DNA from: Phycisphaerales bacterium | GTDB taxonomy: Bacteria; Planctomycetota; Phycisphaerae; Phycisphaerales; UBA1924 | Length of the DNA stretch: 64,000 nt | Assembly: GCA_029260515.1 (NCBI GenBank) | Contig: JAJDDC010000048.1 | Span: 31,671-95,670 of the forward strand | Direction of reading: 5' to 3' | Shown here: positions 1 through 64,000 of the stretch, one piece after another | Numbering within the stretch: position 1 is the first letter of the stretch | Layout of the letters: each line of letters starts with the position of its first letter | The notes under the pieces: model-generated | What the model saw: the letters and a program-made list of their open reading frames with translations, nothing else | What the model was told of the DNA's origin: nothing | The model's database searches: none | Program-made: the position numbers and the translations under genes

Positions 1-306
1 GTACGCCGCGGCGAAGAACTCGAGGTACTCGGTGACCACCATGTCCTCGTACGCGCCCATGAAATCGGGCACGTACCCGATCAGCGGGCGGATCTGGCGG
101 TTCTGGTACCCGATCGTGAGCCCGCCGATCTGGGCCTGGCCGCTCGAGGGCTTGAGCAGCGTCGCCAGGATCTTGATTGTGGTCGTCTTGCCGGCGCCGT
201 TGGGGCCGATGAACCCGTAGCAGTCCCCCTCCTCGATCGAGAGATTCAGCGAGTCGAGCGCGATCAGCTCGCCGTAGCGTTTGGTCAGGTTGACAGTCTC
301 GATCAT
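1..306 (-). CDS. ABC transporter ATP-binding protein, N-terminal 102 codons (gene continues beyond window start)
   Basis: Absent from the ORF track because it has no stop in the window. Manual reverse-strand translation from ATG (306-304) gives MIETVNLTKRYGELIALDSLNLSIEEGDCYGFIGPNGAGKTTTIKILATLLKPSSG..., containing Walker A GPNGAGKTT. It lies 37 nt downstream of the 344..2776 gene on the same strand. Confidence 0.85.
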   Translation of the reverse strand, partial: MIETVNLTKRYGELIALDSLNLSIEEGDCYGFIGPNGAGKTTTIKILATLLKPSSGQAQIGGLTIGYQNRQIRPLIGYVPDFMGAYEDMVVTEYLEFFAAAY

Positions 307-343
307 CGCCACGGAATCGGTTCCTGTCTCGTCGCGTCCTCGG

Positions 344-2776
344 TCACCCGTCGTCCGTGACCTCGTCCGTGGGGGTTGCATCGTCGGGCGCGGACGGCGC
401 GGCCGGGTTCGCGGGCAGAGGATAGACCCACGAGATCAGCGTCCGCCCGCCAGAGACCGGCGCGGGGCGCCCGTTGACCGTCAAGGGAACCGGCCCCTCG
501 GCGCCACGCGGGTTCTCGACCCAGCCGAGCAGGATCACGCACGGGCGTGTGAACCACTGCCCGAGGTCGAGCCCGTGCGTCTCGGACCGGCGCGCCAGGC
601 GATCGCCCGCCCCGCTCTGCTCGAAGTTGGGCGCGAGGAGCATCGGGAACAGTTCCAGGCCGTAGTACCGCGTCATCGCGCTGCCCGAATCAGCGCGCCC
701 AAAATCGCTGATGATCGGCTTGCCCGCGCGGAGCAGGATCTCCGCGTACTTGTCGAACGCCGCGTCGCTCAGTGTGCCCGCTCTCGAGACGTCCTCGTAC
801 AGGTTGAGCCTCCGCCCGGGCGCCCAGGGGTCTTTCCATTTGAACGAGTACGACAAGAACGGGGCGCTGGGCCCCATCCTCCCACTCACGATCCTGGGGC
901 GTTGGACCACGACCACCACCAGATCCTGCACGTCCGCGGGCAGGTCGTGCTCGAGCAGGCCATGCACACGTCCGCCCTCGTCGATCCACAGCCGCGCATC
1001 GCCGACCTCGCCGGCCGCCGCGACCGGGACGGGCATCGACCACCGCGCCTCGCCCACCCAGTCCGCCCGGACTTGCTTCACGGTCGAGCGCGTCGGCACG
1101 CGCATCGAATCGGGCCGCCGCCCGTCCACGCGGTACTCGCGGTTGTCGGGGAACGATGACGCCTTGAATACCTCTGTCACGGGCGGGGACCACGGGCTGA
1201 TGAGCGCAACACGCCACGACGAGGCGGTGTCGTTCCCGCTCCCGACGCCGATCGTGCCCTCGCCGTAGCTGGGCAGGAGCACGCTCGCCCACGTCCGCGC
1301 CCGCTGCAGGCTCTGGCCGTGCACCTGGTGGAGAAACGTGAGCTGAACCGCCTCGACGCGGCGTGGCCTGATCGCGGTCGCCCCCGTCCACGCGATCGCG
1401 GTGAAGACCCCCACTGCCGCGACGAACGCGACCCATGCGTGGCGTTTCTGCTTGAGCTTGCTCAGCGCCGCGAACCCGCCCGGGCCCGCGATAACCCAGT
1501 AGAGCGCGAAGACCACGATCCCGAGCAGCACGCCGACGTACGCCCGACCGGATTTGGCGATCTCGCCCGGGATATCCGTGTCAAACGAGAGCGGGGTCCG
1601 CTGAGAGCCCTGGGCCTTGCGCCACACCTGCGAGGTCTCGTCCAGGTCTACGCGCCGTCCGAGCACCCGATTCCAGAACTGGTCGGCCTCGGGCAGGCTG
1701 ATCGCCGACAGCTTCGGGTCAGCCAGGTCGAGGCCGACAAGCGTGACGGCCCCGCCCGCGTGTGTCCGGCTCACGACGACGGCCCGCCCATCGGGTGACG
1801 CGATGATCGGCGTCGCGTCCGAGGGCGCGGCGTCGGGGTTGGGATCCAAGAAGCGCACGCTCGCGTCGGTGGGCAGCACGATGTCCGCCCGCTTGGTCAG
1901 AAGATATCGGTACGGGTCCAGGTCCACGCCGCCCGCCTGCTCGCCGGGCAGCGCGTCGGGCAGCAGGTCGAACAACGGGTTCGACCGCGCCAGCCACTCC
2001 TGCCCGACCGAAGGCAGGACGACGACGAGGCGCCCGCCCCACTCGATCCATCCGCGCAGCGCCCGCGTCTGCTCGGGCGAGAGGCGCAGCGGGTCCGGGC
2101 TCCGCGCCCCGCCCCAGACGAGCACGTCGAACTGCATCAGCCCCTGCGGGCGGTCCGGGATGTCGGCAAGGTCCATGCCGACCACCCGCGAGAGTTCGTG
2201 CCCGGTGATGTGGTTGTCGCCGATCGAGCCGCGGCGTGAGAGGTCGTACCCACGCAGCCCGAACGTGGACTGCCCGAGCACGCCGATCATGCCCTGGCTC
2301 TTGTCGAGCACGCCCGAAGTCGTCGCCCCGAGCCTCGCCAGCGGGCGATTCCCGGGCTCGAACGCCAGGGCGCCCTCTCGGTCGCGGTCCTCGCCGCTCT
2401 TGGGCCAGGCGCTGATCGTGATCGGCGTCCCCTGGTCGAACTCCCACCCGAGGCGTGTGTAGAGCCAGAACGACTGGGCCGAGCCCGGGTTGGACGTGAT
2501 CGCTCGGTCGTACACCGGGCGGTCGCCATCGGGGTCCTCGCCCTCGATCCGGAGAATTAGGTCCCGCTGCTCGAGCCCGCGGTCGGCGACCTCGACGAGC
2601 ACGCCGACCCACTCGCCCTGGCGGCAGACCCCGCCGGGCCCAAACCGCGCGACACGTAGCTCGAGATCGCCCCCGACACCGCCCGCGTCGGTCTGGGCTT
2701 GGGCCGGGAGCGCCGCCCACACAGCCACCAGCGTCCCCAGCGCGGCCAGCAGCGAACTCGTCCAGGGTCGTCGCAT
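344..2776 (-). CDS. large secreted/membrane protein of unknown function (810 aa), first gene of an apparent operon with the ABC ATPase
   Basis: ORF 344..2827. The preferred start is ATG 2776 (MRRPWTSSLLAALGTLVAVWAALPAQAQ, signal-peptide-like). Internal hydrophobic helices include YVGVLLGIVVFALYWVIAGPGGF and AWVAFVAAVGVFTAIAWTGATAI. No catalytic motif was recognised. Confidence 0.7.
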   Translation of the reverse strand: MRRPWTSSLLAALGTLVAVWAALPAQAQTDAGGVGGDLELRVARFGPGGVCRQGEWVGVLVEVADRGLEQRDLILRIEGEDPDGDRPVYDRAITSNPGSAQSFWLYTRLGWEFDQGTPITISAWPKSGEDRDREGALAFEPGNRPLARLGATTSGVLDKSQGMIGVLGQSTFGLRGYDLSRRGSIGDNHITGHELSRVVGMDLADIPDRPQGLMQFDVLVWGGARSPDPLRLSPEQTRALRGWIEWGGRLVVVLPSVGQEWLARSNPLFDLLPDALPGEQAGGVDLDPYRYLLTKRADIVLPTDASVRFLDPNPDAAPSDATPIIASPDGRAVVVSRTHAGGAVTLVGLDLADPKLSAISLPEADQFWNRVLGRRVDLDETSQVWRKAQGSQRTPLSFDTDIPGEIAKSGRAYVGVLLGIVVFALYWVIAGPGGFAALSKLKQKRHAWVAFVAAVGVFTAIAWTGATAIRPRRVEAVQLTFLHQVHGQSLQRARTWASVLLPSYGEGTIGVGSGNDTASSWRVALISPWSPPVTEVFKASSFPDNREYRVDGRRPDSMRVPTRSTVKQVRADWVGEARWSMPVPVAAAGEVGDARLWIDEGGRVHGLLEHDLPADVQDLVVVVVQRPRIVSGRMGPSAPFLSYSFKWKDPWAPGRRLNLYEDVSRAGTLSDAAFDKYAEILLRAGKPIISDFGRADSGSAMTRYYGLELFPMLLAPNFEQSGAGDRLARRSETHGLDLGQWFTRPCVILLGWVENPRGAEGPVPLTVNGRPAPVSGGRTLISWVYPLPANPAAPSAPDDATPTDEVTDDG

Positions 2777-2897
2777 CGTGCGTCGGATCTCTCGGGTGTG
2801 TGAACGGGCGCGGCCTGGCCCGCCCACCGTCCAGGCGCCTCACGCCAGGAGTCTAGGTTCGATCAAGGCGCCCCGCCCCCGGGCCGATTGGGTCGCA

Positions 2898-3107
2898 ATG
2901 AGCGAGCTGCCGTCGGTCGCGTGGGTCTTGATAACACTCGTCGGCGGCGCCTGCGTCCTGGGCATGCTCCGCGCCGTGGCGGCGGCGGTCAGCGAGCAAG
3001 CCGCGGCCCACGAACTGGCGATCCGCGTGGCGCAGCTTCGGATCGAACGTCTCGCCCAGCTCCGCGAGTACGAACGCCAGCGTGTCGAGCACCGCGACGC
3101 CTTCTAG
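2898..3107 (+). CDS. small hypothetical membrane protein (69 aa)
   Basis: In-frame ATG at 2898 inside ORF 2490..3107. The product is MSELPSVAWVLITLVGGACVLGMLRAV... (one TM helix) followed by a charged helix. There is no clear RBS and no homology was recognised. Confidence 0.3.
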   Translation: MSELPSVAWVLITLVGGACVLGMLRAVAAAVSEQAAAHELAIRVAQLRIERLAQLREYERQRVEHRDAF

Positions 3108-4543
3108 TCCACACCACCCATCGCCCACAGTTGTTCGACGAGCCGGGTGTGCGCCCGAGCGCCGAGCCTGAAACAATCGAGCTCGAACTTCTCGTTGGGC
3201 GAGTGGACGCGGTCGTCTTCGAGCCCGAAGCCCATGAAGATCGTCTCGAGCCCAAGCCGCGACTTGAGGATCCCCGCGACAGGGATCGAGCCGCCGGTCT
3301 TGATCATCGCCGGGGCGACACCCGAAGCGCCCTCGAGCGCCCCCTTGGCCGCGAGCAACGCGGGCGAGTCCGTCGCGACCGTCGCGGGTGGGCCACCCGA
3401 GTGGTCGATCATCTCCCAGCGGCACCCCGTCGGCGTCCGCTCGCGCAGCCACGCGAAGAACAGCTCGGTGATATGCGCGGGGTCCTGGTCATCGACCAGG
3501 CGGAACGAGACCTTCGCCGACGCGTGCGAGGGGATGACGGTCTTGGCGCCCTTGCCGGTGTACCCGCCCACGATGCCGTTGATCTCCGCGGTCGGGCGGG
3601 CCCATTCGCGTTCGACGAACGAGAATCCAGCCTCGCCGACCGAGGCCTCGGGACCGAGACCGATGCCGGCCAGCGCCGCGGCCTCGTCGATCGCCAGCGC
3701 CCGCCACGCATCGCGTTCGCCTGGCGTCAGCTCGCGCACGCCCTCGTAGAACCCGGGGATCGTGATCCGCCGGTCGTCGTCCCAGAGCCGCGCGAGCACC
3801 TTGACCAGCTCCGAGATCGGGTTGGGCGCCTTGCCGCCCCACATCCCTGAGTGCAGGTCCTGGTCGGCGCCGTGCAGGACGATCTCGGTGTACGCCAGGC
3901 CGCGCACGCCGTAGGTGATCGCGGGCTTCCCACGCCCGAGCATGCCCGTGTCCGAGATGACGCACACGTCGCATCCCTTGAGTTCGTCGGTGTTCTGCTC
4001 GACGAAACGCTCGAGGTTGGCCGATCCGGATTCTTCCTCGCCTTCCAGCAGGACGGTGTAGCGGACGCCCCCGCCGACCTCGCCGCCGGCCTCGTTCCAG
4101 GCCCGCATCGCTTCGAGGAAGGTCATCACCTGCCCCTTGTCATCGACCGCGCCCCGCGCGACCACACGCTCGCCGGGCCCGCCCGGGACCGCGGGCTTGA
4201 TCACAGGCTCGAACGGCGGCGATTCCCACAGCTCCAGCGGGTCCGCGGGCTGCACGTCGTAGTGCCCATAAAACAAGACGTGTGGCCCCCGATACCCGGG
4301 CGAGCCCGGGCACGTTGCGAGCACCACAGGATGCCCGGCGCCCGCGGGCTCGCCCGTCTCCATCACACGAACGTCGAAGCCTGACGCGCGCAGGTGCTCG
4401 CACGCCCACTGCGCGGCCCGCCGGACGTCGTCCTTGTACGCCGGGTCGGTGCTGACGCTCGGGATACGCAGCCACTCGAGCATCCGATCGATCGAGGACC
4501 GCTCGTTGCTCTCGAGCCATGCAAGCGCTTCGTTGGATCGCAT
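3104..4543 (-). CDS. M20 family metallopeptidase (dipeptidase / ArgE-DapE-like)
   Basis: ORF 3104..4918, with start chosen at ATG 4543 (MRSNEALAWLE) and GGAGG 6 nt upstream. Motifs HYDVQP, RGAVDDKG and LLEGEEESGS are typical of M20 metal ligands. Confidence 0.85.
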   Translation of the reverse strand: MRSNEALAWLESNERSSIDRMLEWLRIPSVSTDPAYKDDVRRAAQWACEHLRASGFDVRVMETGEPAGAGHPVVLATCPGSPGYRGPHVLFYGHYDVQPADPLELWESPPFEPVIKPAVPGGPGERVVARGAVDDKGQVMTFLEAMRAWNEAGGEVGGGVRYTVLLEGEEESGSANLERFVEQNTDELKGCDVCVISDTGMLGRGKPAITYGVRGLAYTEIVLHGADQDLHSGMWGGKAPNPISELVKVLARLWDDDRRITIPGFYEGVRELTPGERDAWRALAIDEAAALAGIGLGPEASVGEAGFSFVEREWARPTAEINGIVGGYTGKGAKTVIPSHASAKVSFRLVDDQDPAHITELFFAWLRERTPTGCRWEMIDHSGGPPATVATDSPALLAAKGALEGASGVAPAMIKTGGSIPVAGILKSRLGLETIFMGFGLEDDRVHSPNEKFELDCFRLGARAHTRLVEQLWAMGGVD

Positions 4544-4637
4544 TGTCGCCTCCGTCTTCTCGCGGAGGATAGCTCGTGCGCGCGCAGAAAACCGCCACCC
4601 GTGCGGGCGGCGGTCGTGGTTGAGTTCCTCGCGACGC

Positions 4638-5180
4638 TTAGGCGCGGCGACGACGCAGACAGACTGCCCCGCCGAGGCCGAGCACCGCCAGCCCGCCCGG
4701 CGCGGGCACCTTGTTGATCGTGATGTACCCGTCGAGGATGCCGTCCACCCCGAAATCATCGAAGTCCTCGAAGATGAAGACCTCCCAGACTCCGAGTGTG
4801 TCCGAGGGGCCGTCCCAGGCGATGCTGTCTGTGCTGGTGAAGATGCCGGAGGACTCTCCCCAGCCAAAGAGCACGTCGGAGGGAATGGTGTCGCCGAGGT
4901 TCGGCTCGCCGCCGTCAAACATGATTGAGAAACCAGACGGGACGTGCGTGAGCACGATGTTGAGTTCGGCGCCCCAGGAAGCGTTTGAGCCGCCGTTGCC
5001 CGCGTCGTACATCAGGTCCCAGCTGAAGCCCAGCAGGGGCCCGGGGTCGGTTTGGAGCACGGTGAATGTGATCGGCTGGGCGGCGTCGATCGCCAGGGCG
5101 TTGAAATCGATGGTGGTCTGCGCTGCCGCGCTGCCGGCCAGGCCCGCGAGCGCCAGGGTTACTACTGTGGTCCGCATCAT
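4638..5180 (-). CDS. PEP-CTERM-type sorting-domain protein (180 aa), PAP variant
   Basis: Start is MMRTTVVTLALAGLAGSAAAQ (signal peptide) with AAGGAG upstream. The C-terminus VPAPGGLAVLGLGGAVCLRRRRA matches the PEP-CTERM layout (motif, TM helix, Arg cluster) with PAP in place of PEP. Confidence 0.8.
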   Translation of the reverse strand: MMRTTVVTLALAGLAGSAAAQTTIDFNALAIDAAQPITFTVLQTDPGPLLGFSWDLMYDAGNGGSNASWGAELNIVLTHVPSGFSIMFDGGEPNLGDTIPSDVLFGWGESSGIFTSTDSIAWDGPSDTLGVWEVFIFEDFDDFGVDGILDGYITINKVPAPGGLAVLGLGGAVCLRRRRA

Positions 5181-5668
5181 GCTCTCCTTGTGTCGTCGTC
5201 CTGCGTCTTGTCTCAGAGATTCTCGTGAACCGTGCTCGCATCGAGCGTCTGTTTGCCTGGGCACGCCGTCGGTGTGCCGTCGTCTGTCGTGAGACTCGGC
5301 GTCACACGCCCGCCACCAACGACAGCGGCGTGCGTCCGGTCTCATGCCGCGGGGGGCGCGGTTGCCACCCGGCATGGCACGCGTATCGCACCTGCCCGGA
5401 GCGTGGCCGCTGCTCCTCGACGTCTTCGGTTGTGCGCGGGCGCCTTGTCTCGTGCCCGGGCGGGATCTCTCCTCGCCCGCCGACTCTCCATGACGGCGGG
5501 CGGACACACGGCGCAGATGCGCGACCGGTGCATGTGCAACGGACACCCACTCTGCCCGGCGTGCAACGAAACCGACAGATACACCGCCTGTGCGCACCCG
5601 GCGGGTACGCCGCCCGCGATCTTCTCGGGCGACCGTCGTGGGCGTGCGTCCGGTATCCACGTGCGCGT

Positions 5669-5699
5669 AAAAAAACCGCCGCCCGGGGCCGGGCGGCGG
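5669..5699 (-). terminator. rho-independent terminator downstream of 5725..6381
   Basis: The minus strand reads CCGCCGCCCGG-CC-CCGGGCGGCGG (11-bp GC stem, plus coordinates 5676-5686 and 5689-5699) followed by TTTTTTT (5669-5675). Confidence 0.7.
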
Positions 5700-5724
5700 C
5701 AGAAGAGACAGAATCGCGTGCCGA

Positions 5725-6381
5725 TCAGGCGCGCTTGCGGCGGGCGCCGATCATGAAGCCCATGCCCAGGACGGCCAGACCCGCGGGCGCGGGGTAGTTC
5801 GTCCCGCCGGGGGTCGCCTTGAGGGCGATGTCGTCGTTATCGAACTCGAACATCACCAAGTTGCCCGAGGCGTCCGGGTCACGGTAGAAGCCGGCGGGCA
5901 GGAACGTGCCGTCGGGCCCGACCGAGTAGTCGGGGGTGATCAGCGTGCCGGCGATGTTGGCCGCGTCGCCCGCGCCGCTGTCCCACACGAAGATGGTCTC
6001 GATGACCGCTGCGCCCGCGTCGCGGAGCACCATGGTGTACGAGCTGTTCTCGATCGCGATCGCCATCGTCTGCGACGCCGTGAAGCTCAGCGTGGACTGG
6101 GCCAGGGCGTTGGCGAGGGTGAAGTACCCGCCCGCGGCGATGGACCCGGACAGGGCGTAGGGCGTGCCGCCGTCGGCGCCGCCGAACGAGCCGCCCGAGT
6201 CGCTGTCCCACAACTCGATCGACCAGCCGGTCAGATCGACCGACGAGCCGCCGGTGTTGAAGAGTTCGATGAACTCGTAGTCCGTGCCCGGGGTGGACCC
6301 GAGCACCTCGTTAACAGTGATGTCGGCGCTTGCGGCGCCGGCAATGCCCGCGACAGCGAGCAGAGCGGTCATCATGCGCAT
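5725..6381 (-). CDS. lamin-tail-domain-like secreted protein with PEP-CTERM-type tail (218 aa), PAP variant
   Basis: Start is MRMMTALLAVAGIAGAASA with GAGGAG upstream. ITVNEVLGSTPGTDYEFIELFNTGGSSVDLTGWSI resembles an LTD (lamin tail) domain. The C-terminus is YPAPAGLAVLGMGFMIGARRKRA. Confidence 0.8.
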   Translation of the reverse strand: MRMMTALLAVAGIAGAASADITVNEVLGSTPGTDYEFIELFNTGGSSVDLTGWSIELWDSDSGGSFGGADGGTPYALSGSIAAGGYFTLANALAQSTLSFTASQTMAIAIENSSYTMVLRDAGAAVIETIFVWDSGAGDAANIAGTLITPDYSVGPDGTFLPAGFYRDPDASGNLVMFEFDNDDIALKATPGGTNYPAPAGLAVLGMGFMIGARRKRA

Positions 6382-6673
6382 GTCAGGTAATCTCCTCTTT
6401 CTCTCTCTGAACTGGTTCCCGAACCGTTCTCTCCACGCGTCCTCACTGACGCGCGGCTCTCTCTCGACCCGCCCTCCCGCCGACAAACGTCGCCCGACCG
6501 TGAACGGGTCAGGAACCTGGCAGACGCCGCGCCGGTGGCCCGAACGGGACCATCCAACGTCCCTAGGCTACCGGAGAGGCCACCCGCGTACCACGGCTGT
6601 GGGCCCGATTCTGCGTCAAGGTTTGGACAAGACCCGAACGACCGCCAAATACGCCCCCGGAAAGGCCCTGAGC

Positions 6674-6874
6674 GTGCTCGTGACCGTGAACGATGCCCCG
6701 ACCGAACTCCCCGACGGGTGCTCGCTGACCGGCCTGATCTCCCATCTGGGACTCGACAGGGCCATCTGCGCCGCCGAGGTCAACCAGGCCCTCGTTCCTC
6801 GTGACCGACGCGACGAGACCGTACTCGCCGAGGGGGATCGCGTGGAGATCGTCACCCTCGTCGGCGGCGGCTGA
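6674..6874 (+). CDS. thiS: sulfur carrier protein ThiS
   Basis: 66-aa product from GTG 6674, ending ...DRVEIVTLVGGG (C-terminal Gly-Gly), immediately upstream of thiG. The start codon is uncertain (GTG 6674 or 6680). Confidence 0.75.
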   Translation: MLVTVNDAPTELPDGCSLTGLISHLGLDRAICAAEVNQALVPRDRRDETVLAEGDRVEIVTLVGGG

Positions 6875-6912
6875 TCGGCCTGGGCCCCCGCTCCGCCCTC
6901 TAGACTCAGCGC

Positions 6913-7773
6913 ATGACCACCGAGATCAAGCCAGCCAAGGCCCACGCCACGGCCGACGCGCCCCTCCGAATCGCCGGACGCGAGCTCACCTCCCGCCTCC
7001 TCGTCGGCACCGGCAAGTACACCTCCAACGACCTCATGCGCGACGCCCTCGACGCCTCGGGCGCGCAGGTCATCACCGTCGCCGTCCGGCGCGAGCGGTT
7101 GTTCAACGCCGAGGGCAAGAGCCTGCTCGACGCCATCGACCTCGACCGCTACACCATCCTGCCCAACACCGCCGGATGCTTCACCGCCGACGACGCCGTC
7201 CGCGTCGCCCGCCTCGGGCGCGAGCTGCTCGACCAGCTCGGCAACCCCGGCGCCGGCTGGGTCAAGCTCGAGGTCCTCGGCGACACCAAGACCCTCCTGC
7301 CCGACCCCGTCGGCACGCTCGAGGCGACACGCGAGCTCGTCGCCGACGGTTTCAACGTCCTCTGCTACACCTCCGACGACCCGATCAGCGCGGTCCGCAT
7401 CAAGGACGCCGGCGCCGCAGCCGTCATGCCCGCCGGCAGCCCCATCGGCTCGGGCCAGGGCGTCCTCAACCGCAACAACATCGTGCTCTGCCTGGAGCTG
7501 CTCAAGGCGGGTGACCCCGGCTACCCCGTCGTCGTGGACGCGGGCGTCGGGGCGGCGTCCGACGTCTCGATCGCGATGGAGCTCGGCGCCGACGCCGTCC
7601 TCCTCAACACCGCCATCGCCCACGCCAGGGACCCCGTCCTCATGGCCAGCGCCATGCGCCTGGCCTGCGACGCCGGGCGAGCCAGCTACCTCGCCGGGCG
7701 GATTGCCAAGAAGCTCTACGCCACCGCCAGCAGCCCGATGGAGGGCGCGATCAGCTATATCCCCGGCGAGTGA
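6913..7773 (+). CDS. thiG: thiazole synthase ThiG
   Basis: [25 protein letters not shown] (Schiff-base Lys context), [12 protein letters not shown] and VVVDAGVG match ThiG over its full length. Confidence 0.95.
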
Positions 7774-7799
7774 CCCTCGCGAGCAAAGAGGACCATGCC

Positions 7800-8366
7800 A
7801 TGCCCGACTACTCCACCCTCCGCACCGCCGAGTTCAGCCGCGACAAGATCAAGACCTACTGGCTGATCCAGCCCACGATCATCCTCTGCATCACGATCGT
7901 CGGCATCCCGCTCGTGCCCTTCGTCCTGCTCATCACCTGGCTCGTGATCGACAAGTACCTCGACCGCCTCTCGTGCGAGCTGACCACGCGGACCGTCGAG
8001 GTCCGCAAGGGCCTGCTCAACCGCGTCGAGAGCACGGTCCCGCTCGAGAAGATCACCGACGTCCAGTACTACCAGGGCCCCATCATGCGCCTGCTCGACC
8101 TCGAGGGTTTCCGCGTCGAGACGGCAGGGCAGTCCGCCGGGAATACCGGCTATCTCGTCAACATGATCGGCATCAAGGACACCCGCGGCTTCCGCCAGGC
8201 CGTCCTCGCCCAACGCGACAAGTTGGCGTCGGGCGACGAGTCGCGCCCCCCCGCGGCGCAGTCCCCCGGCGCACCGAGCCCCGACTCCGGCGGTCAGCTC
8301 GCCGCCCTCCGCGAGATCGGCGACACACTCCGGCGCATCGAGGACAAGCTCACGCCCGGCGCCTGA
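7800..8366 (+). CDS. bacterial PH-domain (bPH_2 / YdbS-YdbT-like) membrane protein
   Basis: Start ATG 7800 with AGAGGA 8 nt upstream. The product has two TM helices (YWLIQPTIILCITIVGIPLVPFVLLITWLVI), then ELTTRTVEVRKGLLNRVESTVPLEKITDVQYYQGPIMRLLDLEGFRVETAG, the usual bPH_2 core. Confidence 0.7.
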   Translation: MPDYSTLRTAEFSRDKIKTYWLIQPTIILCITIVGIPLVPFVLLITWLVIDKYLDRLSCELTTRTVEVRKGLLNRVESTVPLEKITDVQYYQGPIMRLLDLEGFRVETAGQSAGNTGYLVNMIGIKDTRGFRQAVLAQRDKLASGDESRPPAAQSPGAPSPDSGGQLAALREIGDTLRRIEDKLTPGA

Positions 8367-8383
8367 CCCCGCGGTCGATTTGG

Positions 8384-9721
8384 TCAGATCACCGGGTTCA
8401 CGGCCGGCTCGATCTGCCCGAGCAGCGATGTCTGAACCGCGTCCAGTTCCAACCGCAGCATCCCCAGCGCCGCGTTCACCGACCACCGGCGCACAGCCTC
8501 GCGCCCGCCCCGGAACCGGAAGCAGCGCACATCGGTCGGCGCGCCCGCCGATGCCCGCGCGATCCACACCGTACCGGCCGGCTTCTCGTCCGACCCCCCG
8601 CCCGGCCCGGCGATCCCGGTAATCGCCAACGCATGCTTCGCGCCGCCCGCGGCCGATGACGCCGCCAGCCCGCCCTCCGCCATCTCCACCGCGACCTCAC
8701 GCGACACCGCCCCGACCCGATCAAGCGTCTCGGGCTTGACCCCCACCGCCGCAGACTTCATCTGGTTCGAGTAAGTGATCCACCCGCCGAGCAGGACGTC
8801 CGACGAACCAGCAACCCGCGTGATCGTCTCGCCGAGCAGCCCGCCCGTGCAGCTCTCGACGACGACCAGCTGTTCGCCGCGATCGCGGAGCTTGTCGATC
8901 ACCGCCCGGGCGAGCGCCCCGTCCGAGGCGCCATCGGCCGCGAACACGGCATCGCCGAGCTTCTCGCGGACCGCGGCCTCCGCCCCGTCGAGCGCCCCAG
9001 CCCCCGTGCCCGCCCCGCCCTCGTAGCGGATGCGGCACGTCACAACCCCGAGCGACGCCGTCGTCCCGACCAGCGGATTGCGGTCGCGGTCCATCAGCTC
9101 GCCCAAACGCGCCGCGACATCCGACTCGCCCAGCCCGAACGTATGCAGCGCCCGCGTCACGACGGCGTACCCGGCCTGCGCGCGGATCGCGGGTATGACG
9201 AACGACTCGAACATCGGCCTCATCTCGTGCGGCGGCCCGGGCAGGCAGAACACGTCGCACGCGTGCCCGCCCTCCCCGATCACGGACGCGAGCCCGGGCG
9301 CCGTCCCGTTCGGGTTCGCGAGACTGCGCGCCGAGACCGGGCGCAGCGCCTGCACGCTGTTCGTCGCGGGCATCTCGCGCCCGCGTCCGCGGAACCACGA
9401 CTGGATCTCCTCCAGGGCCGCGGGGTCCTCGACCAGCCCCTCGCCCATCGCCTCCCCCAGCGCAGCCCGCGTCAGATCGTCGGCTGTGGGTCCGAGCCCC
9501 CCGGTCGTCACGAGCACATCAGCCGCGGCGCCAAGTCGCTCGATCGCCGCGACCAGGCGCGGCGTGTCGTCGGCGACCGTCGCGTGCTCGACGACCCGGA
9601 CGCCCCGCGCCGTCAGCGCATCGGAGATCCACGCCGAGTTGGTGTCGGTCTTCTGTCCGAGGATCAGCTCGTCGCCGATCGCGAGCACCGCCGCGGTCCG
9701 ATGTGCCGGCGGGCCGGTCAA
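8384..9721 (-). CDS. cinA: CinA-family protein (MoCF-binding domain plus NMN deamidase/PncC domain)
   Basis: N-terminal IGDELILGQKTDTNSAW and TTGGLGPTADDLT; C-terminal VVVESCTGGLLG and ITGIAGPGGG. Confidence 0.9.
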   Translation of the reverse strand: MTGPPAHRTAAVLAIGDELILGQKTDTNSAWISDALTARGVRVVEHATVADDTPRLVAAIERLGAAADVLVTTGGLGPTADDLTRAALGEAMGEGLVEDPAALEEIQSWFRGRGREMPATNSVQALRPVSARSLANPNGTAPGLASVIGEGGHACDVFCLPGPPHEMRPMFESFVIPAIRAQAGYAVVTRALHTFGLGESDVAARLGELMDRDRNPLVGTTASLGVVTCRIRYEGGAGTGAGALDGAEAAVREKLGDAVFAADGASDGALARAVIDKLRDRGEQLVVVESCTGGLLGETITRVAGSSDVLLGGWITYSNQMKSAAVGVKPETLDRVGAVSREVAVEMAEGGLAASSAAGGAKHALAITGIAGPGGGSDEKPAGTVWIARASAGAPTDVRCFRFRGGREAVRRWSVNAALGMLRLELDAVQTSLLGQIEPAVNPVI

Positions 9722-10641
9722 TCGTCGCCCCGGTCGCGTATCGCCCGCTGGTAGGCGAACATGATCATCGCGATGGGGATCGCCGCCTTCTCGAACGCCG
9801 AGTCCGCGACCGACTCGAACGTCGCGTGCTCGCCCTCGCGGATCTCCGCGTCGAGTTCAACGATCATGTTGTCCAGCGACGCGAGCAGGCTCCCCCATAT
9901 CTGGTACTCGCCCTCGTTCTGCGGCACGACCCGGTTCACGAATGGCGCGTCCAGGGGTGGGACGACCCGCCACGTCCCGTCGAGTTGCTCGCGCATGATC
10001 AGCCCGATCGGGGGCACCATCGCCCCGTCCCACGTCACCGCGACCTGCTCCTCGTCGATCTCGACAAAGCCCACGCGGTCCCCGCTCTGCTCGATCCACT
10101 TGTACGGGTCGGCCAGCAGGTTCATGATCAGGTCGTTGAACCGCCCGCGCTGCGGGCTGCCCCGCAACGCCTCGAGCCCGCCCTGATCGGGCAGATCGGG
10201 CCCGCGTCCCTGGCGGGCCGCGGCCATACGCTCGAAGAACGTCACCGCCTCGCCGCGCGCCGCCGCCTCCGCGACCGCTTTCTGGTGGCGGGCGACCTCA
10301 TCGGGCATCTCGTCACGGATGGTCGCCGCGAGATCCTGTAGGTCCTCGAGCACCGCGCCCAGCTGCATGTACAGACGCCGTTCGTCCTCGTTGGTGGCCT
10401 CGAGCAGCTCGCCCAAACGCCCCGCCTCGCCCCGCTCGAGCATTTCTCGGGCGCTCTCGACCACGCGCTCTGGCGAGGACATGTCGTACTCGTGCGGGCG
10501 GTTTCGCCACGCGACGAACTCCCAGCCCAGCCCACCCGTGAGCGCGGCGACAAGCACCACGACCACGAGGGCGCCGACGACCGAGCCGCCGGCCTTGGAG
10601 TCGTGCTGCGTCTGAATGGCGTCGTGCGGAGTGTCCTGCAT
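9718..10641 (-). CDS. hypothetical membrane-anchored protein (307 aa), co-transcribed with cinA
   Basis: Start is ATG 10641 (MQDTPHD...). It has one N-terminal TM helix (VVGALVVVVLVAALTGGLGW). Its stop overlaps the cinA start by 4 nt. No family was recognised. Confidence 0.6.
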   Translation of the reverse strand: MQDTPHDAIQTQHDSKAGGSVVGALVVVVLVAALTGGLGWEFVAWRNRPHEYDMSSPERVVESAREMLERGEAGRLGELLEATNEDERRLYMQLGAVLEDLQDLAATIRDEMPDEVARHQKAVAEAAARGEAVTFFERMAAARQGRGPDLPDQGGLEALRGSPQRGRFNDLIMNLLADPYKWIEQSGDRVGFVEIDEEQVAVTWDGAMVPPIGLIMREQLDGTWRVVPPLDAPFVNRVVPQNEGEYQIWGSLLASLDNMIVELDAEIREGEHATFESVADSAFEKAAIPIAMIMFAYQRAIRDRGDD

Positions 10642-10670
10642 TACCCAGACGATACGTCGCCGCGTCCCGC

Positions 10671-11417
10671 TCAGATTCTGGGCGTCACGACACGCTCGCC
10701 CTGGCCCGGCCCGGGCAGGAATATCGTCGCTCCCGCGTCCGGGTCCCGCCCGCCCGTCGCGCAGTCCACGATCACGCGTGCGACGTCCTCGGGCGACAGG
10801 CACGCCTCGGGCGGGCACGCCGTCTCATCGACGATCGCGCGGAGCATGCCAGTCTCCACGGCGCCGGGCGCGACACCGAACGCCAGAAGCCCCCCGCCCT
10901 CGCGCGTCATCGCCAGCGTCGCGAGGTTCAGCGCCGCTTTCGCGGCCCCGTAGGCGCCCAGCCCGGGGAACGGATCCACGCTGGCCATACTCGAGACATT
11001 GACCACACGCCCGGGGATCGCCCTCGTCAGCATGGCCCAGGCAGCTCGAGCCAGCGATATCGGCGCCTCGGTATTCACCGCGATTACGCGGCGCAGCGTG
11101 TCCGCGTCCATCTCGCCGAGCGGGGTCAGCGGCGCATAGCCCGCGTTGTTGATCAGCGCGTCCACGCGCCCAAACTCCCGCGCACACACATCGACCAGCG
11201 CCTCTCGCCCACCCTGCTCGGCAACATCAAGCGTGTGACATATCGCCCGCCCGCCGCCTGTATCGATCATCTCGGCGGTCTCCCGCAGGGGGGCGTCGCG
11301 TCGCCCGCCCAGCACGACCGCCCAGCCCAGGCGCCCGAGCATGACCGCCGTCGCCCGCCCGATCCCGGACCCCGCGCCCGTGACGATCGCCACTCGTACT
11401 CCGCTGGTCCCGTCCAT
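10671..11417 (-). CDS. SDR family oxidoreductase
   Basis: TGAGSGIG Rossmann motif, NNAG, and catalytic S...YGAAK (YxxxK). Confidence 0.9.
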   Translation of the reverse strand: MDGTSGVRVAIVTGAGSGIGRATAVMLGRLGWAVVLGGRRDAPLRETAEMIDTGGGRAICHTLDVAEQGGREALVDVCAREFGRVDALINNAGYAPLTPLGEMDADTLRRVIAVNTEAPISLARAAWAMLTRAIPGRVVNVSSMASVDPFPGLGAYGAAKAALNLATLAMTREGGGLLAFGVAPGAVETGMLRAIVDETACPPEACLSPEDVARVIVDCATGGRDPDAGATIFLPGPGQGERVVTPRI

Positions 11418-11466
11418 GCAGCCCTCCCAGAGCCCACGCCACTCGGCGCCCGGCTAGACTCGCGCT

Positions 11467-13107
11467 ATGACCCCGGCGCGCGTGCTCGTCATCATCCTGC
11501 TGCTCGTGATGCTCGGCGTCCCGTTCGCCCTCAGCCTCGCGCGGCAGGGATCGGCGCCGCCCGCCGACGCCCCCACCCTCATTGTTGTCACCCCCCACGT
11601 CCAGCAGATCCGCGACGAGTTCGCCCGCGCCTTCTCGGCCTGGCACGAGCGGGTACACGGCGAGCCCGTCCACATCGACTGGCGCATCCCGGGCGGGACC
11701 TCCGAGATCCGCAAGCAGCTCGACGCCCAGTTCCACGCCGTCACCGCCAACCTCGACCAGCTCGATGGCTGGGAGATCGACGAGAAGGGAGCTCTCCGCC
11801 TCCCCCCGGGCGCCGTCGGCTACGACCTCATGTTCGGCGGCGGCTCCTACGACCACGGCCAGCTCAAGCGTGGATTCGACGACACCACCACGATCCGAAA
11901 GGGGTCGGACAGCAACTCTACGACTCTCAACCTCGAGTTCCGCGTCTCGATCTCCGCGCCCGCCGGCTTCTCGCAGGCCCAGCTTGACCAGTGGTTCGGC
12001 GAGAACAAGATCGGCCCACAGCAGCTCTACGACCCCGACCAGCACTGGCTCGGCGTCGCGCTGTCCTCGTTCGGCATCGTCTACAACCGCGACCTGCTCA
12101 GCGAACTCGGCCTTGACACCCCCACCTCCTTCGACGACCTGGCACGCCCCGAGCTGCACGCGATGGTCGCCCTGTGCGACCCCAGACAATCCGGGTCCAT
12201 CACCACCACGTTCGATTCCATCCTCGGCAACGATGGATGGGACGAGGGCTGGCGCCTGCTCCGCTCCATGTGCGGCAACGCCTCGTACTTCACCGCCAGC
12301 TCCACGCGCCCGCCCATCGATGTGTCGCAGGGCGAGGCCGCGATCGGATTGGCGATCGACTTCTACGGGCGAGGCCAGGCCCAGACCGTCCCCTCCGGGC
12401 GCGTCGGGTACGCCGAGCCCGAGGCCGCGGTCTACGTGGACGCCGACCCGATCAGCATCCTCAACGGCGCCCCCCACCCGGAGCTGGCCAAGCGATTCGT
12501 CGAGTTCTGCATGACAGAGCAGGGCCAGGCCCTCTGGCAGTTCCCGCCCCTGGATACACCCGCCGGCGCACACAACCCCGTCGGGGCCAACGACCAACCC
12601 CTTGGCCCGCGTCACAACGCCCTTCGGCGCATGCCCGTCCGTCGCCTCATGTACGACAAGCACCTCGCCCACTTCATCGACCAGGCGAATCCTTACGAGT
12701 TCGTCTCGAACATCTCCAACCCCGGCTGGCGGACCGGCGTGCAGGTCATGATGGGCTGCTTCGCGGTTGACATCCCCCAGGAGTGCTCCGCGGCGTGGGG
12801 CGCCATCTGCCGCGCCAGACTCGACCCCGACTACCCCGAGGACGTCCTGGCCAGGATGGAGGCGACGTACCTTGCCTGGCCCGAGACGCCGGTGGACGCG
12901 GACGGCGCGTTCGATGACAAGGACCCGGCCGAGCACATCGCCTGGACCGAGGAAAACTACGGATCGATCCGCGACTCGTGGCGCCCCCAGGGCGCGCTGC
13001 CCCGGGCGAGGATCTACTACACACGCTGGTTCCGCGCGCAGTACCGACGCGTGCTCGACATCTCCGCACACCCCGAGGCGCCCGTCGCCGGAGCCACCAC
13101 CCAGTGA
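11467..13107 (+). CDS. ABC-transporter-type extracellular solute-binding protein (Fe3+/polyamine-like PBP2 fold)
   Basis: N-terminal anchor/signal MTPARVLVIILLLVMLGVPFAL. Overall resemblance to family-1 solute-binding proteins (IVVTPH..., GVALSSFGIVYNRDLL, AIGLAIDFYG). No permease or ATPase gene is adjacent. Confidence 0.6.
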   Translation: MTPARVLVIILLLVMLGVPFALSLARQGSAPPADAPTLIVVTPHVQQIRDEFARAFSAWHERVHGEPVHIDWRIPGGTSEIRKQLDAQFHAVTANLDQLDGWEIDEKGALRLPPGAVGYDLMFGGGSYDHGQLKRGFDDTTTIRKGSDSNSTTLNLEFRVSISAPAGFSQAQLDQWFGENKIGPQQLYDPDQHWLGVALSSFGIVYNRDLLSELGLDTPTSFDDLARPELHAMVALCDPRQSGSITTTFDSILGNDGWDEGWRLLRSMCGNASYFTASSTRPPIDVSQGEAAIGLAIDFYGRGQAQTVPSGRVGYAEPEAAVYVDADPISILNGAPHPELAKRFVEFCMTEQGQALWQFPPLDTPAGAHNPVGANDQPLGPRHNALRRMPVRRLMYDKHLAHFIDQANPYEFVSNISNPGWRTGVQVMMGCFAVDIPQECSAAWGAICRARLDPDYPEDVLARMEATYLAWPETPVDADGAFDDKDPAEHIAWTEENYGSIRDSWRPQGALPRARIYYTRWFRAQYRRVLDISAHPEAPVAGATTQ

Positions 13108-14666
13108 CCGATCCGACCACATCCGATGCCGGCGCCCACCGCCCGGCACGCACCAAGATCCTCGCGACGCTGGGCCCGGCGACAGACGACCCCACGGTCC
13201 TCGCCCGTCTCATCGAGGCCGGCGTCTCGATTTTCCGTCTCAACTTCTCGCACGCGTCGCTCGACGACCACGCCGCCCGCCTGGAACTTGTCCGATCGGT
13301 GACCGCGCTGGCCGGGCGCCCGGTCGCCGTCCTCGGCGACCTCTCGGGCCCCAAAATCCGCGTCGGCGACGTCCCCGACATCCACGAGGGCGGCGGCATA
13401 CTGCTCGAGGCGGGCCAGGACGTCGCCCTCCGCCCGGGGCACGGCCCGGCGAGCATCGAGGGCCCCCGCGTCATCCTCGACACCACGCTCGAACGCATCA
13501 CCCAGGACGTCGAGCCCGGCCAGCGCGTCCTGATCAACGACGGCGCCATCCGCCTGCTCGCCGTGGACCGCGAGCCCGGCCGCGAGCTGCGCTGCCGCGT
13601 GACCATGGGCGGACGCGTGACGACTCGCAAGGGCATCAACCTGCCCGACTCGGACCTGCAAATCCCCGCGATCACCGCCCGCGACTGGGAGTGCGCCGAG
13701 TGGGCCGTCCGGCGCGGCCTGGACTTCCTCGCCCTCTCGTTCGTCCGCGCGCCCGCCGAGATCATCGAGCTCAAGACCAAGCTCTCGGAGCTGTGCTCGG
13801 TCGACCATGCCTGGTCGGACGCCCAGGTGGGCCTGCAGATCCCCGTGATCGCGAAAATCGAGAAGCCGCAGGCGCTGGTCAACCTCCGCGCCATCGTCGA
13901 GGCCTCCGACGCGATCATGGTCGCGCGGGGCGACCTCGGCGTCGAGATGGACGTCGCGCAGGTGCCGGTCGCCCAGAAGCAGATCATCGAGACGTGCCAC
14001 CGCGTCGGGCGCCCCGTCATCGTCGCGACCCAGATGCTCGAGACCATGATCGAGTCGCCAATCCCCACGCGGGCCGAGGCGAGCGACGTCGCCAACGCGG
14101 TGTTCGACGGCGCCGACGCCGTCATGCTCTCGGGAGAGACCGCAGTGGGCAAGCGTCCGGCGCTCGTCGTGGACACGATGCGGCGCATCCTCGAAGCCGC
14201 GGAGGGGCGGATGCGCGACGCCCCGTTCCTGAAGATGCCCGACCCCGAGCTGCCCGAGTTCGCTCACCGCTCGTCCGCGATGGCCCACGGGGCGATCAAC
14301 ATCGCCCGCGAGTCCAAGGCCCGGCTCATCGCCGTCTGGTCGCAGGCGGGCGGGATGGCGGGCTATCTCTCGCGCCTCGACTTCACCGTTCCCATCCTCG
14401 CCTTTACCTCCAGCGCCGTCGCCTCGCGTCGCATGACACTGCTCGGCGGCGTCATACCGGTCCTCACCACCCCGCCCGCCGACGGCTCGCTCCGGGCCTG
14501 GACAGACCAGGTCGAGCAGCACGTCCGCGAGCACGCCCTGGCTTCCGAGGGCGAGTCCGTCGTGCTCGTCGCCGGCAAGCCCCTGGGTTCGGTCACCGCG
14601 CAGGACACCATCTCGATCCTGCGTGTTGGCAACGCCGGTTCGGGGTTCCGGGACGCCGAGGGCTGA
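13104..14666 (+). CDS. pyk: pyruvate kinase
   Basis: TKILATLGPA, FRLNFSHA, GPKIRVG, MVARGDLGVE and ATQMLESM-like ATQMLETM. The in-frame GTG at 13104 overlaps the upstream stop (GTGA). The ORF-track start at 12978 lies inside the preceding gene. Confidence 0.92.
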   Translation: MTDPTTSDAGAHRPARTKILATLGPATDDPTVLARLIEAGVSIFRLNFSHASLDDHAARLELVRSVTALAGRPVAVLGDLSGPKIRVGDVPDIHEGGGILLEAGQDVALRPGHGPASIEGPRVILDTTLERITQDVEPGQRVLINDGAIRLLAVDREPGRELRCRVTMGGRVTTRKGINLPDSDLQIPAITARDWECAEWAVRRGLDFLALSFVRAPAEIIELKTKLSELCSVDHAWSDAQVGLQIPVIAKIEKPQALVNLRAIVEASDAIMVARGDLGVEMDVAQVPVAQKQIIETCHRVGRPVIVATQMLETMIESPIPTRAEASDVANAVFDGADAVMLSGETAVGKRPALVVDTMRRILEAAEGRMRDAPFLKMPDPELPEFAHRSSAMAHGAINIARESKARLIAVWSQAGGMAGYLSRLDFTVPILAFTSSAVASRRMTLLGGVIPVLTTPPADGSLRAWTDQVEQHVREHALASEGESVVLVAGKPLGSVTAQDTISILRVGNAGSGFRDAEG

Positions 14667-14669
14667 GTC

Positions 14670-17600
14670 TCAGCCGCCGAGCCCGCGCGAGGGATCCAGG
14701 TAGTTCGTCCGCCGCCCGCCGCCCAGGGGTGAGATCTGGAACCCGAAGCTCGTCTCGCCCTGGACGTTGTCGTACCGGAGGATCGCACCGAAGATCAGAT
14801 TCGGGAACCGGCGCTCGAACAACGCGCTGAACGTCTGGAACTCGTCGCGTTGGAAGTTGTACGTTCCCCGCAGTTCGGCGTCGTACTTGTCCGTCAGCCG
14901 GTACCGCGCGCTCGCCCCGCCGTACGTCACATTCTGCGAGTTGATGTACCGCACGTCCATCGACGTCGAGAACTCGTCGGTGTGCCGAAGCAGGATCCCG
15001 CCCGCGGTCCGGGCCTGCTGGTTGATCTCGAAGTCGTAGATCGACTCACCTGCCAACGCCACCACGTCCGTCACGTTCCAGACCGCCTCCACCCGCACGT
15101 GCTCGCCAGGCGTGGAGAGCTCGGGTCGTGCGTCGAAGAACCGGGGGATCGCCCCGAGCCGGTCGTCCGTGTCGCTCGTCCACACGTACTCGGCGTTGAG
15201 CTTGAACACGTCCACCGTCCGCCAGCGGCCCGGCCCGCCCCGCTTGGTCTGCCACGTCTGGTCCAGCCCGACCCGGACTGCCGAACCGTCGAGCAGCGGC
15301 TCCACATCGTCGTCGTACACGGGCAGGTTGGCGCTGGCGACGTTCGTCCCCGCGTGCCAAAGGGTCACGCTCGGCTCGATGATGTGCCGCATCCGGTGCA
15401 GGTCGAACAGCTGGCTGTCAACAGAGTCATCCACTCGTGTGATAGACGTCGAGAACGTCACGCCCGCCGCGCCCCACAAGCGGTAGTTCTCGTCCTCGGT
15501 CGGGCTGAATGATGTGAAGTTGTTGTCGTAAGCCGTGAAACGCCCGACCAGGAACGGGCGGACCGACACGGGGCCGAGTTGGAGGGGCGAGGCGATCTCG
15601 TGGCGTGTGTCGAAACGGTTGACGAAGTCCTCGGTCAGCCCGATCCCCCGCTGCGCCATCCCGAGAGACTGGTTCGCGAGCGTCCCGAAGGCGGCCATCG
15701 CCGAGGCGTTGTCCACGAAACCCATCGAGGCGGCCGTCACCTCGCTGAACCGCAGACGCATGTGCGAGTACGTCGCCTCCCACGTGTGCGTCAGCAGCCC
15801 CGGCGCCAGGTCCCCCAGCAGGTCGCCCCCCGCCTGGCGGACACCGATCTCGGGCAGCTTGTCCACCAGGTACCCGGGCGCCTGGATGATGTCCTCGTTG
15901 GAGATGAAGTCCTGGATCGCGCCCTTGAACTCGATCGTCCCCGCGAGGTCGTCGTCCTGCCACTTCAGGCTCAGGCGGTTCGTGAACTCGCGTCGTGTCT
16001 TGGAGGCCTGTTCGTCGAACGAGACCGCGAACGTCTCGTCGGAGAGATACGTCCCCTCGGCGACGAGCGTCCACAACTCGCGGAACCGCCACATCTCCTC
16101 GGCGACGATCGCCCCGCGCACCTCGCCGTCCTGATCAACCTCGCGCCCGCCCCACACCCGATCAACGCCCCGGTCGTCGGGCAGCAGGTACGCGAACAAG
16201 CCGCCCGTGTGCTCGTCGGTCTCCCAATCCATCGTCGTGCCGAGACCGACGCCGCGCTTCACGTAGTAATCGATCTGGACCTCTGCGTCGAGCCCCTTGG
16301 GGCCCCGCTTCCCGATCAGCCCGAAGAGGTCCCAACTCGTCTTGACCGTCGGGCCAGTCCGGTTCGAGCTCGTGAAGCCGACCGAGCGGAGCGGAAACTT
16401 CTCCGGGTCCCCCACGTACACGGGCCACCAGAACAGGGGCAGCCCCCCGCCCATGAGCGTGATATTCCGCGCATCGACATACGCGTACCCCTCGCCCGTC
16501 GCCTCGTCCTCCTCCATCGTCACGCTGACCGAGGTCGTGCCGATCGAGAAGTGCGGGTGGAAGAACGCCGTGTTGCTCACCTCTGCCTGGGTCGCGACGA
16601 ACTGGTCCCGCGCCTCTTGCCGGACGGCCTGGGCCCGCACATACAAAGGCATTCCCGCCTTCTGCGAGTACGTCCAGAACACCGCGTCGAGCATAATCGC
16701 CCTGTCACGCGCCACGTCGTAATACACGCGCGGCCCGCGGACCGTGTACGTCCCGTTGCTCGCCCGGAAGCCACCCTCGAGGTACAGGCCCTCGACGTCC
16801 TCGCCCGTGAAGTTGCCGAGCGTCTCGTCGAGCGGGCCCGGCCGGAGAAAGACCACCGCCCGCTGCGCCTCGAGTTCCAGCGTCCGCCCGGATCCGGGCT
16901 CGGAGTATTGGATCACGACCCCGCCGGTCAGTGTCACCGCGTTGTACGTCTCGCCCCGCTGCACCGAGACGCGGTCGCCCGCCGAGTAGTAGAACACGCC
17001 CTCGCCCGCAAATATCTCGGGCGGGGGCGGCGCCGGCTCGGCACGCAGCACCGCGGCCTCACGCCGTGCCTCGGGCGACAGCGCCTGCTCCTGCGCCGCC
17101 GCCGCGGCGTACGGGTCCATGAGCTCGCGCAGCGTCTCCGGGTCGGCGACATCGCGCGGCGCCCTGGCAATCCGCTCTTCCTCTGGCAGCACGACCGCCG
17201 GCCCGCCGGTGATCTCCACCAGGCGTTGCGCGAACAGCGTTTCGGCGGCCGTGACCAGCGCAGCCGGTTCTCCCGCGTCGGGGCGTGTCTGGCGGGTCAG
17301 GTCGGTCCGTAGCCAGATCGGCTCGTCGAGCGCGATCACGCCCTGGACGGGCAGCCGCTCGGCCCGGATCGACACCGCCGCGTCGCCCTCGAGCGACTCG
17401 AGCCCCTCCAGCAGCGCGTACACCTGGTACACCCGCTCACCCGCGCCCGGCAGGAGTTGCAGCCACACGACCGCGCGCTGCGCGCTGAACGAGTGCCTGC
17501 CCAGCACCGCCCGCACGTTGCCCTCGATCAGGATCCGCCGTGTCCCGGCCGCGCCCGACCCGGGCGGTTCTTCCCAGACCCACGCGCGGCGTCCCTCGAA

Positions 17601-17771
17601 CCCGATCGAGCCAGGGCTGGCGGCCAGGGGCAGGCGGACGCCCTCGAATCCACGCCCGTGAGGACCCGGTGGCGCATCCTGCCCTGACGCGACGGGCGCA
17701 ATGACGACCCCCGCGGCCAGGCCGCACGCAAGCACCAACCCCCGGGTCTTCTCGAAGGGCCTTGACAGCAT
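14670..17771 (-). CDS. large outer-membrane protein, possibly LptD/OstA-like (1033 aa)
   Basis: Start ATG 17771 (MLSRPFEKTRGLVLACGLAAGVVIAPVASGQ, signal peptide). The C-terminal ~600 aa alternate in an aromatic/Gly-rich, beta-barrel-like pattern. The N-terminal part resembles OstA-type beta-jellyroll repeats (GNVRAVLGRHSFSAQRAVVW). The family assignment is tentative. Confidence 0.45.
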   Translation of the reverse strand: MLSRPFEKTRGLVLACGLAAGVVIAPVASGQDAPPGPHGRGFEGVRLPLAASPGSIGFEGRRAWVWEEPPGSGAAGTRRILIEGNVRAVLGRHSFSAQRAVVWLQLLPGAGERVYQVYALLEGLESLEGDAAVSIRAERLPVQGVIALDEPIWLRTDLTRQTRPDAGEPAALVTAAETLFAQRLVEITGGPAVVLPEEERIARAPRDVADPETLRELMDPYAAAAAQEQALSPEARREAAVLRAEPAPPPPEIFAGEGVFYYSAGDRVSVQRGETYNAVTLTGGVVIQYSEPGSGRTLELEAQRAVVFLRPGPLDETLGNFTGEDVEGLYLEGGFRASNGTYTVRGPRVYYDVARDRAIMLDAVFWTYSQKAGMPLYVRAQAVRQEARDQFVATQAEVSNTAFFHPHFSIGTTSVSVTMEEDEATGEGYAYVDARNITLMGGGLPLFWWPVYVGDPEKFPLRSVGFTSSNRTGPTVKTSWDLFGLIGKRGPKGLDAEVQIDYYVKRGVGLGTTMDWETDEHTGGLFAYLLPDDRGVDRVWGGREVDQDGEVRGAIVAEEMWRFRELWTLVAEGTYLSDETFAVSFDEQASKTRREFTNRLSLKWQDDDLAGTIEFKGAIQDFISNEDIIQAPGYLVDKLPEIGVRQAGGDLLGDLAPGLLTHTWEATYSHMRLRFSEVTAASMGFVDNASAMAAFGTLANQSLGMAQRGIGLTEDFVNRFDTRHEIASPLQLGPVSVRPFLVGRFTAYDNNFTSFSPTEDENYRLWGAAGVTFSTSITRVDDSVDSQLFDLHRMRHIIEPSVTLWHAGTNVASANLPVYDDDVEPLLDGSAVRVGLDQTWQTKRGGPGRWRTVDVFKLNAEYVWTSDTDDRLGAIPRFFDARPELSTPGEHVRVEAVWNVTDVVALAGESIYDFEINQQARTAGGILLRHTDEFSTSMDVRYINSQNVTYGGASARYRLTDKYDAELRGTYNFQRDEFQTFSALFERRFPNLIFGAILRYDNVQGETSFGFQISPLGGGRRTNYLDPSRGLGG

Positions 17772-17902
17772 CCTTGCCCCAGTGCCGACACGCCCCAGGC
17801 GGCGGCAAGGGCGGATGCTACGGGCTCTGCTCCCCCCCAACAACCGCCCGAAGTTGCGCGGCAGCACGCCCCGCTTGCCCGGTACGTACCATCGCGGCTC
17901 TT

Positions 17903-17975
17903 GGCCCCGTAGCTCAGCGGTAGAGCAGGCGACTCATAATCGTCTCGGTCGCAGGTTCGAATCCTGCCGGGGCCA
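17903..17975 (+). tRNA. tRNA with CAU anticodon (Met, or Ile2 if lysidine-modified)
   Basis: Cloverleaf: GGCCCCG/CGGGGCC acceptor, GCTC/GAGC D stem, GGCGA-CTCATAA-TCGTC anticodon arm, GCAGG-TTCGAAT-CCTGC T arm. No CCA is encoded. The acceptor and anticodon arms resemble my recollection of E. coli tRNA-Ile2 (ileX). Confidence 0.85.
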
Positions 17976-18231
17976 TTGGGTGGGCCAGCACCGGCCGATC
18001 GTCGCGCCAGGTGGGTGTCCCTGGCCGGGCCCGCGCGCAGTTTTGCCTCCCCGGCATTCCCCGAACAGCCCCCCCTTGCGGCCCCCACTCATCCCTGATA
18101 CACAAGGACTTGTGTGGGGTTGCCGAGCCCGGAGCGCCTCCGGGAACAGATGGATCGTGTCGGCCCCCGTCCCAGGGACCGTTCGTCAAGCGCGGAGCGC
18201 GCGGGCGGGCCAACCGTCGGAGAAGTGTCTC

Positions 18232-20208
18232 ATGCGCACCAGAACGCTCGCCGCCCTCGCCGGCGCCGTGGCCACAACCGCCCTCCTCTCCAACCCCGCC
18301 CTCGCCGAGCCCACTCCGCTCGTCTACGAGGGGCGACTCTCCTACCTCGACGTGCCGATCGATTCACGCGCGGACCTCCGATTCCGTATCTTCGACGCGG
18401 TGACAGCCGGCGCACAGATCGGCGCCGACATCGAACGCCACGCAACAAAGCTCACCGACGGCGCCTTCGCCGTAACACTCGACGTGGACTCAGCACTCGA
18501 CACCGCCTGGCTCGAGGTAAGTGTCCGGGCGCCCGCCGGCGAGGGCGACTACGTCGTCCTCTCGCCCCGTCAGCGCCTCGACACCCCGAACCAACGCGTC
18601 CGCATCGCCAGCGCTCCGGGCGCGGGCACGGCGGCCAACATCGACGCGCGCGCGAGCCTCAGCATCAACCCCCGGGGCCAGCACGATCCCAACGACCACA
18701 CCTTCGACCCCGACCCCTCGAACCAGGGCGGCCTCTCCGGCTTTGATAATCCCGATGACGGGATGATCTTCAGCCCCCAGGCCGAGTGGATCCCCAATGG
18801 CGCCAACATCTACTACAACGCAGGCAACGTCTCCATCGGCACCACCGTCTCCAACTTCCCGCTCACCGTGCGCGGCGACTCTACGAATCTCATCAACGCA
18901 CGCAACACACGCGGCGGCGGCAACACGATTACCGGCGTCGCCGCGGGCGGCGGCGAATCCAGGGGCGTCTTCGGCTTTGCAACTTCCAGCGAAGGTATCG
19001 GCGTCTTTGGACTGGCAAACTCTGGCGTTGGTCCCACCACCGGGATGTACGGCCAGGTCTCCAGCACCGGCGGCAAGGGCGTCCGCGGCCTTGCGACTTC
19101 CTCCACGGGGTTCTCGTTCGGTGTTGAGGGCCAGTCCGACAGCACATCCGGCCGAGGCGTCTTCGGATACGCCCCCGCCGCCACCGGCTCCACCATCGGC
19201 GTCATCGGATGGTCAAAGAGCCCCAGCGGGCACGGCGTCCAGGGCCTGAACGACACCGAGACCGGCATCGGGGTCTTCGGCAACGCCTCCTCCGTCACCG
19301 GCGCCAACTACGCAGTCCGCGGACGCACCGCCAGCCCCTCGGGCTGGGGCGGGTGGTTCGAGGGCGGGCGCGGCGTCTTCATCGAGGCCTCCGACATCCT
19401 CGCCGATTCCGGTGACCTCTTCGGCACCGGCGGCGTCCTCGCCATCGAGGCCACCAAGTCCCGCATCGAACTCCTCTCCGACCCCGACGGCACCAACGGA
19501 TCCAACATCTCGCTCAAGGAGATCGACGGCAGCGGCGCCTTCTCAGACGGCTGGAACGTCTACCGCACCACCCAGGGCTCAGGCTCCGAGCTCCGCTTCT
19601 CGCACTCGACGCTCGCCAACAACGTCGGCACCACCCGCATGTCGATCCTCCCGACCGGCGAGGTCGGCATCGGGCGTACGGCCGCCGCGAACGAGCTCGA
19701 GGTCGAGGGCGACGCATCCAAGACCACCGCCACCGCCTGGCTCGCCAACTCCGACCGGCGCATCAAGACCGACATCGAGACGGTCGGCAACGCGCTCGAC
19801 ACCCTCGACCGCGTGAGGCTTGTCAGTTTCGACTACGACGACGACTACCGTGCAGCCCACCCCAAGATCGCCGACCACCGCTACCTCAACGTCATCGCCC
19901 AGGAGTTCGCGGGGGTTTTCCCTGAGTACGTCAAGGGCTCGGGCGAGTTCCTCCCCGACGGCTCCGAGATCCTCCAGGTCGATACCTACCCCCTGACCAT
20001 CTACTCCGCCGCCGCGGTCCAGGAACTCAACACGGTCGTCAAGGACCAGGAGTGCCGAATCGCCGAGCTCGAGTCCAAGATCGAGTCGCTCTCGTCGCGC
20101 CGCGGCCTGAGCCAGTCCTCGTTCGTCTGGCCCCTCGTGGCACTCGCGGGCATCGGCGTCCTCGCCGTCTCCCGCCGCAAGAAGGAGAGCGGCAATGACA
20201 ACGCGTAA
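18232..20208 (+). CDS. tail-fibre-like surface protein with C-terminal S74 intramolecular-chaperone domain and a membrane anchor (658 aa)
   Basis: Start is ATG 18232 (MRTRTLAALAGAVATTALLSNPALA). The ORF-track start at 17701 would run through the tRNA. The middle holds about 11 Gly-rich ~13-aa repeats (GVFGFATSSEG IGVFGLANSG ...). NSDRRIKTDIETV...LVSFDY is a Peptidase_S74-type Ser/Lys motif. A coiled coil follows, then TM helix FVWPLVALAGIGVLAV and RRKK. Confidence 0.8.
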   Translation: MRTRTLAALAGAVATTALLSNPALAEPTPLVYEGRLSYLDVPIDSRADLRFRIFDAVTAGAQIGADIERHATKLTDGAFAVTLDVDSALDTAWLEVSVRAPAGEGDYVVLSPRQRLDTPNQRVRIASAPGAGTAANIDARASLSINPRGQHDPNDHTFDPDPSNQGGLSGFDNPDDGMIFSPQAEWIPNGANIYYNAGNVSIGTTVSNFPLTVRGDSTNLINARNTRGGGNTITGVAAGGGESRGVFGFATSSEGIGVFGLANSGVGPTTGMYGQVSSTGGKGVRGLATSSTGFSFGVEGQSDSTSGRGVFGYAPAATGSTIGVIGWSKSPSGHGVQGLNDTETGIGVFGNASSVTGANYAVRGRTASPSGWGGWFEGGRGVFIEASDILADSGDLFGTGGVLAIEATKSRIELLSDPDGTNGSNISLKEIDGSGAFSDGWNVYRTTQGSGSELRFSHSTLANNVGTTRMSILPTGEVGIGRTAAANELEVEGDASKTTATAWLANSDRRIKTDIETVGNALDTLDRVRLVSFDYDDDYRAAHPKIADHRYLNVIAQEFAGVFPEYVKGSGEFLPDGSEILQVDTYPLTIYSAAAVQELNTVVKDQECRIAELESKIESLSSRRGLSQSSFVWPLVALAGIGVLAVSRRKKESGNDNA

Positions 20209-20572
20209 GACCGCGGCCCTCGCCGCGACCCTCGCCGCCGCCGCCGCGTTCGCAGCCGGATCGGCCTCCCCGCTGGCCACCCAGGTCTGCGAGGGCGACG
20301 GGTACCGCCTGGAGCTGACATTGGCCGAGGCGCCGACGCACGTCATGCACGGCGAAGGCTTCACGCTCTCCGCCGTCTCCAGCCGGGCGCCCTCGCGGTG
20401 CGCCGCCGACCTGGCCGCCCCGTTCGGCGTGCTCGACGCGCAGGACACCGCGGAGTTCGTCAAACTCATGGAGCGTGGCGACCGCGCCGCCGACGTCGCC
20501 GAGCCGTTCGGCGCCATCGACGCCGCAGACCTTGTCGCCTACAGCGCATCGCACGCCGCGGGCTGCGACTAG
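20195..20572 (+). CDS. small secreted protein consisting mostly of a degenerate dockerin-like double repeat (125 aa, ends GCD)
   Basis: MTTRKTAALAATLAAAAAFAAG signal. The C-terminal 57 aa align with the GCP module. The start overlaps the upstream gene by 14 nt. Confidence 0.6.
   Translation: MTTRKTAALAATLAAAAAFAAGSASPLATQVCEGDGYRLELTLAEAPTHVMHGEGFTLSAVSSRAPSRCAADLAAPFGVLDAQDTAEFVKLMERGDRAADVAEPFGAIDAADLVAYSASHAAGCD
20399..20569 (+). repeat. dockerin-like Cys-bracketed double repeat, degenerate copy
   Basis: CAADLAAPFGVLDAQDTAEFVKLMERGDRAADVAEPFGAIDAADLVAYSASHAAGCD. Confidence 0.6.
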
Positions 20573-20599
20573 ACCCGGCCGTACTTTCTGACACACGCC

Positions 20600-20640
20600 G
20601 CGGCCGCCCGGTTCATCCGGGCGGCCGCGTTTCATTCTCG
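20600..20640 (+). terminator. rho-independent terminator candidate
   Basis: GCGGCCGCCCGG-ttcat-CCGGGCGGCCGC (12-bp stem, 20600-20628) followed by a T-rich stretch gtttcattctc. Confidence 0.55.
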
Positions 20641-20705
20641 CGACCCCCACGCCGACCATGTACGATCCCGGCGAACGACCCCGCCAACCCCGGGACCCGT
20701 CTGTC

Positions 20706-21728
20706 ATGAACGTCCTCGTCACCGGCGCCGCCGGCTACATCGGATCCCACGCCTGCAAACGCCTGCTCGCGGGCGGGCACCGCGTCGTCGCGCTCGACGA
20801 TCTGTCACGGGGCCACCGGCGTGCCCTCGAACTGCTCGATGCGGGAGAGAGTCTCTGCATCGCAGAAGGCTCTGTCGGCGACGAGCCCCTCGTCACCTCG
20901 CTCCTGGCCGAACACGCGATCGACACGGTCATGCACTTCGCCGCCCTCGCCTACGTCGGCGAGAGCGTCGAGCAACCTCTCCGCTACTACACCAACAACG
21001 TCGCCCAGGGCCTCGCCCTGCTCGGCGCGTGCGATGCCTCCGGCGTAGAGCGGTTCGTCTTCTCCTCCTCGTGCGCCACATACGGCGACCCGCCCGAGGG
21101 CCTCGTCCCCGTCCCCGAGACGTGCCCCCAGCACCCCACGAGCCCCTACGGCTGGACCAAGCTCGTCTACGAGCACGCCCTGCTCGGCTGGTCCCACGCC
21201 CGGGCTCTGTCATCCCGCCCTGTCGCCGTCGCGCTGCTGCGGTACTTCAACGTCGCGGGCGCGGATAGCTCGGGCGTCCTCGGCGAGGACCACGACCCTG
21301 AGACCCACCTCGTCCCCGTCGCCATCCGCGCCACCCGCGAGGGCGCCGCCCCGCTCTCGCTGTTCGGAACCGACTACCCCACACACGACGGCACGTGCGT
21401 CCGCGACTACGTCCACGTCGAGGACCTCGTCGATGCGCACATCCTCACGATGACGTCCATCAAGCGGGGCAAGGCCGTCGCGTACAACCTGGGCGTCGGG
21501 CGGGGGCATTCGGTCCGCGAGGTCATCGCCGCCGTCGAGCGGGCGACCGGGCGCCGTGTGCCCGTGGTCGAAAAGCGCCGACGCCCGGGCGACGCGGTGG
21601 CTCTGTACGCCGACGCGTCCAAGATCACGCGAGAACTGGGCTGGAAACCCCGGTACACCGACATCGTCGAGACCGTCGCCTCCGCCGCCCGCTGGTTTGA
21701 GGCCAATCCCCGGGGCTACGACGGCTGA
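20706..21728 (+). CDS. galE: UDP-glucose 4-epimerase
   Basis: VTGAAGYIGSH, SSSCATYG, SPYGWTK (YxxxK), FGTDYPTHDGTCVRDYVHV. Confidence 0.9.
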   Translation: MNVLVTGAAGYIGSHACKRLLAGGHRVVALDDLSRGHRRALELLDAGESLCIAEGSVGDEPLVTSLLAEHAIDTVMHFAALAYVGESVEQPLRYYTNNVAQGLALLGACDASGVERFVFSSSCATYGDPPEGLVPVPETCPQHPTSPYGWTKLVYEHALLGWSHARALSSRPVAVALLRYFNVAGADSSGVLGEDHDPETHLVPVAIRATREGAAPLSLFGTDYPTHDGTCVRDYVHVEDLVDAHILTMTSIKRGKAVAYNLGVGRGHSVREVIAAVERATGRRVPVVEKRRRPGDAVALYADASKITRELGWKPRYTDIVETVASAARWFEANPRGYDG

Positions 21729-22606
21729 CGCGCCATCGCGATCAGGCGGTACGCCAGCTTCGCCGCAAGAAAATCGCACGCGTGCAGCCCGGGCTGCGGG
21801 CACAGTTCCACGACGTCGGCTCCAACGACCCGCGCCTGAGCGCAGACTCTGGCGAGCAGCCGGTTGACCTGCCCCCATCCCAGCCCCCCGGGCTCGGGCG
21901 TGCCGGTCGCGGCCATGATGCTCGGGTCCAAGCCGTCCACGTCGATCGTGATGTATACCTCGCCGGTAAGCAGCCCGCACACCCTGTCCATCCACACGTC
22001 GTCCGACGTGTCGGCGATCTCGTGCCCCCAGAACACGCGGCCGCGGTCCATGCCCTCCAGTTCGCCCTGGTCAATCGCCCGGATCCCGACCTGCACGATC
22101 GACGCGACCTCGCGGGCCCGGGCCATCACGCACGCGTGGTTGCACGCCGAGCCCTCGTAAGACTCGCGCAGGTCCGTGTGCGCGTCGATCTGGAGAACGG
22201 TCAACTTCTCCGACCGCGCCGCCGCCGCCCGCACCGCCCCGATCGTGACCGAGTGCTCGCCGCCCAGGACCAGGGGCATCACCCCCGCGTCCAGCACCCG
22301 CCCGACGCGCTCCTCGACCAAGTCGCACATCGCCTCGGGCCCGCCGTCGCAGACCACATCCGCGAGCGTCGCGATCCCCGCCCGGATCGGTGTCCAGGCG
22401 GTCTGGATGTCGTACTCCTCGACCGCCGCCGACGCCTCGAGCAGCGCTCCGGGCCCCCGGTCGGCGCCCTTGTGCCACGTGCTCGTCTTGTCGTAGGGCA
22501 CGGGGATCACCGCCGCGATCGGCGCCGTCGGCTGGAACCCATCCGCCGAGTACCCGAGGAACGCCGCACCCGTGCGCAGCTCCGCCGCGTCGAACACACC
22601 GCCCAT
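21716..22606 (-). CDS. speB: agmatinase
   Basis: Ureohydrolase motifs LGGEHS, QIDAHTDL, DVDGLDP, PEPGG. It lies directly downstream of speA (stop 22608, start 22606). Confidence 0.9.
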   Translation of the reverse strand: MGGVFDAAELRTGAAFLGYSADGFQPTAPIAAVIPVPYDKTSTWHKGADRGPGALLEASAAVEEYDIQTAWTPIRAGIATLADVVCDGGPEAMCDLVEERVGRVLDAGVMPLVLGGEHSVTIGAVRAAAARSEKLTVLQIDAHTDLRESYEGSACNHACVMARAREVASIVQVGIRAIDQGELEGMDRGRVFWGHEIADTSDDVWMDRVCGLLTGEVYITIDVDGLDPSIMAATGTPEPGGLGWGQVNRLLARVCAQARVVGADVVELCPQPGLHACDFLAAKLAYRLIAMARQPS

Positions 22607-22607
22607 C

Positions 22608-24563
22608 TCAGCCCGCTCCGCCGGTGTGCTCGAAGTACGTGTATCCGCTCAGGCTGCTCTCATAAAACTTCATCAGTGCTCCCGCCTCGCCCGCGGTCAT
22701 CCGAGACGCCCGGACCGCCTTGTCGCAGTCGCGTGCCATGCGGCTCTGGAACGCCTTCGGCTGGTGCTGCAGGTATTCGAGAACCTCGGCCGACGTGTCT
22801 CCTCGAACGATCTCCTCGATGCTCCACCGCCCGTCCTCGACACGCAGGTGGACCGCGTGCACATCGCCGAACAGGTTGTGCAGGTCCCCGAGCGTCTCCT
22901 GGTACGCCCCGACCAGAAACGCCCCCATGTAGTACGCCTCGTCGCGCAGCTCGTGCACGTCGAGCACGCCCGTCGGGCCGTCCTCCCCGATGAACCGGTC
23001 GATCCTCCCGTCCGAGTCGCACGTCAGGTCACCGATGATCACCCTCCGTGTCGGACGCTCGTTCAGACGGTGCAGGGGCATGATCGGGAACAACTGGTCG
23101 ATCGCCCACGCGTCGGGCATCGACTGGAAGAGCGAGAAGTTCGCGAAGTACACCTCCGCGAGGCTCTCGTCGAGCTCCGTCAACTCTTGCGCGTAGTCAT
23201 CATCCCCCCGCATCGATTCGCGCAGGCGTCGGCATACACGCCAGTACAGCCGCTCGGCCAACGCCCGTTGCTCCAGCGAGATGTACCCGAGCCGGAACGA
23301 GCTGATCGCGTCCGCCAGCGCGTTCTTCGCGTCGTGGTAGCTCTCGTCGAGCCGGGCCCCGTCGGTCATCGACAGCGCCTCGCGGAGGTCGCGGATCGGC
23401 TGGGGATCTTCGTCGCGGGGCGTCTCGTCGACGCCCGCCCCCGGCCGCTCGGCACGCGCCGGACCCGTCGCCCCCAGGATGTCGAACACCAGCACGCTCG
23501 AATACGCCACCATCGCACGCCCGCACTCGGTCACGATCGCAGGGTGCTCGACACCGGCCTCGTCGCACGCCGAGGTGATGCGGTACACCACGTCTGACGC
23601 GAACTCCTCGAGCGTGTAGTTCATCGACGACTCGTCGTTGACCTGCTCGCCCCGGTAATCGACGCCAAGCCCGCCCCCGACATCGAGCAGTTCCAATCCC
23701 GCACCGAGACGAGACATCTCCACGTATATATGTGCAAGCTCCGCGACCGAGTCCTTGATCCGCGAGATGTCCTGGATCTGGCTCCCCACGTGGCAGTGCA
23801 GCAGCTTCAGGCAGTCGAGCATGCCACGCTCACGGAGGACGTGGATCACCTCCATCGCCTCGCTCACGAACAGCCCGAACTTCGAGCGTGTCCCCGCAGA
23901 GTCCTTCCACCGACCGGCGCCCTTCGAGCTCAGCTTGACCCGCACGCCGATGTCAGGACGGACACCGTACCGCTCGCCCGCCTGCAGGATCAGCCGCAGC
24001 TCATCAAGATTCTCGACCACCGGTACGATCGAACGCCCGAGCTTGGCCGCCAGAACCGCCATGTCGATGTATCGCTCGTCCTTGAAACCGTTGCAGATGA
24101 TGAGCTGGTCGTCGTCGCTTGAGGTCATCGCGATCACGGCCAGCAACTCCGGCTTGGACCCCGCCTCGAGCCCGAAACCCAACTCCCGCCCCACCGCCGC
24201 TATCTCGCTCACCACGTGATGCTGCTGGTTGACCTTGATCGGGTACACACCGCGGTACGCCCCCCTGTACCCGTTCTCCCGCATCGCCCCATCGAACGCG
24301 TTGCGCAGCTGGCGGAGCCTCGCGTCGAGAATGTCGGTCAGACGAAGCAGGACAGGCGTGCCCACGCCCCGTGCGCGCAACCCCTCGACAACATCCACCA
24401 GATCGACCTCGACACCCGCGCACACCGCCGAGACATGCCCATTGTCGTTCACGCGGAACCATCCGCCTCCCCACGCGTCCACGCGGTACAGCGCCCCCGC
24501 GTCCGCGGTGCTCCAATCGTCACGGGTCTCCGCAGAGGCCACGGTATGCTCGGTTCTCGACAT
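22608..24563 (-). CDS. speA: biosynthetic arginine decarboxylase
   Basis: Start is ATG 24563 (MSRTEHTV...). YPIKVNQQHHVV (PLP-Lys), LLHCHVGSQ, GGGLGVDY and the C-terminal EEYLQH-like region are typical of SpeA. The ORF-track N-terminal extension to 24998 was rejected. Confidence 0.92.
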   Translation of the reverse strand: MSRTEHTVASAETRDDWSTADAGALYRVDAWGGGWFRVNDNGHVSAVCAGVEVDLVDVVEGLRARGVGTPVLLRLTDILDARLRQLRNAFDGAMRENGYRGAYRGVYPIKVNQQHHVVSEIAAVGRELGFGLEAGSKPELLAVIAMTSSDDDQLIICNGFKDERYIDMAVLAAKLGRSIVPVVENLDELRLILQAGERYGVRPDIGVRVKLSSKGAGRWKDSAGTRSKFGLFVSEAMEVIHVLRERGMLDCLKLLHCHVGSQIQDISRIKDSVAELAHIYVEMSRLGAGLELLDVGGGLGVDYRGEQVNDESSMNYTLEEFASDVVYRITSACDEAGVEHPAIVTECGRAMVAYSSVLVFDILGATGPARAERPGAGVDETPRDEDPQPIRDLREALSMTDGARLDESYHDAKNALADAISSFRLGYISLEQRALAERLYWRVCRRLRESMRGDDDYAQELTELDESLAEVYFANFSLFQSMPDAWAIDQLFPIMPLHRLNERPTRRVIIGDLTCDSDGRIDRFIGEDGPTGVLDVHELRDEAYYMGAFLVGAYQETLGDLHNLFGDVHAVHLRVEDGRWSIEEIVRGDTSAEVLEYLQHQPKAFQSRMARDCDKAVRASRMTAGEAGALMKFYESSLSGYTYFEHTGGAG

Positions 24564-24734
24564 AGGTTGAAACTCTATGCCGCCCCGCGATCTCGTCCGA
24601 TCACCCTCGGCCCGGCCCGGGGGGCCGATCCATAGTCCGAGATTCCTTGTGCGAACCCCGGCCCACGGTGTAGCGTTGTGGAAGGGGAGGGCGGCCGCCC
24701 TCTCCCGCGCTCGACCCGACCGGAGATCCCGCAG

Positions 24735-26867
24735 ATGCGACGCCGATCCGCGATCCTGACGACCCTCGCCGCGGTCTCCACCGCCCTCGCCGGCGGCGGC
24801 CCCGAGAACGTCCTCATCATCGCCGACCCCGCCAGCCCGGACGCCCTCCGCCTGAGCAACCACTACATCGCCGTCCGTGGCGTCCCCGCCTCCAACGTCC
24901 TGTACATGGACCCCGACGCCCCGAGCTACGCAGACTTCGCCTCCCTGAACCTCCCCGTGCTCCTCGCCGAGCTCGCCGCCCGCGGCATCGAGGACCACAT
25001 CGATTACATCCTCATCATGCCGGGCGGGGGCTACAAGCTCCCCACGGGCGGCATCGTCTCGGACGTCTGCGTCGGGCCGATCCAGAACTTCTCCATCACC
25101 GCCGCCTACTCGAGCGCCTTCGTCGCCGACGAGATCCTCGCCGGTGGTCTCTCACGCTCCTGGCCCAACCGCTACGCCGCCGGCGCGATCGACCCCGTCG
25201 CGTTCGACAGCGAAACAACCTACGCCAGCGGTCAGCCCAGCGAGTCCAGCTTCGCCCGCCGCTACTTCATCGCGTTCGTGCTCGGGTACACCGGCCTCCG
25301 CGGCAACTCGCCCGAAGAGCTCCTCGGTCTCGTCAACCGCTCCGCCGCCGCCGACGCCACCTTCCCCGACGGCACGTTCTACCTGATGAACAACACCTCC
25401 GACCCCGCACGCAACGTCCGCTCCAGCCAGTACGGCGGCGCCGAGACACGCATCAAGGAAGCCGGCGGCGCCGCCCAGATACTCGCCGGCGCCCTCCCAA
25501 CAGGGCGCCACGACTGCCTCGGTATCGTCTCCGGTTTCGCGAACAACGACCCGGGCACGACCGATCTCACACTCACCCCGGGCGCGTTCTGCGACCACCT
25601 CACCAGCTACGCCGCCCACTTCGACGCCGGCCAGCAGACCAAGGTCAGCGCATGGATCAAAAAGGGCGCCTCGGGCTCGTTCGGCACCGTCGAGGAGCCA
25701 TGCAACCAGGTCGGAAAGTTCCCACGCGCCAACATGCACGCCACCTACCGCGCCGGCCTCAGCCTCGGCGAGTCCACGTTCCGCTCCGTCTTCTACTACC
25801 CGTTCCAGGGCCTGCCGTACGGCGATCCCATCACCCGACCCTGGTCGCACATTCCCGACGTCTCGGTCCCCGAGCTGAACGGGGCGACAGTGTCCGGCGC
25901 CGTCACCCTCACTCCCTCGGCCATCACCACGCACCCAACCGCCGGCATCGCCTCGTTCGACCTGCTCGTCAACGGCGTGCTCGCCGACTCGCTCACCCGC
26001 GGCTCGGCGTTCTCCATCGACACCACCGCCCTCCCGGAGGGCTACAACGAGTTCGGCGTCGTCGCATACGAAGACTCGCCGATCCGCACCGTCGGCAACT
26101 TCACCGGCTCCCTCGACGTCGACAACCTCCCCCACGACGCATCGATGTCCGTCAACACCACCTCCGGCCCTTTCTCGACCCGTTTCGACTTCAATGTGTC
26201 CGCCTCGGGCGCGCCCGTCTCGCAGGTTCTTCTGCTGCAGAACGAACGCGTCGTCGCCGCCTCGGGCGCCGCGGGCACGCTCTCGGTCCACGGTCGCCTA
26301 CTCGGCGCCTCCACCCCGACCCTGATCGCCGAGGTACAGTTCCAGGACGGCATACGCGCCCGAACCCAACCCATCACCCTCGACATCGCCAACAACCCGG
26401 GCGTACCGGACGGTTCGACCCCCGTCGCCTACGCCTACTCCACACCAGTCCCCCCAGGCTCCATCCGCGTCGTCCAACTCCCCTCCACCTTCGCAGACTC
26501 GTTCACGAACGCTTCGTGGGATGTCGTCACGGGCCCGGCGCAGGCCACCATCCTCGGCGGCGCCGGCCCCTACCGCATCATCCAGGCCGATGCGGGCGCG
26601 ACAGGATCCGACGAGCTCTCGTTCCAGGTCACCACGCCCTCGGGAACATCGGCCGTCGCGACCGTCAATCTCGTGTACTCCGCCGGTACCCCATGCCCCG
26701 CCGACCTGGCAGATCCCATCGGCACGCTTGATTTTTCCGACGTCATCGCCTTCCTCACGGCGTTCGCGGCCATGGAACCCCCGGCCGACCTCGCCGACCC
26801 CATCGGCGTCTTCGATTTCTCCGACATCCTCGAGTTCCTCGTCGTCTTCGGCTCGGGCTGCCCCTGA
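24735..26867 (+). CDS. secreted protein, N-terminal region resembling the TIGR03790 family, with C-terminal dockerin-like GCP module (710 aa)
   Basis: MRRRSAILTTLAAVSTALAGG signal. ENVLIIADPASPDALRLSNHYIAVRGVPASNVLYMD matches my recollection of the TIGR03790 N-terminus (unverified). The C-terminus ends ...FGSGCP. Confidence 0.7.
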   Translation: MRRRSAILTTLAAVSTALAGGGPENVLIIADPASPDALRLSNHYIAVRGVPASNVLYMDPDAPSYADFASLNLPVLLAELAARGIEDHIDYILIMPGGGYKLPTGGIVSDVCVGPIQNFSITAAYSSAFVADEILAGGLSRSWPNRYAAGAIDPVAFDSETTYASGQPSESSFARRYFIAFVLGYTGLRGNSPEELLGLVNRSAAADATFPDGTFYLMNNTSDPARNVRSSQYGGAETRIKEAGGAAQILAGALPTGRHDCLGIVSGFANNDPGTTDLTLTPGAFCDHLTSYAAHFDAGQQTKVSAWIKKGASGSFGTVEEPCNQVGKFPRANMHATYRAGLSLGESTFRSVFYYPFQGLPYGDPITRPWSHIPDVSVPELNGATVSGAVTLTPSAITTHPTAGIASFDLLVNGVLADSLTRGSAFSIDTTALPEGYNEFGVVAYEDSPIRTVGNFTGSLDVDNLPHDASMSVNTTSGPFSTRFDFNVSASGAPVSQVLLLQNERVVAASGAAGTLSVHGRLLGASTPTLIAEVQFQDGIRARTQPITLDIANNPGVPDGSTPVAYAYSTPVPPGSIRVVQLPSTFADSFTNASWDVVTGPAQATILGGAGPYRIIQADAGATGSDELSFQVTTPSGTSAVATVNLVYSAGTPCPADLADPIGTLDFSDVIAFLTAFAAMEPPADLADPIGVFDFSDILEFLVVFGSGCP
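26694..26864 (+). repeat. dockerin-like Cys-bracketed double repeat
   Basis: CPADLADPIGTLDFSDVIAFLTAFAAMEPPADLADPIGVFDFSDILEFLVVFGSGCP. Confidence 0.8.
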
Positions 26868-26913
26868 GCGCGGGCCCGAGCCAGGGACCGACTCACCCCC
26901 AACAATCAGGGCG

Positions 26914-27858
26914 ATGGAGCAGCGCGAGCCAGTCCGAAAGAAGGCCAGCCGCACCGCCGCGATCACACGCTCGGGCCTCCGCCGCTACCCGCGCGTGCTG
27001 GCCGAGTCGCTCGCACGCCCCACGCTCCCCTTGCCCGATACCGAGGGAGCCGAACTCCTGGGCATCCACGAGCACGACCCGCTCGCCGTCGCCTGGCTCG
27101 GGCACGCCTCTGCGCTGCTCCGCATCTCGGGCGCGACCCTCGCCGTGGATCCTGTCCTCTCGCACCGCGTCGGCCCCCGCCTGGGCCCGCTGACGTTCGG
27201 CCCCCACCGCCTCGCACCAGCCCCGACGACGCCCGACAATCTCCCACCCCTCGACCTCATCCTGATCTCGCACGCCCACTTCGACCACCTCGACCGCCCC
27301 ACCCTCAAGGCGCTGGCCTCGAACAAGACAACCGTCGTCACCGCCCGAGGCTGCCGCCGCCTCATCCCGCGGGGCTTCGCCCGCGTAATCGAACTCGACT
27401 ATGGGCAATCCGCGGACGTGGGCTCCCTCAACATCGCCGCCCTCGAGACCAAGCACTGGGGCGCCCGCGCCGTCATCGATCGCAACCGCGGGTGCAACGC
27501 GTACGCCCTGCGTGGCGACGACGCGACGGCTTTCGTCTCTGGTGACACCGCCCACACCGACGCCTTCGACGACCTCGAATGCATCGATCTGGCTGTGTTT
27601 TCCATCGGCGCCTACGACCCGTGGGAGCACAAGCACGCGACGCCCGAGCAGGTCTGGGCCATGTTCAACCGGATCGGCGCCGCCACGCTCCTGCCCGTGC
27701 ACCACTCCACCTTCGAGCTCTCCGAGGAGAAGGCCGCCGAGCCCATGACCCGTCTGCTGGCCGCGGCGGGAGAGGATGCCGACCGCGTCATCCAGACGCC
27801 CCCGGGCCCGCTCTGGGCGTGGAAGCCGGTGCGCTCGGACGACATCGACGCCGCATGA
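26914..27858 (+). CDS. MBL-fold metallo-hydrolase (NAPE-PLD-like subfamily)
   Basis: Start is ATG 26914. WLGHASALLRISGATLAVDP...LPPLDLILISHAHFDHLD contains the HxHxDH motif in the context typical of Lactamase_B_2 / NAPE-PLD-like proteins. Confidence 0.8.
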   Translation: MEQREPVRKKASRTAAITRSGLRRYPRVLAESLARPTLPLPDTEGAELLGIHEHDPLAVAWLGHASALLRISGATLAVDPVLSHRVGPRLGPLTFGPHRLAPAPTTPDNLPPLDLILISHAHFDHLDRPTLKALASNKTTVVTARGCRRLIPRGFARVIELDYGQSADVGSLNIAALETKHWGARAVIDRNRGCNAYALRGDDATAFVSGDTAHTDAFDDLECIDLAVFSIGAYDPWEHKHATPEQVWAMFNRIGAATLLPVHHSTFELSEEKAAEPMTRLLAAAGEDADRVIQTPPGPLWAWKPVRSDDIDAA

Positions 27859-27867
27859 ATCGCCTCG

Positions 27868-29328
27868 CTACAGCAAAGGCGACAGCAGCCGCGCCCCATT
27901 GTCGATCAGCCGGTTGACGAACCCGCGCCGCCGCCACGCCTCGATGTACACCGGCTCAGACTCCTCAATGTACTGCCTCTGGAGCACCCGCAGCTGGCTG
28001 GCGGTGTCCGTGTCGTAGATGATCATCGCGACCTCGAAGTTGAGCCAGAAACTTCGCATGTCCAGGTTCGCCGAGCCGACCAGCGCCAGGTCTCGGTCCA
28101 CCGTGATCGTCTTCGCGTGCAGCAACCCCCTCCCGTGCCGGTACACGCGTACGCCCGCCTCGAGCAAAGGCTCTAGGTGCGCATTGCTCGCCCGCCAGAC
28201 CAACGGCGTGTCCAGGCGCCTGGGAACAATCAGCGAGACTTCCACCCCACGCTGCGCCGCCGACTCCAGTGCCGTCGTCATCGCATCGCCCGGCACGAAA
28301 TACGGCGTCGTCAGGATCAACTCCTCCCGCGCCGCATAAATCAGCTCCAACACCGCACGCTGCATCATCCCGGGCGTCGCGCTGCCCGGCCCCGTCGCGA
28401 CCACCTGCACCGCCGCCCCGTCGTCGCCCGCCGCCGCCTCGAGCTCCGGCAGGAACGCCTCGATATCCGCGCCCTCCGCGGTATCGAGCTGCCAGTCCTT
28501 GAGAAACACCAACCCCAGCGCCTGGGCCCCGGGCCCCTCGACCCGCACCGTCGCGTCGATCCAGGGCCCGATCCTCGGGTTCCGCGCCACGCGGAACCGC
28601 TCGTCGTTGATATTCTGGCTGCCCACGTACGCCACCCGCCCGTCGATCTCGACGATCTTCCTGTGGTTCCGCAGGTCCATCCTCGAGAACAGCATCCGCA
28701 GCGCGCCCACGGGCAACGCCGCGACCACCTCGACCCCCGCCTCGCGCATCTTCGATGCCCGGTCACTGCGCACGAACGCCTTGCCCCCGTGCGCATCGAC
28801 GAGCACGCGGCAGACCACGCCCCGTCCCGCCGCCCGGATCAGCGCCGCAGCGACGTCGTCCGCGTGCCCGCCCACCTGCCAGATGTACGTCAGCACGTGG
28901 CAGTGCCGCGTCGCCTTGTCGATATCCTCGCACATCGACGCCAGGACGCGTTCGCTCGAGCTCAGGATCGTCAGCGTGTTCCCACCCAGCGCCGGCACGT
29001 GCGTCTCGGCCGTGCACAACCGGGCCACGTGGTCGTACCGCCTCCCCCCCGCGGTCCAATCGATCCCCCTGCGCCACAGCGCCACAGCCTGCTCGTCCAT
29101 CCCCCGCGTCAGCTCCGCGTACCGCCTCGCACGCCCGACCCCCAGCCGGTTCTCACCGATGAGCAGGTAGACGAACCCGCCGATGAACGGCGCGAAGAAG
29201 ACCACCGCGAGCCACGCGATCGACGCCTGCGTCGCCCGCCGGACCATCACGATCCGCAACGACAGCGCCACACGGATCGCCCAGTCGAGAGCGATCACCC
29301 CGGCCGTAATCAGAAGTCGCCAGTCCAA
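27868..29328 (-). CDS. cls: cardiolipin synthase
   Basis: Two N-terminal TM helices and two HKD motifs (NHRKIVEIDGRVAYVGSQNI and LHAKTITVDRDLALVGSANLD). Confidence 0.92.
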   Translation of the reverse strand: MDWRLLITAGVIALDWAIRVALSLRIVMVRRATQASIAWLAVVFFAPFIGGFVYLLIGENRLGVGRARRYAELTRGMDEQAVALWRRGIDWTAGGRRYDHVARLCTAETHVPALGGNTLTILSSSERVLASMCEDIDKATRHCHVLTYIWQVGGHADDVAAALIRAAGRGVVCRVLVDAHGGKAFVRSDRASKMREAGVEVVAALPVGALRMLFSRMDLRNHRKIVEIDGRVAYVGSQNINDERFRVARNPRIGPWIDATVRVEGPGAQALGLVFLKDWQLDTAEGADIEAFLPELEAAAGDDGAAVQVVATGPGSATPGMMQRAVLELIYAAREELILTTPYFVPGDAMTTALESAAQRGVEVSLIVPRRLDTPLVWRASNAHLEPLLEAGVRVYRHGRGLLHAKTITVDRDLALVGSANLDMRSFWLNFEVAMIIYDTDTASQLRVLQRQYIEESEPVYIEAWRRRGFVNRLIDNGARLLSPLL

Positions 29329-29369
29329 GGCGGGAGACTACACGCGGACCCCGAGCGCCACCCGGCTTG

Positions 29370-30344
29370 TCACGGGCCGCCGGGCGGGGGCCCGCCACCG
29401 CCGCCGCGGCGCCCACCACGGCGCCCGAACCCGCGGAAGTCGGGCATCTCGGGGAGCTCTTCGCCGTAGATCTCGTGCTCGAGCATCAGATCGCGGAACA
29501 TCTCCACGTCCGTCGAGTCGAGCACGCCGTCGCGGTTTACGTCCGCCGTCATCGCCCCGTCCCGGTGCTCGCGGAGGAACCGCTCAAAGTCGACCCCATC
29601 AACCGTGCCGTCGCCGCCGGCGTACGCCTCGCGGAAGCGCCGGCGCTCGAACGACGCCCGCATCTGCGAGCGGGCGGTGTCCCGCTCGTCGGAACTGAGA
29701 CGCCCATCGCCGTCGGCGTCAAATGTCTGCGTCCACTGCTCCCGGGCCCGCTCCATCTGCGCACGCCTCGCCTCGTCGGCGACGAACTCCTCGTCCTCAC
29801 TCAACTCGCCGTCCCCGTCCAGGTCGAACTGCTCGATCAGGCGTGCCAGACGCTCGCGCTCTCGCTCCTGGCCCCAATCGCGCATCGCGTCCCATTCTTC
29901 CTCGCTCAGCTTCCCGTCCCCGTCGGCGTCGAACCGCATCGCGAACTCTCGCCCGCGCGGGTTGCTCATCATCGCCTCGCGCCGAGCAAGACGCCGCTCG
30001 CGCTCGCTTATCTCACCGTCGCCGTCCGTGTCCATCCGGGCCTCCCACTCGGCCCGCAGCGTCTCGCGCATCGCGCGGCGTTCGTCCTCGCTCAGTTCGC
30101 CGTCCCCGTCCAGGTCGAACCGAGACCAGTCGAAGTTCTGACCGCCCCAGCCGCCGCGCTGCTCGTCCCCGTCGTCGCGCGTCGTCCGGCGCGTCGGAGT
30201 CGGCGCAGCGGGCGTCGGCCGCTCGACCACGGGCGTCTCGGGCTGGGCCTCGGGCGCCTCGCGCCCCATCTGGTAGGCGAGCACACCGCCCCCCCCGACC
30301 GCAACGACCACACCCAGGATCACGCCCGTCTGCTTGAGACCCAT
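29370..30344 (-). CDS. membrane-anchored multi-EF-hand protein (324 aa)
   Basis: Start is ATG 30344 with GGAGG upstream. It has an N-terminal TM helix (GVILGVVVAVGGGGVLAY), at least 5 canonical DxDGDGxLSxxE loops plus 2 degenerate ones, and a Gly/Arg/Pro-rich C-terminus. Confidence 0.75.
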   Translation of the reverse strand: MGLKQTGVILGVVVAVGGGGVLAYQMGREAPEAQPETPVVERPTPAAPTPTRRTTRDDGDEQRGGWGGQNFDWSRFDLDGDGELSEDERRAMRETLRAEWEARMDTDGDGEISERERRLARREAMMSNPRGREFAMRFDADGDGKLSEEEWDAMRDWGQERERERLARLIEQFDLDGDGELSEDEEFVADEARRAQMERAREQWTQTFDADGDGRLSSDERDTARSQMRASFERRRFREAYAGGDGTVDGVDFERFLREHRDGAMTADVNRDGVLDSTDVEMFRDLMLEHEIYGEELPEMPDFRGFGRRGGRRGGGGGPPPGGP

Positions 30345-30498
30345 GACACCCTCCGATCGCTCGGCATACTCGCGGTCAGCCCCCACGCACCTGGGGCGCC
30401 GTCGGGATACCCATCATCGGGCCCAACGCCCGCAGTCCAAGTATATTGCCCCAAACGAAAACCCCCGCGTCGGTCGGACGCGGGGGCGGAATTCCAAG

Positions 30499-30572
30499 TG
30501 GCGAGGGGGAGACTTGAACTCCCGACCTGAGGGTTATGAATCCTCCGCTCTAGCCAGCTGAGCTACCTCGCC
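30499..30572 (-). tRNA. tRNA-Met (CAU), elongator-like
   Basis: The reverse complement is GGCGAGGTAGCTCAGCTGGCTAGAGCGGAGGATTCATAACCCTCAGGTCGGGAGTTCAAGTCTCCCCCTCGCCA. G1-C72 are paired, so it is not an initiator. There is one A-C mismatch at the bottom of the anticodon stem. No CCA is encoded. Confidence 0.85.
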
Positions 30573-30610
30573 AGGTCCCGGGCCGTCCCGTGAAGGGCGG
30601 ATCGTAGCCC

Positions 30611-30931
30611 CTACGAGCCCGCCGGCCGCACCCCGGCCTCGCCGGCTGGGGTCTCGACACCCTCGCCCCGGCTCACCCGCACGTCCTCGCCCGAGGCGTT
30701 CAGGGGCGTCTTCGCGTTCTCGAACTTCGCCGGCTCGCGGTCCGCGGCCTGGTTTACATCCTCCTCGATGTCCTTCAGGCCCTTCTTGAACTGCACGATC
30801 CCCTGGCCCAGGCTCCGCCCCACCTCGGGCAGCCGTCGCCCGAACAGCAGCAGCATCACCCCCCCGATGATCAGGTACTCCATCGGCCCCAGGTTGGGCA
30901 AGAACCCGAGCGTCGCGCCAGCCGTCAGCAT
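30611..30931 (-). CDS. tatA: twin-arginine translocase subunit TatA/E
   Basis: MEYLIIGGVMLLLFGRRLPEVGRSLGQGIVQFKKG is the TatA TM helix plus amphipathic helix. Start ATG 30931 has GAGGAG upstream; the Met at MEYLII is an alternative start. Confidence 0.85.
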   Translation of the reverse strand: MLTAGATLGFLPNLGPMEYLIIGGVMLLLFGRRLPEVGRSLGQGIVQFKKGLKDIEEDVNQAADREPAKFENAKTPLNASGEDVRVSRGEGVETPAGEAGVRPAGS

Positions 30932-31052
30932 GCCAACTCCTCTCGACGGGTCTCGCACCCGCCGTCGCGAGGCGTCCTGCCCCGCGTCCACACAATACAA
31001 GGGGACAGGCCGCCCCGGGTCAACGACCGCAAGCCCCCGCCATTCCAGCAAT

Positions 31053-34445
<3,393 letters not shown>

Positions 34446-34505
34446 CCACCCTTCCCCTACCCTCCCCCTGTCGCCTCCACCCCGACCTGCCGACCTCCCG
34501 CCCCA

Positions 34506-35033
34506 ATGCACAACGTCGAGTACAAAGCCGAGCTCCGCGACCCGCTCGTCGCCCGCGCCATCGCCAAGAAGATCGGCGCCACCCTCGACGCCACGCTCGA
34601 CCAGACCGACACCTACTTCCGCGTCACCACCGGGCGCCTGAAAAAACGAGAAACCACCGAGCAAGGCCACGGCCCCCTCCCCACCCAGTACATCTTCTAC
34701 GACCGCGCCGACATCGTCCGCCCCAAGCTTTCGCACTACACCCTCTACACCGAAGACGAGGCCCGAGAGCGCTACGGCCAGCGCCCACTCCCCACCGACA
34801 TCGTCGTCAAAAAACGCCGCGAGCTCTGGCTCGCGGGCACGGCACGAATCCACCTCGACCACGTCGAGAACCTCGGCCACTTCATCGAGTTCGAGGTCCC
34901 CATCCACCCCAAGAGCTCCGTCACCGCCGCCCGCGACAAGACCGAGCAGCTCAAGGCCCACTTCGCCCCCGCCCTCGGCGAACCCATCGCCCTCGGCTAC
35001 CGCGACCTGATCGCCGCCGACGAAGAAGGCTGA
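34506..35033 (+). CDS. CYTH-domain protein (class IV adenylate cyclase / CyaB-like)
   Basis: The N-terminal NVEYKAEL (ExExK-type signature), a size of ~175 aa, and HLDHVENLGHFIEFEV near the C-terminus are typical of CYTH/CyaB. Confidence 0.7.
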   Translation: MHNVEYKAELRDPLVARAIAKKIGATLDATLDQTDTYFRVTTGRLKKRETTEQGHGPLPTQYIFYDRADIVRPKLSHYTLYTEDEARERYGQRPLPTDIVVKKRRELWLAGTARIHLDHVENLGHFIEFEVPIHPKSSVTAARDKTEQLKAHFAPALGEPIALGYRDLIAADEEG

Positions 35034-36256
35034 GTCGGGGCGCCCACCTCGCGCCCCGTCGCCTGACCCACAAGCAGCCCGATCAGCACACTCATCACAA
35101 ACACGCACCAGTCCTTCTGCGCCGACAGATCGAACACAGACATCGCCAGCAGCGCGACCGTCGAGGCGAGCACGCCGAGGCTGATCCCGTCAGCACCCGC
35201 GTCCCGCCTTGCCCCCCGCCACGCCGTCACGAGCACGGCGCCGGCGAGTGCGCACATCGCCGCCAAGCCGAGGACGCCACGCTCGCCGAGGAACTCGAGG
35301 CACACGTTGTGCGCCCACGGGATCTCCGCGATCAGCGGCGTGTAGCCATCGGGCAGCCGCACCCGCGCCAGGTACCCCGGGTAGAACAGCCCATACGTGT
35401 GCGGCCCCTTGCCCACGATCGGCGCCTCCCGGAACATCTCCCACGCCACCAGCCACAACCCGAGCCGTCCCTCGGACTGCAGACTCAGCGTCTCGAGCAC
35501 GCGCCCGCGAACCCCGCCCGCGTCCACCGCCCACGCCGCGCCCCCCACCGCGGCGATCGCGCCAAGGACGACCCACCGCGACACCCCGCGCAGCCCGACG
35601 ATCGCGACCACGAGCCACGCGAGCACGACACCCCCCAACGCCGTGCGGCTCTGGGTCAGCGCCGCCGCCGCCAGCACGGGGACCCCGCCAAGCGTGAGCC
35701 CCGCCAGCCGCCACGCCCCACGCCGCCCGACGAACAGGCACAACAAGAACGGCAGGCACGCCGCCGCCAGCGCAAAGTCGTTCGGGTGCGGCAGGCTCCC
35801 CGGGTAGCGTCCACCCATCGGTCCCTGCCCCGACAGCACGCTCCGCCCCACCCGCCACTGCACGAGCACGTCCAACGAAACCACCGCCGCGACACTCGCC
35901 AGCCCCCCAACGATCATCCACAACGCCCGCGGGTGCGACACCGCGTGCGCGCTCGCGAACAGCAGCAGCACCCCGATCGACAACGGCGCCAGCCCCTGTG
36001 CACTCAGCGACCGATCGACCGAGAACGCCGTCGAGACCAGCTGACTCAGAATGAAGACACAGCACGCGGCGCCCATCACCGTCACCCGAAACGCCCTCGC
36101 CTCGTTCACCCGCCCCGCGACCGCCCCCACCGCGACAACAACCACGCCCGCCGTGAACATCCACGTCGGCGCCGCATCGCCAACCGCCATGAGCACGAGC
36201 AGCAGCGCCACCCCGCCGCCGGCGATCCAGGGCGTGAGCCGCCGCCACCTGTCCAT
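34997..36256 (-). CDS. O-antigen ligase (Wzy_C) family polytopic membrane protein
   Basis: Start is ATG 36256 (MDRWRRLTPW). It has about 10 hydrophobic helices, LTQSRTALGGVVLAWLV (the usual SR-containing loop context) and a large periplasmic loop. Its start shares one nucleotide with the stop of the upstream LVIVD gene (TGATG). Confidence 0.7.
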   Translation of the reverse strand: MDRWRRLTPWIAGGGVALLLVLMAVGDAAPTWMFTAGVVVVAVGAVAGRVNEARAFRVTVMGAACCVFILSQLVSTAFSVDRSLSAQGLAPLSIGVLLLFASAHAVSHPRALWMIVGGLASVAAVVSLDVLVQWRVGRSVLSGQGPMGGRYPGSLPHPNDFALAAACLPFLLCLFVGRRGAWRLAGLTLGGVPVLAAAALTQSRTALGGVVLAWLVVAIVGLRGVSRWVVLGAIAAVGGAAWAVDAGGVRGRVLETLSLQSEGRLGLWLVAWEMFREAPIVGKGPHTYGLFYPGYLARVRLPDGYTPLIAEIPWAHNVCLEFLGERGVLGLAAMCALAGAVLVTAWRGARRDAGADGISLGVLASTVALLAMSVFDLSAQKDWCVFVMSVLIGLLVGQATGREVGAPTQPSSSAAIRSR

Positions 36257-37533
36257 CACGTAGCCGACACCCGCGTCCGTCGGCGCCCACCACCCCCGCA
36301 CGGCGCCCCCAGCGCCGCGACCGCAACCGGCGCGACGGCCCACCCCCACACCTCCCCCGGCCTGTAGAGGTACCGCCCCCCCTCGGGTAAAGCCGAGTAA
36401 TACGGCGAGCACCTCTCGCACGCATCAAAGGCCTGAATGAACGCCAGAACGTCAGAGAAGTCGAACTCGCCTTCCGGTTCGGCGAGATCTGCCTCAGCCG
36501 CCCCGCTCCCGAACGCGATCAGGAATGCCATCGCATCGAAGGAGTCCAGCGCCCCCTGCGGCTCGGCCAGGTCCGCGTGCGCGCACGCAAGCGCCCGCGA
36601 GAGATCCAGCGTCCGCAAACCGTTCTCGAGTATATAGGCCACATCGCCCTGCGCGTGGACTCCATACGAGTACGAGATGCTGGCAGTGGCGCCGACTTCG
36701 ACAGGCCTCGTCGGATCACTCACGTCAAACACGCGCACCCCCGCCCCCAGGCTCGTGATACAAGCAAGCGAGCCGGACATCGACACACCCCACCCGAAGT
36801 CGCCCAACTCGAGCATACCGACCATCGCCGGCGCCGCCGGATTGCGGACGTCGAACACCTCGAAGACCCCCGGCGAACGAACGCAGACCACGCTAACCGA
36901 CACGGCCAAGTTTCCGCCTGATGTAGACGCCGAGCCCCTGATCATCGGCGCAGTCGGATCCATGACGTCCACCACCAGGAGCAAACCCGCTTCCGTTGTC
37001 ACGTACGCGAACGCCCCCTCGCACACGAGGTCCTGGACGGCGCCCTCGATCTCGAGCTCCCCGACGACCACCAGATCCCTCGGGTTGGTCACATCCAGCA
37101 CAAGCATGCCCGAGGCCGCCTCTACGCACACGACCGAGCCGTCAAGCACGAGGCCCAAGGCGCCGCTCGCGATATGGGTGCGGTGAAGAACCACCGGGTT
37201 GTCCGGATCGCTGATATCCACGGATTGCAGCCCCTCCCATACATCGGAATCCGATAGGAACGCGATCGTCCCGTCGATCGCGACGCCCAAAGATGAGTAC
37301 GGGGTCAGGACGAACGACAAGAAGTCCGGGTTCGCCGGGTCCGACACGTCGTAGATCAGCATTCCAATGGTGTCCGCCGCAACGCAAAGCACGCCATCAG
37401 ACACATCCGCCCCCTGCATATGTGTCCCGAAGACCGACCTCCCAAGCTGTGGAACGTCACACACCTGGGCGCAGCACACCGACGCGCCCCCCACGCACAC
37501 AAACGCAGCCAAGACGCTCACCCGCACACGCAT
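36256..37533 (-). CDS. LVIVD-repeat beta-propeller protein with dockerin-like module, CxxC and PEGGRYLYRP-TM-Arg tail (425 aa)
   Basis: Start is ATG 37533 with GGAGG upstream. Signal is MRVRVSVLAAFVCVGGASVCCAQ. It contains repeats such as LIYDVSDPANP, LQSVDISDPDNP, LVLDVTNPRDL, VVDVMDPTAP, FDVRNPAAP and VFDVSDPTRP. The C-terminal 109 aa are described in the repeat features. Confidence 0.8.
   Translation of the reverse strand: MRVRVSVLAAFVCVGGASVCCAQVCDVPQLGRSVFGTHMQGADVSDGVLCVAADTIGMLIYDVSDPANPDFLSFVLTPYSSLGVAIDGTIAFLSDSDVWEGLQSVDISDPDNPVVLHRTHIASGALGLVLDGSVVCVEAASGMLVLDVTNPRDLVVVGELEIEGAVQDLVCEGAFAYVTTEAGLLLVVDVMDPTAPMIRGSASTSGGNLAVSVSVVCVRSPGVFEVFDVRNPAAPAMVGMLELGDFGWGVSMSGSLACITSLGAGVRVFDVSDPTRPVEVGATASISYSYGVHAQGDVAYILENGLRTLDLSRALACAHADLAEPQGALDSFDAMAFLIAFGSGAAEADLAEPEGEFDFSDVLAFIQAFDACERCSPYYSALPEGGRYLYRPGEVWGWAVAPVAVAALGAPCGGGGRRRTRVSAT
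36409..36585 (-). repeat. dockerin-like double repeat, internal copy ending in CxxC
   Basis: CAHADLAEPQGALDSFDAMAFLIAFGSGAAEADLAEPEGEFDFSDVLAFIQAFDACERC, followed (36259-36408) by SPYYSALPEGGRYLYRPGEVWGWAVAPVAVAALGAPCGGGGRRRTRVSAT. Confidence 0.75.
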
Positions 37534-37574
37534 CACGCCTCCACACCCCCCGGCCGCCATCGCCAACACCCCCC

Positions 37575-38849
37575 TCACGCTCCCCGCCGGTCCCGCCGGA
37601 CAACGATGAGAGGCAGCCCGACCGCCGCCAACGCCGCTGTCACCGGCGCGTACCCGCCCACGCCCTCCGGGCGGTACAGGTACCGCCCACCCTCCGGCAC
37701 GACCGCGTACGGATTGCATGTATCGCACTCGTCGAACGCCCCGAGGAACGCACTCACGTCGGCGAGATCGAACACCCCTGCTGGCTCGGCCAGGTCCGCC
37801 GCGGCCTCCTCCGCCGCGAACGCCGCCACGAACCCCAGCACGTCGGAGTAATCCAAAGCCCCCGCCGGATCCGCGAAATCCGCACGCACGCACGCCATCG
37901 GGATCGACAGGTCCAGGCTCCATACCCGCCCGTCGGCGCCGGTGTAGGCGACCGCGCCGTCTACGGCGACCCGGCCCGCGAGCTCGAACGCCGACGTCGT
38001 GCCGACCTCGACCGGGTTCGTCGGATCGCTGATGTCGATCGCGCGGACGCCAGCACCCGGGCTCGTGATATACGCGACCGAGCCGGACAGCGTGACCGAC
38101 CCGGACTGGTGCATGTGGTCGATCGAGCCGAGCAACTCCGGATCCAGCGGGTCGCTCAGGTCGTAGAGCTGCAAGTATCCATCTGCCCGTAAGGCGAGCA
38201 GCTCACCTTCGATATCGAGGGTTCCCCGACGTTGCACCCGGGCATTCTCCACCACGACCGGGGCGCTCAGGTCCGTCAGGTCCAGTATCCGTATATTGCT
38301 GGTCATCCCGGACCGGTAGGACACGTACGCGTACTGTCCCGAGAGGGCCACGCCGTAGTTCGAGGAGATGAAAACGTTGCTGACATACGCCGGATGGCTC
38401 GGGTCGGCGAGATCGAAGATGCGGAGTCGGCCGGCGGATGAGCGCGTGCACGCGAACGTTCCCGAGGCGGAGATGCGCAGCTCCGAGCCACCGACCCCCG
38501 GTTCTACATGCACCTCGATCGGATCCGCCGGGTCGCTGAGATCGAAGACCTTCAGGTCGCCGCCCTGCCCCACATACGCGAGCGTCCCTCGTATCTCCAC
38601 GTACCACGTGTACCCGTTCGACGGCACCGATGACATGAGCCTCGGGTCCGTCGGATCGCTCACGTCGTACACCAACAACAGGCGCTCGTAAGTCGCCGCC
38701 AGACACAGCACATCCCCGGACACGGACGCCTTTGCGCTTCCCACTCCGTACGCGGCCTCCCCGATCACCGAGATGTCGCACACCTGCGCCCACGATCCCG
38801 ACCACACCCCGCCCACGCACACCAACGCGGTCAGCACCGGAAGCCTCAT
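37575..38849 (-). CDS. LVIVD-repeat beta-propeller protein, paralog of 36256..37533, same composite C-terminus (424 aa)
   Basis: Start is ATG 38849 with GGAGGAG upstream. Signal is MRLPVLTALVCVGGVWSGSWAQ. Repeats include LVYDVSDPTDP, KVFDLSDPADP, RIFDLADPSHP, ILDLTDLSAP, LYDLSDPLDP and AIDISDPTNP. Confidence 0.8.
   Translation of the reverse strand: MRLPVLTALVCVGGVWSGSWAQVCDISVIGEAAYGVGSAKASVSGDVLCLAATYERLLLVYDVSDPTDPRLMSSVPSNGYTWYVEIRGTLAYVGQGGDLKVFDLSDPADPIEVHVEPGVGGSELRISASGTFACTRSSAGRLRIFDLADPSHPAYVSNVFISSNYGVALSGQYAYVSYRSGMTSNIRILDLTDLSAPVVVENARVQRRGTLDIEGELLALRADGYLQLYDLSDPLDPELLGSIDHMHQSGSVTLSGSVAYITSPGAGVRAIDISDPTNPVEVGTTSAFELAGRVAVDGAVAYTGADGRVWSLDLSIPMACVRADFADPAGALDYSDVLGFVAAFAAEEAAADLAEPAGVFDLADVSAFLGAFDECDTCNPYAVVPEGGRYLYRPEGVGGYAPVTAALAAVGLPLIVVRRDRRGA
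37716..37892 (-). repeat. dockerin-like double repeat, internal copy ending in CxxC
   Basis: CVRADFADPAGALDYSDVLGFVAAFAAEEAAADLAEPAGVFDLADVSAFLGAFDECDTC, followed (37578-37715) by NPYAVVPEGGRYLYRPEGVGGYAPVTAALAAVGLPLIVVRRDRRGA. Confidence 0.75.
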
Positions 38850-39002
38850 GGGATCTCCTCCGTCCGCCATCCCCCCGAGGGTCGTGGAAGCCCACACTGT
38901 ACCAGAGGCGCCCTGCGCCACAAAGCCGCCGCATGTCCCCCCACGCAAGAACAGCCCCAAAACGCATCGAGGCCCCCGCTCCCACGGGGGCCTCCGACGC
39001 AA

Positions 39003-39075
39003 TGGGCAGGGGCGGACTTGAACCGCCGACACCCGCATTTTCAATGCGGTGCTCTACCAACTGAGCTACCTGCCC
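39003..39075 (-). tRNA. tRNA-Phe (GAA)
   Basis: The reverse complement is GGGCAGGTAGCTCAGTTGGTAGAGCACCGCATTGAAAATGCGGGTGTCGGCGGTTCAAGTCCGCCCCTGCCCA, a perfect cloverleaf with anticodon loop TTGAAAA. Confidence 0.95.
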
Positions 39076-39261
39076 TGCCGAGGCCCGTGCCCCGGGGACG
39101 ACAACAATACCTGACCCCCCCGCCCCGTCAACCCGCCCCGCGATGTCCTGTGCCCTTCCCCAAGGTCCGCAAACCCGGGCCGGGCCCGTAACCCTTGATC
39201 CGCCGCCCGGTGCGTGGACAATGAGCCTGCCGGGCCCCACCCCGAATCGAGAGAGACACCG

Positions 39262-40662
39262 ATGCGTTCCACCAGCGACACCGCCCTGATCGCCGCGATC
39301 CTCATCGCAATCAAGACACTCGTCGCCGCCGGGACCGCGGCCGCCCAGTGCGACGGCGGACTCCCCGACGCCCCCGACTGGGACTTCCAGCTCCAGTGCC
39401 GCTCATCGCTCGACGCCGGCATCGTCCCGTTCAACCTCCCCTTCCCCTCCTCGCTCTCGAGCCAGTACCTCGCCCTCGACCAGGACGCGGGCGTCGCCAT
39501 CCGCTATTTCTCCTCGGGCGCCCACACCGAGGGCGTCTTCTACGGCATCGACGCCGTCGGCTCCTCCATCATCCAGGTCTCCAGCGGTGACTCGGTCTAC
39601 TCCACCGACATCGACCTCAACGCGGGCATGCTCGCGATCGCCGACGGCCCCTTCGGCGCCGGCGGCGCCCACGTCTTCGACACCGCCGGCTCCGTCATCC
39701 AGAACTTCCCCGCCGGAGGGCCCCAGTCCCTCTCGGGCATCGGCTCGCCGTCCATGCTCGCCGACGGCGCCATCGCCTACCGCGCCGACTTCGGGTTCGA
39801 GGACGTCATCGCCATCGACGAGTTCGACGGCCCGGTGCGCACCCAGACCGTCCTCGCCTCCACCCTGGGCGACTATTCGTTCCTCTTCTCCCCAGCCGCA
39901 AACGACGCCCGCCAGGTCGTCGCCAACACGATCCCAAACGTGGGCCCGACGCGCCGCATCGTCCGCTTCGAGACCGACGGCTCGCCCACGACCGTTGCAC
40001 AGACGGGCGCGACCTTCAACGCTTTCGTCAACTCCACCGCCATCGCGTCCAACGGCTTCGTCGCCTTCACCGCCCGCCGCGCCGCAGACTCCATCTGGGC
40101 CGTCTACCTCTGGGACGGCGCCGCTCTCACCGAGATCGCCTCGGGCGCAGACCCCGACATCAGCAACGGCTCGCTCGCCAACTTCCCACCCGTCGTCAAC
40201 GCACTGGGCTGGGTCGCCTTCCGCGCCACCGACGCCGCCAACAACTCCACCGCCCTCTGGGTCGGCGACGGCGACACCCTTGTCAAGCTCCTCGAGTACG
40301 GCCAACTCGTGCCGACCGACCTCGGCGACCTGCCCGCCGGCTTCGACTTCGGCGGCGGCACCGGCAAGCAAACCATCAACGGCGTCATCGACATCAACGA
40401 CGCCGGCCAGGTCGGCGTCGCCTCCTTCTTCCGAAACGGCACCATCGGCGTCTACGTCGCCACCCCCAACATCGCAGTCCCCTGCAACCCCGTCATCGGC
40501 TACGCCGAACCCTGCGACGTCGCCGACTTCTCCGACGTCGTCGCCTTCCTCATCCTCTTCTCCGAGGGTGACCCCGCCGCAGACCTCGCGGCCCCCGAAG
40601 GCCAGTTCGACTTCTCCGACGTCATCGCATTCCTCACGTACTTCTCCAAAGGCTGCCCGTAA
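39262..40662 (+). CDS. secreted NxxGxxAF-type repeat protein with dockerin-like GCP module (466 aa)
   Basis: Start is ATG 39262 (MRSTSDTALIAAILIAIKTLVAAGTAAAQ). It contains repeats such as VNALGWVAFRA, ASNGFVAFTA, LADGAIAYRA and INDAGQVGVASF. It ends ...YFSKGCP. Confidence 0.75.
   Translation: MRSTSDTALIAAILIAIKTLVAAGTAAAQCDGGLPDAPDWDFQLQCRSSLDAGIVPFNLPFPSSLSSQYLALDQDAGVAIRYFSSGAHTEGVFYGIDAVGSSIIQVSSGDSVYSTDIDLNAGMLAIADGPFGAGGAHVFDTAGSVIQNFPAGGPQSLSGIGSPSMLADGAIAYRADFGFEDVIAIDEFDGPVRTQTVLASTLGDYSFLFSPAANDARQVVANTIPNVGPTRRIVRFETDGSPTTVAQTGATFNAFVNSTAIASNGFVAFTARRAADSIWAVYLWDGAALTEIASGADPDISNGSLANFPPVVNALGWVAFRATDAANNSTALWVGDGDTLVKLLEYGQLVPTDLGDLPAGFDFGGGTGKQTINGVIDINDAGQVGVASFFRNGTIGVYVATPNIAVPCNPVIGYAEPCDVADFSDVVAFLILFSEGDPAADLAAPEGQFDFSDVIAFLTYFSKGCP
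40483..40659 (+). repeat. dockerin-like Cys-bracketed double repeat (first repeat divergent)
   Basis: CNPVIGYAEPCDVADFSDVVAFLILFSEGDPAADLAAPEGQFDFSDVIAFLTYFSKGCP. Confidence 0.8.
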
Positions 40663-40698
40663 CACCCCAGCCCGACGCCGCCTCCCCAAGGACCACCC

Positions 40699-41760
40699 AT
40701 GCCCCGCCTCACCCCCGCCCTCCTCGCCGCCCTCACCGCCACCCCCGCGCTCGCGGCGGACAACTACGCCTTCGTCATCAACCAGGGCGCCAGCGCCGTC
40801 TCCGCCACCACGGCAATCACCGCCGCCTCCGACGGCTCGCTCATCGGTGACCACGACGCGGCCACAAACCCCGACGGGACACAGACCCGCCCGGGCCTCT
40901 TCGGCGGCTCGGGCAACAACGCCATCCCCGTCTCCATCGACTTCGACATCACGACCACAATCGACTCCGCCCCGACCGGCGGCTTCGCACTCGCGCTCGA
41001 CACCGACGCGCTCACGTTCACCATCGGCGACCTCGCCGCCGACCTGCTCTCGGGCGACACCGCCGACTCCGCACTCGAGGCCACCTTCCTCTGGAACTCA
41101 TTCAACACCATCAACCCCTCGGGTATCTTCATCGGCGGCCTCCCCATCTCCCTCCCCCTCTCCACAACGCAGCTCACCACGCTCACCATCGCCCAGTCCG
41201 GCCCGATGACCACCGCCGGCGTCGCCGTCGAGACCGACCCGGGCGTCTACACGCTCGTCGGCGCGATCCCAGCGACCATCACGCTCGCCGCCGATTCCGC
41301 AACGCTCCCCATCCCCGAGACACCTTTCGACGCGACGCTCCCCATCGCCGGCACGATCACTCTCGCGCCCGACGACACCGCGACGATCGAACTCACGCTC
41401 GACCTGGCGAACATCGTCCAGGACATCGACCTCTCGGGCGCCCCGCCCGTCGAGGACGTGCCCTTCCCCCTGCCCACACTCTCCGGGGACACCGCGAACG
41501 TCCTGCTCACCCTGCAGTTCTCGCTCGCGTCTATCGAGTCGTCGGGCGCGATCTCGATCGTCGCCGATGCGGCGCCATCCGGGTGCAACGCCGCGGACCT
41601 CGCCGAGCCATTCGACGTCATCGATTTCTCCGACGTCCTCGCGTTCCTGACCGCGTTCGGCGCCAGCGACGCGGCCGCCGACCTCGCCGACCCGGAGGGC
41701 GTCTTCGACTTCTCCGACGTCATTGCGTTCCTCTCCGCCTTCGGCGCCGGCTGCCCCTGA
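40699..41760 (+). CDS. secreted protein of unknown function with dockerin-like GCP module (353 aa)
   Basis: MPRLTPALLAALTATPALA signal. The body is Thr/Ala/Asp-rich with no recognised domain. It ends ...SAFGAGCP. Confidence 0.75.
   Translation: MPRLTPALLAALTATPALAADNYAFVINQGASAVSATTAITAASDGSLIGDHDAATNPDGTQTRPGLFGGSGNNAIPVSIDFDITTTIDSAPTGGFALALDTDALTFTIGDLAADLLSGDTADSALEATFLWNSFNTINPSGIFIGGLPISLPLSTTQLTTLTIAQSGPMTTAGVAVETDPGVYTLVGAIPATITLAADSATLPIPETPFDATLPIAGTITLAPDDTATIELTLDLANIVQDIDLSGAPPVEDVPFPLPTLSGDTANVLLTLQFSLASIESSGAISIVADAAPSGCNAADLAEPFDVIDFSDVLAFLTAFGASDAAADLADPEGVFDFSDVIAFLSAFGAGCP
41584..41757 (+). repeat. dockerin-like Cys-bracketed double repeat
   Basis: CNAADLAEPFDVIDFSDVLAFLTAFGASDAAADLADPEGVFDFSDVIAFLSAFGAGCP. 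Confidence 0.85.
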
Positions 41761-41881
41761 GGGCTGTTCGCCGCCCCGGACGCAACCCCACGCCCCCCGC
41801 CGACGTAGGGGCCAGTGTCTTTCTCTTTGGGCGTGGGTCGCGCCCGCCATCCCATCCAGGCACTCCCCGACGAGGTTCCCG

Positions 41882-43810
41882 ATGCCCACGAGCCGACGCT
41901 GCGCCATCCTCACCGCCGCCCTCACCGCCGCGATCACGGCTCCAGCCCTCGCGGCCCCCGTCAACACGCTCATCTCCGAGCCCGCGCCAAACGCCGCGCT
42001 CGACTACGCCCGCCGCTCCGCGATCAGCGCCATCGACACCGCGACGCTCGTATCCCTCGCCAACGCCCCACGCGCCGCGACCACGATCGAGCTCGACCTC
42101 CTCGGCGCCCCCGCATCGCTCACCACCCGCCGCGTCCAGCACCACGCCTCGGGCGCCGTCTCCATCTTCGCAGACTTCGCCGACAACCCCGACGCATCGG
42201 CTGTCATTACCACACTCGACGGATTCGTCTCCGCCCGCCTCGAGCACCCCACGCTCGGCGCGTTCACCATCGAGCCCACGCCCATGCGTGACGACGACGG
42301 CGCCCCGCTCCACCGCGTCAACGAGATCGACCCGGCCGGCTTCATGCCCTGCGCCACCAACTGGGCGCCCGCGAACGCCGGGTCGCCCGACGACACCGCC
42401 GCGCCACCCCGCGGCGTCCAGTTCGTCGACATGATGATGCTCTACACCCCCGCCGTCCGCAACACCCTCGGCGGCCACACCCCCGCCATCGTCTTCTGCC
42501 AGAACGCCATCGACCTTGCCAACGACGCCTACGACCTCTCTGGCATCACACAGGTCCAACTCCGCATGGTGCACGTCGAGCAAGTGGACTACGTCGAGTC
42601 GGGAAACACAGGCACGGACCTCACACGCCTGCGGAACTCGGGAGACGGCAACTTCGACCACATCCACACCACGCGCAACCAGGTCGGCGCCGACAACGTC
42701 GCGCTCATCGTCAACTTCGCCAACAACGCCTGCGGCCAGGCCGCCAGCCTCAACCCCGTCAACGCCAATCTCGCCTTCTCTGTCTCCGCCCGCGGCTGCG
42801 CGATCGGCAACATCACGTTCCCCCACGAGGTCGGCCACACCATGGGCTGCGCCCACGACCACCAGAACACCGGGGGCAGCTTCTACTCATACGCGTTCGG
42901 GCACCTGTTCCAGGACGGCAACGGCATCAACCGCCGCACCATCATGGGCGTCTCCTCCGGCTCGCGCATCCAACGCTTCTCCAACCCCGACGTCCTCTTC
43001 GTCGGCGTCCCCACCGGCGTCGCCTCCGGGTCCAACGCCGCCGACAACGCCCGCGCCCACGACAACTCCGCGAACGACATGTCCACCCACCGTGACGACT
43101 TCGGCTGCCTCCCGTTCGCCATTATCGGACAACCCGCGGACGAGGCCGCTTGCGTCGGCTCCGCCATAGACCTCTCTGTACAGGTCTTCGCCGAGGACAT
43201 CGACGAGGTCTCCTTCCAGTGGCGCAAGAACATCATCCCGATCCCCGGCGCCACCTCGCAGAGCCTCACGATCCCGTCCGCGGCCCTCTCCGACGCGGGC
43301 ATCTACGACGTCCTCGTCTCCAGCCCCTGCACCTCCTTCAACTCCGACATCGTCCAGGTCAGCGTGGACAACCCCACCTTCGATACCCAGCCCCAGTCCC
43401 AGACAGCGCAGCCCGGCGACGACGTCGTCTTCTCCGTCGTGTTCGCGATCCCCGATACCCAGATCTTCTGGCTCAAGAACGGCCAGCTCATCATCACCGC
43501 CACCAACACCGACACGCTCACACTCAACGACGTCACCGAGGCCGACGAGGCGACCTACACCGCCAACGCCGTCGCGCCCTGCGGCACGATCGTCTCCAAC
43601 GCCGCGACCCTGACCGTCGGCGCCCCCGCCGGCTGCAACGCCGCCGACCTCGCCGAGCCGTTCGACACGCTCGACTTCTCAGACGTCATCGCGTTCCTCT
43701 CGGGCTTCGCCGCGATGGAGCCCACCGCCGACCTCGCCGCTCCCCAGGGCGTGTTCGATTTCTCCGACGTCGTCGCGTTCCTCAGCGCCTTCGGCGCCGG
43801 CTGCCCCTGA
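41882..43810 (+). CDS. secreted metzincin (reprolysin/M12B-like) zinc metalloprotease with two Ig-like domains and dockerin-like GCP module (642 aa)
   Basis: Start is ATG 41882 (MPTSRRCAILTAALTAAITAPALA). FPHEVGHTMGCAHDH is an HExxHxxGxxH motif. Two I-set-like Ig repeats are present (SFQWRKNIIPIPGATSQSLTIPSAALSDAGIYDVLV; FWLKNGQLI...VTEADEATYTANA). Confidence 0.85.
   Translation: MPTSRRCAILTAALTAAITAPALAAPVNTLISEPAPNAALDYARRSAISAIDTATLVSLANAPRAATTIELDLLGAPASLTTRRVQHHASGAVSIFADFADNPDASAVITTLDGFVSARLEHPTLGAFTIEPTPMRDDDGAPLHRVNEIDPAGFMPCATNWAPANAGSPDDTAAPPRGVQFVDMMMLYTPAVRNTLGGHTPAIVFCQNAIDLANDAYDLSGITQVQLRMVHVEQVDYVESGNTGTDLTRLRNSGDGNFDHIHTTRNQVGADNVALIVNFANNACGQAASLNPVNANLAFSVSARGCAIGNITFPHEVGHTMGCAHDHQNTGGSFYSYAFGHLFQDGNGINRRTIMGVSSGSRIQRFSNPDVLFVGVPTGVASGSNAADNARAHDNSANDMSTHRDDFGCLPFAIIGQPADEAACVGSAIDLSVQVFAEDIDEVSFQWRKNIIPIPGATSQSLTIPSAALSDAGIYDVLVSSPCTSFNSDIVQVSVDNPTFDTQPQSQTAQPGDDVVFSVVFAIPDTQIFWLKNGQLIITATNTDTLTLNDVTEADEATYTANAVAPCGTIVSNAATLTVGAPAGCNAADLAEPFDTLDFSDVIAFLSGFAAMEPTADLAAPQGVFDFSDVVAFLSAFGAGCP
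43634..43807 (+). repeat. dockerin-like Cys-bracketed double repeat
   Basis: CNAADLAEPFDTLDFSDVIAFLSGFAAMEPTADLAAPQGVFDFSDVVAFLSAFGAGCP. Confidence 0.85.
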
Positions 43811-43933
43811 GCAACCCGCCCGCCCGCCCTTGACGCTCCAGCGCCGTTCCGCGACACTCGGGCTGCCGATCTCCTATGAACACGGAGGCGGCGGTACTGG
43901 TTCGCCCCGCGGCAGCCCCCAGAGGAGAGTCTG

Positions 43934-46915
43934 ATGACCCCCAAGGCCGTTCTCGCCGCCACCGCCACCCTTTCGGGCGGCGCGGTCTTCGCACTCGCCC
44001 TCACCTCGGCCACTCCCCGCGACGCCACGCCGCACCTCATCGCCCGCGGCCTCGTTGACGAGTTCGTGAACTGGGAGAACCCCCACGTCCACCCGCTGGA
44101 CATGACCCCAGACGCCTCCCGCCTCCTGGCCGTCAACACCGCCGACAACCGCCTCGAGATCTTCTCGCTCACCGGCGCCTCGCCCGCGATCGAGGCCACT
44201 GTCCCCGTCGGCCTCGACCCCGTCGCGGTCCGTGCACGGACCAACACCGAGGCCTGGGTCGTCAACCACATCTCCGACTCGGTCTCGATCGTGGACCTGA
44301 CGACCATGAACGTCGTCGCGACGATCCAGACCGCCGACGAACCCGCGGACGTGATCTTTGCCGGCGCCCCGCAGCGCGCCTTCGTCACCTGCTCGCAGGC
44401 AAACCTCGTTCAGGTCTTCGACCCCGCCACCCCCGGTGCGCCCATCGCCGAGATCGCCATCGAGGGCGAGGACCCCCGCGCCCTGGCCGTCAGCCCCGAC
44501 GGCGCCACCGTCTACGCCGCCATCTTCGAGTCAGGCAACGCGACCACCATCCTCGGCGGGGGCATCGCCGACAACAACACACTCGCCTTCCCCCCCAACG
44601 TCGCCTCCCACCCGCTCGGCCCGCACAACGGCGCCAACCCCCCGCCCAACGACGGCGCCGCCTTCAGCCCCCCCGAGAACGGCGCGAACCCCAACCCACC
44701 CCGCGTCGGCCTCATCGTCCGCCGCGACGCGCTGGGCAATTGGCGCGACGACACCGGCGCGGACTGGACCAACCTCGTCTCGGGCGACCTGGCCGCCCTC
44801 TCCGGGCGAATCCCGGGCTGGACGCTCGTGGACCACGACGTCGCCGTCATCGACGCCTCGTCGCTCGGCGTGTCCTACGCCACCTCGCTCATGAACACGA
44901 ACATGGCCATCGCCGTCAACCCCGTCAGCGCCGAGATCGCCGTCGTCGGTCTGGAGGCGACCAACGAAGTCCGCTTCGAGCCCATCGTCAACGGCCGCTT
45001 CGTCCGCGTCCTCGCCGCCCGCGTCGATCCCCTCGACACCGCCAACTCCACCACCACCGACCTCAACCCCCACCTCACCTACACGACGGGCCCCGACTTC
45101 ATCCCCGAACTCCAGTCCACCCGCGACCAGTCCGTCGGCGACCCCCGCGCCATCGTCTACTCCCCCGACGGCCTCACCGCCTACGTCGCGGGCATGGGCT
45201 CCAACAACGTCGCCGTCTTCGACGCCTCGCTCACCCGCGGCGCCCCAAGCTCGACCTTCGAGGTCGGCGAAGGCCCCACCGGCCTCGCCTACGACGACGC
45301 CCGCTCACGCCTCTACGTCATGAACAAGTTCGCCGGCTCCATCTCCGTCGTCGATCTCTCCGCGTCCGGCGACCCCACCCTCGAGATCCCCTTCTTCGAC
45401 CCCACCCCAGCATCCATCAAAACCGGGCGCAAGCACCTCTACGACACCCACGCCAACTCGGGCCTGGGCCAGGCCTCGTGCGCCTCGTGCCACATCGACG
45501 CGCGCACCGACCGCCTCGCCTGGGACCTGGGCGACCCCGCCGGCGACATGAAGGACTTCGAGGGCAACTGCCCCGACGGCGGCTGCACCGACTGGCACCC
45601 CATGAAGGGGCCCATGACCACCCAGACACTCCAGGACATCATCGCCAAGGAACCCCACCACTGGCGCGGCGACCGCACCGGCATCGAAGAGTTCAACGGC
45701 GCCTTCATCTCCCTCCTCGGCGACGACGACAACCTCACACCCGCCCAGATGCAGGAGTTCGAAGACTTCCTCGCCACCATCCACTTCCCGCCAAACCCCT
45801 TCCGCAACGCCGACAACTCCCTGCCGACCAACCTCCCCCTCGACGGGCACTACACCACCGGCCGCTTCGCCCCCGCCGGCCAACCCCTGCCCAACGGCAA
45901 CGCCGTCGCCGGCCTCAACGAGTACCGCTTCGGCAACCTCGACGCCCCCTTCCAGTGCGTCACCTGCCACACCCTCCCCACAGGCATGGGCGCCAACATC
46001 GACTTCCTGGGCCTCCCCCCCTTCGACCAGCTCCCCCCCGGGCCCGACGGCGAACTCCACCACGCCCTCGTCTCCCTCGACGGCTCCACCAACCGCTCGA
46101 TCAAAATCCCCCAGACCCGTTCCATCCACGAGAAGACCGGCTTCAACACCACCCAACTCCGCAACACCGCCGGCTTCGGCGTCCTCCACGACGGCTCCGT
46201 AGATTCCATCGAACGATTCGTCGCCGAGCCCGCATTCGCCGTCAGCTCCGACCAGGAGATCGCGAACATGACCGCCTTCATGCTCGCCTTCTCCGGCTCC
46301 GACCTCCCCGAGCCCCAGGGCGCCCTCGAGCCCCCCGGCCCCCCCAGCCTCGACACACACGCCGCCGTCGGCATGCAGACCACCCTCGACGGCTCGGAGT
46401 CCGGCGACCTCGCCCTCCTCACCACACTCAAGGACGAGGCCGACCTCACACGCATCGGCCTGATCGCCAAGGGCGTCTACCAGGGCGAGCACCGCGGCTT
46501 CACCTACCTCGGCGCCAACCTCTACCAGTCCGACCGCGCCGCACAGACCATCTCCCACGCCGCGCTCATCGCCGCCGCCGCACCGGGCGCACAGATCACC
46601 TTCACCGCCGTCCCCCTCGGCGCGCAGTTCCGCATCGGCATCGACCGCGACTCCGACCTCTTCTACGACTCCGACGAGCTCGACGCCTGCGCCGACCCCG
46701 CCGACCCCGCCTCCACACCGCTCAACAGCACCTGCGGCTGCGGCGCCGCCGACCTCGCCGAGCCCCTGGGCGTCCTCGATTTTTCCGACGTCCTGGCCTT
46801 CCTCACCGCGTTCGGAACCATGGACCCCGCCGCGGACCTCGCCGCCCCGACAGGCGTCTTCGACTTCTCCGACGTCCTGGCCTTCCTGACCGCCTTCGGC
46901 GCCGGCTGCCCATGA
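43934..46915 (+). CDS. secreted YVTN-type beta-propeller fused to a two-CxxCH (di-haem cytochrome c peroxidase-like) domain and dockerin-like GCP module (993 aa)
   Basis: GAGGAG RBS. YVTN-like repeats are present (LLAVNTADNRLEIFS, AWVVNHISDSVSIVD, AFVTCSQANLVQVFD, VYAAIFESGN, AYVAGMGSNNVAVFD, LYVMNKFAGSISVVD). Two haem-c motifs are CASCH (45479-45493) and CVTCH (45956-45970). Confidence 0.8.
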   Translation: MTPKAVLAATATLSGGAVFALALTSATPRDATPHLIARGLVDEFVNWENPHVHPLDMTPDASRLLAVNTADNRLEIFSLTGASPAIEATVPVGLDPVAVRARTNTEAWVVNHISDSVSIVDLTTMNVVATIQTADEPADVIFAGAPQRAFVTCSQANLVQVFDPATPGAPIAEIAIEGEDPRALAVSPDGATVYAAIFESGNATTILGGGIADNNTLAFPPNVASHPLGPHNGANPPPNDGAAFSPPENGANPNPPRVGLIVRRDALGNWRDDTGADWTNLVSGDLAALSGRIPGWTLVDHDVAVIDASSLGVSYATSLMNTNMAIAVNPVSAEIAVVGLEATNEVRFEPIVNGRFVRVLAARVDPLDTANSTTTDLNPHLTYTTGPDFIPELQSTRDQSVGDPRAIVYSPDGLTAYVAGMGSNNVAVFDASLTRGAPSSTFEVGEGPTGLAYDDARSRLYVMNKFAGSISVVDLSASGDPTLEIPFFDPTPASIKTGRKHLYDTHANSGLGQASCASCHIDARTDRLAWDLGDPAGDMKDFEGNCPDGGCTDWHPMKGPMTTQTLQDIIAKEPHHWRGDRTGIEEFNGAFISLLGDDDNLTPAQMQEFEDFLATIHFPPNPFRNADNSLPTNLPLDGHYTTGRFAPAGQPLPNGNAVAGLNEYRFGNLDAPFQCVTCHTLPTGMGANIDFLGLPPFDQLPPGPDGELHHALVSLDGSTNRSIKIPQTRSIHEKTGFNTTQLRNTAGFGVLHDGSVDSIERFVAEPAFAVSSDQEIANMTAFMLAFSGSDLPEPQGALEPPGPPSLDTHAAVGMQTTLDGSESGDLALLTTLKDEADLTRIGLIAKGVYQGEHRGFTYLGANLYQSDRAAQTISHAALIAAAAPGAQITFTAVPLGAQFRIGIDRDSDLFYDSDELDACADPADPASTPLNSTCGCGAADLAEPLGVLDFSDVLAFLTAFGTMDPAADLAAPTGVFDFSDVLAFLTAFGAGCP
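46739..46912 (+). repeat. dockerin-like Cys-bracketed double repeat
   Basis: CGAADLAEPLGVLDFSDVLAFLTAFGTMDPAADLAAPTGVFDFSDVLAFLTAFGAGCP. Confidence 0.85.
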
Positions 46916-46919
46916 TTCG

Positions 46920-46952
46920 TTGATTCAGACTTTATGCCGTATTGTGAATCAA
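46920..46952. promoter_or_regulatory. AT-rich inverted repeat upstream of 47021 gene (candidate operator/promoter)
   Basis: TTGATTCA (46920-46927), a 17-nt spacer, then TGAATCAA (46945-46952). It is preceded by a direct repeat TGATTCGT/TGATTCAG. This is one of the most AT-rich stretches I saw in an otherwise GC-rich window. Confidence 0.3.
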
Positions 46953-47020
46953 TTCCGCTCGAACCGTGCACCCCACGCGGTATCCTGAATACGACGCACC
47001 AGCACCCCGGGGGATTTGCC

Positions 47021-48328
47021 ATGACGACGCACCGTCTCGCATTCGCCGTCCTCCTCGCCACCGCCCCCGCCCCCGCCTCGCCCGACCTCATCGCCGGCGG
47101 CATCGACTCGGTCAACCACTACGGCGAGGTCGCCGGCGCCCACGCCTACTCGTTCGGCGCCACCGTCTGCAATGTTGGCTTCGACCCGACAACCTACAAC
47201 CACCTCACCAACCAACACCCCGTCATCGCCCAGCATCTCTACCGCATCGCGGACGGGCGTCTCGAGCAGATCGGCATGTCGTGGGCCTTCCACACATTCT
47301 TCGCGCTCGAGCAAGGCATCTGCGCCACATGCACCCCAGTCGGCGGCGGCTCCCTCGGCCCCGGCTGCGCGACCTCAGACGCCGCCGGCATCCTCGGCGG
47401 CCAGCCGCAACTCGGTCCCCGCTTCGAGATCAACGCCGCCACCGGCGCCTTCGACTTCCCCTTCTCCAATCCCGGCGGCGAACTCGGCGACATCATCTTC
47501 AAACGCGTCCAGGTCCCCACCAGCCTCCTCTCCCCCGACGCCACGTACATCGCCGAACTCCAGGTGCTCTCCCCCGAGGACCTCGGCGCCACCGCCACCA
47601 ACAACGCCTCCCACCGCACGGCCAATCTGCAGCCCAACGGAAGCCTCACGCTCTCGGGCGACACGCAGCGTGAACGCCCCGCGATCCTCGCATGGGCAGA
47701 CCTCGACCCCGACGTCGTCGTCCGGACCATCGACATCCCGGGCGACGGCCGCTTCCACGCCGCCGCCAAAGTCATCAACCAGGGCGACGGGACCTGGCGA
47801 TACCACTACGCCATCCACAACCTCAACTCGCACCGCGCCGCCAACGGCATCATCATCCCCGCCTTCGTCTTCCAGGTCACCGACACCGAGTTCCACGCGC
47901 CCCACTATCACTCGGGCTCCCCCGTGGACAACGTGCCGTGGGAGTTCACGCCCGGCGCAATCTCCGTCGCCTGGTTCGCCCCGGAGCACACCCCCGCGAA
48001 CGATCTCTCCGCCAACGCCCTCCGCTGGGGCACGACCTACACGTTCTCCATGACCGCCCCCGCCCCCCCGGTCGAGGCCGACGCCACCGTCTACCTCTTC
48101 CGCCCGGGCGCCGAAAACTCTTTCTCGGTCTCCCTGCCAGTCCCCGGCGCGCAGTGCCTCGCCGACCTCGCAGCGCCGTTCGGCCAACTCGATTTCTCCG
48201 ATGTCCTCGCGTTCCTCCTGGCGTTCGCCGCCGAGGATCCGGCCGCAGACCTCGGCGCCCCGACCGGGGTCTTCGATTTCTCAGACGTCACGGCCTTCCT
48301 CACGGCGTTCAGCGCGGGCTGCCCCTAG
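47021..48328 (+). CDS. secreted protein of unrecognised Cys/His-rich family with dockerin-like GCP module (435 aa), paralog A
   Basis: Start is ATG 47021 (MTTHRLAFAVLLATAPAPASP). It shares conserved blocks with the next gene (see findings). It ends ...AFSAGCP. Confidence 0.75.
   Translation: MTTHRLAFAVLLATAPAPASPDLIAGGIDSVNHYGEVAGAHAYSFGATVCNVGFDPTTYNHLTNQHPVIAQHLYRIADGRLEQIGMSWAFHTFFALEQGICATCTPVGGGSLGPGCATSDAAGILGGQPQLGPRFEINAATGAFDFPFSNPGGELGDIIFKRVQVPTSLLSPDATYIAELQVLSPEDLGATATNNASHRTANLQPNGSLTLSGDTQRERPAILAWADLDPDVVVRTIDIPGDGRFHAAAKVINQGDGTWRYHYAIHNLNSHRAANGIIIPAFVFQVTDTEFHAPHYHSGSPVDNVPWEFTPGAISVAWFAPEHTPANDLSANALRWGTTYTFSMTAPAPPVEADATVYLFRPGAENSFSVSLPVPGAQCLADLAAPFGQLDFSDVLAFLLAFAAEDPAADLGAPTGVFDFSDVTAFLTAFSAGCP
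48155..48325 (+). repeat. dockerin-like Cys-bracketed double repeat
   Basis: CLADLAAPFGQLDFSDVLAFLLAFAAEDPAADLGAPTGVFDFSDVTAFLTAFSAGCP. Confidence 0.85.
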
Positions 48329-48413
48329 AGCCCCCAACCACCGGTCCATTTCCACTCGGCCCGCGAGCCGCAGCGCGGTACGATGCCCCTGCACCCACAC
48401 GCAGGGGACCCCC

Positions 48414-49739
48414 ATGACCGCACGCCGCCTCACCGCCGCCGCCATCGCCCTCGCCGCCCCGGCAGCACTCGCCGGCCCCGACCTCATCACCGGCGAGATC
48501 TCGACCTCTGTCCACTACGGCCAGATCGACGCCGTCCACGCCTACGCGTTCGCAACCACCGCCTGCAACCTCGGCGACGCCGACATCAACTGGTTCATCG
48601 ATTCCCCCGCCCACCCCGTGACGATCGAGAACCTCTACCGCGTCCACGACGGCCACCTCGAACAGGTCGGCCTCTCGTTCGCCGCCCACACCGTCATCCC
48701 GCTCCAGAACAACCTCTGCTCGACCTGCATCCCCGCCGCCGGCTTCCAAAGCCTCGGCGCCGGCTGCTCCAACACCAACGCCGCCTCGATCATGGGCGCA
48801 CAGGCCTACCTCGGCTCCCGGTCCGAGATCAACGCCTCCACCGGCGCATTCCCGTTCCCCCACGACACCGCCGACGAGCCGCTCGGCGACCTCCTCAACC
48901 GCCGCCTCCAGGTCCCCGAATCGCTCCTGACCCCGGGAGACACGTACTTCATCGAGGTCCAGTACGTCGCCGCCGACGACGCCGACGCCGGCCTCGGCGC
49001 GAACAACGCTTCCTCGCGCACCGCGACCCTGAGCCCCGCGCTCACGTTCGCACCCACGGGCGACACCCACCGCCAGATCCCCGCCATCCTCGCTTGGGCC
49101 GACGCCGACCCCGACGTCGTCGTTGAAACCGTGGACATCCCGGGCGACGGCCGCTTTCACATCGCCGCCAAGGTCGTCAACCTGGGCGACGGCACGTGGC
49201 GCTACCACTACGCCATCCACAACCTCAACTCCCACCGCGCCGCCGCCAGCCTCTCCGTCCCCATCCGCGTCGAAACCGTCTCCGACCCCATCTTCCAAGC
49301 CCCCCTCTACCACTCCGAATCCCCCGTCAACAACGCCCCCTGGGCCTTCTGGATCGGCAACGGCGACGTCGCCTGGTTTACCGACGCCTACACCCCCGAG
49401 AACGAACTCTCCGCCAACGCCGTCCGCTGGGGCGCCATGTACACCTTCTCCATGACCACCCAGTCTGGCCCTATCACCGACGACGTCACCATCGGCCTCT
49501 TCCGCCCCGGCGCCGCCCCGGCTTCCTTCTCCGTCCCCCTCCCCACCCCGGGCCCACGGTTCTGTTCCGGCGCCGACATCGCCGAGCCCTTCGGCCAGCT
49601 CGACTTCTCCGACGTCATCGCCTTCCTCACCGCCTTCGCCCTGGGCCAGCCGATCGCCGACTACGCCGAGCCCTTCGGCCAGTTCGACTTCTCCGACGTC
49701 ATCGTCTTCCTCTCCGAGTTCGCCGAAGGCTGCCCCTAA
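48414..49739 (+). CDS. secreted protein of the same unrecognised family with dockerin-like GCP module (441 aa), paralog B
   Basis: Start is ATG 48414 (MTARRLTAAAIALAAPAALAGP). It is collinear with paralog A. It ends ...EFAEGCP. Confidence 0.75.
   Translation: MTARRLTAAAIALAAPAALAGPDLITGEISTSVHYGQIDAVHAYAFATTACNLGDADINWFIDSPAHPVTIENLYRVHDGHLEQVGLSFAAHTVIPLQNNLCSTCIPAAGFQSLGAGCSNTNAASIMGAQAYLGSRSEINASTGAFPFPHDTADEPLGDLLNRRLQVPESLLTPGDTYFIEVQYVAADDADAGLGANNASSRTATLSPALTFAPTGDTHRQIPAILAWADADPDVVVETVDIPGDGRFHIAAKVVNLGDGTWRYHYAIHNLNSHRAAASLSVPIRVETVSDPIFQAPLYHSESPVNNAPWAFWIGNGDVAWFTDAYTPENELSANAVRWGAMYTFSMTTQSGPITDDVTIGLFRPGAAPASFSVPLPTPGPRFCSGADIAEPFGQLDFSDVIAFLTAFALGQPIADYAEPFGQFDFSDVIVFLSEFAEGCP
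49563..49736 (+). repeat. dockerin-like Cys-bracketed double repeat
   Basis: CSGADIAEPFGQLDFSDVIAFLTAFALGQPIADYAEPFGQFDFSDVIVFLSEFAEGCP. Confidence 0.85.
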
Positions 49740-49894
49740 ACGACCAACCCGCAACAACTTGGGCCCTTCTACCTGGAATGTGAACACCCGCGGTGTCAGC
49801 GACGACGCACAACGGGCGGCCCACGCACACGCAACAGCCTGAAACGCGGCCCCGCGCTTCCCGTACCAATGGAAGCCACACAGGAGACCCACCC

Positions 49895-50305
49895 ATGCTG
49901 CGCTCGCTCGCCATCGCCGCCCTGCTGACATCCGTCGCCTTGCTCTCGGGCTGCATCGTCTCTGTCAAGAGCAACGACACCCACGCCTACACCGCCAACT
50001 CGCACCGCACGGTCTCCGCCCCGGTGTTCGCCGATCTCGTCGAGCAGAACAAGCACGTCCACCTGGGCATGAGCCGCGAGAGCGTCCTCGCCCACTACCC
50101 CGCCGATCTGCTCACCAAGTTCGACGCCTCCCAGCACGAAGGACGCCAGCTCGAGACCTGGCAGGTCTTCGCCTACTCCTCTTCCAAGAACGCCAAGTTC
50201 GAACGCTGGCTCTACTTCATCGACGGCTCACTCGTCGAGATGGCCCGCTCCGAGATCGACTACGCCGACGACCCCGCGACCCTCGACCGCTGGCTCAAAA
50301 ACTAA
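49895..50305 (+). CDS. small lipoprotein (136 aa)
   Basis: AGGAG lies 8 nt upstream of ATG 49895. MLRSLAIAALLTSVALLSGC contains a lipobox (LSGC). Confidence 0.7.
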   Translation: MLRSLAIAALLTSVALLSGCIVSVKSNDTHAYTANSHRTVSAPVFADLVEQNKHVHLGMSRESVLAHYPADLLTKFDASQHEGRQLETWQVFAYSSSKNAKFERWLYFIDGSLVEMARSEIDYADDPATLDRWLKN

Positions 50306-50439
50306 CCAGACGCGCTCTCAGCCCGCAACCCCCGCACGCCCACGATGAGTCTTCGAATCATGGGGTCCACCCCCCATGCGCGAGCCCGCCCTTCCCGGGG
50401 CGGGTTGCGTCGCGCGCCCCCGCCTCGGTACGCTCGTTC

Positions 50440-50964
50440 ATGCACATCCGCCCAGTTGCCCCGCGCGACTACCCCGCGATCACCGACATCCTCAACCACG
50501 AGATCGCCAACGGCGTCGCCCACTTCGCCACCGAGCCCCTGACCCCCGACCAGACCCGCGAGCACTTCTCTTCCGTGCAGGCGCGCTACCCCGCCTACGC
50601 CGCCGAGCTGCAAGGCAACACCATCGGGTTCTGCAAGTCCGCCCCCTGGAAGCCGCGGGGCGCCTACGCCTGGGCCGTCGAGATCAGCGTCTATGTCCAC
50701 CCCGACCACCACGCCAAGGGCGTCGGCCGCGCCCTCTACGACGCGCTCGTCCCCGACCTCCGCGCCTGCGGCTTCCGCACCATGATCGCCGGCGCCACCA
50801 TGCCCAACCCCGCTTCCGAACGCCTCCACCGCGCCATCGGCATGACCGAGTCCGCCCGGTTCCCCGCCAGCGGCTTCAAGCACGGCCGCTGGCACACCGT
50901 CGTCTACTGGACCATGGACCTCAACCCCGTCCCCGACGACCAACCCCTCCCCGCGCCCCGCTGA
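50440..50964 (+). CDS. GNAT family N-acetyltransferase (phosphinothricin-acetyltransferase-like)
   Basis: IRPVAPRDYPAITDILNHEI...VEISVYVHPDHHAKGVGRALYDAL shows the acetyl-CoA-binding beta4-alpha3 pattern and PAT-like architecture. Confidence 0.8.
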   Translation: MHIRPVAPRDYPAITDILNHEIANGVAHFATEPLTPDQTREHFSSVQARYPAYAAELQGNTIGFCKSAPWKPRGAYAWAVEISVYVHPDHHAKGVGRALYDALVPDLRACGFRTMIAGATMPNPASERLHRAIGMTESARFPASGFKHGRWHTVVYWTMDLNPVPDDQPLPAPR

Positions 50965-50970
50965 GATCGT

Positions 50971-52788
50971 TCAGCCCCACCACCGCTTCCCCCAGACCGC
51001 GATGTTGATCATGGGCCACGCCAGGTGCCACGCCTCGCCCGCCCGCTCGCGCACGATCGCCATCGCATCGGGCGCGAAGATCTCCCGAGCCAGCGACGAC
51101 CCCGCGAACTCGCCAACGCAATCCCCCACCCACCCCTGGAAAGGCAGCGGGAAGCTCGCCTTCGGACGCGCGACAACCGACGCGGGCAGGTCCCCCTCGA
51201 ACGCCTCGCGCAGCGCGATCTTCGTCCCGCCGCCCGACGCCGCGTCACCGAGGCGGAACTTGTCCTCCATCGCCAACCCCTCCGCCACCGCGCACACCCG
51301 CGCATCCGCGAAAGGCGTACGCCCCTCCACCGATTCGAGCATCGTCGCCGAGTCGAGCCGACGTAACAGATTGCTCAGGTTCACCCGTCTGTGAAACCGC
51401 AGGTGCGCCTGCACCCGCGCATCCACCGCGCTCTCCCCGCCGATGCCCCGCCCGACCTCATCCACGCACCGAGCAAACTCGTGGCTGAACGACTCGCGCA
51501 GCCACGCGTCCCCCTCGACCGCCCGCGCCGCCCGCTCGCACAGCACCCCCGCCTTGGACCCCGCCGGGATCCACGCCGCCGATTCCAGCTGGAACTCCCC
51601 CCCGTCCGAGGGCAGCCGCGCCGACCCCGCCGCATGCTCCGCCGCCAACGCCATCGGCAGCTCGTACCCCCCGAACAACTCGTCCGCCCCCTCCCCACTC
51701 AGCGTCACCACATCACCACGCGCCCGGATCGCACGCGCAACCTCGTTGATCGCCACCTCGTTCGGCGTGGACAACGGCACACCCTGCCGACCCACCATCT
51801 CCACCCACCGCTCGCAGAACATCTCGCGCGTGACGACCGCCTCCGTGTGCTCGCTGCCAAGAGCCCCCGCGACCTCGCGTGCGAACTCGAAATCCGCCGA
51901 GTCCTCTCCCGCGTCCGCCGCACCGGCGCAGTAGGTTCGAAGGCTCTCCACCTCCCCCCGCGCGACTGCACACACGACCGAGCTGTCCAGACCGCCCGAG
52001 AGCAGGCAGCACGTCGGCACGTCAGACCGCAGGTGCCGCCGGACCGAGTCCTCGACGGCTTCCCGCACGGGCACGCCCGTCTCGCCGCCGACCTGCACCT
52101 CCGACGACCGCTCGCGAAGGGACTCGGACGCCAGATCGACCGTGATCCACTCGCCCGCCCGGACCGCGCGCACGCCCTCGAACAGCGTCCGCTCCCCCAC
52201 CACCGGGCGGATCGTCGTCAGGTACGCGCTGATCCCGATCAGGTCCGGGCGCACCGGCACACGCGGGTGCCCCAGGATCGGCGGGATCTCCGACGCCGCG
52301 ACCAGTTCGGCGTGCCCGCCCGCGTCGCCCTTCCACACATACAACGGCTTGACGCCCAGCGGGTCCCGCCCGAGCAGCAGCGTCTTGTCCCGCCGATCGT
52401 GCAGCGCGAACGCGTACATGCCGCGAAGGCGGGAGGCCGCGCCGAGCCCCCAGTGCGCCAGGGCGTGCAGCACGGTCTCGGTGTCGCAGGTCGAGCGGAA
52501 GCGGACGCCGAGGGACTCGAGCTGTGCGCGCAGCTCGGCGTCGTTGTACAACTCGCCGTTGTAGATCAGGCTGAACCTGCCGTCGGGGGTTTGCATCGGC
52601 TGGCGGCCGGCGGGGGTGGGGTCGAGGACGGCCAGGCGGCGGTGGGCGAGGATGACCGACGCTGTGCGCTCGAGGGTGGCGTCGTCGGGGCCCCGGTGGG
52701 CCATGCGGTCGCGCATGTGCGCGGCCTGGGCGTCGGTGACGGAGGGCGAGAAGCCTTCGGGGGTTGCGATGGCGAGTATGCCGCACAT
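50971..52788 (-). CDS. asnB: asparagine synthase (glutamine-hydrolysing)
   Basis: N-terminal MCGI (Ntn Cys2), HRGPD, LIYNGELYN, and PP-loop LLSGGLDSS. Confidence 0.92.
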   Translation of the reverse strand: MCGILAIATPEGFSPSVTDAQAAHMRDRMAHRGPDDATLERTASVILAHRRLAVLDPTPAGRQPMQTPDGRFSLIYNGELYNDAELRAQLESLGVRFRSTCDTETVLHALAHWGLGAASRLRGMYAFALHDRRDKTLLLGRDPLGVKPLYVWKGDAGGHAELVAASEIPPILGHPRVPVRPDLIGISAYLTTIRPVVGERTLFEGVRAVRAGEWITVDLASESLRERSSEVQVGGETGVPVREAVEDSVRRHLRSDVPTCCLLSGGLDSSVVCAVARGEVESLRTYCAGAADAGEDSADFEFAREVAGALGSEHTEAVVTREMFCERWVEMVGRQGVPLSTPNEVAINEVARAIRARGDVVTLSGEGADELFGGYELPMALAAEHAAGSARLPSDGGEFQLESAAWIPAGSKAGVLCERAARAVEGDAWLRESFSHEFARCVDEVGRGIGGESAVDARVQAHLRFHRRVNLSNLLRRLDSATMLESVEGRTPFADARVCAVAEGLAMEDKFRLGDAASGGGTKIALREAFEGDLPASVVARPKASFPLPFQGWVGDCVGEFAGSSLAREIFAPDAMAIVRERAGEAWHLAWPMINIAVWGKRWWG

Positions 52789-52865
52789 GGGGGGTGTATC
52801 GGCGGGGCGGGGGAGTCAGGAGGAAGAAGGAGAACAGGGAGATGGCAGGCGGGACGCCTGCCCCA

Positions 52866-53708
52866 CTAGGTTGGGGAGGTGTCGGAGATGTCGGCGCCGT
52901 TGATGGTGAGGCGGGCGGGGTGGGAGAACCAGGGGTGGTCGGCGCGGGGCTTGTACTTGTCGGCGAGGATGGCGACGACCTGGTTCATGTCACCGTCGGC
53001 GGGGGCCCAGCCGTTGTCGATGTCGGGGAAGTCGATCTTGCAGTTGTCGCACTTCTTGGACGAGTCGAAACGGATGGGGCACCAGAAGGACTCGACGTTG
53101 CGGAGCATCTCTGTACCGAGTGACCAGACGCCGGTCATCCAGTCGCAGTAGAGGCACCAGATGAGGTCGTGGCCGACGAGGCCGTCGAACTTGTGGCGCG
53201 AGACGTTGACCCAGTCGGCGGTCCGGTACTTGGGCAGGCGGACGAGCCAGGTGAGGGGCGGGTAGACGAGGATCTCGGCGACGCGGACGAGGGCGAAGAG
53301 GGGGACGGCCCAGGCGGTCCACCAGACGGCGGCGTGGTTGCGCGTGCGGCCGACGGTCTTGTTGAGCTGGTGGACGATGCGTGGGCCGCGGGCGGCCTTG
53401 ATGTTCGCGAGTTCGTGCGCCCAGCCCCAGAGGAGGACGGCGAGGATCTGGGCGGCGACGGCGGCGGCGAGGCCGAGGAGGGCGGCGAGCCAGGCGTTGG
53501 CGTCGGCGCGGTTGTTGACGGCGACGACGATGCCGACGACCTGGGGGGCGACGGTGAAGTAGAGGACGAGCATGTCGAGGCCTGGGGCGCGGGCGAGCCA
53601 GGTGGTGATGGCGCGGAGGCCGAGCTTCGGGAGGAGGTGGAGTGTGGCTGCGCCGAGGAGGAGGGCGGCGGTGGTGATGCCGGCGGTGATGGCGAGGGTG
53701 GTGAGCAT
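52866..53708 (-). CDS. polytopic membrane protein with conserved Cys-rich C-terminal domain, unknown function (280 aa)
   Basis: About 5 TM helices, then HDLIWCLYCDWMTGVWSLGTEMLRNVESFWCPIRFDSSKKCDNCKIDF (CxxC ... C ... CxxC, a possible metal site). Confidence 0.65.
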   Translation of the reverse strand: MLTTLAITAGITTAALLLGAATLHLLPKLGLRAITTWLARAPGLDMLVLYFTVAPQVVGIVVAVNNRADANAWLAALLGLAAAVAAQILAVLLWGWAHELANIKAARGPRIVHQLNKTVGRTRNHAAVWWTAWAVPLFALVRVAEILVYPPLTWLVRLPKYRTADWVNVSRHKFDGLVGHDLIWCLYCDWMTGVWSLGTEMLRNVESFWCPIRFDSSKKCDNCKIDFPDIDNGWAPADGDMNQVVAILADKYKPRADHPWFSHPARLTINGADISDTSPT

Positions 53709-53750
53709 TGCGATAGAGTACCGCGCGGCAGAGAGCCAGATTCATCCGGG

Positions 53751-54599
53751 CTACACAGTGGGAACCGCACTCAGCAGCTCCCGCGTGTACGCGTGCTGCG
53801 GGTCCTCGATGATTTGCTCTCTCGGCCCCTGCTCGACGAGCTTGCCCCGGAGCATGACGGCAATGCGCTGGCAGGTGTGGGAGACGACGGCCATGTCGTG
53901 GGAGATGAAGAGGTAGGTCAGGCCCAGGTCGCGTTGGAGGTCGGTGAGGAGGTTGATGATCTGGGACTGGATGGAGACGTCCAGGGCGCTGGTGGGCTCG
54001 TCGCAGACGATGAACTTGGGGTCGAGGGCGAGGGCGCGGGCGATGCCGATGCGTTGGCGCTGGCCGCCTGAGAACTGGTGGGGGTAGCGGTCGGCGGCGG
54101 AGGCGGGCATGCCGCAGCGTTCGAGAAGCTGCACGGCGCGGGTGCGGAGCTCGTCGGGCTTGGTGGCGAGCTTGTGGACGAGCAGCGGCTCGGCGACGAT
54201 CTTCCAGACACGCATGCGCGGGTTGAGGGAGCCGGCGGGGTCCTGGAAGATGATCTGCATTTCGCGGCGGAGTTTTTGTAGCTGGTCACCGCGCGCAGTC
54301 AGGACATTGGCGGAGTCGAAGGTGACGCGGCCGGTGACGCTCGCGGAGGTGAGCGGGATGAGTCGGAGGATGGCGCGGCCGACGGTGGTTTTGCCGGAGC
54401 CGGATTCGCCGACGAGGCCGAGGGTCTGGCCCTGGTGGATGGCGAGGGAGACGCCGTCGACGGCGCGGACGGGGTCGGGGGTCTTGGAGAAGAGGGCGGA
54501 GCGGGGGTGGAAGTGGACGGCCAGGTCGCGGACGTCGAGGAGGGGGGTGGGCGGGGCGGCGGTGTCGGTCTGGTTGGCGGGATTGGTCTGGGTGGTCAC
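53751..54599 (-). CDS. ABC transporter ATP-binding protein, oligopeptide/dipeptide (OppF/DppF) type
   Basis: Walker A GESGSGKTT, IFQDPAGSLNPR, signature FSGGQRQRIGIARAL, Walker B FIVCDEPTSALD. The start is uncertain: GTG 54599 was chosen because the ORF-track Met at 54725 lies inside the REP-like repeats. Confidence 0.85.
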   Translation of the reverse strand: MTTQTNPANQTDTAAPPTPLLDVRDLAVHFHPRSALFSKTPDPVRAVDGVSLAIHQGQTLGLVGESGSGKTTVGRAILRLIPLTSASVTGRVTFDSANVLTARGDQLQKLRREMQIIFQDPAGSLNPRMRVWKIVAEPLLVHKLATKPDELRTRAVQLLERCGMPASAADRYPHQFSGGQRQRIGIARALALDPKFIVCDEPTSALDVSIQSQIINLLTDLQRDLGLTYLFISHDMAVVSHTCQRIAVMLRGKLVEQGPREQIIEDPQHAYTRELLSAVPTV

Positions 54600-54651
54600 G
54601 GCGCGATGGTAACTGACGTTGGCGTGTAGGAGGAGGCGGAGATAACGGAGC

Positions 54652-54687
54652 CCCCTCACCCCGGCCCTCTCCCCCGAGGGGAGAGGG
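54652..54687. repeat. REP-like GC palindromic element (copy 2, inverted relative to copy 1)
   Basis: CCCCTCACCCCGG followed by CCCTCTCCCC-cga-GGGGAGAGGG (stem 54665-54674 / 54678-54687). Confidence 0.75.
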
Positions 54688-54717
54688 AGGAAGGCAGAGA
54701 AGAAGTAGAAGACGGAG

Positions 54718-54752
54718 CCCCTCACCCGGGCCCTCTCCCCGGGGGAAGAGGG
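54718..54752. repeat. REP-like GC palindromic element (copy 3, tandem to copy 2, imperfect stem)
   Basis: CCCCTCACCCGGG followed by CCCTCTCCCC-ggg-GGAAGAGGG. Both this copy and copy 2 are preceded by ACGGAGCC, giving a ~66-bp tandem unit. Confidence 0.7.
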
Positions 54753-54760
54753 AGGGGGAG

Positions 54761-55921
54761 TCAGTCAACAGAAACGGGGGTCCAGGCGGCGTTGTTTTTG
54801 GAGCTGGTGAGTGCGGCTTCGATGAATGCCATGCCGCGGAGGGCGGCGGTGATGCCGGGGTAGTCGGGTGCGTCGGCGGGTGGGGCGCTGTTGTCGTTGC
54901 GGGCGCGGACTGCGGCGGCGAAGGCGGCGTAGATGTTTGCGAAAGCCTCGAGGTAGCCCTCGGGGTGGCCCGGGGGGATGCGGGTGGCGGCGCGGGAGGC
55001 GTCGGAGGTGTGGGCGGTGGCGGCGCGGAGGATCTGGGTCGGGGCGTCGAGGTGGTGGACGAGGAGGGTGTTGGCGTCGGGCTGGCGCCACTCGAGGGCG
55101 CCCTTCTCGGCGTAGACGCGGAGGGAGAGGTCGTTCTCGGCGCCGACGGCGATCTGGGAGGCGTGCAGGACGCCCTTGGCGTTGTTGTTGAAGCGGAGGA
55201 GGATGTTGGCGTCGTCGTCGAGTGGGCGACCATCGACGAAGGTGGTGAGGTCGGCGGCGAGGTGTTGGACATCGAGGCCTGTGACGTACTCGGCGAGGTT
55301 GTGGGCGTGGGTGGCGATGTCGCCGAGGCAGCCGCCGGCGCCGGCGCGCTCGGGGTCGGTGCGCCAGGCGGCTTGCTTGTGGTCGGTCTGTTCGAGGGGG
55401 GTGGCGAGCCAGCCCTGGGCGTACTCGGCGACGACCTTGCGGACGGCGCCGAGCGAGCCCGAGGCGATGAGGTCTCGGGCGTGCCTGATCATGGGGTAGC
55501 CGGTGTAGTTGTGGGTGAGGGCGTAGAGGAGGCCGGTCTGCTCGACGAGTTTGGCGATGTCGCGGCACTCGTCGAGTGTGCGTGTGGCGGGCTTGTCGGA
55601 GAGGACGTGGAAGCCGTGCTCAAGGGCGGCGAGGGCGACGGGGTGGTGCATGTGGTTGGGTGTGACGATGGCGACGAACTCCATGCGTTCGGCGGCGGGG
55701 AGGGCGGCCTCGCGCTGGAGCATGTCTTTGTACGACGTGTAGGTGCGATCGTCGGGGAGGTTGATGTCGGCGGCGGACGCCTTGGCGCGGTCGGGGTCGG
55801 CGCTGAGGGCGGCGCAGACGAGTTGGACGTGGTCGTCGAGGCGTGCGGCGGTGCGGTGGACGGCGCCGATGAAGGCGCCGCGGCCGCCGCCGACCATTCC
55901 CATGCGGACTCTGCGTGCCAT
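54761..55921 (-). CDS. Gfo/Idh/MocA family oxidoreductase
   Basis: N-terminal Rossmann RMGMVGGGRGAFIGAVH, IVTPNHMH, VLSDKP. Length and C-terminal alpha/beta domain are typical of the family. Confidence 0.88.
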   Translation of the reverse strand: MARRVRMGMVGGGRGAFIGAVHRTAARLDDHVQLVCAALSADPDRAKASAADINLPDDRTYTSYKDMLQREAALPAAERMEFVAIVTPNHMHHPVALAALEHGFHVLSDKPATRTLDECRDIAKLVEQTGLLYALTHNYTGYPMIRHARDLIASGSLGAVRKVVAEYAQGWLATPLEQTDHKQAAWRTDPERAGAGGCLGDIATHAHNLAEYVTGLDVQHLAADLTTFVDGRPLDDDANILLRFNNNAKGVLHASQIAVGAENDLSLRVYAEKGALEWRQPDANTLLVHHLDAPTQILRAATAHTSDASRAATRIPPGHPEGYLEAFANIYAAFAAAVRARNDNSAPPADAPDYPGITAALRGMAFIEAALTSSKNNAAWTPVSVD

Positions 55922-56030
55922 CGGGATTCTCCGGGTCCTTGGGGGGATCGCGGGCGCGGGTGATCGGTGTGGGGTGTGCGCGCCGCGGCCGGTAGACTAA
56001 CCCGTGGGCCTGCGGAGTGTGCGTCGAGCC

Positions 56031-58232
56031 ATGGACAAGAACGAGCCAACAACAGTGGGCGGGGACTCGGCTGGCGCCGGGGAGATGCCGCCCGTGGAGA
56101 TCGCCGGGTACCGGATGCTCGGGGCGATCGGCGAGGGCGGGTTCGGGGTGGTGTACGAGGCCGAGCAGCTCGAGCCGGTGCGGCGTCGGGTGGCGGTGAA
56201 GGTCATCAAGCCGGGAATGGACTCGCGGGCGGTGGTCGGGCGGTTCGAGGCGGAGCGGCAGGCGTTGGCGGTGATGGACCACGCGTGCATCGCGAAGGTG
56301 TTCGACGGCGGCGTGACGGACCGGCAGCTGCCCTACTTCGCGATGGAGCTGGTACGCGGGGAGCCGATCACGGACTTTTGCGATCGGAACAGGTTTACGG
56401 TCGAGCGCCGTATCGGGGTGTTCATGCGGGTGTGTGACGCGGTGCAGCACGCGCACATGAAGGGCGTGATCCACCGAGACCTGAAGCCGAGCAACATCCT
56501 CGCGTACTACGAGGCGGGGCACTGGCCCAAGGAGGCGTCCACGCGCGAGCGCGGGATCGAGGGCGTGGGTGTCAAGGTGATCGACTTCGGCGTGGCGAAG
56601 GCGCTGAACCGGACGCTGAGCACGCGGACGCTGTTCACAGGGCGTGGGCAGATGGTCGGGACGCCCTCGTACATGAGCCCGGAGCAGGCGGAGATGTCGG
56701 GGCTGGACATCGATACTCGGGCGGACGTGTACTCGCTGGGCGTGGTGCTGTACGAGTTGTTGACGGGGATCCTGCCGTTCGACCCCGAGGAGCTGCGGTC
56801 CAAGAGCGACGTGGACCTGCAGAAGCTGATCCGGGAGGTGGACCCGCCGCGGCCGAGCACGCGGCTGGGGACGATCGCGCGGATGCCCGGGAGCGACGCG
56901 GTGAGCCGCATCGCGGAGGCGAGGCAGACGACGCCCGCGACGCTGCCCAGGCGGCTGCGGGGCGAGCTCGAGTGGATCACGATGCGGTGTCTGGAGAAGG
57001 ACCGTGCGCGTCGGTACGACACGCCGGGCGAGCTGAGCGACGATCTCGCGCGGCACCTGGCGCGCGAGCCCGTGGTGGCCGGGCCGCCCGGGGCGGCGTA
57101 TCGGCTCAGGAAGTTTGTCGCGCGGCGGCGCGGGCAGGTCGCGGCGGGTGCGGCGATGCTGGTGCTGCTGGTCGCGGGGGTCGTCGCGACGTCGCTGGGC
57201 ATGCTCCGCGCAATCGAGGAGAAGCGGATCGCGGACGAGCGGACGGCGACGCTCGAGCGGCTGGTGGATTTTCAGAGCGCGATGCTGCGGAACGTGAGCA
57301 TGCGCGGGCTGGGAGCGTCGGCGTTGCGGCGGGTGCTTGAGGGCGCGGGCGTGGAGGACGAGGCGTCACGCTCGGCGCTCGAGGGTGCGCTGGCGGGCGT
57401 CGGCGAGACCGATCTGGGCGTGGCGCTGTACCGGGAGCACTTCCTCGACCCGGCGGTGCGGGCGCTCGAGCAGCGGTTCGGCGACGAGCCGGAGGTTCGC
57501 GCACGCGTGCTGCGGACGATCGGCATCATCGAGATGAGCAAGGGGAGCCCGCAGCGTGCGTACGCACGGTTCGAGGAGGCGTGGGTGATCTCGCGTGAGG
57601 AGATGGGCGCATCGAATCCGAACTCGCTGATCTGCCGGGCGTGGATGGGGGCGGCGCTGGGGCAGATGGGGCGTGCGGACGAGGGCGTCGGGATGCTGCG
57701 CCCGTCATTCGAGGGGCTGCGCGATCGGCTGGGGCCCGAGCACGTGTTGACGCTGACGGCAGAACAGCTGCTGGCGGCGACGCTGGTGAACACGGGGAAT
57801 CCGCTGGAGGCTGAGCCGCATTACCTGAGCTATATCGAGCGGGCGGGGGATCTCAAGGGGTACTCGGCCGAGGAAGTCGTGCAGGGGATGAACAACCTGA
57901 CGATGGCGTTGCTCTCGGCGGGCGAGATCGAGCGGGGTGAGGCGTGGTCGGACCGGACGCTGGAGCGGGCGCGCGAGCGGCTGGGCTCGCGGCACGAGCA
58001 GTACGGCGTGGCGCTGTGTCTGCGCGGCTGGGTGCGGTACGAGCAGGAGCGGCTGGAGGAGGCGGCGGACCTGCGCGTCGAGGGGTGTGAGATCCTGGCC
58101 GGGCGTTTGGGCTACGACCACCCGGTGACGCGGTCGATGATGCAGTACATGGACTGGACGCTGCGCGCGGTTGGGCGTGAGGCGGAGGCGGACCGGATCA
58201 AGGCGGAGGGCTTCGCGGCAGCGGACGGGTAA
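56031..58232 (+). CDS. Ser/Thr protein kinase with TM segment and C-terminal TPR repeats
   Basis: GEGGFGVVY, VAVKVIK, HRDLKPSNIL, DFGVAKAL, GTPSYMSPEQ. A TM helix follows (AAGAAMLVLLVAGVVATSLGML), then TPR_12-like repeats. The start is ATG 56031 (GTG 56004 is possible). Confidence 0.9.
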   Translation: MDKNEPTTVGGDSAGAGEMPPVEIAGYRMLGAIGEGGFGVVYEAEQLEPVRRRVAVKVIKPGMDSRAVVGRFEAERQALAVMDHACIAKVFDGGVTDRQLPYFAMELVRGEPITDFCDRNRFTVERRIGVFMRVCDAVQHAHMKGVIHRDLKPSNILAYYEAGHWPKEASTRERGIEGVGVKVIDFGVAKALNRTLSTRTLFTGRGQMVGTPSYMSPEQAEMSGLDIDTRADVYSLGVVLYELLTGILPFDPEELRSKSDVDLQKLIREVDPPRPSTRLGTIARMPGSDAVSRIAEARQTTPATLPRRLRGELEWITMRCLEKDRARRYDTPGELSDDLARHLAREPVVAGPPGAAYRLRKFVARRRGQVAAGAAMLVLLVAGVVATSLGMLRAIEEKRIADERTATLERLVDFQSAMLRNVSMRGLGASALRRVLEGAGVEDEASRSALEGALAGVGETDLGVALYREHFLDPAVRALEQRFGDEPEVRARVLRTIGIIEMSKGSPQRAYARFEEAWVISREEMGASNPNSLICRAWMGAALGQMGRADEGVGMLRPSFEGLRDRLGPEHVLTLTAEQLLAATLVNTGNPLEAEPHYLSYIERAGDLKGYSAEEVVQGMNNLTMALLSAGEIERGEAWSDRTLERARERLGSRHEQYGVALCLRGWVRYEQERLEEAADLRVEGCEILAGRLGYDHPVTRSMMQYMDWTLRAVGREAEADRIKAEGFAAADG

Positions 58233-58259
58233 GAACCACAGCGGCGCGGCCGGGAGACC

Positions 58260-58790
58260 TCAGACCCAGACGTTGACGATGAGATTGGGCTCTTTGATCT
58301 TGCCGGTCCAGAGGCCGATGGAGGTTGTGACCATCTTGACCTCGTACTGGGGGTGCTCGTCGAGCCACTCGTTGATCTGGCGGTCGAGGTAGGAGAGCGA
58401 ATCGCCGGTGAGCTTGGAGTGGAAGCTCTTGACGTGGATCGCGCCGGAGCCGGTGACGTTTGGCGATCGCTGCCAGGAGTCTTCGTGGCGTTTGCCGCCG
58501 AGGTGCTGTTGGAAGGCGCGGATCTTGGAGGAGGCGCCCGGGCCGGTGCCGGCGGTGACGGTCTTGTTGCCCGCGGGGTCGACGAGGCGGGTGTCGATCT
58601 CGCCGCCCTCGTCTGCGACGTGCAGGGGCGTGTGCTCGGGGTCGAGGTTTTTGTCGTCGTAGACAGAGCCCGGGGGCTTCTCACCGGCAGCGTCTTTCGG
58701 GGAGGGCTTCTTGCCCGGCTCGCGCTTGACGGGTTTTGGCCAGTCGGGCCCGCCCTCGAAGGGGGAGAAGAGGGGATGAACGCGGGGCAT
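58260..58790 (-). CDS. hypothetical protein (176 aa)
   Basis: Start is ATG 58790 with GGAGG upstream. The N-terminal half is low-complexity and Pro/Lys-rich. The C-terminal ~70 aa are compact (IHVKSFHSKLTGDSLSYLDRQINEWLDEHPQYEVKMVTTSIGLWTGKIKEPNLIVNVWV). No family was recognised. Confidence 0.55.
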   Translation of the reverse strand: MPRVHPLFSPFEGGPDWPKPVKREPGKKPSPKDAAGEKPPGSVYDDKNLDPEHTPLHVADEGGEIDTRLVDPAGNKTVTAGTGPGASSKIRAFQQHLGGKRHEDSWQRSPNVTGSGAIHVKSFHSKLTGDSLSYLDRQINEWLDEHPQYEVKMVTTSIGLWTGKIKEPNLIVNVWV

Positions 58791-58927
58791 GCGGTCCTCC
58801 GTGGGCGCGCGTGACGCCGCGTGTGCGGGCCGGGTGGTCCGTGGCGCGACGCTCGGCCGAGTGGCCGATCTGTGTCCAGCGTACCCGAAACGGGCGTACT
58901 GCGTCCAGGGCGTGGCGGAAGCGGGGG

Positions 58928-59410
58928 TTACGGTCGCGGCGCCCACATCAGTTCGAGGCGCCAGCGGTCGTCATCGGTGCGGGAAGCGGTGAGCGACACC
59001 CGGGCGGCGGGGAAGGTGATTGAGGCCGAGAGGTCGTCGGTCGATTCGAGCAGGGCCGTGATGGAGCCGGTCGCGAGGCGGCGGACATGTCCACGCGAGC
59101 GCGTGAGCGGGCCCTCGTGGTCGAGGTAGAGTGCGCGGTGGTCGGCCAGGCGGGTGGCGCCGGCGAGTGCGGTGGCGGGGTCGTGCGGGGGCGGGGTGAC
59201 GCGGAAGGCGATGAGGCGGCGGTCGTCGGGGTCGTTGGCGGCCTGTGCAGAGGATGGCAATCGTTCGAGGAGCAGGTCGTGGTGCCAGGCGCCATCGGGC
59301 ATGGCGTGGCGGAGGACGACCGCACGGGTGGTTTTGCGGGCGGTCGCAAGCGGCTCGTGCGGGGGGCCGGTGTGCACAAGGGAGCGTAGGTCGGCCGTCG
59401 TCTGGCCCAT
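58928..59410 (-). CDS. hypothetical protein, possibly LigD_N-like (DNA polymerase ligase N-terminal domain family)
   Basis: Start is ATG 59410. VVLRHAMPDGAWHHDLLLER ... ADHRALYLDHEGPLTRSRGHVRRLATG resembles the HxDLxLE ... HRxxYLxxEG ... RGxV pattern I associate with that family (unverified). Confidence 0.45.
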   Translation of the reverse strand: MGQTTADLRSLVHTGPPHEPLATARKTTRAVVLRHAMPDGAWHHDLLLERLPSSAQAANDPDDRRLIAFRVTPPPHDPATALAGATRLADHRALYLDHEGPLTRSRGHVRRLATGSITALLESTDDLSASITFPAARVSLTASRTDDDRWRLELMWAPRP

Positions 59411-59478
59411 TGGGTAGGATGCGGGCCCCGGCGGGCGATGGATGCCCCCGGTTTCTGACGCGCAGACGGAGCGATGTG

Positions 59479-60183
59479 ATGCGCTTGTACGCCTCAAGAA
59501 CGGTGTTGGTTGGACTCGCGGCGGCGGCTCTGGCGGGAGGGCTGTGCCTCGGCGGGTGCAAGGCCCAGCGGATCGTCGAGCACTCCACGGAGCTGACCGG
59601 GTACAAGTCCCGCGGCAACGAGGCGTACGCGCGCGGGGATTACGCGGGGGCGCTCGAGTCGTACTGGGCGTACGTTGACCAGAGGCCGCAGAGCGCTTGG
59701 GGGCGGTACAGACTCGGGCTGACCTACCTGGCGCTCAACGAGCCCCGGTACGCACGCGAGCAGTTCGCGGTCGCGCACGATATCGAGCCTGAAAACGTGG
59801 CGTACGCCGAGTCGCTGGCGGACGCGCTGCTGGAGTTGGGCGATGTGACGGCGTTGTTCGAGCACCTCGATCGGCTCGCGGAGGCGGATACGACGTCGGC
59901 GGGCTTCCTGCGGACGGCGCGGTACGCCGAGCGGTTGGGGTTCATGGACGAGGCGCTGGCGGCCTACCGCAAGGGCGTGGCGCTGGACGGGGAACGATCG
60001 CCCGCGGCGCACCGGGCGTTGGCGGATTTCTACAGGCGGATCGGGGACCGGGAGAACGAGGTGCGGTCGCTGCGGAAGGTGCTGTGGTTCGACGCGGCGG
60101 ACCCGGTGGCGGCTGCGCGGCTCGAGGAGTTGGGCGAGATCGTCGGGCCGAGCTTCGCGCTGGAGCCGGACGCGGAGGGGTGA
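59479..60183 (+). CDS. TPR-repeat lipoprotein (234 aa)
   Basis: MRLYASRTVLVGLAAAALAGGLCLGGC (lipobox LGGC), followed by TPR-like helices (GNEAYARGDYAGALESYWAYV, GLTYLALNEPRYAREQF). Confidence 0.7.
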   Translation: MRLYASRTVLVGLAAAALAGGLCLGGCKAQRIVEHSTELTGYKSRGNEAYARGDYAGALESYWAYVDQRPQSAWGRYRLGLTYLALNEPRYAREQFAVAHDIEPENVAYAESLADALLELGDVTALFEHLDRLAEADTTSAGFLRTARYAERLGFMDEALAAYRKGVALDGERSPAAHRALADFYRRIGDRENEVRSLRKVLWFDAADPVAAARLEELGEIVGPSFALEPDAEG

Positions 60184-60286
60184 GCGGGTGCGTTGATCGA
60201 GGGCGCGGCTGCCTTTGCGTACGCTGGAAGAGCGGTGGCGGGGTGTGCGCGTTGATTTGACACTCGCCCGCGTCGGTATTACGCTT

Positions 60287-60296
60287 TATCCGGATA
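60287..60296. promoter_or_regulatory. perfect 10-bp palindrome TATCCGGATA just upstream of the ArsR-methyltransferase gene (candidate operator)
   Basis: TATCCGGATA at 60287-60296, 5 nt before ATG 60302. Local AT content is high relative to the surroundings. Confidence 0.3.
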
Positions 60297-60301
60297 TACG
60301 G

Positions 60302-61282
60302 ATGAAGCACCCGAATATTAACCTGACTGTCCTGGAGCGGCTCGCGGCGCTGTCGGACCCGATTCGCCTGCGTGTGCTGCGGCTGCTCGAGGGCGAGGAG
60401 TTGTCGGTCGGCGAGGTGGCGAAGGTGCTCCAGCTGCCGCAGTCCACGGTGAGCCGTCATCTGAAGGTGCTGGGCGAGGGGGGCTGGCTGGTTCGGCGCC
60501 AGCTCGGGACTGCGAGCTACTACCGGGTCGTGCTCGATGATCTCTCGGACGACGAGCGGGGATTGTGGGTGACGGTCCGGGGGCAGCTGGGCGATTCGCC
60601 AGAGCTGGCCGAGGACGCGCGGCGGGTCGAGACGGTTATTGCGGAGCGTGCGACGGATTCGGTGTCGTTCTTCGGGCGGATCGCGGGCGGGTGGGACGCG
60701 CTGCGGAGCGAGATGTTCGGGAACCATTTCACGGCGCAGGCGCTCTTGACGATGCTGCCGCGGGACTGGGTGGTGGCGGACGTCGGGTGCGGGACGGGGA
60801 ACGTCGCGGAGCTGGTGGCGCCGTGTGTGAATGAGGTAGTGGCGGTGGATCAGTCGGAGCCGATGCTCGAGGCGGCTCGTCGTCGGCTCGGGGGCGGGGC
60901 GGGCAACGTGCGGTTCGTGCAGGGGTCGGTGGAGTCGCTTCCGCTCGAGGATTCGAGCGTGGACGCGATCGTGTGCGTGCTCGTGCTGCACCACGTGGAC
61001 GAGCCGGGGCCGGCGCTTGGAGAGATGGCGCGGGTGCTGCGGGGCGACCGGGGCGGTGGTGTGGCGTTGGTGGTGGACATGCTCGAGCACGGGCGGGTGG
61101 AGTACAAGCACACGATGGGGCACAAGCACCTGGGTTTCAGCGAGGCGCGGGTCGGGGAGTTGTTCGACGAGGCGGGCTTCGGGGCGCCGGACGTGCGGAC
61201 GATCCGGGGTGAGAGCCAGGCGAAGGGCCCGGGGTTGTTCGCGGCTGTCGGTCGTGTGAAGGGGGCGGGGAGGAAGAGATGA
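60302..61282 (+). CDS. ArsR-family wHTH fused to a class I SAM-dependent methyltransferase-like domain (SahR-like regulator)
   Basis: LSDPIRLRVLRLLEGEELSVGEVAKVLQLPQSTVSRHLKVLGEGGWL is an ArsR HTH. VADVGCGTGN (motif I), AVDQSEPML and DAIVCVLVLHHV are methyltransferase motifs. It lies directly upstream of ahcY. Confidence 0.8.
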   Translation: MKHPNINLTVLERLAALSDPIRLRVLRLLEGEELSVGEVAKVLQLPQSTVSRHLKVLGEGGWLVRRQLGTASYYRVVLDDLSDDERGLWVTVRGQLGDSPELAEDARRVETVIAERATDSVSFFGRIAGGWDALRSEMFGNHFTAQALLTMLPRDWVVADVGCGTGNVAELVAPCVNEVVAVDQSEPMLEAARRRLGGGAGNVRFVQGSVESLPLEDSSVDAIVCVLVLHHVDEPGPALGEMARVLRGDRGGGVALVVDMLEHGRVEYKHTMGHKHLGFSEARVGELFDEAGFGAPDVRTIRGESQAKGPGLFAAVGRVKGAGRKR

Positions 61283-61421
61283 GTAGACAGAGGGGACGGA
61301 GGCGTGAGAGAAGATCATAGGAAATACGCGCGGCTGCCCGATTCGGGCCGGCCGTGGCACCGGGGCGTTTGACGGCGCCGCGGCGGATTGAACGGAAATC
61401 ACTTCAGAGTTGGAGAATGCA

Positions 61422-62909
61422 ATGACGGCGATGATGACGAAGCCGGACAGTGTGAAGACGGCTGGCGGGACGCTCGAGTTCAAGGTGCGGGATTTGTCGC
61501 TTGCAGAGAGCGGGCGGAAGGAGATCCGGCTGGCCGAGCACGAGATGCCCGGGCTGATGGCGTTGCGTGAGCGGTATGGGAAGACGAAGCCGTTGAAGGG
61601 GGCGCGGATCGCGGGGTCGCTGCATATGACGGTGCAGACGGCGGTGCTGATCGAGACGCTGACGGCGCTGGGCGCGGAGGTTCGCTGGGCGTCGTGCAAC
61701 ATCTTCTCGACGCAGGACTCGGCGGCGTCGGCGATGGTGGTCGGGGTGAACGGGACACCCGAGAAGCCCGAGGGCGTGCCGGTGTTCGCGTGGAAGGGCG
61801 AGACGCTCGACGAGTACTGGTGGTGCGCGCGTCAGATCCTGAACTGGCCGGGCGGTGCGGGGGCGAACCTGATCCTCGACGACGGCGGGGACGCGACGAT
61901 GATGGTGCTCAAGGGGCTCGAGTACGAGAAGGCGGGGAAGATCCCCGCGTTCGCCCCCGAGACCGACCCCGAGGAGATCGGCGCGTTCCTGCGCCAGCTC
62001 GTCGAGCAGGAGAAGGAGTTCCCGGGGTGCTGGGAGAAGATCGCGGGTGCGATCAAGGGCGTCAGCGAGGAAACCACAACGGGTGTGCACCGTCTGTACC
62101 AGTTCGCGGAGCAGGGGATCATGCCGTTCCCGGCGATCAACGTGAATGACAGCGTGACCAAGAGCAAGTTCGACAATGTGTATGGGTGCCGTCACAGTCT
62201 CCTTGACGGGCTCAACCGTGCGACGGACGTGATGATGTCGGGCAAAGTCGCGGTGGTGTGCGGGTATGGCGAGGTGGGCAAGGGGTGCTGCCAGGCTCTG
62301 AAGGGTCAGGGGGCCCGCGTGATCGTGACCGAGGTCGATCCGATCTGCGCGTTGCAGGCGGCGATGGAGGGCTTCGAGGTCACGACGCTCGACGACGTGG
62401 TCGAGACGGCAGACGTGTTCGTCACGACGACGGGCAACAAGGACATCATCACGCTCGAGTCGATGCGGCGGATGAAGGACAAGGCGATCGTCGGGAACAT
62501 CGGGCACTTCGATAACGAGGTGCAGATGGAGCGGCTGGCGCGTGACCCGGATGTCGAGCGGATCAACATCAAGCCGCAGTACGACGAGTTCCGATTCAAG
62601 AGCAAGGACACGAGCATCCTGGTGCTCGCCGAGGGGCGTCTTCTGAACCTTGGGTGCGCGACTGGGCACCCGAGCTTTGTGATGAGCGCGAGCTTTACGA
62701 ACCAGGTGATCGCGCAGATGGAGCTGCACGCGAACACGAGTGCCTACGAGAACAAGGTGTACATGCTGCCCAAGCACCTGGACGAGGAGGTTGCTCGCCT
62801 GCACCTCGACAAGCTGGGCGTGAAGCTGACGAAGCTGAGCAAGGAGCAGGCGGACTACATCGGGGTGCCGGTGAACGGGCCTTACAAGGCGGAGCACTAC
62901 AGGTACTAG
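61422..62909 (+). CDS. ahcY: adenosylhomocysteinase
   Basis: GGAG lies 6 nt upstream of ATG 61422. [34 protein letters not shown], the NAD site [21 protein letters not shown], and the C-terminal YKAEHYRY. Confidence 0.95.
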
Positions 62910-62947
62910 GCATTGGGCACCAGGCACTAGGCAATACAAATAAAAGA

Positions 62948-62980
62948 GCCCAGGGACAGGTGTCCCTGGGCTTTCTTGTT
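62948..62980. terminator. bidirectional rho-independent terminator between convergent ahcY and the 63000.. gene
   Basis: GCCCAGGGACA/TGTCCCTGGGC inverted repeat (62948-62971), flanked by AAAAGA on the left and TTTCTTGTT on the right. Confidence 0.7.
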
Positions 62981-62999
62981 GCGCTGGTGGGGAGGGGTG

Positions 63000-64000
63000 T
63001 TACGGGCAGCCGGCGCCGAAGAGGGTCAGGAAGGCGATGACGTCGTCGAAGTTCCACTGCCCGGAGGGCGGCGCCAGATCGGCGGCGGCCTCCATGTTGG
63101 AGAAGGCGGTGAGGAAGGCGATAACGTCGTCGAAGTTGAGCTGGCCGAAGGGCTCGGCGAGGTCGGCGGCGTTGCAGCCGGCGGGGGGGAGCGCGAGGCA
63201 GATGATGGCCTCGAGCTCGGTGACCTGGTCGAGGGTCTCGATGTCGACCTCGACGTAAACGCTGCCGTCCTCGGCGAGATCGAGGCCCGGGCCGATGATG
63301 TTGGAGGCGTTGAAGTCGGTGATGGTCCAATCGGCGCCGCCCTCGCCGTCGTCGAAGAGGTCGCCGACGGAGAGGAGTTTGACGGCGGAGGCGAGGTCGG
63401 AGGCGTCTGCTGCGAAGAAGAGGGTCTCGCCCGCCTCGTCGGTGGACCAGATGAAGACGGCCTGGCCGAGGTCGTTGATGGAGAGAGCGCCGACGGAGGA
63501 GCCAAGGGTGAGACCGTCGACGACGTCGTCCTCTCGGAGGGCGATGGCGCCGTTGTAGGCGATGAACTCGTCGGAGGCGGAGGCGCCGTCGGTATCACCC
63601 GAGAAGAGGTAGTTTCCGGAGGCGTTGATCGAGACGATGTCGAAGTTGTCCCAGTTGTCGCCGTCGCCGGTGGGCGATGCCTCTCGGGCGACGGGCGAGC
63701 CATCGACGAGGACGAAGCCGTCGTCGGTGGTGGAGCCTGAGTCGGCGAGGACGACTCGGATCTGATGGGAGCCGTCGCCGGCGGTGTGGTGGTCGAAGTC
63801 GACGCCCGAGGGGAAGTCGATGGTGAGACCGCCGGTGTCGGGGATGACGTCGCCGCAGACGGAAACGATGTCGATGACGCCGGCGGGGTTGCGGCGGTAG
63901 AGGGCTCGCTGGAACGTGCCGCTGCCGGCGCCGTCGTTGATGCCGCCGATCCAGAACGACGTGCCGTCGTCGATCATCTGTGGGCGGGAGTTGAAGGTGG
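63000..64000 (-). CDS. secreted NxxGxxAF-type repeat protein with dockerin-like GCP module, C-terminal 333 codons (N-terminus beyond window end)
   Basis: The reading frame stays open upstream of the track's Met (63977) to the window edge, and no signal peptide is seen there. Repeats include SINDLGQAVFIW and INASGNYLFSG. It ends ...TLFGAGCP. Confidence 0.75.
   Translation of the reverse strand, partial: TFNSRPQMIDDGTSFWIGGINDGAGSGTFQRALYRRNPAGVIDIVSVCGDVIPDTGGLTIDFPSGVDFDHHTAGDGSHQIRVVLADSGSTTDDGFVLVDGSPVAREASPTGDGDNWDNFDIVSINASGNYLFSGDTDGASASDEFIAYNGAIALREDDVVDGLTLGSSVGALSINDLGQAVFIWSTDEAGETLFFAADASDLASAVKLLSVGDLFDDGEGGADWTITDFNASNIIGPGLDLAEDGSVYVEVDIETLDQVTELEAIICLALPPAGCNAADLAEPFGQLNFDDVIAFLTAFSNMEAAADLAPPSGQWNFDDVIAFLTLFGAGCP
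63003..63176 (-). repeat. dockerin-like Cys-bracketed double repeat
   Basis: CNAADLAEPFGQLNFDDVIAFLTAFSNMEAAADLAPPSGQWNFDDVIAFLTLFGAGCP. Confidence 0.85.

Follow-up and report, generated by a model that had tools for sequence, protein, structure and literature searches.

A GC-type dockerin module with a predicted membrane anchor is encoded beside a conserved Wzy_C-family gene in a Phycisphaerae-like bacterium

Two LVIVD-propeller paralogs, A and B, lie beside a Wzy_C/O-antigen-ligase-family gene in the window (the whole 64 kb stretch of DNA analyzed), and each carries an internal GC-type dockerin followed by a C-terminal tail. Comparison across loci showed that the conserved partner of such tails is the Wzy_C gene itself, which keeps this neighbor in two clades with two different passenger domains. 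The architecture and the gene adjacency are conserved, and the tail motif is under selection. The broader pattern is new: one Wzy_C subfamily is paired with proteins that bear a GC-type dockerin, a Cys/Tyr cluster, a TM helix and RR[RK]. By analogy with known glycosylation systems, we tentatively suggest, at slightly less than even confidence, that the module of A and B is a dedicated partner, and probably the acceptor, of the Wzy_C glycan transferase.

The locus

The features of the locus are collected in Table 1. Both paralog ORFs and their C-termini agreed exactly with the preliminary description, and the public gene calls had the same lengths. The nucleotide that it had reported as shared between the stop of paralog B and the Wzy_C start was also present, in that the TGA (36258-36256) and the ATG (36256-36254) have an A in common. 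This ATG matches, in an N-terminal alignment, the start of a 58%-identical ortholog (P0110); one gene caller chose an alternative GTG start 45 nt upstream. No terminator-like site was found at the A/B or the B/Wzy_C junction. Most likely, paralog A, paralog B and the Wzy_C gene form one operon, in which B and the Wzy_C gene would be translationally coupled. The ...GCP ending is found on at least nine other proteins of the window. The first feature of the ortholog locus (L031) is likewise a tRNA 3' end, although from another tRNA.

Table 1. Features of the LVIVD/Wzy_C locus, with positions counted from the first letter of the window
Feature	Position	Strand	Remarks
tRNA-Phe (GAA)	39003..39075	-	ARAGORN; directly upstream of the probable LVIVD operon; context only
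Terminator-like GC-rich hairpin and T-run	38969..38994	-	After the tRNA, which it separates from the probable LVIVD operon
Paralog A, 424 aa	37575..38849	-	Pfam LVIVD, NF041540; same public gene call (P0001)
Paralog A internal GC-type dockerin, aa 320-373	37731..37892	-	NF041540, 33.0 bits; ends ...FDEC, not ...GCP
Paralog A PEGGRYLYRP, aa 385-394	37668..37697	-	C-D-T-C-N-P-Y just before
Paralog A predicted TM helix YAPVTAALAAVGLPLIVV, aa 400-417, and basic tail RRDRRGA	37578..37652	-	Kyte-Doolittle 15-mer mean 2.48
Paralog B, 425 aa	36256..37533	-	Architecture as in A; public gene call (P0002) of same length
Paralog B internal GC-type dockerin, aa 319-371	36421..36579	-	NF041540, 35.7 bits
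Paralog B PEGGRYLYRP, aa 383-392	36358..36387	-	C-E-R-C-S-P-Y-Y just before
Paralog B weak hydrophobic segment WGWAVAPVAVAALGAPCGGGG and basic tail RRRTRVSAT	36259..36348	-	Kyte-Doolittle 15-mer mean 1.71
TGATG, paralog B stop/Wzy_C start	36254..36258	-	One-base overlap
Wzy_C/O-antigen-ligase-family polytopic membrane protein, 419 aa	34997..36256	-	PF04932, 43.8 bits
Six ordinary secreted GC-type dockerin proteins	39214..49739	+	Divergent array; all end ...GCP

Architecture of paralogs A and B

Paralog A comprises a signal peptide (MRLPVLTALVCVGGVWSGSWA, followed by QVCD), an LVIVD propeller (approximately residues 22-315), a GC-type dockerin and the tail. Pfam LVIVD (PF08309) was matched well above its gathering cutoff of 20.2 bits by both A (83.4 bits, E = 6.7e-24) and B (69.7 bits, E = 1.3e-19). 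The AF2 model of A had 28 strands in seven four-stranded blades, with pLDDT values of 75-95 over residues 22-320, and a Foldseek search returned WD40/BamB-type propellers (E ~1e-12).

Both internal dockerins exceeded the curated cutoff (29 bits) of the NCBIfam model NF041540 (dockerin_GC), as did P0114 (39.8 bits), an ortholog of the paralogs, and P0179 (36.1 bits). Both paralogs, P0114 and the P0179 group retain the double repeat (A-D-L-A-E-P-x-G-x-x-D-x-x-D-V-x-x-F), a Cys where the module starts, and the final Cys. The end of the protein is where these differ from ordinary GC-type dockerin proteins: 139 of the 147 top non-self dockerin_GC representatives have a Cys within the last three residues, mostly in a GCP ending, whereas the dockerin ends at residue 373 of 424 in A and 371 of 425 in B, and approximately 50 residues follow, which include a second Cys, a motif rich in Tyr, a predicted TM helix and a basic C-terminus. 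The preliminary description was right to place the double repeat internally in both paralogs and to note D-x-C-x-x-C-x-P-Y where the GCP end is expected. Its further point, that a dockerin-like module can precede a membrane anchor, now extends to six proteins.

No identical run of the A/B alignment is longer than PEGGRYLYRP, and this motif is under protein-level selection because all ten residues are the same despite differences in four of the ten codons, every one of them synonymous. Its strictly conserved residues are Gly, Arg, Tyr and Pro, not Ser/Thr. A and B are 40% identical overall, and the C-terminal module was more conserved than the passenger in every comparison made: 52 vs 35% for module and propeller of A and B, and 46 vs 25-30% and 56-59 vs 30-37% in the others. 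The hydrophobic segment of paralog B is weak, being Ala/Gly/Pro-rich with a 15-mer mean of 1.7 vs 2.5 in A. An independent assembly of the locus has two differences only, both in the paralog B tail (L408R, G413V), and the helix of B may carry an L to R polymorphism. The AF2 models had pLDDT values below 50 for the C-terminal module and of 59 for the Wzy_C protein, which are too poor for a structural argument to be drawn from them.

Judged by their sequences, the paralogs would be Sec-exported propellers anchored at the C-terminus, with type I, N-out/C-in topology. The anchoring module would have four parts: the GC-type dockerin, a short Tyr-rich stretch with a Cys on either side (in this lineage, P-x-G-R-Y-[LF]-Y-[RH]-P), a single TM helix, and the Arg cluster. 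It appears to be a rare form, tethered to the membrane, of a module with which proteins normally end, at G-C-P.

The C-terminal tail and sorting signals

The tail had been likened in the preliminary description to PEP-CTERM-type signals, and part of this likeness stands. PEGGRYLYRP, the hydrophobic stretch and the Arg cluster form a real, selected, tripartite extension at the extreme C-terminus, laid out as motif, helix and basic tail, and its core is kept in the ortholog P0114. The exosortase framing did not hold up. None of four tails reached the cutoff of any CTERM sorting model in a search at E ≤ 10; the sole listing was Synerg-CTERM for the tail of A (9 bits vs 22.5), whereas the positive control, an LVIVD protein with a genuine PEP-CTERM tail (P0039), scored 20.2 bits with TIGR02595 vs a cutoff of 16. 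The 'PE' is not conserved, since P0114 has P-V-A-G in its place, and the motif does not abut the helix but stands 5-10 residues away (in A and B, P-E-G-G precedes the helix by 10-15 residues). When 1.84e9 representatives were searched exhaustively, only three proteins had the tail, orthologs and paralogs of one family; it is not a multi-cargo signal. When 185,579 species genomes and 241 million metagenome records were scanned at the DNA level for the exact motif, only chance matches came back, and the 64 kb window held no second copy beyond A and B. The preliminary description had also looked to other proteins ending in PEGGRYLYRP-TM-RR, which the search of the representatives confined to this one family, and to a co-occurring sortase-like gene; no exosortase, sortase, rhombosortase or CPBP gene was found in the window or the related loci. 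We concluded that the PEP-CTERM/exosortase reading is not supported: models, PE, spacing and number of cargo proteins all speak against it, as does the gene search as far as the window and the related loci go.

These results also bear on the more general explanation that a sortase-like transpeptidase cleaves the tail and attaches the protein to the surface, with Wzy_C glycosylation as an accessory, which we consider very improbable. The tripartite layout and the retention of the motif in P0114 would fit it; LVIVD propellers are 'choice-of-anchor' passengers that occur with T9SS, GC-dockerin and true PEP-CTERM tails; and an exosortase-associated Wzy_C family exists (TIGR03097). Yet clade-2 partners of the same Wzy_C subfamily, described below, carry another juxtamembrane motif, and where PEP-CTERM signals are found on many unrelated cargo proteins, here there is a single cargo lineage with a Wzy_C enzyme as its conserved neighbor. 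Adjacency to one particular Wzy_C gene in five loci suggests that enzyme and partner form a dedicated pair, rather than that the tail is an exosortase-type signal. Generic TM-plus-basic C-tails also occur on two other proteins of the window, and the genome may therefore possess a C-terminal sorting system of some kind.

The Wzy_C protein and its conserved neighbors

The Wzy_C protein exceeded the PF04932 gathering cutoff of 31.7 bits. A six-member alignment of its subfamily showed invariant S-L-P-H-P-N-D, S-R (R204), G-R (R264) and P-W-A-H-N (H316). R204, R264 and H316 are residues of a kind that WaaL of E. coli (R215, R288, H338) and PglL of N. meningitidis (R224, R298, H349) depend on (PMC3643930), the two arginines, presumably equivalent to WaaL R215 and R288, being matched by kind and not by alignment. 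The only significant PDB sequence match of the subfamily profile was 9rmk, 'Oligosaccharyltransferase' (E = 1.7e-4), whose H-N motif aligns with H316. The Wzy_C protein had no match to the Pfam motif PglL_A (PF15864), and with the TfpM model (NF058641) P0110 alone scored, at 15.4 bits vs a cutoff of 600. The exosortase-A-associated ligase model TIGR03097 describes a Wzy_C-family protein that is likewise linked by genome context to TM-plus-basic C-tails, but the window protein (23.5 bits) and P0110 (47.2 bits) fell far under its cutoff of 188.1, and no exosortase context was seen here. WaaL, Wzy and PglL functions are indistinguishable by sequence (PMC3643930).

The preliminary description had made its reading depend on conservation of the tail and of the LVIVD/Wzy_C gene pair, and both were found at the ortholog locus. 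P0114 is 30% identical and keeps C..C, P-x-G-R-Y-[LF]-Y-[RH]-P, the TM helix and RRR (...CPVAGRYFYHP...TM...RRR), and its gene sits 9 nt upstream of that for P0110. A second clade of Wzy_C proteins (P0112, P0113 and one encoded at L038) has 65-68% mutual identity and 34-39% identity to the window protein. At each of these three loci the Wzy_C gene adjoins a convergent gene for a non-LVIVD protein of 338-350 aa, whose C-terminus consists of dockerin_GC, C-x(n)-YY-C-Y, YA[LM]G-x-H, TM and RR[RK]. In total, the Wzy_C gene adjoins a TM-tailed GC-dockerin protein in all five loci with the neighbor visible, which represent only two evolutionarily independent configurations because synteny within each clade is inherited. 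Conversely, P0114 and P0179 were the only TM-tailed proteins among the 147 dockerin_GC representatives, and both are encoded beside Wzy_C.

Could the neighbors nevertheless be functionally unrelated? A and B would then be plain anchored propellers, the Wzy_C protein an ordinary O-antigen ligase or polymerase, and the motif a structural element such as a stalk or a disulfide-stabilized linker. The loci are a handful and come from a single bacterial class; Wzy_C proteins are envelope enzymes of a generic kind; and the exact overlap varies, with a 9-nt gap in L031 and convergent genes in clade 2. The adjacency itself, however, survives Wzy_C divergence to 34-39% identity, a change of orientation and a full swap of the passenger, while the flanking genes differ, and both TM-tailed families among the 147 representatives adjoin Wzy_C. 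We judge the absence of any link rather unlikely.

Fairly unlikely, too, is the explanation that Wzy_C, together with a GT or PMT in clade 2, polymerizes or ligates a surface glycan to which GC-type dockerins bind, the tethered dockerin being no substrate but a cofactor (for example, in priming, chain-length control or hand-over) or else a receptor in the membrane to which other dockerin proteins bind. The gene directly upstream of Wzy_C in clade 2 encodes a PMT/PMT_2 or GT4-type glycosyltransferase, whereas no GT gene is adjacent to Wzy_C in the window or L031. Arrays of ...GCP proteins stand beside the pair in the window, L032, L034 and L038, but adjacency to GC-dockerin genes counts for little where these are so common (at least nine of approximately 45 genes in the window). 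The dockerin part is as well conserved as the tail, and an LptD homolog encoded within the window implies LPS-type envelope glycans. Dockerins, however, are protein-binding modules that bind cohesins and are not known as glycan binders.

The reading we prefer is that the module is the conserved partner, and probably the acceptor, of this particular WaaL/Wzy/PglL-type subfamily. The TM helix would keep the module at the outer face of the cytoplasmic membrane, beside the periplasmic active site of Wzy_C, and the enzyme would move an undecaprenyl-pyrophosphate-linked glycan onto it; the disulfide-bracketed juxtamembrane segment, with its Tyr/Ser/Thr residues, would be the candidate acceptor site. 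The two proteins would form a dedicated O-oligosaccharyltransferase/acceptor pair like pilin-TfpO, pilin-TfpM and ComP-PglS. As in the PilA-TfpO, pilin-TfpM, ComP-PglS and PglL systems, an enzyme of the Wzy_C family, 400-450 aa long, is encoded beside an exported protein with a membrane anchor, predicted in our case, and in the window its gene is directly downstream of the partner gene. Homologs of pglL adjoin their pilin target in 21 of 31 cases (PMC3643930), and tfpM is directly downstream of its cognate pilin (PMC9829042). Cys pairs lie near the candidate site, as in known disulfide-flanked sequons (PMC9829042), and the Arg/Arg/His set is invariant in the Wzy_C subfamily. In contrast to those systems, the partner here is no type IV pilin, its helix is C-terminal and not N-terminal, the PglL_A and TfpM models are unmatched, and the conserved residues are Tyr and not Ser/Thr. 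The known acceptors of dedicated O-oligosaccharyltransferases are pilins and not propeller proteins, and Gram-positive S-layer systems are the only ones in which Wzy_C enzymes are known to O-glycosylate Tyr. The nearest variant, which would account for the same observations, is a non-catalytic partnership, in which the protein would be a cofactor of a polymerase or ligase.

A wider reading, which we regard as unlikely, is that the Wzy_C subfamily and its tethered partner are the core machinery of the whole Phycisphaerae GC-type dockerin system. In one version, the enzyme would attach glycans to dockerin modules, possibly on tyrosine, and the tethered protein would be its primary or priming acceptor. 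In the other, it would produce the envelope glycan or receptor by which ...GCP proteins are kept on the cell. If true, either version would be a new protein-anchoring pathway with an O-antigen-ligase-family enzyme in place of a sortase-type enzyme. The GC-type dockerin system of Phycisphaerae includes dozens of secreted ...GCP proteins per genome.

Paralogs A and B and their gene order

Two paralogous propeller proteins, A (P0001) and B (P0002), matched the Pfam LVIVD model (E = 6.7e-24 and 1.3e-19) and began with a signal-peptide-like segment. Both also exceeded the cutoff of 29 bits for NF041540, 'GC-type dockerin domain-anchored protein' (A residues 320-373, 33.0 bits; B residues 319-371, 35.7 bits). 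In the AlphaFold2 model of A, residues 22-320 formed a seven-bladed propeller (pLDDT 75-95) that retrieved only generic WD40/BamB-type propellers with Foldseek; residues 324-424, the C-terminal module, gave no confident structure (pLDDT below 50). Proteins of this dockerin type usually end in Gly-Cys-Pro-stop (GCP-stop). The preliminary description held that this ending is replaced after the last cysteine of the dockerin, and the tails bore this out: A ends C-D-T-C-N-P-Y-AVV-PEGGRYLYRP-EGVGG-YAPVTAALAAVGLPLIVV-RRDRRGA, and B ends C-E-R-C-S-P-Y-YSAL-PEGGRYLYRP-GEV-WGWAVAPVAVAALGAPCGGGG-RRRTRVSAT. Of the two hydrophobic stretches, that of A makes a good transmembrane (TM) candidate (Kyte-Doolittle 15-mer mean 2.48), and that of B is weaker, marginal as a helix (1.71).

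The genes for A, B and an O-antigen-ligase-family (Wzy_C) protein follow one another on the same strand (see table). Third-position G+C tracked the frames of A, then B, then the Wzy_C ORF in turn, in a window of about 69% G+C, and independent public gene calls gave the same three proteins (P0001, P0002, P0108). The previously reported overlap between the stop of B and the start of the Wzy_C gene was confirmed. Neither the A/B nor the B/Wzy_C junction contained a terminator-like site; thus, a three-gene operon is plausible. The Wzy_C gene is convergent with a CYTH-domain gene, and their 3' ends overlap by 37 nt.

Features of the window and of related loci
Locus	Feature	Position	Strand	Remark
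Window	LTD (lamin-tail-domain) protein	5725-6567	-	tripartite C-terminal tail
Window	tRNA-Met	17902-17976		
Window	Peptidase_S74 protein	17977-20208	+	directly after tRNA-Met
Window	GCP-stop protein	24636-26867	+	GC-type dockerin, outside array
Window	EF-hand protein	29370-30413	-	
Window	CYTH-domain gene	34506-35033	+	convergent with Wzy_C gene
Window	Wzy_C/CYTH 3' overlap	34997-35033		
Window	Wzy_C ORF	34997-36256	-	419 aa; closely packed after B
Window	TGATG	36254-36258	-	TGA of B and ATG of Wzy_C have one base in common
Window	Paralog B	36256-37533	-	425 aa; starts 41 nt downstream of A
Window	Differences from L001	36286-36310		in hydrophobic tail of B
Window	Paralog A	37575-38849	-	424 aa
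Window	Terminator-like hairpin	38994-38969	-	between tRNA-Phe and paralog A
Window	tRNA-Phe	39003-39075	-	directly 5' of hairpin and the three ORFs
Window	Six consecutive secreted GCP-stop proteins	39214-49739	+	GC-type dockerin array
Window	Asparagine-synthase-like gene	50971-52815	-	contains GC-skew flip
Window	GC-skew flip	about 52300-52500		cumulative minimum
Window	GCP-stop protein	63000-63998	-	GC-type dockerin, outside array
L031	tRNA gene	1-30		3' end of the gene only; next to clade-1 pair
L032	Clade-2 block	1-10355		
L034	Clade-2 block	801-6505		
L036	Clade-2 block			
L038	Clade-2 block			

The locus was also assembled independently (L001, Logan SRR15505516_3596), and that version differed from the window at only 2 of 4,445 nt. 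Both differences (L408R, G413V) fell inside the hydrophobic tail of B; the B anchor may be degenerating, as real microdiversity, or this G-rich stretch may be error-prone. Read in the Wzy_C frame, whose upstream extension overlaps this stretch, the two changes are synonymous, and GC3 is high in both frames. We nevertheless rejected the possibility that the B tail is really the start of a longer Wzy_C ORF, because the tail peptide is conserved with A and with P0114 (an LVIVD protein on contig L031, below) and the ATG aligns with the start of the ortholog.

The juxtamembrane motif and the sorting-signal question

Paralogs A and B were identical at 164 of 415 aligned positions (40%), the C-terminal module of dockerin plus tail being 52% identical and the propeller 35%. 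Their longest identical run was PEGGRYLYRP, and the next longest runs were of 6 residues. Four of the ten motif codons differed between the genes, all synonymously, a pattern that favors selection on the peptide over a recent gene conversion. We also considered whether the tail could be stop-codon read-through junk, as in P0158 and P0242; its conservation, the synonymous changes and the TM/basic grammar oppose this.

A third such tail was met through a neighboring gene. The ortholog of the window Wzy_C protein, P0110 (58% identical), is encoded on contig L031, and the gene for P0114 ends 9 nt upstream of it; that is, the LVIVD/Wzy_C gene pair is present there as well. In both of these loci, which we call clade 1, the genes lie directly 3' of a tRNA gene, the two tRNAs being different and their T-arm sequences distinct. 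This may be coincidence, or a cassette at tRNA-associated integration sites. P0114 likewise has an LVIVD propeller, which shares only 25-30% identity with those of A and B, against 46% in the C-terminal module; its tail is ...FGDGC-YYYNT-C-PVA-GRYFYHP-DSFAEC-LPLPAAVVAAAVPFIGYI-RRRSAKA. Positions invariant among A, B and P0114 included the last Cys of the dockerin, the Tyr beside a second Cys, P-x-G-R-Y-x-Y-x-P and two tail arginines; the second Cys occurred in all three proteins, but was not placed in one alignment column. From these positions the core motif is P-x-G-R-Y-[LF]-Y-[RH]-P, without the 'PE' that the preliminary description had counted as part of it.

The search for further proteins of this kind yielded only P0114. 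It was the one further protein matching through the tail when a dockerin-plus-tail profile was run exhaustively with HMMER against 1.84 billion representative proteins. DNA scans for E-G-G-R-Y-[LF]-Y-[RS]-P in 185,579 GTDB species genomes and in JGI metagenomes, collections without the source genome, gave chance matches only: all 11 (GTDB) and 18 (JGI) were short spurious ORFs or unrelated proteins. A tail-only protein search (A2) had no match, a weak negative in that it missed the query proteins themselves. Besides the paralog, the full-length homolog search returned only LVIVD propellers at 22-39% identity with other anchors, and missed the ortholog P0114.

The layout of motif, helix and basic residues had been likened to PEP-CTERM/exosortase-type sorting signals. 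When we scanned four kinds of tail against the CTERM sorting-domain models of NCBIfam (E<=10), none reached its cutoff. The positive control was the tail of P0039, another LVIVD protein from the full-length search, which ends ...YVPEPGAIAMLGCGSAMVFALSSRRRRDRGA; it scored 20.2 bits against TIGR02595 (cutoff 16) and matched eleven PEP-CTERM-related families. Pfam scans of essentially all credible window ORFs detected no exosortase, sortase, rhombosortase or CPBP-type protease, and none occurred in the related loci; the neighbors in the window were housekeeping genes (LigA, CYTH, FolD, TatA, arginine decarboxylase, agmatinase and others) and GC-dockerin proteins. PEP-CTERM-type signals mark many unrelated cargo proteins, whereas the tail of A, B and P0114 was limited to one orthologous lineage. 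Despite the shared layout, a cleaved sorting signal is thus improbable. For annotation, a tripartite C-terminal tail alone is insufficient to call a sortase-type signal, and the tail found here is not PEP-CTERM.

Two other window proteins have tails of related form. The LTD protein ends ...NYPAPAGLAVLGMGFMIGARRKRA, with sub-threshold similarity only to the MYXO-CTERM, XDP1 and LPXTG models; possibly this is another, unclassified sorting signal in the source genome. A large protein with a Peptidase_S74 domain, the endosialidase chaperone type that is phage tail-spike-like, ends in the TM-plus-basic tail ...WPLVALAGIGVLAVSRRKKESGNDNA, and its region may be a prophage or island remnant.

The Wzy_C subfamily and its tethered partners

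The window Wzy_C protein scored 43.8 bits against the Pfam model (cutoff 31.7) and fell far below cutoff for the IctB, exosortase-A-associated ligase and TfpM models; no NCBIfam model covered its subfamily or the tail. The motifs S-L-P-H-P-N-D, S-R, G-R-x-G and P-W-A-H-N were invariant in the subfamily alignment (A5), an Arg/Arg/His pattern of the kind on which E. coli WaaL depends and which PglL retains (PMC3643930). Against the PDB, the subfamily profile had one significant match, 9rmk 'Oligosaccharyltransferase' (E = 1.7e-4, over the H-N...L-A-E-x-G core), and no match to any WaaL chain at E<=10; phmmer matched nothing there. The 9rmk match is a weak hint of an oligosaccharyltransferase, because WaaL and PglL are inseparable by simple sequence comparison (PMC3643930). 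An AF2 model of the protein had low confidence (pLDDT 59) and its fold search was uninformative, so that structure-based classing was dropped.

At E<1e-10 the only other Wzy_C homologs formed a second clade (P0111, P0112, P0113), to which gene context added the L038 gene. Clade-2 proteins were 65-68% identical among themselves and 34-39% identical to the window protein. Their genes follow RecR, a tyrosine phosphatase and a glycosyltransferase (Glyco_trans_1_2/GT4-type or PMT/PMT_2), and are followed by a convergent gene for a tethered GC-type dockerin protein, that is, one with a TM tail after the dockerin, and by GCP-stop genes; the block is common to three Phycisphaerae lineages. Three or four ordinary GCP-stop genes lie upstream of the tethered genes on the same strand, mirroring the window array of six. 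The product of the convergent gene, 348-350 aa long and without a Pfam match, is laid out as signal peptide, unknown domain, GC-type dockerin and a tail of the A/B grammar. Two such tails read ...DEC-DSKVEYY-C-YGYDMKFGEGEAAYAMGDHTM-LTAGIAVSGAALMLGFGSF-RRKNA and ...AAC-NQAPPPGYYYS-C-YTYGG...NPTYALGRHGT-LTAGIAVSGACLMLGFTAY-RRRHP. This partner family was 56-59% identical in the C-terminal module and 30-37% in the passenger domain. It includes P0179, which was reached independently as the one TM-tailed protein besides P0114 in the top set of dockerin_GC representatives, and whose gene convergently overlaps the L038 Wzy_C gene, itself preceded by a PMT gene. In the alignment of C-terminal modules (A6), the last Cys of the dockerin, where ordinary members stop, was invariant; in tethered members it was followed by 2-10 residues, a Tyr-flanked second Cys, a brief linker containing a further conserved Tyr, and then the helix and RR[RK].

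The subfamily adjoined a tethered GC-type dockerin protein in all five loci with a visible neighbor (window, L031, L032/33, L034-36 and L038), a robust association. The two clades differed in passenger domain (LVIVD or unknown), gene orientation and flanking genes. The Wzy_C homolog search, within the limits of its method and of MAG completeness, found no second subfamily copy from the window's organism, which suggests that the window gene corresponds to those of clade 2, and A and B to the P0179-type proteins. The evidence base is a few metagenome-derived loci from one bacterial class, both clade-1 loci coming from one sequencing run (SRR15505516); within-clade synteny is inherited, so that the loci represent effectively two independent configurations.

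What the sequences show is the architecture, a juxtamembrane motif under selection and a conserved gene partnership. As to function, we tentatively rank first the tethered protein as a dedicated partner, probably the acceptor, of a Wzy_C glycan transferase. Proteins of the A/B type would be exported by Sec and remain attached to the cytoplasmic membrane through their C-terminal helix, the Arg cluster lying on the inner side. The periplasmic active site of the co-expressed enzyme would then be able to reach the dockerin and the Cys/Tyr segment. Such a dedicated O-oligosaccharyltransferase/acceptor pair is the best-precedented mechanism for gene neighbors of this kind: 21 of 31 pglL homologs adjoin a pilin target (PMC3643930), the tfpM gene directly follows that of its cognate pilin, and disulfide-flanked sequons are known for ComP-type acceptors (PMC9829042). 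Glycosylation of the tethered protein itself carries perhaps two thirds of the belief that we place in the partnership. The constant adjacency described here is at odds with the absence of any functional link between the two proteins, an unlikely reading. An anchor-glycan or cofactor model is equally unlikely.

A PMT-like gene, of the GT39-type protein O-mannosyltransferase family, was seen directly upstream of a clade-2 Wzy_C gene, a further hint of periplasmic protein glycosylation.

LVIVD, dockerin_GC and Wzy_C are known families, and the system is a combination of known parts, not of a new kind. The tethered dockerin_GC variant, the lineage-specific motif and the pairing with this Wzy_C subfamily appear undescribed; a full-text search found no papers on LVIVD with Wzy_C. 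The pairing would also carry beyond pilins the arrangement in which a glycan transferase gene neighbors that of its partner protein.

The GC-type dockerin class and other window features

GC-type dockerin proteins form a large secreted class in Phycisphaerae, and accounted for at least 9 of about 45 window genes, about one in five, and for 1,673 representative clusters. At least nine window proteins other than A and B ended in GCP-stop. The six of the array and the two outside it carried varied passenger domains: one was MXAN_5453-like with NxxGxxAF repeats, one a reprolysin-type M12 metalloprotease with Ig domains and one a lactonase-like propeller, whereas several had a passenger without a Pfam hit. 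The dockerin-plus-tail profile had 1,673 matches, and among the best 147 non-self hits Cys lay within the last three residues in 139 and GCP in 126; the normal position of the module is terminal. The preliminary description argued that it folds as a module in its own right and is no mere terminal tag. Its internal position in six tethered proteins and its tandem occurrence in P0146 and P0208 agree with this, but the fold was not confidently predicted. In the latter two proteins a second, more divergent dockerin-like module follows the first ...GCP and ends ...GCR or ...ACQ; that is, the module can be duplicated in tandem. A full-text search found no papers naming the GC-type dockerin, a class known only from its annotation model, and the tethered variants with their Wzy_C pairing give a first concrete, testable genetic handle on it.

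The EF-hand protein, which combines multiple EF-hand motifs with a weak match to type I dockerin and has a C-terminus rich in Gly, Arg and Pro, is a second, different calcium-binding dockerin-like kind near the locus.

Lastly, GC skew switched sharply from about -0.33 to +0.33 within the asparagine-synthase-like gene. DnaA boxes near the flip were not above chance. Because skew elsewhere in the window was independent of gene orientation, the flip resembles a switch of origin-type polarity tied to replication, or else the breakpoint of an old inversion.

Follow-up and report, generated by a model that had tools for sequence, protein, structure and literature searches.

Eleven proteins encoded in the window, the 64,000-nucleotide stretch of Phycisphaerales DNA analyzed here, carry a Cys-bracketed double-repeat tail that, judged by its sequence relationships, is a genuine but derived dockerin composed of two loop–helix (F-hand) repeats. 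We lean slightly toward the view that it is a disulfide-locked, probably Ca2+-independent docking tail through which the exoproteome would be held by one shared envelope receptor. As the sequence-only reading of this DNA had suspected, the tail is already catalogued by NCBI, under NCBIfam NF041540 ('GC-type dockerin'), without a described function in the literature found.

A module HMM run over all six reading frames of the window recovered 11 open reading frames, and nothing else scored below E = 1 (Table 1). Ten gave E values of 5e-34 to 5e-28; the module of 20195–20572 (E = 4e-13) is a divergent copy, a point on which the sequence-only reading is corrected. All 11 proteins scored 33–46 bits against NF041540, above its curated cutoff of 29 bits. 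The chain ends exactly at GCP in eight of the 11, and in the two LVIVD proteins it runs ~50 residues beyond the module. By eye, each of the ten complete genes encodes an N terminus that looks like a signal peptide. The number of module genes, the GCP count, the signal peptides and the unrelated heads agree with what had been read from the sequence alone, and domain searches likewise found neither glycoside hydrolases nor a recognizable cohesin in the window. The 'eight consecutive genes' of that reading are indeed eight module genes but form two units on opposite strands with tRNA-Phe between them. Across the unrelated heads, mean column identity of the module is 69%. Comparison at the nucleotide level (74% identity, longest shared exact run of 37 nt) gave no sign of recent gene conversion; conservation on unrelated heads therefore points to common selection on the protein sequence, as one shared partner predicts.

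Table 1 Module-bearing genes of the window and neighboring features.
Feature	Position	Strand	Module	Remarks
Small secreted protein (125 aa) + divergent GC-type dockerin	20195–20572	+	20381–20569	NF041540 36.2 bits; last residues GCD, not GCP
TIGR03790-family head + GC-type dockerin	24732–26867	+	26676–26864	TIGR03790 82 bits (cutoff 67); NF041540 40.6 bits; ends GCP; ortholog in locus L063 (70% identity)
Wzy_C / O-antigen-ligase-like membrane protein	34997–36256	−		Pfam Wzy_C; weak TIGR03097 match
LVIVD propeller + GC-type dockerin + C-terminal extension	36256–37533	−	36415–36600	Extension (36256–36414): CxxCxP..PEGGRYLYRP stretch, then hydrophobic helix, Arg-rich tail
Paralogous LVIVD propeller + GC-type dockerin	37575–38849	−	37722–37907	TM/Arg tail after module (37575–37721), like that of 36256–37533; close relatives are only itself and the neighboring LVIVD gene, same 98.9-kb NCBI contig
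tRNA-Phe(GAA)	39003–39075	−		Boundary between variable LVIVD/Wzy_C block and conserved six-gene array
NxxGxxAF / MXAN_5453-like head + GC-type dockerin	39259–40662	+	40471–40659	First loop atypical; orthologs in four loci (73–77% identity)
All-beta head without assigned family + GC-type dockerin	40699–41760	+	41569–41757	Orthologs form the dockerin transition series
M12B reprolysin-type metzincin + Ig domains + GC-type dockerin	41882–43810	+	43619–43807
YVTN/lactonase-type propeller + region with two CxxCH haem motifs + GC-type dockerin	43934–46915	+	46724–46912	Orthologs in five loci (71–83% identity)
Head (paralog 1) + GC-type dockerin	47021–48328	+	48137–48325	No family match for head in domain-model searches; conserved in locus L011
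Head (paralog 2) + GC-type dockerin	48414–49739	+	49548–49736	No family match for head in domain-model searches; conserved in locus L011
Small lipoprotein	49892–50305	+		Signal peptide ending LSGC; no family match; directly downstream of array in 5/5 syntenic loci
N-terminally truncated gene + GC-type dockerin	63000–63998	−	63003–63191	NFDDV variant; cut by window end; ortholog in locus L065

Homology to dockerins was traced through intermediates, as the window module itself gave no match by Pfam Dockerin_1, PDB sequence search, Foldseek or direct hhalign. At the same C-terminal position, 66 orthologs of the all-beta head encoded at 40699–41760 (g40699) bear a graded series of tails, which starts with plain dockerins (Pfam PF00404, 28–36 bits), continues with dockerins that have the Cys bracket and canonical loops (P0301, 34.8 bits; P0314, 28.2 bits), then with mixed forms, and ends in window-type modules. 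By hhalign, window-type modules were linked to the bracketed forms at 98.2% probability (E = 3e-13), the bracketed forms to plain dockerins at 98.8% and the plain dockerins to clostridial dockerins of solved structure at 96.4%. The AF2 model of the module of 41882–43810 (pLDDT 93.7) contains helices at 20–31, 35–37 and 48–60, a predicted order that is that of dockerins. The dockerin relationship suggested by the sequence-only reading thus holds by way of the orthologs, and of the Pfam and NCBIfam models to which it had pointed, only the latter recognizes the window proteins.

In every window copy, both loops lack the canonical ligand positions 3 and 5, DxNxDG having become ADLAxPxG with one extra residue. 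Ca2+ binding in the manner of dockerins and EF-hands, which had been proposed for these loops, finds no support in view of these changes, and the GC-type module is probably Ca2+ independent. Each loop keeps three acidic positions (D1, D10 and D13), so that it may still form a noncanonical Ca2+ site. The two cysteines are near-invariant (389/403 and 395/403 modules), the first sitting three residues ahead of loop 1 and the second in the Gly-Cys-Pro C terminus. Derived loops were present in 37 of 51 modules with the C-terminal Cys and in none of 15 without it (Fisher p = 3e-7, uncorrected for and confounded by phylogeny). Dockerins in general have a clasp that joins their N and C termini, at positions −1 to −3 and a C-terminal Pro, and that helps to stabilize them and to bind cohesin (PMC3821032). 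Because both cysteines occupy these clasp positions, the disulfide that had been suggested between them is plausible.

The Cys bracket arose before the ligand positions were lost: in Phycisphaerales (Planctomycetota), the dockerin first gained the Cys before loop 1 and the Gly-Cys-Pro C terminus, both at clasp positions, and later lost two canonical Ca2+-ligand positions per loop. The module is fused to the extreme C terminus of many Sec-exported proteins, among them proteases, beta-propellers and adhesin-like repeats as well as haem enzymes. In the course of events that we slightly favor, oxidation of the two cysteines after export would create a covalent clasp that locks the fold without need of Ca2+. 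The highly conserved Phe-rich acidic surface of the module would then tether the whole set to a single common receptor of the cell envelope, not a recognizable cohesin, and the exoproteome would remain cell-associated.

Module genes are abundant: related loci totaling 1.16 Mb contain 268 modules, MAG ABC1.169 has at least 90 and MAG20 at least 71, and the family counts 4,689 cluster representatives; the best matches are confined to Phycisphaerales-type MAGs. They usually lie in same-strand arrays, which are the rule in the lineage. Five other genomes share the six plus-strand genes and tRNA-Phe in synteny, and in L011, L056, L032, L033 and L035 the tRNA lies immediately upstream of the g39259 ortholog; the array is therefore not a mobile island. 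The sequence-only reading had seen a special, enriched island beside tRNA-Phe and had suggested a genome-wide count; that count, in a relative, makes the region one cluster among many. On the 3′ side of the tRNA, the Wzy_C gene belongs to a lineage-specific block: the two LVIVD heads had no match in syntenic loci, and the Wzy_C protein as query had none in any related locus searched. The stop codon of LVIVD gene 36256–37533 overlaps the Wzy_C ATG by 1 nt (TGATG), and the two genes are apparently translationally coupled.

The module ends exactly at the stop codon in 238 of 268 cases and in GCP in 232 of 260. An extreme C-terminal position and an invariant GCP end also suit a recognition-and-processing signal. 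Nevertheless, a role as a C-terminal signal for sorting or secretion, in the manner of PEP-CTERM or the T9SS C-terminal domain, is rather unlikely; in that reading, a dedicated envelope machinery would recognize the module, take its cargo through the outer membrane or onto it, and afterward cut off or modify the tail, perhaps at the invariant Cys. NCBI's name does say 'domain-anchored', and in other phyla the same head families bear tails of the T9SS, MYXO-CTERM or choice-of-anchor type: LVIVD relatives there have T9SS Por_Secre_tail, FlgD_ig or Dockerin_1 as tails, and other heads match choice-of-anchor and MYXO-CTERM-anchored families. Yet the demonstrable relatives of the module are binding modules rather than signals, it has no hydrophobic segment, and in two window genes it is internal, with a separate TM/Arg tail after it. 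Beside module genes, the recurrent neighbors are generic kinases, ABC proteins and pseudopilins, and none is a candidate sorting enzyme.

Among the heads of the GC-type family are M12B reprolysins, M14 carboxypeptidase and S8 subtilases, which belong to classes that the planctosome model names (PMC6461901). With the homology to dockerins and two near-identical repeats that recall dual-binding type I dockerins, these heads would fit a canonical Ca2+-dependent cohesin–dockerin assembly, a noncellulolytic 'planctosome' whose divergent scaffoldin is encoded elsewhere in the genome. Such an assembly is distinctly unlikely given the loss of both Ca2+-ligand positions from both loops, and no cohesin was found in the 64-kb window, in the neighborhoods of two orthologs (Pfam) or, by a crude single-sequence phmmer search, in 1.2 Mb of related loci. 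The g40699 head, the single all-beta head without assigned family that was folded (AF2 pLDDT 91.7), has a predicted fold that is not cohesin-like and that resembles no PDB structure meaningfully.

That no protein partner turned up in any of these searches speaks for a module that, in place of a dedicated protein receptor, binds a nonprotein envelope polymer (LPS/O-antigen, another glycan or peptidoglycan) or self-associates. The presence of an LPS outer membrane is shown by an LptD-like gene, two dockerin genes are apparently coupled to the Wzy_C / O-antigen-ligase-like gene, and the module is small, acidic and aromatic-rich. These points are purely circumstantial, and of the genomes examined only this one has the Wzy_C/LVIVD block, leaving polymer binding or self-association improbable. 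We know of no dockerin that binds glycans.

Known systems close to the module include NF041540 itself ('dockerin_GC', GC-type dockerin domain-anchored protein), by which NCBI names Phycisphaerales MAG relatives; it is a naming model only, and we found no paper that mentions it or names the GC-type module, its receptor, function, Ca2+ dependence or origin. T9SS Por_Secre_tail, PEP-CTERM and MYXO-CTERM share the architectural slot, head families and strict C-terminal position, whereas the GC-type module is an alpha-helical mini-domain without a transmembrane segment, beta-sandwich or associated sortase-like gene. The planctosome hypothesis for Nemodlikiaceae (Phycisphaerae) (Andrei et al. 2019, PMC6461901) concerns a noncellulolytic dockerin system of the same class, with M12B and M14 peptidases and lamin-tail-domain proteins, and is built on cohesin and dockerin domains that Pfam detects and on Ca2+-dependent binding; the window dockerin, in contrast, escapes Pfam, lacks a detected cohesin and has degraded Ca2+-ligand positions. 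Clostridial type I dockerins (PF00404; CelS 1DAQ/2MTE, XynY 1OHZ), to which the window module is homologous via intermediates alone, likewise have two tandem ~22-residue repeats of loop then helix, the helix order of the AF2 model and a C-terminal place on many unrelated secreted heads. Unlike these dockerins, the window module has Ala and Pro at loop positions 3 and 5, one inserted residue, Phe-Ser instead of Ser-Thr at recognition positions 10/11, and the Cys bracket with its invariant GCP end, and neither glycoside hydrolases nor a cohesin were found with it in the window. A structural precedent is the noncovalent dockerin clasp (Slutzki et al. 2013, PMC3821032), formed by positions −1 to −3 and C-terminal residues, often Pro, where the GC-type Cys and GCP end also sit. 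In ScaADoc that clasp depends on Ca2+-induced folding (PMC3821032), whereas the GC-type clasp would be a covalent disulfide, accompanied by loss of the Ca2+-ligand positions.

Window genes were taken as ORFs with high GC3 in a region of 69% G+C. A profile HMM of the Cys-bracketed double-repeat module, searched against the six-frame translation, recovered eleven ORFs, ten with E values of 5e-34 to 5e-28 and the small gene 20195 with 4e-13, and no other below E = 1, which bears out the eleven carriers counted in the sequence-only reading. The suspicion that the tail was already catalogued also proved right, as all eleven proteins scored above the curated cutoff (29 bits) of NCBIfam NF041540, "GC-type dockerin domain-anchored protein" (33.0–46.0 bits for ten, 36.2 bits for 20195). 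Eight of the 11 chains stop at GCP, as had been claimed, and nine end in GC[PD], with 20195 ending in GCD. In the two LVIVD genes the module is followed by CxxCxP..PEGGRYLYRP, then by a hydrophobic helix and finally by an Arg cluster. All ten complete genes have signal-peptide-like N termini, in line with the proposed secretion, and the N-terminal heads are as unrelated as described: a TIGR03790 family protein, two LVIVD propellers (both minus strand), an NxxGxxAF/MXAN_5453-like protein, an M12B reprolysin with Ig domains, a YVTN/lactonase-type propeller with two CxxCH motifs, and, without any family match, two paralogs and one further head. The absence of glycoside hydrolases from the window heads was likewise upheld, and no scaffoldin was found; these are not the CAZyme-borne dockerins on a cohesin-repeat scaffoldin of a cellulosome.

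Coordinates of window features (positions in the window)
Feature	Position	Strand	Remark
Secreted protein with PEP-CTERM-like tail	5725-6567	-	
Secreted protein with PEP-CTERM-like tail	18232-20208	+	
Small module gene (20195)	20195-20572		
Module gene g24732	24732-26867	+	
Membrane-anchored protein	29370-30386	-	canonical EF-hand-type loops
Wzy_C/O-antigen-ligase-like gene and two LVIVD-dockerin-TM genes	34997-39075		3' side of tRNA-Phe
LVIVD module gene	36256-37533	-	
PEP-CTERM-like tail	36256-36414	-	
LVIVD module gene	37575-38849	-	
PEP-CTERM-like tail	37575-37721	-	
tRNA-Phe	39003-39075	-	
Array of six module genes	39259-49739	+	
Module gene g40699	40699-41760	+	head 40699-41568
Module gene g47021	47021-48328	+	head 47021-48136
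Module gene 48414		+	head 48414-49547
Small lipoprotein	49892-50305	+	
asnB-like gene	50971-52788	-	intact

The dockerin-like reading of the module stood with respect to ancestry and failed as a direct Pfam assignment. Neither isolated modules (E <= 10) nor whole proteins (E <= 0.01) matched PF00404 Dockerin_1 (cutoff 22.9 bits), and no Pfam EF-hand model matched the isolated window modules at E <= 10. EF-hand matches were obtained solely with ancestral-type relatives such as P0301 and P0314, all below Pfam cutoffs; the window modules themselves do not present a DxDxDG-type 12-residue loop between two helices. An hmmsearch of PDB sequences with the module profile returned nothing relevant, and direct hhalign comparison with three PDB-verified clostridial dockerins gave probabilities of only 0.2–2%. 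The supposed fold was supported in part: AF2 produced a helical model (pLDDT 93.7; helices 20–31, 35–37 and 48–60) whose predicted arrangement is that of two tandem F-hand repeats (12-residue loop plus helix) in three helices, and Foldseek of this 63-residue model against the PDB gave noise only (best E = 8), the domain being too small.

The connection to canonical dockerins was found through orthologs of g40699, whose head has 66 full-length relatives at 30–72% identity with C-terminal tails that form a graded series. Type (i) is a plain planctomycete dockerin with two DxNxDG loops and no cysteines (PF00404, 28–36 bits); type (ii) is Cys-bracketed with canonical loops (P0301, 34.8 bits; P0314, 28.2 bits; P0308, 10.7 bits); type (iii) combines one canonical loop with one ADLAxPxG loop; and type (iv), that of the window, has two ADLAxPxG loops and the GCP end, with no Pfam match. 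Stepwise hhalign linked type (iv) to type (ii) (98.2%, E = 3e-13), type (ii) to type (i) (98.8%) and type (i) to the clostridial dockerins (96.4%). Judged by this chain of alignments, the GC-type module is a true but derived dockerin, with homology visible through the intermediates only.

The proposal that the module binds Ca2+ as dockerins and EF-hands do was not sustained. The window loops read A-D-L-A-x-P-x-G-x-[FL]-D-F-S-D, one residue longer than canonical; Asp is kept at loop positions 1, 10 and 13, and every copy has Ala at ligand position 3 and Pro at position 5, so the canonical ligand set (positions 1, 3, 5, 9 and 12; D-x-[DN]-x-[DN]-G) is absent. Canonical loops persist in more distant family members. 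Among the 66 g40699 orthologs, derived loops occur in 37/51 tails with the C-terminal Cys versus 0/15 without it (Fisher p = 3e-7, shared ancestry ignored), and either loop can be the first altered. This confinement of derived loops to Cys-bearing tails suggests an order of events in which the Cys bracket seems to have been acquired first and the Ca-ligand positions lost afterwards. The g40699 orthologs offer a clean natural experiment in which a Ca2+-dependent dockerin seems to gain a cysteine clasp and then to lose Ca-ligand positions from its loops. The two cysteines are present in 389/403 and 395/403 aligned modules and are so nearly invariant that Cys–Cys covariation carries no signal. 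The membrane-anchored protein 29370, which has an ortholog in the related locus L063, has five or more canonical DxDGDG loops of the EF-hand type and matches Dockerin_1 at E = 4e-7. Ordinary Ca-binding loops are therefore retained elsewhere in a genome whose GC-type tails have lost them. In a Phycisphaerales MAG (locus L073), a 585-residue DsbA/thioredoxin-domain protein (4739-6496, minus strand) is encoded a few genes from the Cys-bracketed ortholog P0314; it may be relevant to disulfide formation, and coincidence is also conceivable.

Dockerins without cohesins outside cellulosomes are a long-standing puzzle, and planctomycete surface biology is poorly understood. The noted lack of a cohesin was confirmed in every window ORF scanned, and none was found in the neighborhoods of two orthologs with canonical or bracketed dockerins; a crude phmmer search with an approximate CipA cohesin query, a weak test, also gave no match in six-frame translations of all loci. 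The g40699 head was considered as a hidden cohesin and rejected, since its predicted structure reached best PDB TM-scores of only 0.15–0.19, to non-cohesins. Recurrent neighbors without the module, screened as candidate partners, belong only to generic families and encode Ser/Thr kinases with TPR, ABC ATPases, response regulators, pseudopilins, oxidoreductases and sulfotransferases, and the receptor gene is possibly distant from the loci examined. A classical Ca-dependent cohesin–dockerin assembly, the non-cellulolytic "planctosome" proposed by Andrei et al. (PMC6461901), appears quite improbable here, with the ligand positions lost and no cohesin found in the window or the related DNA searched. 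Binding of the module to envelope glycans, or to copies of itself, is given a slim chance.

The module belongs to a large family. A pattern scan with one genome per species gave 220 confirmed matches, and every one of the best 80 belongs to a Phycisphaerales, Phycisphaerae or Planctomycetota MAG. When 1.84 billion cluster representatives were searched exhaustively with the HMM, 4,689 matched at E <= 1e-3, of which 1,679 also passed E <= 1e-10; almost all of the 150 best matches carry the module at the C terminus. MAG ABC1.169 (GenBank JAWKTB01) carries at least 90 different module genes on covered contigs totaling ~3.5 Mb, and MAG20 (JBHIWH01) at least 71. Within 1.16 Mb of fetched flanks there were 268 modules, 238 of which end exactly at the stop codon, and 232/260 unique tails from the related loci end in GCP. 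Arrays are the rule: of 198 consecutive module ORFs, 159 are immediate neighbors and 176 lie on the same strand. The module DNA is 74% identical with a longest shared exact run of 37 nt, values that rule out recent gene conversion and therefore point to selection at the protein level as the source of module similarity. One hundred family representatives covered 44 Pfam families, including FG-GAP, beta-helix, reprolysins, subtilases, LVIVD, M14 carboxypeptidase, Ig and NHL; neither a glycoside hydrolase nor a cohesin is among the 25 listed of these 44. Pfam-based dockerin censuses miss thousands of such proteins.

Heads of this kind bear other anchors elsewhere. LVIVD relatives in other phyla end in a T9SS Por_Secre_tail, FlgD_ig or Dockerin_1, and several window heads match "choice-of-anchor" or MYXO-CTERM-anchored families; the module therefore fills the slot of surface-sorting tags. 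It does so with a different architecture, having no hydrophobic span as in PEP-CTERM or MYXO-CTERM (short motif, TM helix, basic cluster) and a helical AF2 model rather than the ~80-aa beta-sandwich of the T9SS C-terminal domain PF18962, which had no Pfam match on window proteins. A signal that is recognized and then processed would fit the invariant GCP and the strict placement of the module at the C terminus, and we consider it unlikely because the module is internal in two genes and descends from a binding module. A PEP-CTERM-like hydrophobic helix with an Arg/Lys cluster does end four secreted proteins of the window, none of which matches NCBIfam sorting-signal models; examples are ...PAPAGLAVLGMGFMIGARRKRA on a lamin-tail-domain (LTD) protein and ...IGVLAVSRRKKESGNDNA on a Peptidase_S74 chaperone-domain protein. 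As the two LVIVD genes have such a tail beyond the dockerin, two kinds of C-terminal tag coexist, sometimes in tandem.

The array had been regarded as a special island beside tRNA-Phe, a view that its conservation contradicts. It is syntenic in five other genomes at 50–87% identity (L011, L056, L032, L033 and L035), together with tRNA-Phe upstream and a lipoprotein, asnB and a membrane protein downstream, and is one cluster among many; window 18–34 kb corresponds to L063 and 61–64 kb to L065. Given this synteny and an unremarkable GC content, a mobile island was rejected. The two LVIVD heads have no counterpart in the five syntenic loci and are each other's sole close relatives; with the adjacent Wzy_C-like gene, whose ATG shares one base with the stop codon of LVIVD gene 36256 (TGATG), they look like a lineage-specific block, in which no integrase was seen. 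The small lipoprotein (LSGC lipobox, ~115-residue mature part, no family match) is kept directly downstream of the array in 5/5 syntenic genomes. Across window 24000-56000, plus-strand GC skew is strongly negative (-0.2 to -0.35) regardless of gene orientation and switches to +0.25 to +0.38 within ~400 bp at about 52,300-52,500, inside the 5' third of the asnB-like gene. The same switch occurs at the asnB ortholog in L011 (~18.5–19 kb) and L056 (~14.5–15 kb), and no dnaA lies near it; it has the appearance of a conserved origin or terminus of replication whose skew amplitude is unusually large.

Heads without a known family were also compared. The g40699 head was modeled by AF2 (pLDDT 91.7) as an all-beta structure whose longest strands reach 27 residues, and no internal repeat was found in it; its closest PDB structures were outer-membrane barrels and secretins, and it possibly represents a new fold or family. 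This family is widespread in Phycisphaerales, with invariant GxLIGDYD..TNP.GTQTRPGLFGGSGN motifs. The tandem paralogous heads of g47021 and 48414 are about 52–56% identical and matched nothing in Pfam, NCBIfam or the PDB sequences; both are kept in L011, with further copies in L056, L015, L002 and L005, and a metal site is suggested by their conserved His/Cys motifs, HNLNSHRAA among them. Neither the g47021 head nor the g24732 head had an informative match among PDB sequences.

Taken together, the module is, on balance, probably a disulfide-locked docking tail, likely Ca-independent, through which a large set of Sec-exported proteins is kept on a single receptor in the cell envelope. A more specific version is put forward tentatively: the GC-type dockerin might mark the cargo of a Phycisphaerales surface-display system not described before. 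This Ca2+-independent, disulfide-clasped tag would dock at least 90 proteins per genome, ~3% of the proteome, onto a non-cohesin receptor (a new fold or an envelope glycan); such a system would match T9SS or PEP-CTERM sorting in function and would have evolved from a cohesin-binding module. If the docking inference holds, it would account for cell retention of a large exoproteome of proteases, propellers and haem enzymes in a widespread marine and freshwater lineage, the receptor could be fished out with a 57-residue bait, and a small metal-independent, oxidation-locked docking tag would become available for protein engineering. NCBI annotation already uses the GC-type dockerin name for relatives; as had been surmised, the function of the tail appears to be undescribed, since no full-text paper mentioning the family was found and the planctosome hypothesis was the only relevant work found on dockerins in Phycisphaerae. 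New here are the evidence for a derived dockerin, the series from bracket to ligand loss, the scale of the family and the conserved synteny.

The positions of the cysteines can be compared with those of the clasp in ordinary dockerins. The first lies three residues ahead of the residue preceding loop 1, and the second is penultimate, before the C-terminal Pro. Slutzki et al. (PMC3821032) showed that in ordinary dockerins an "intramolecular clasp" joins positions -1 to -3 non-covalently to C-terminal residues, often Pro, and is important for stability and cohesin binding. In the GC-type module, the predicted Cys–Cys disulfide at these positions would replace the non-covalent clasp of ordinary dockerins with a covalent one, which could make Ca2+-driven folding dispensable.
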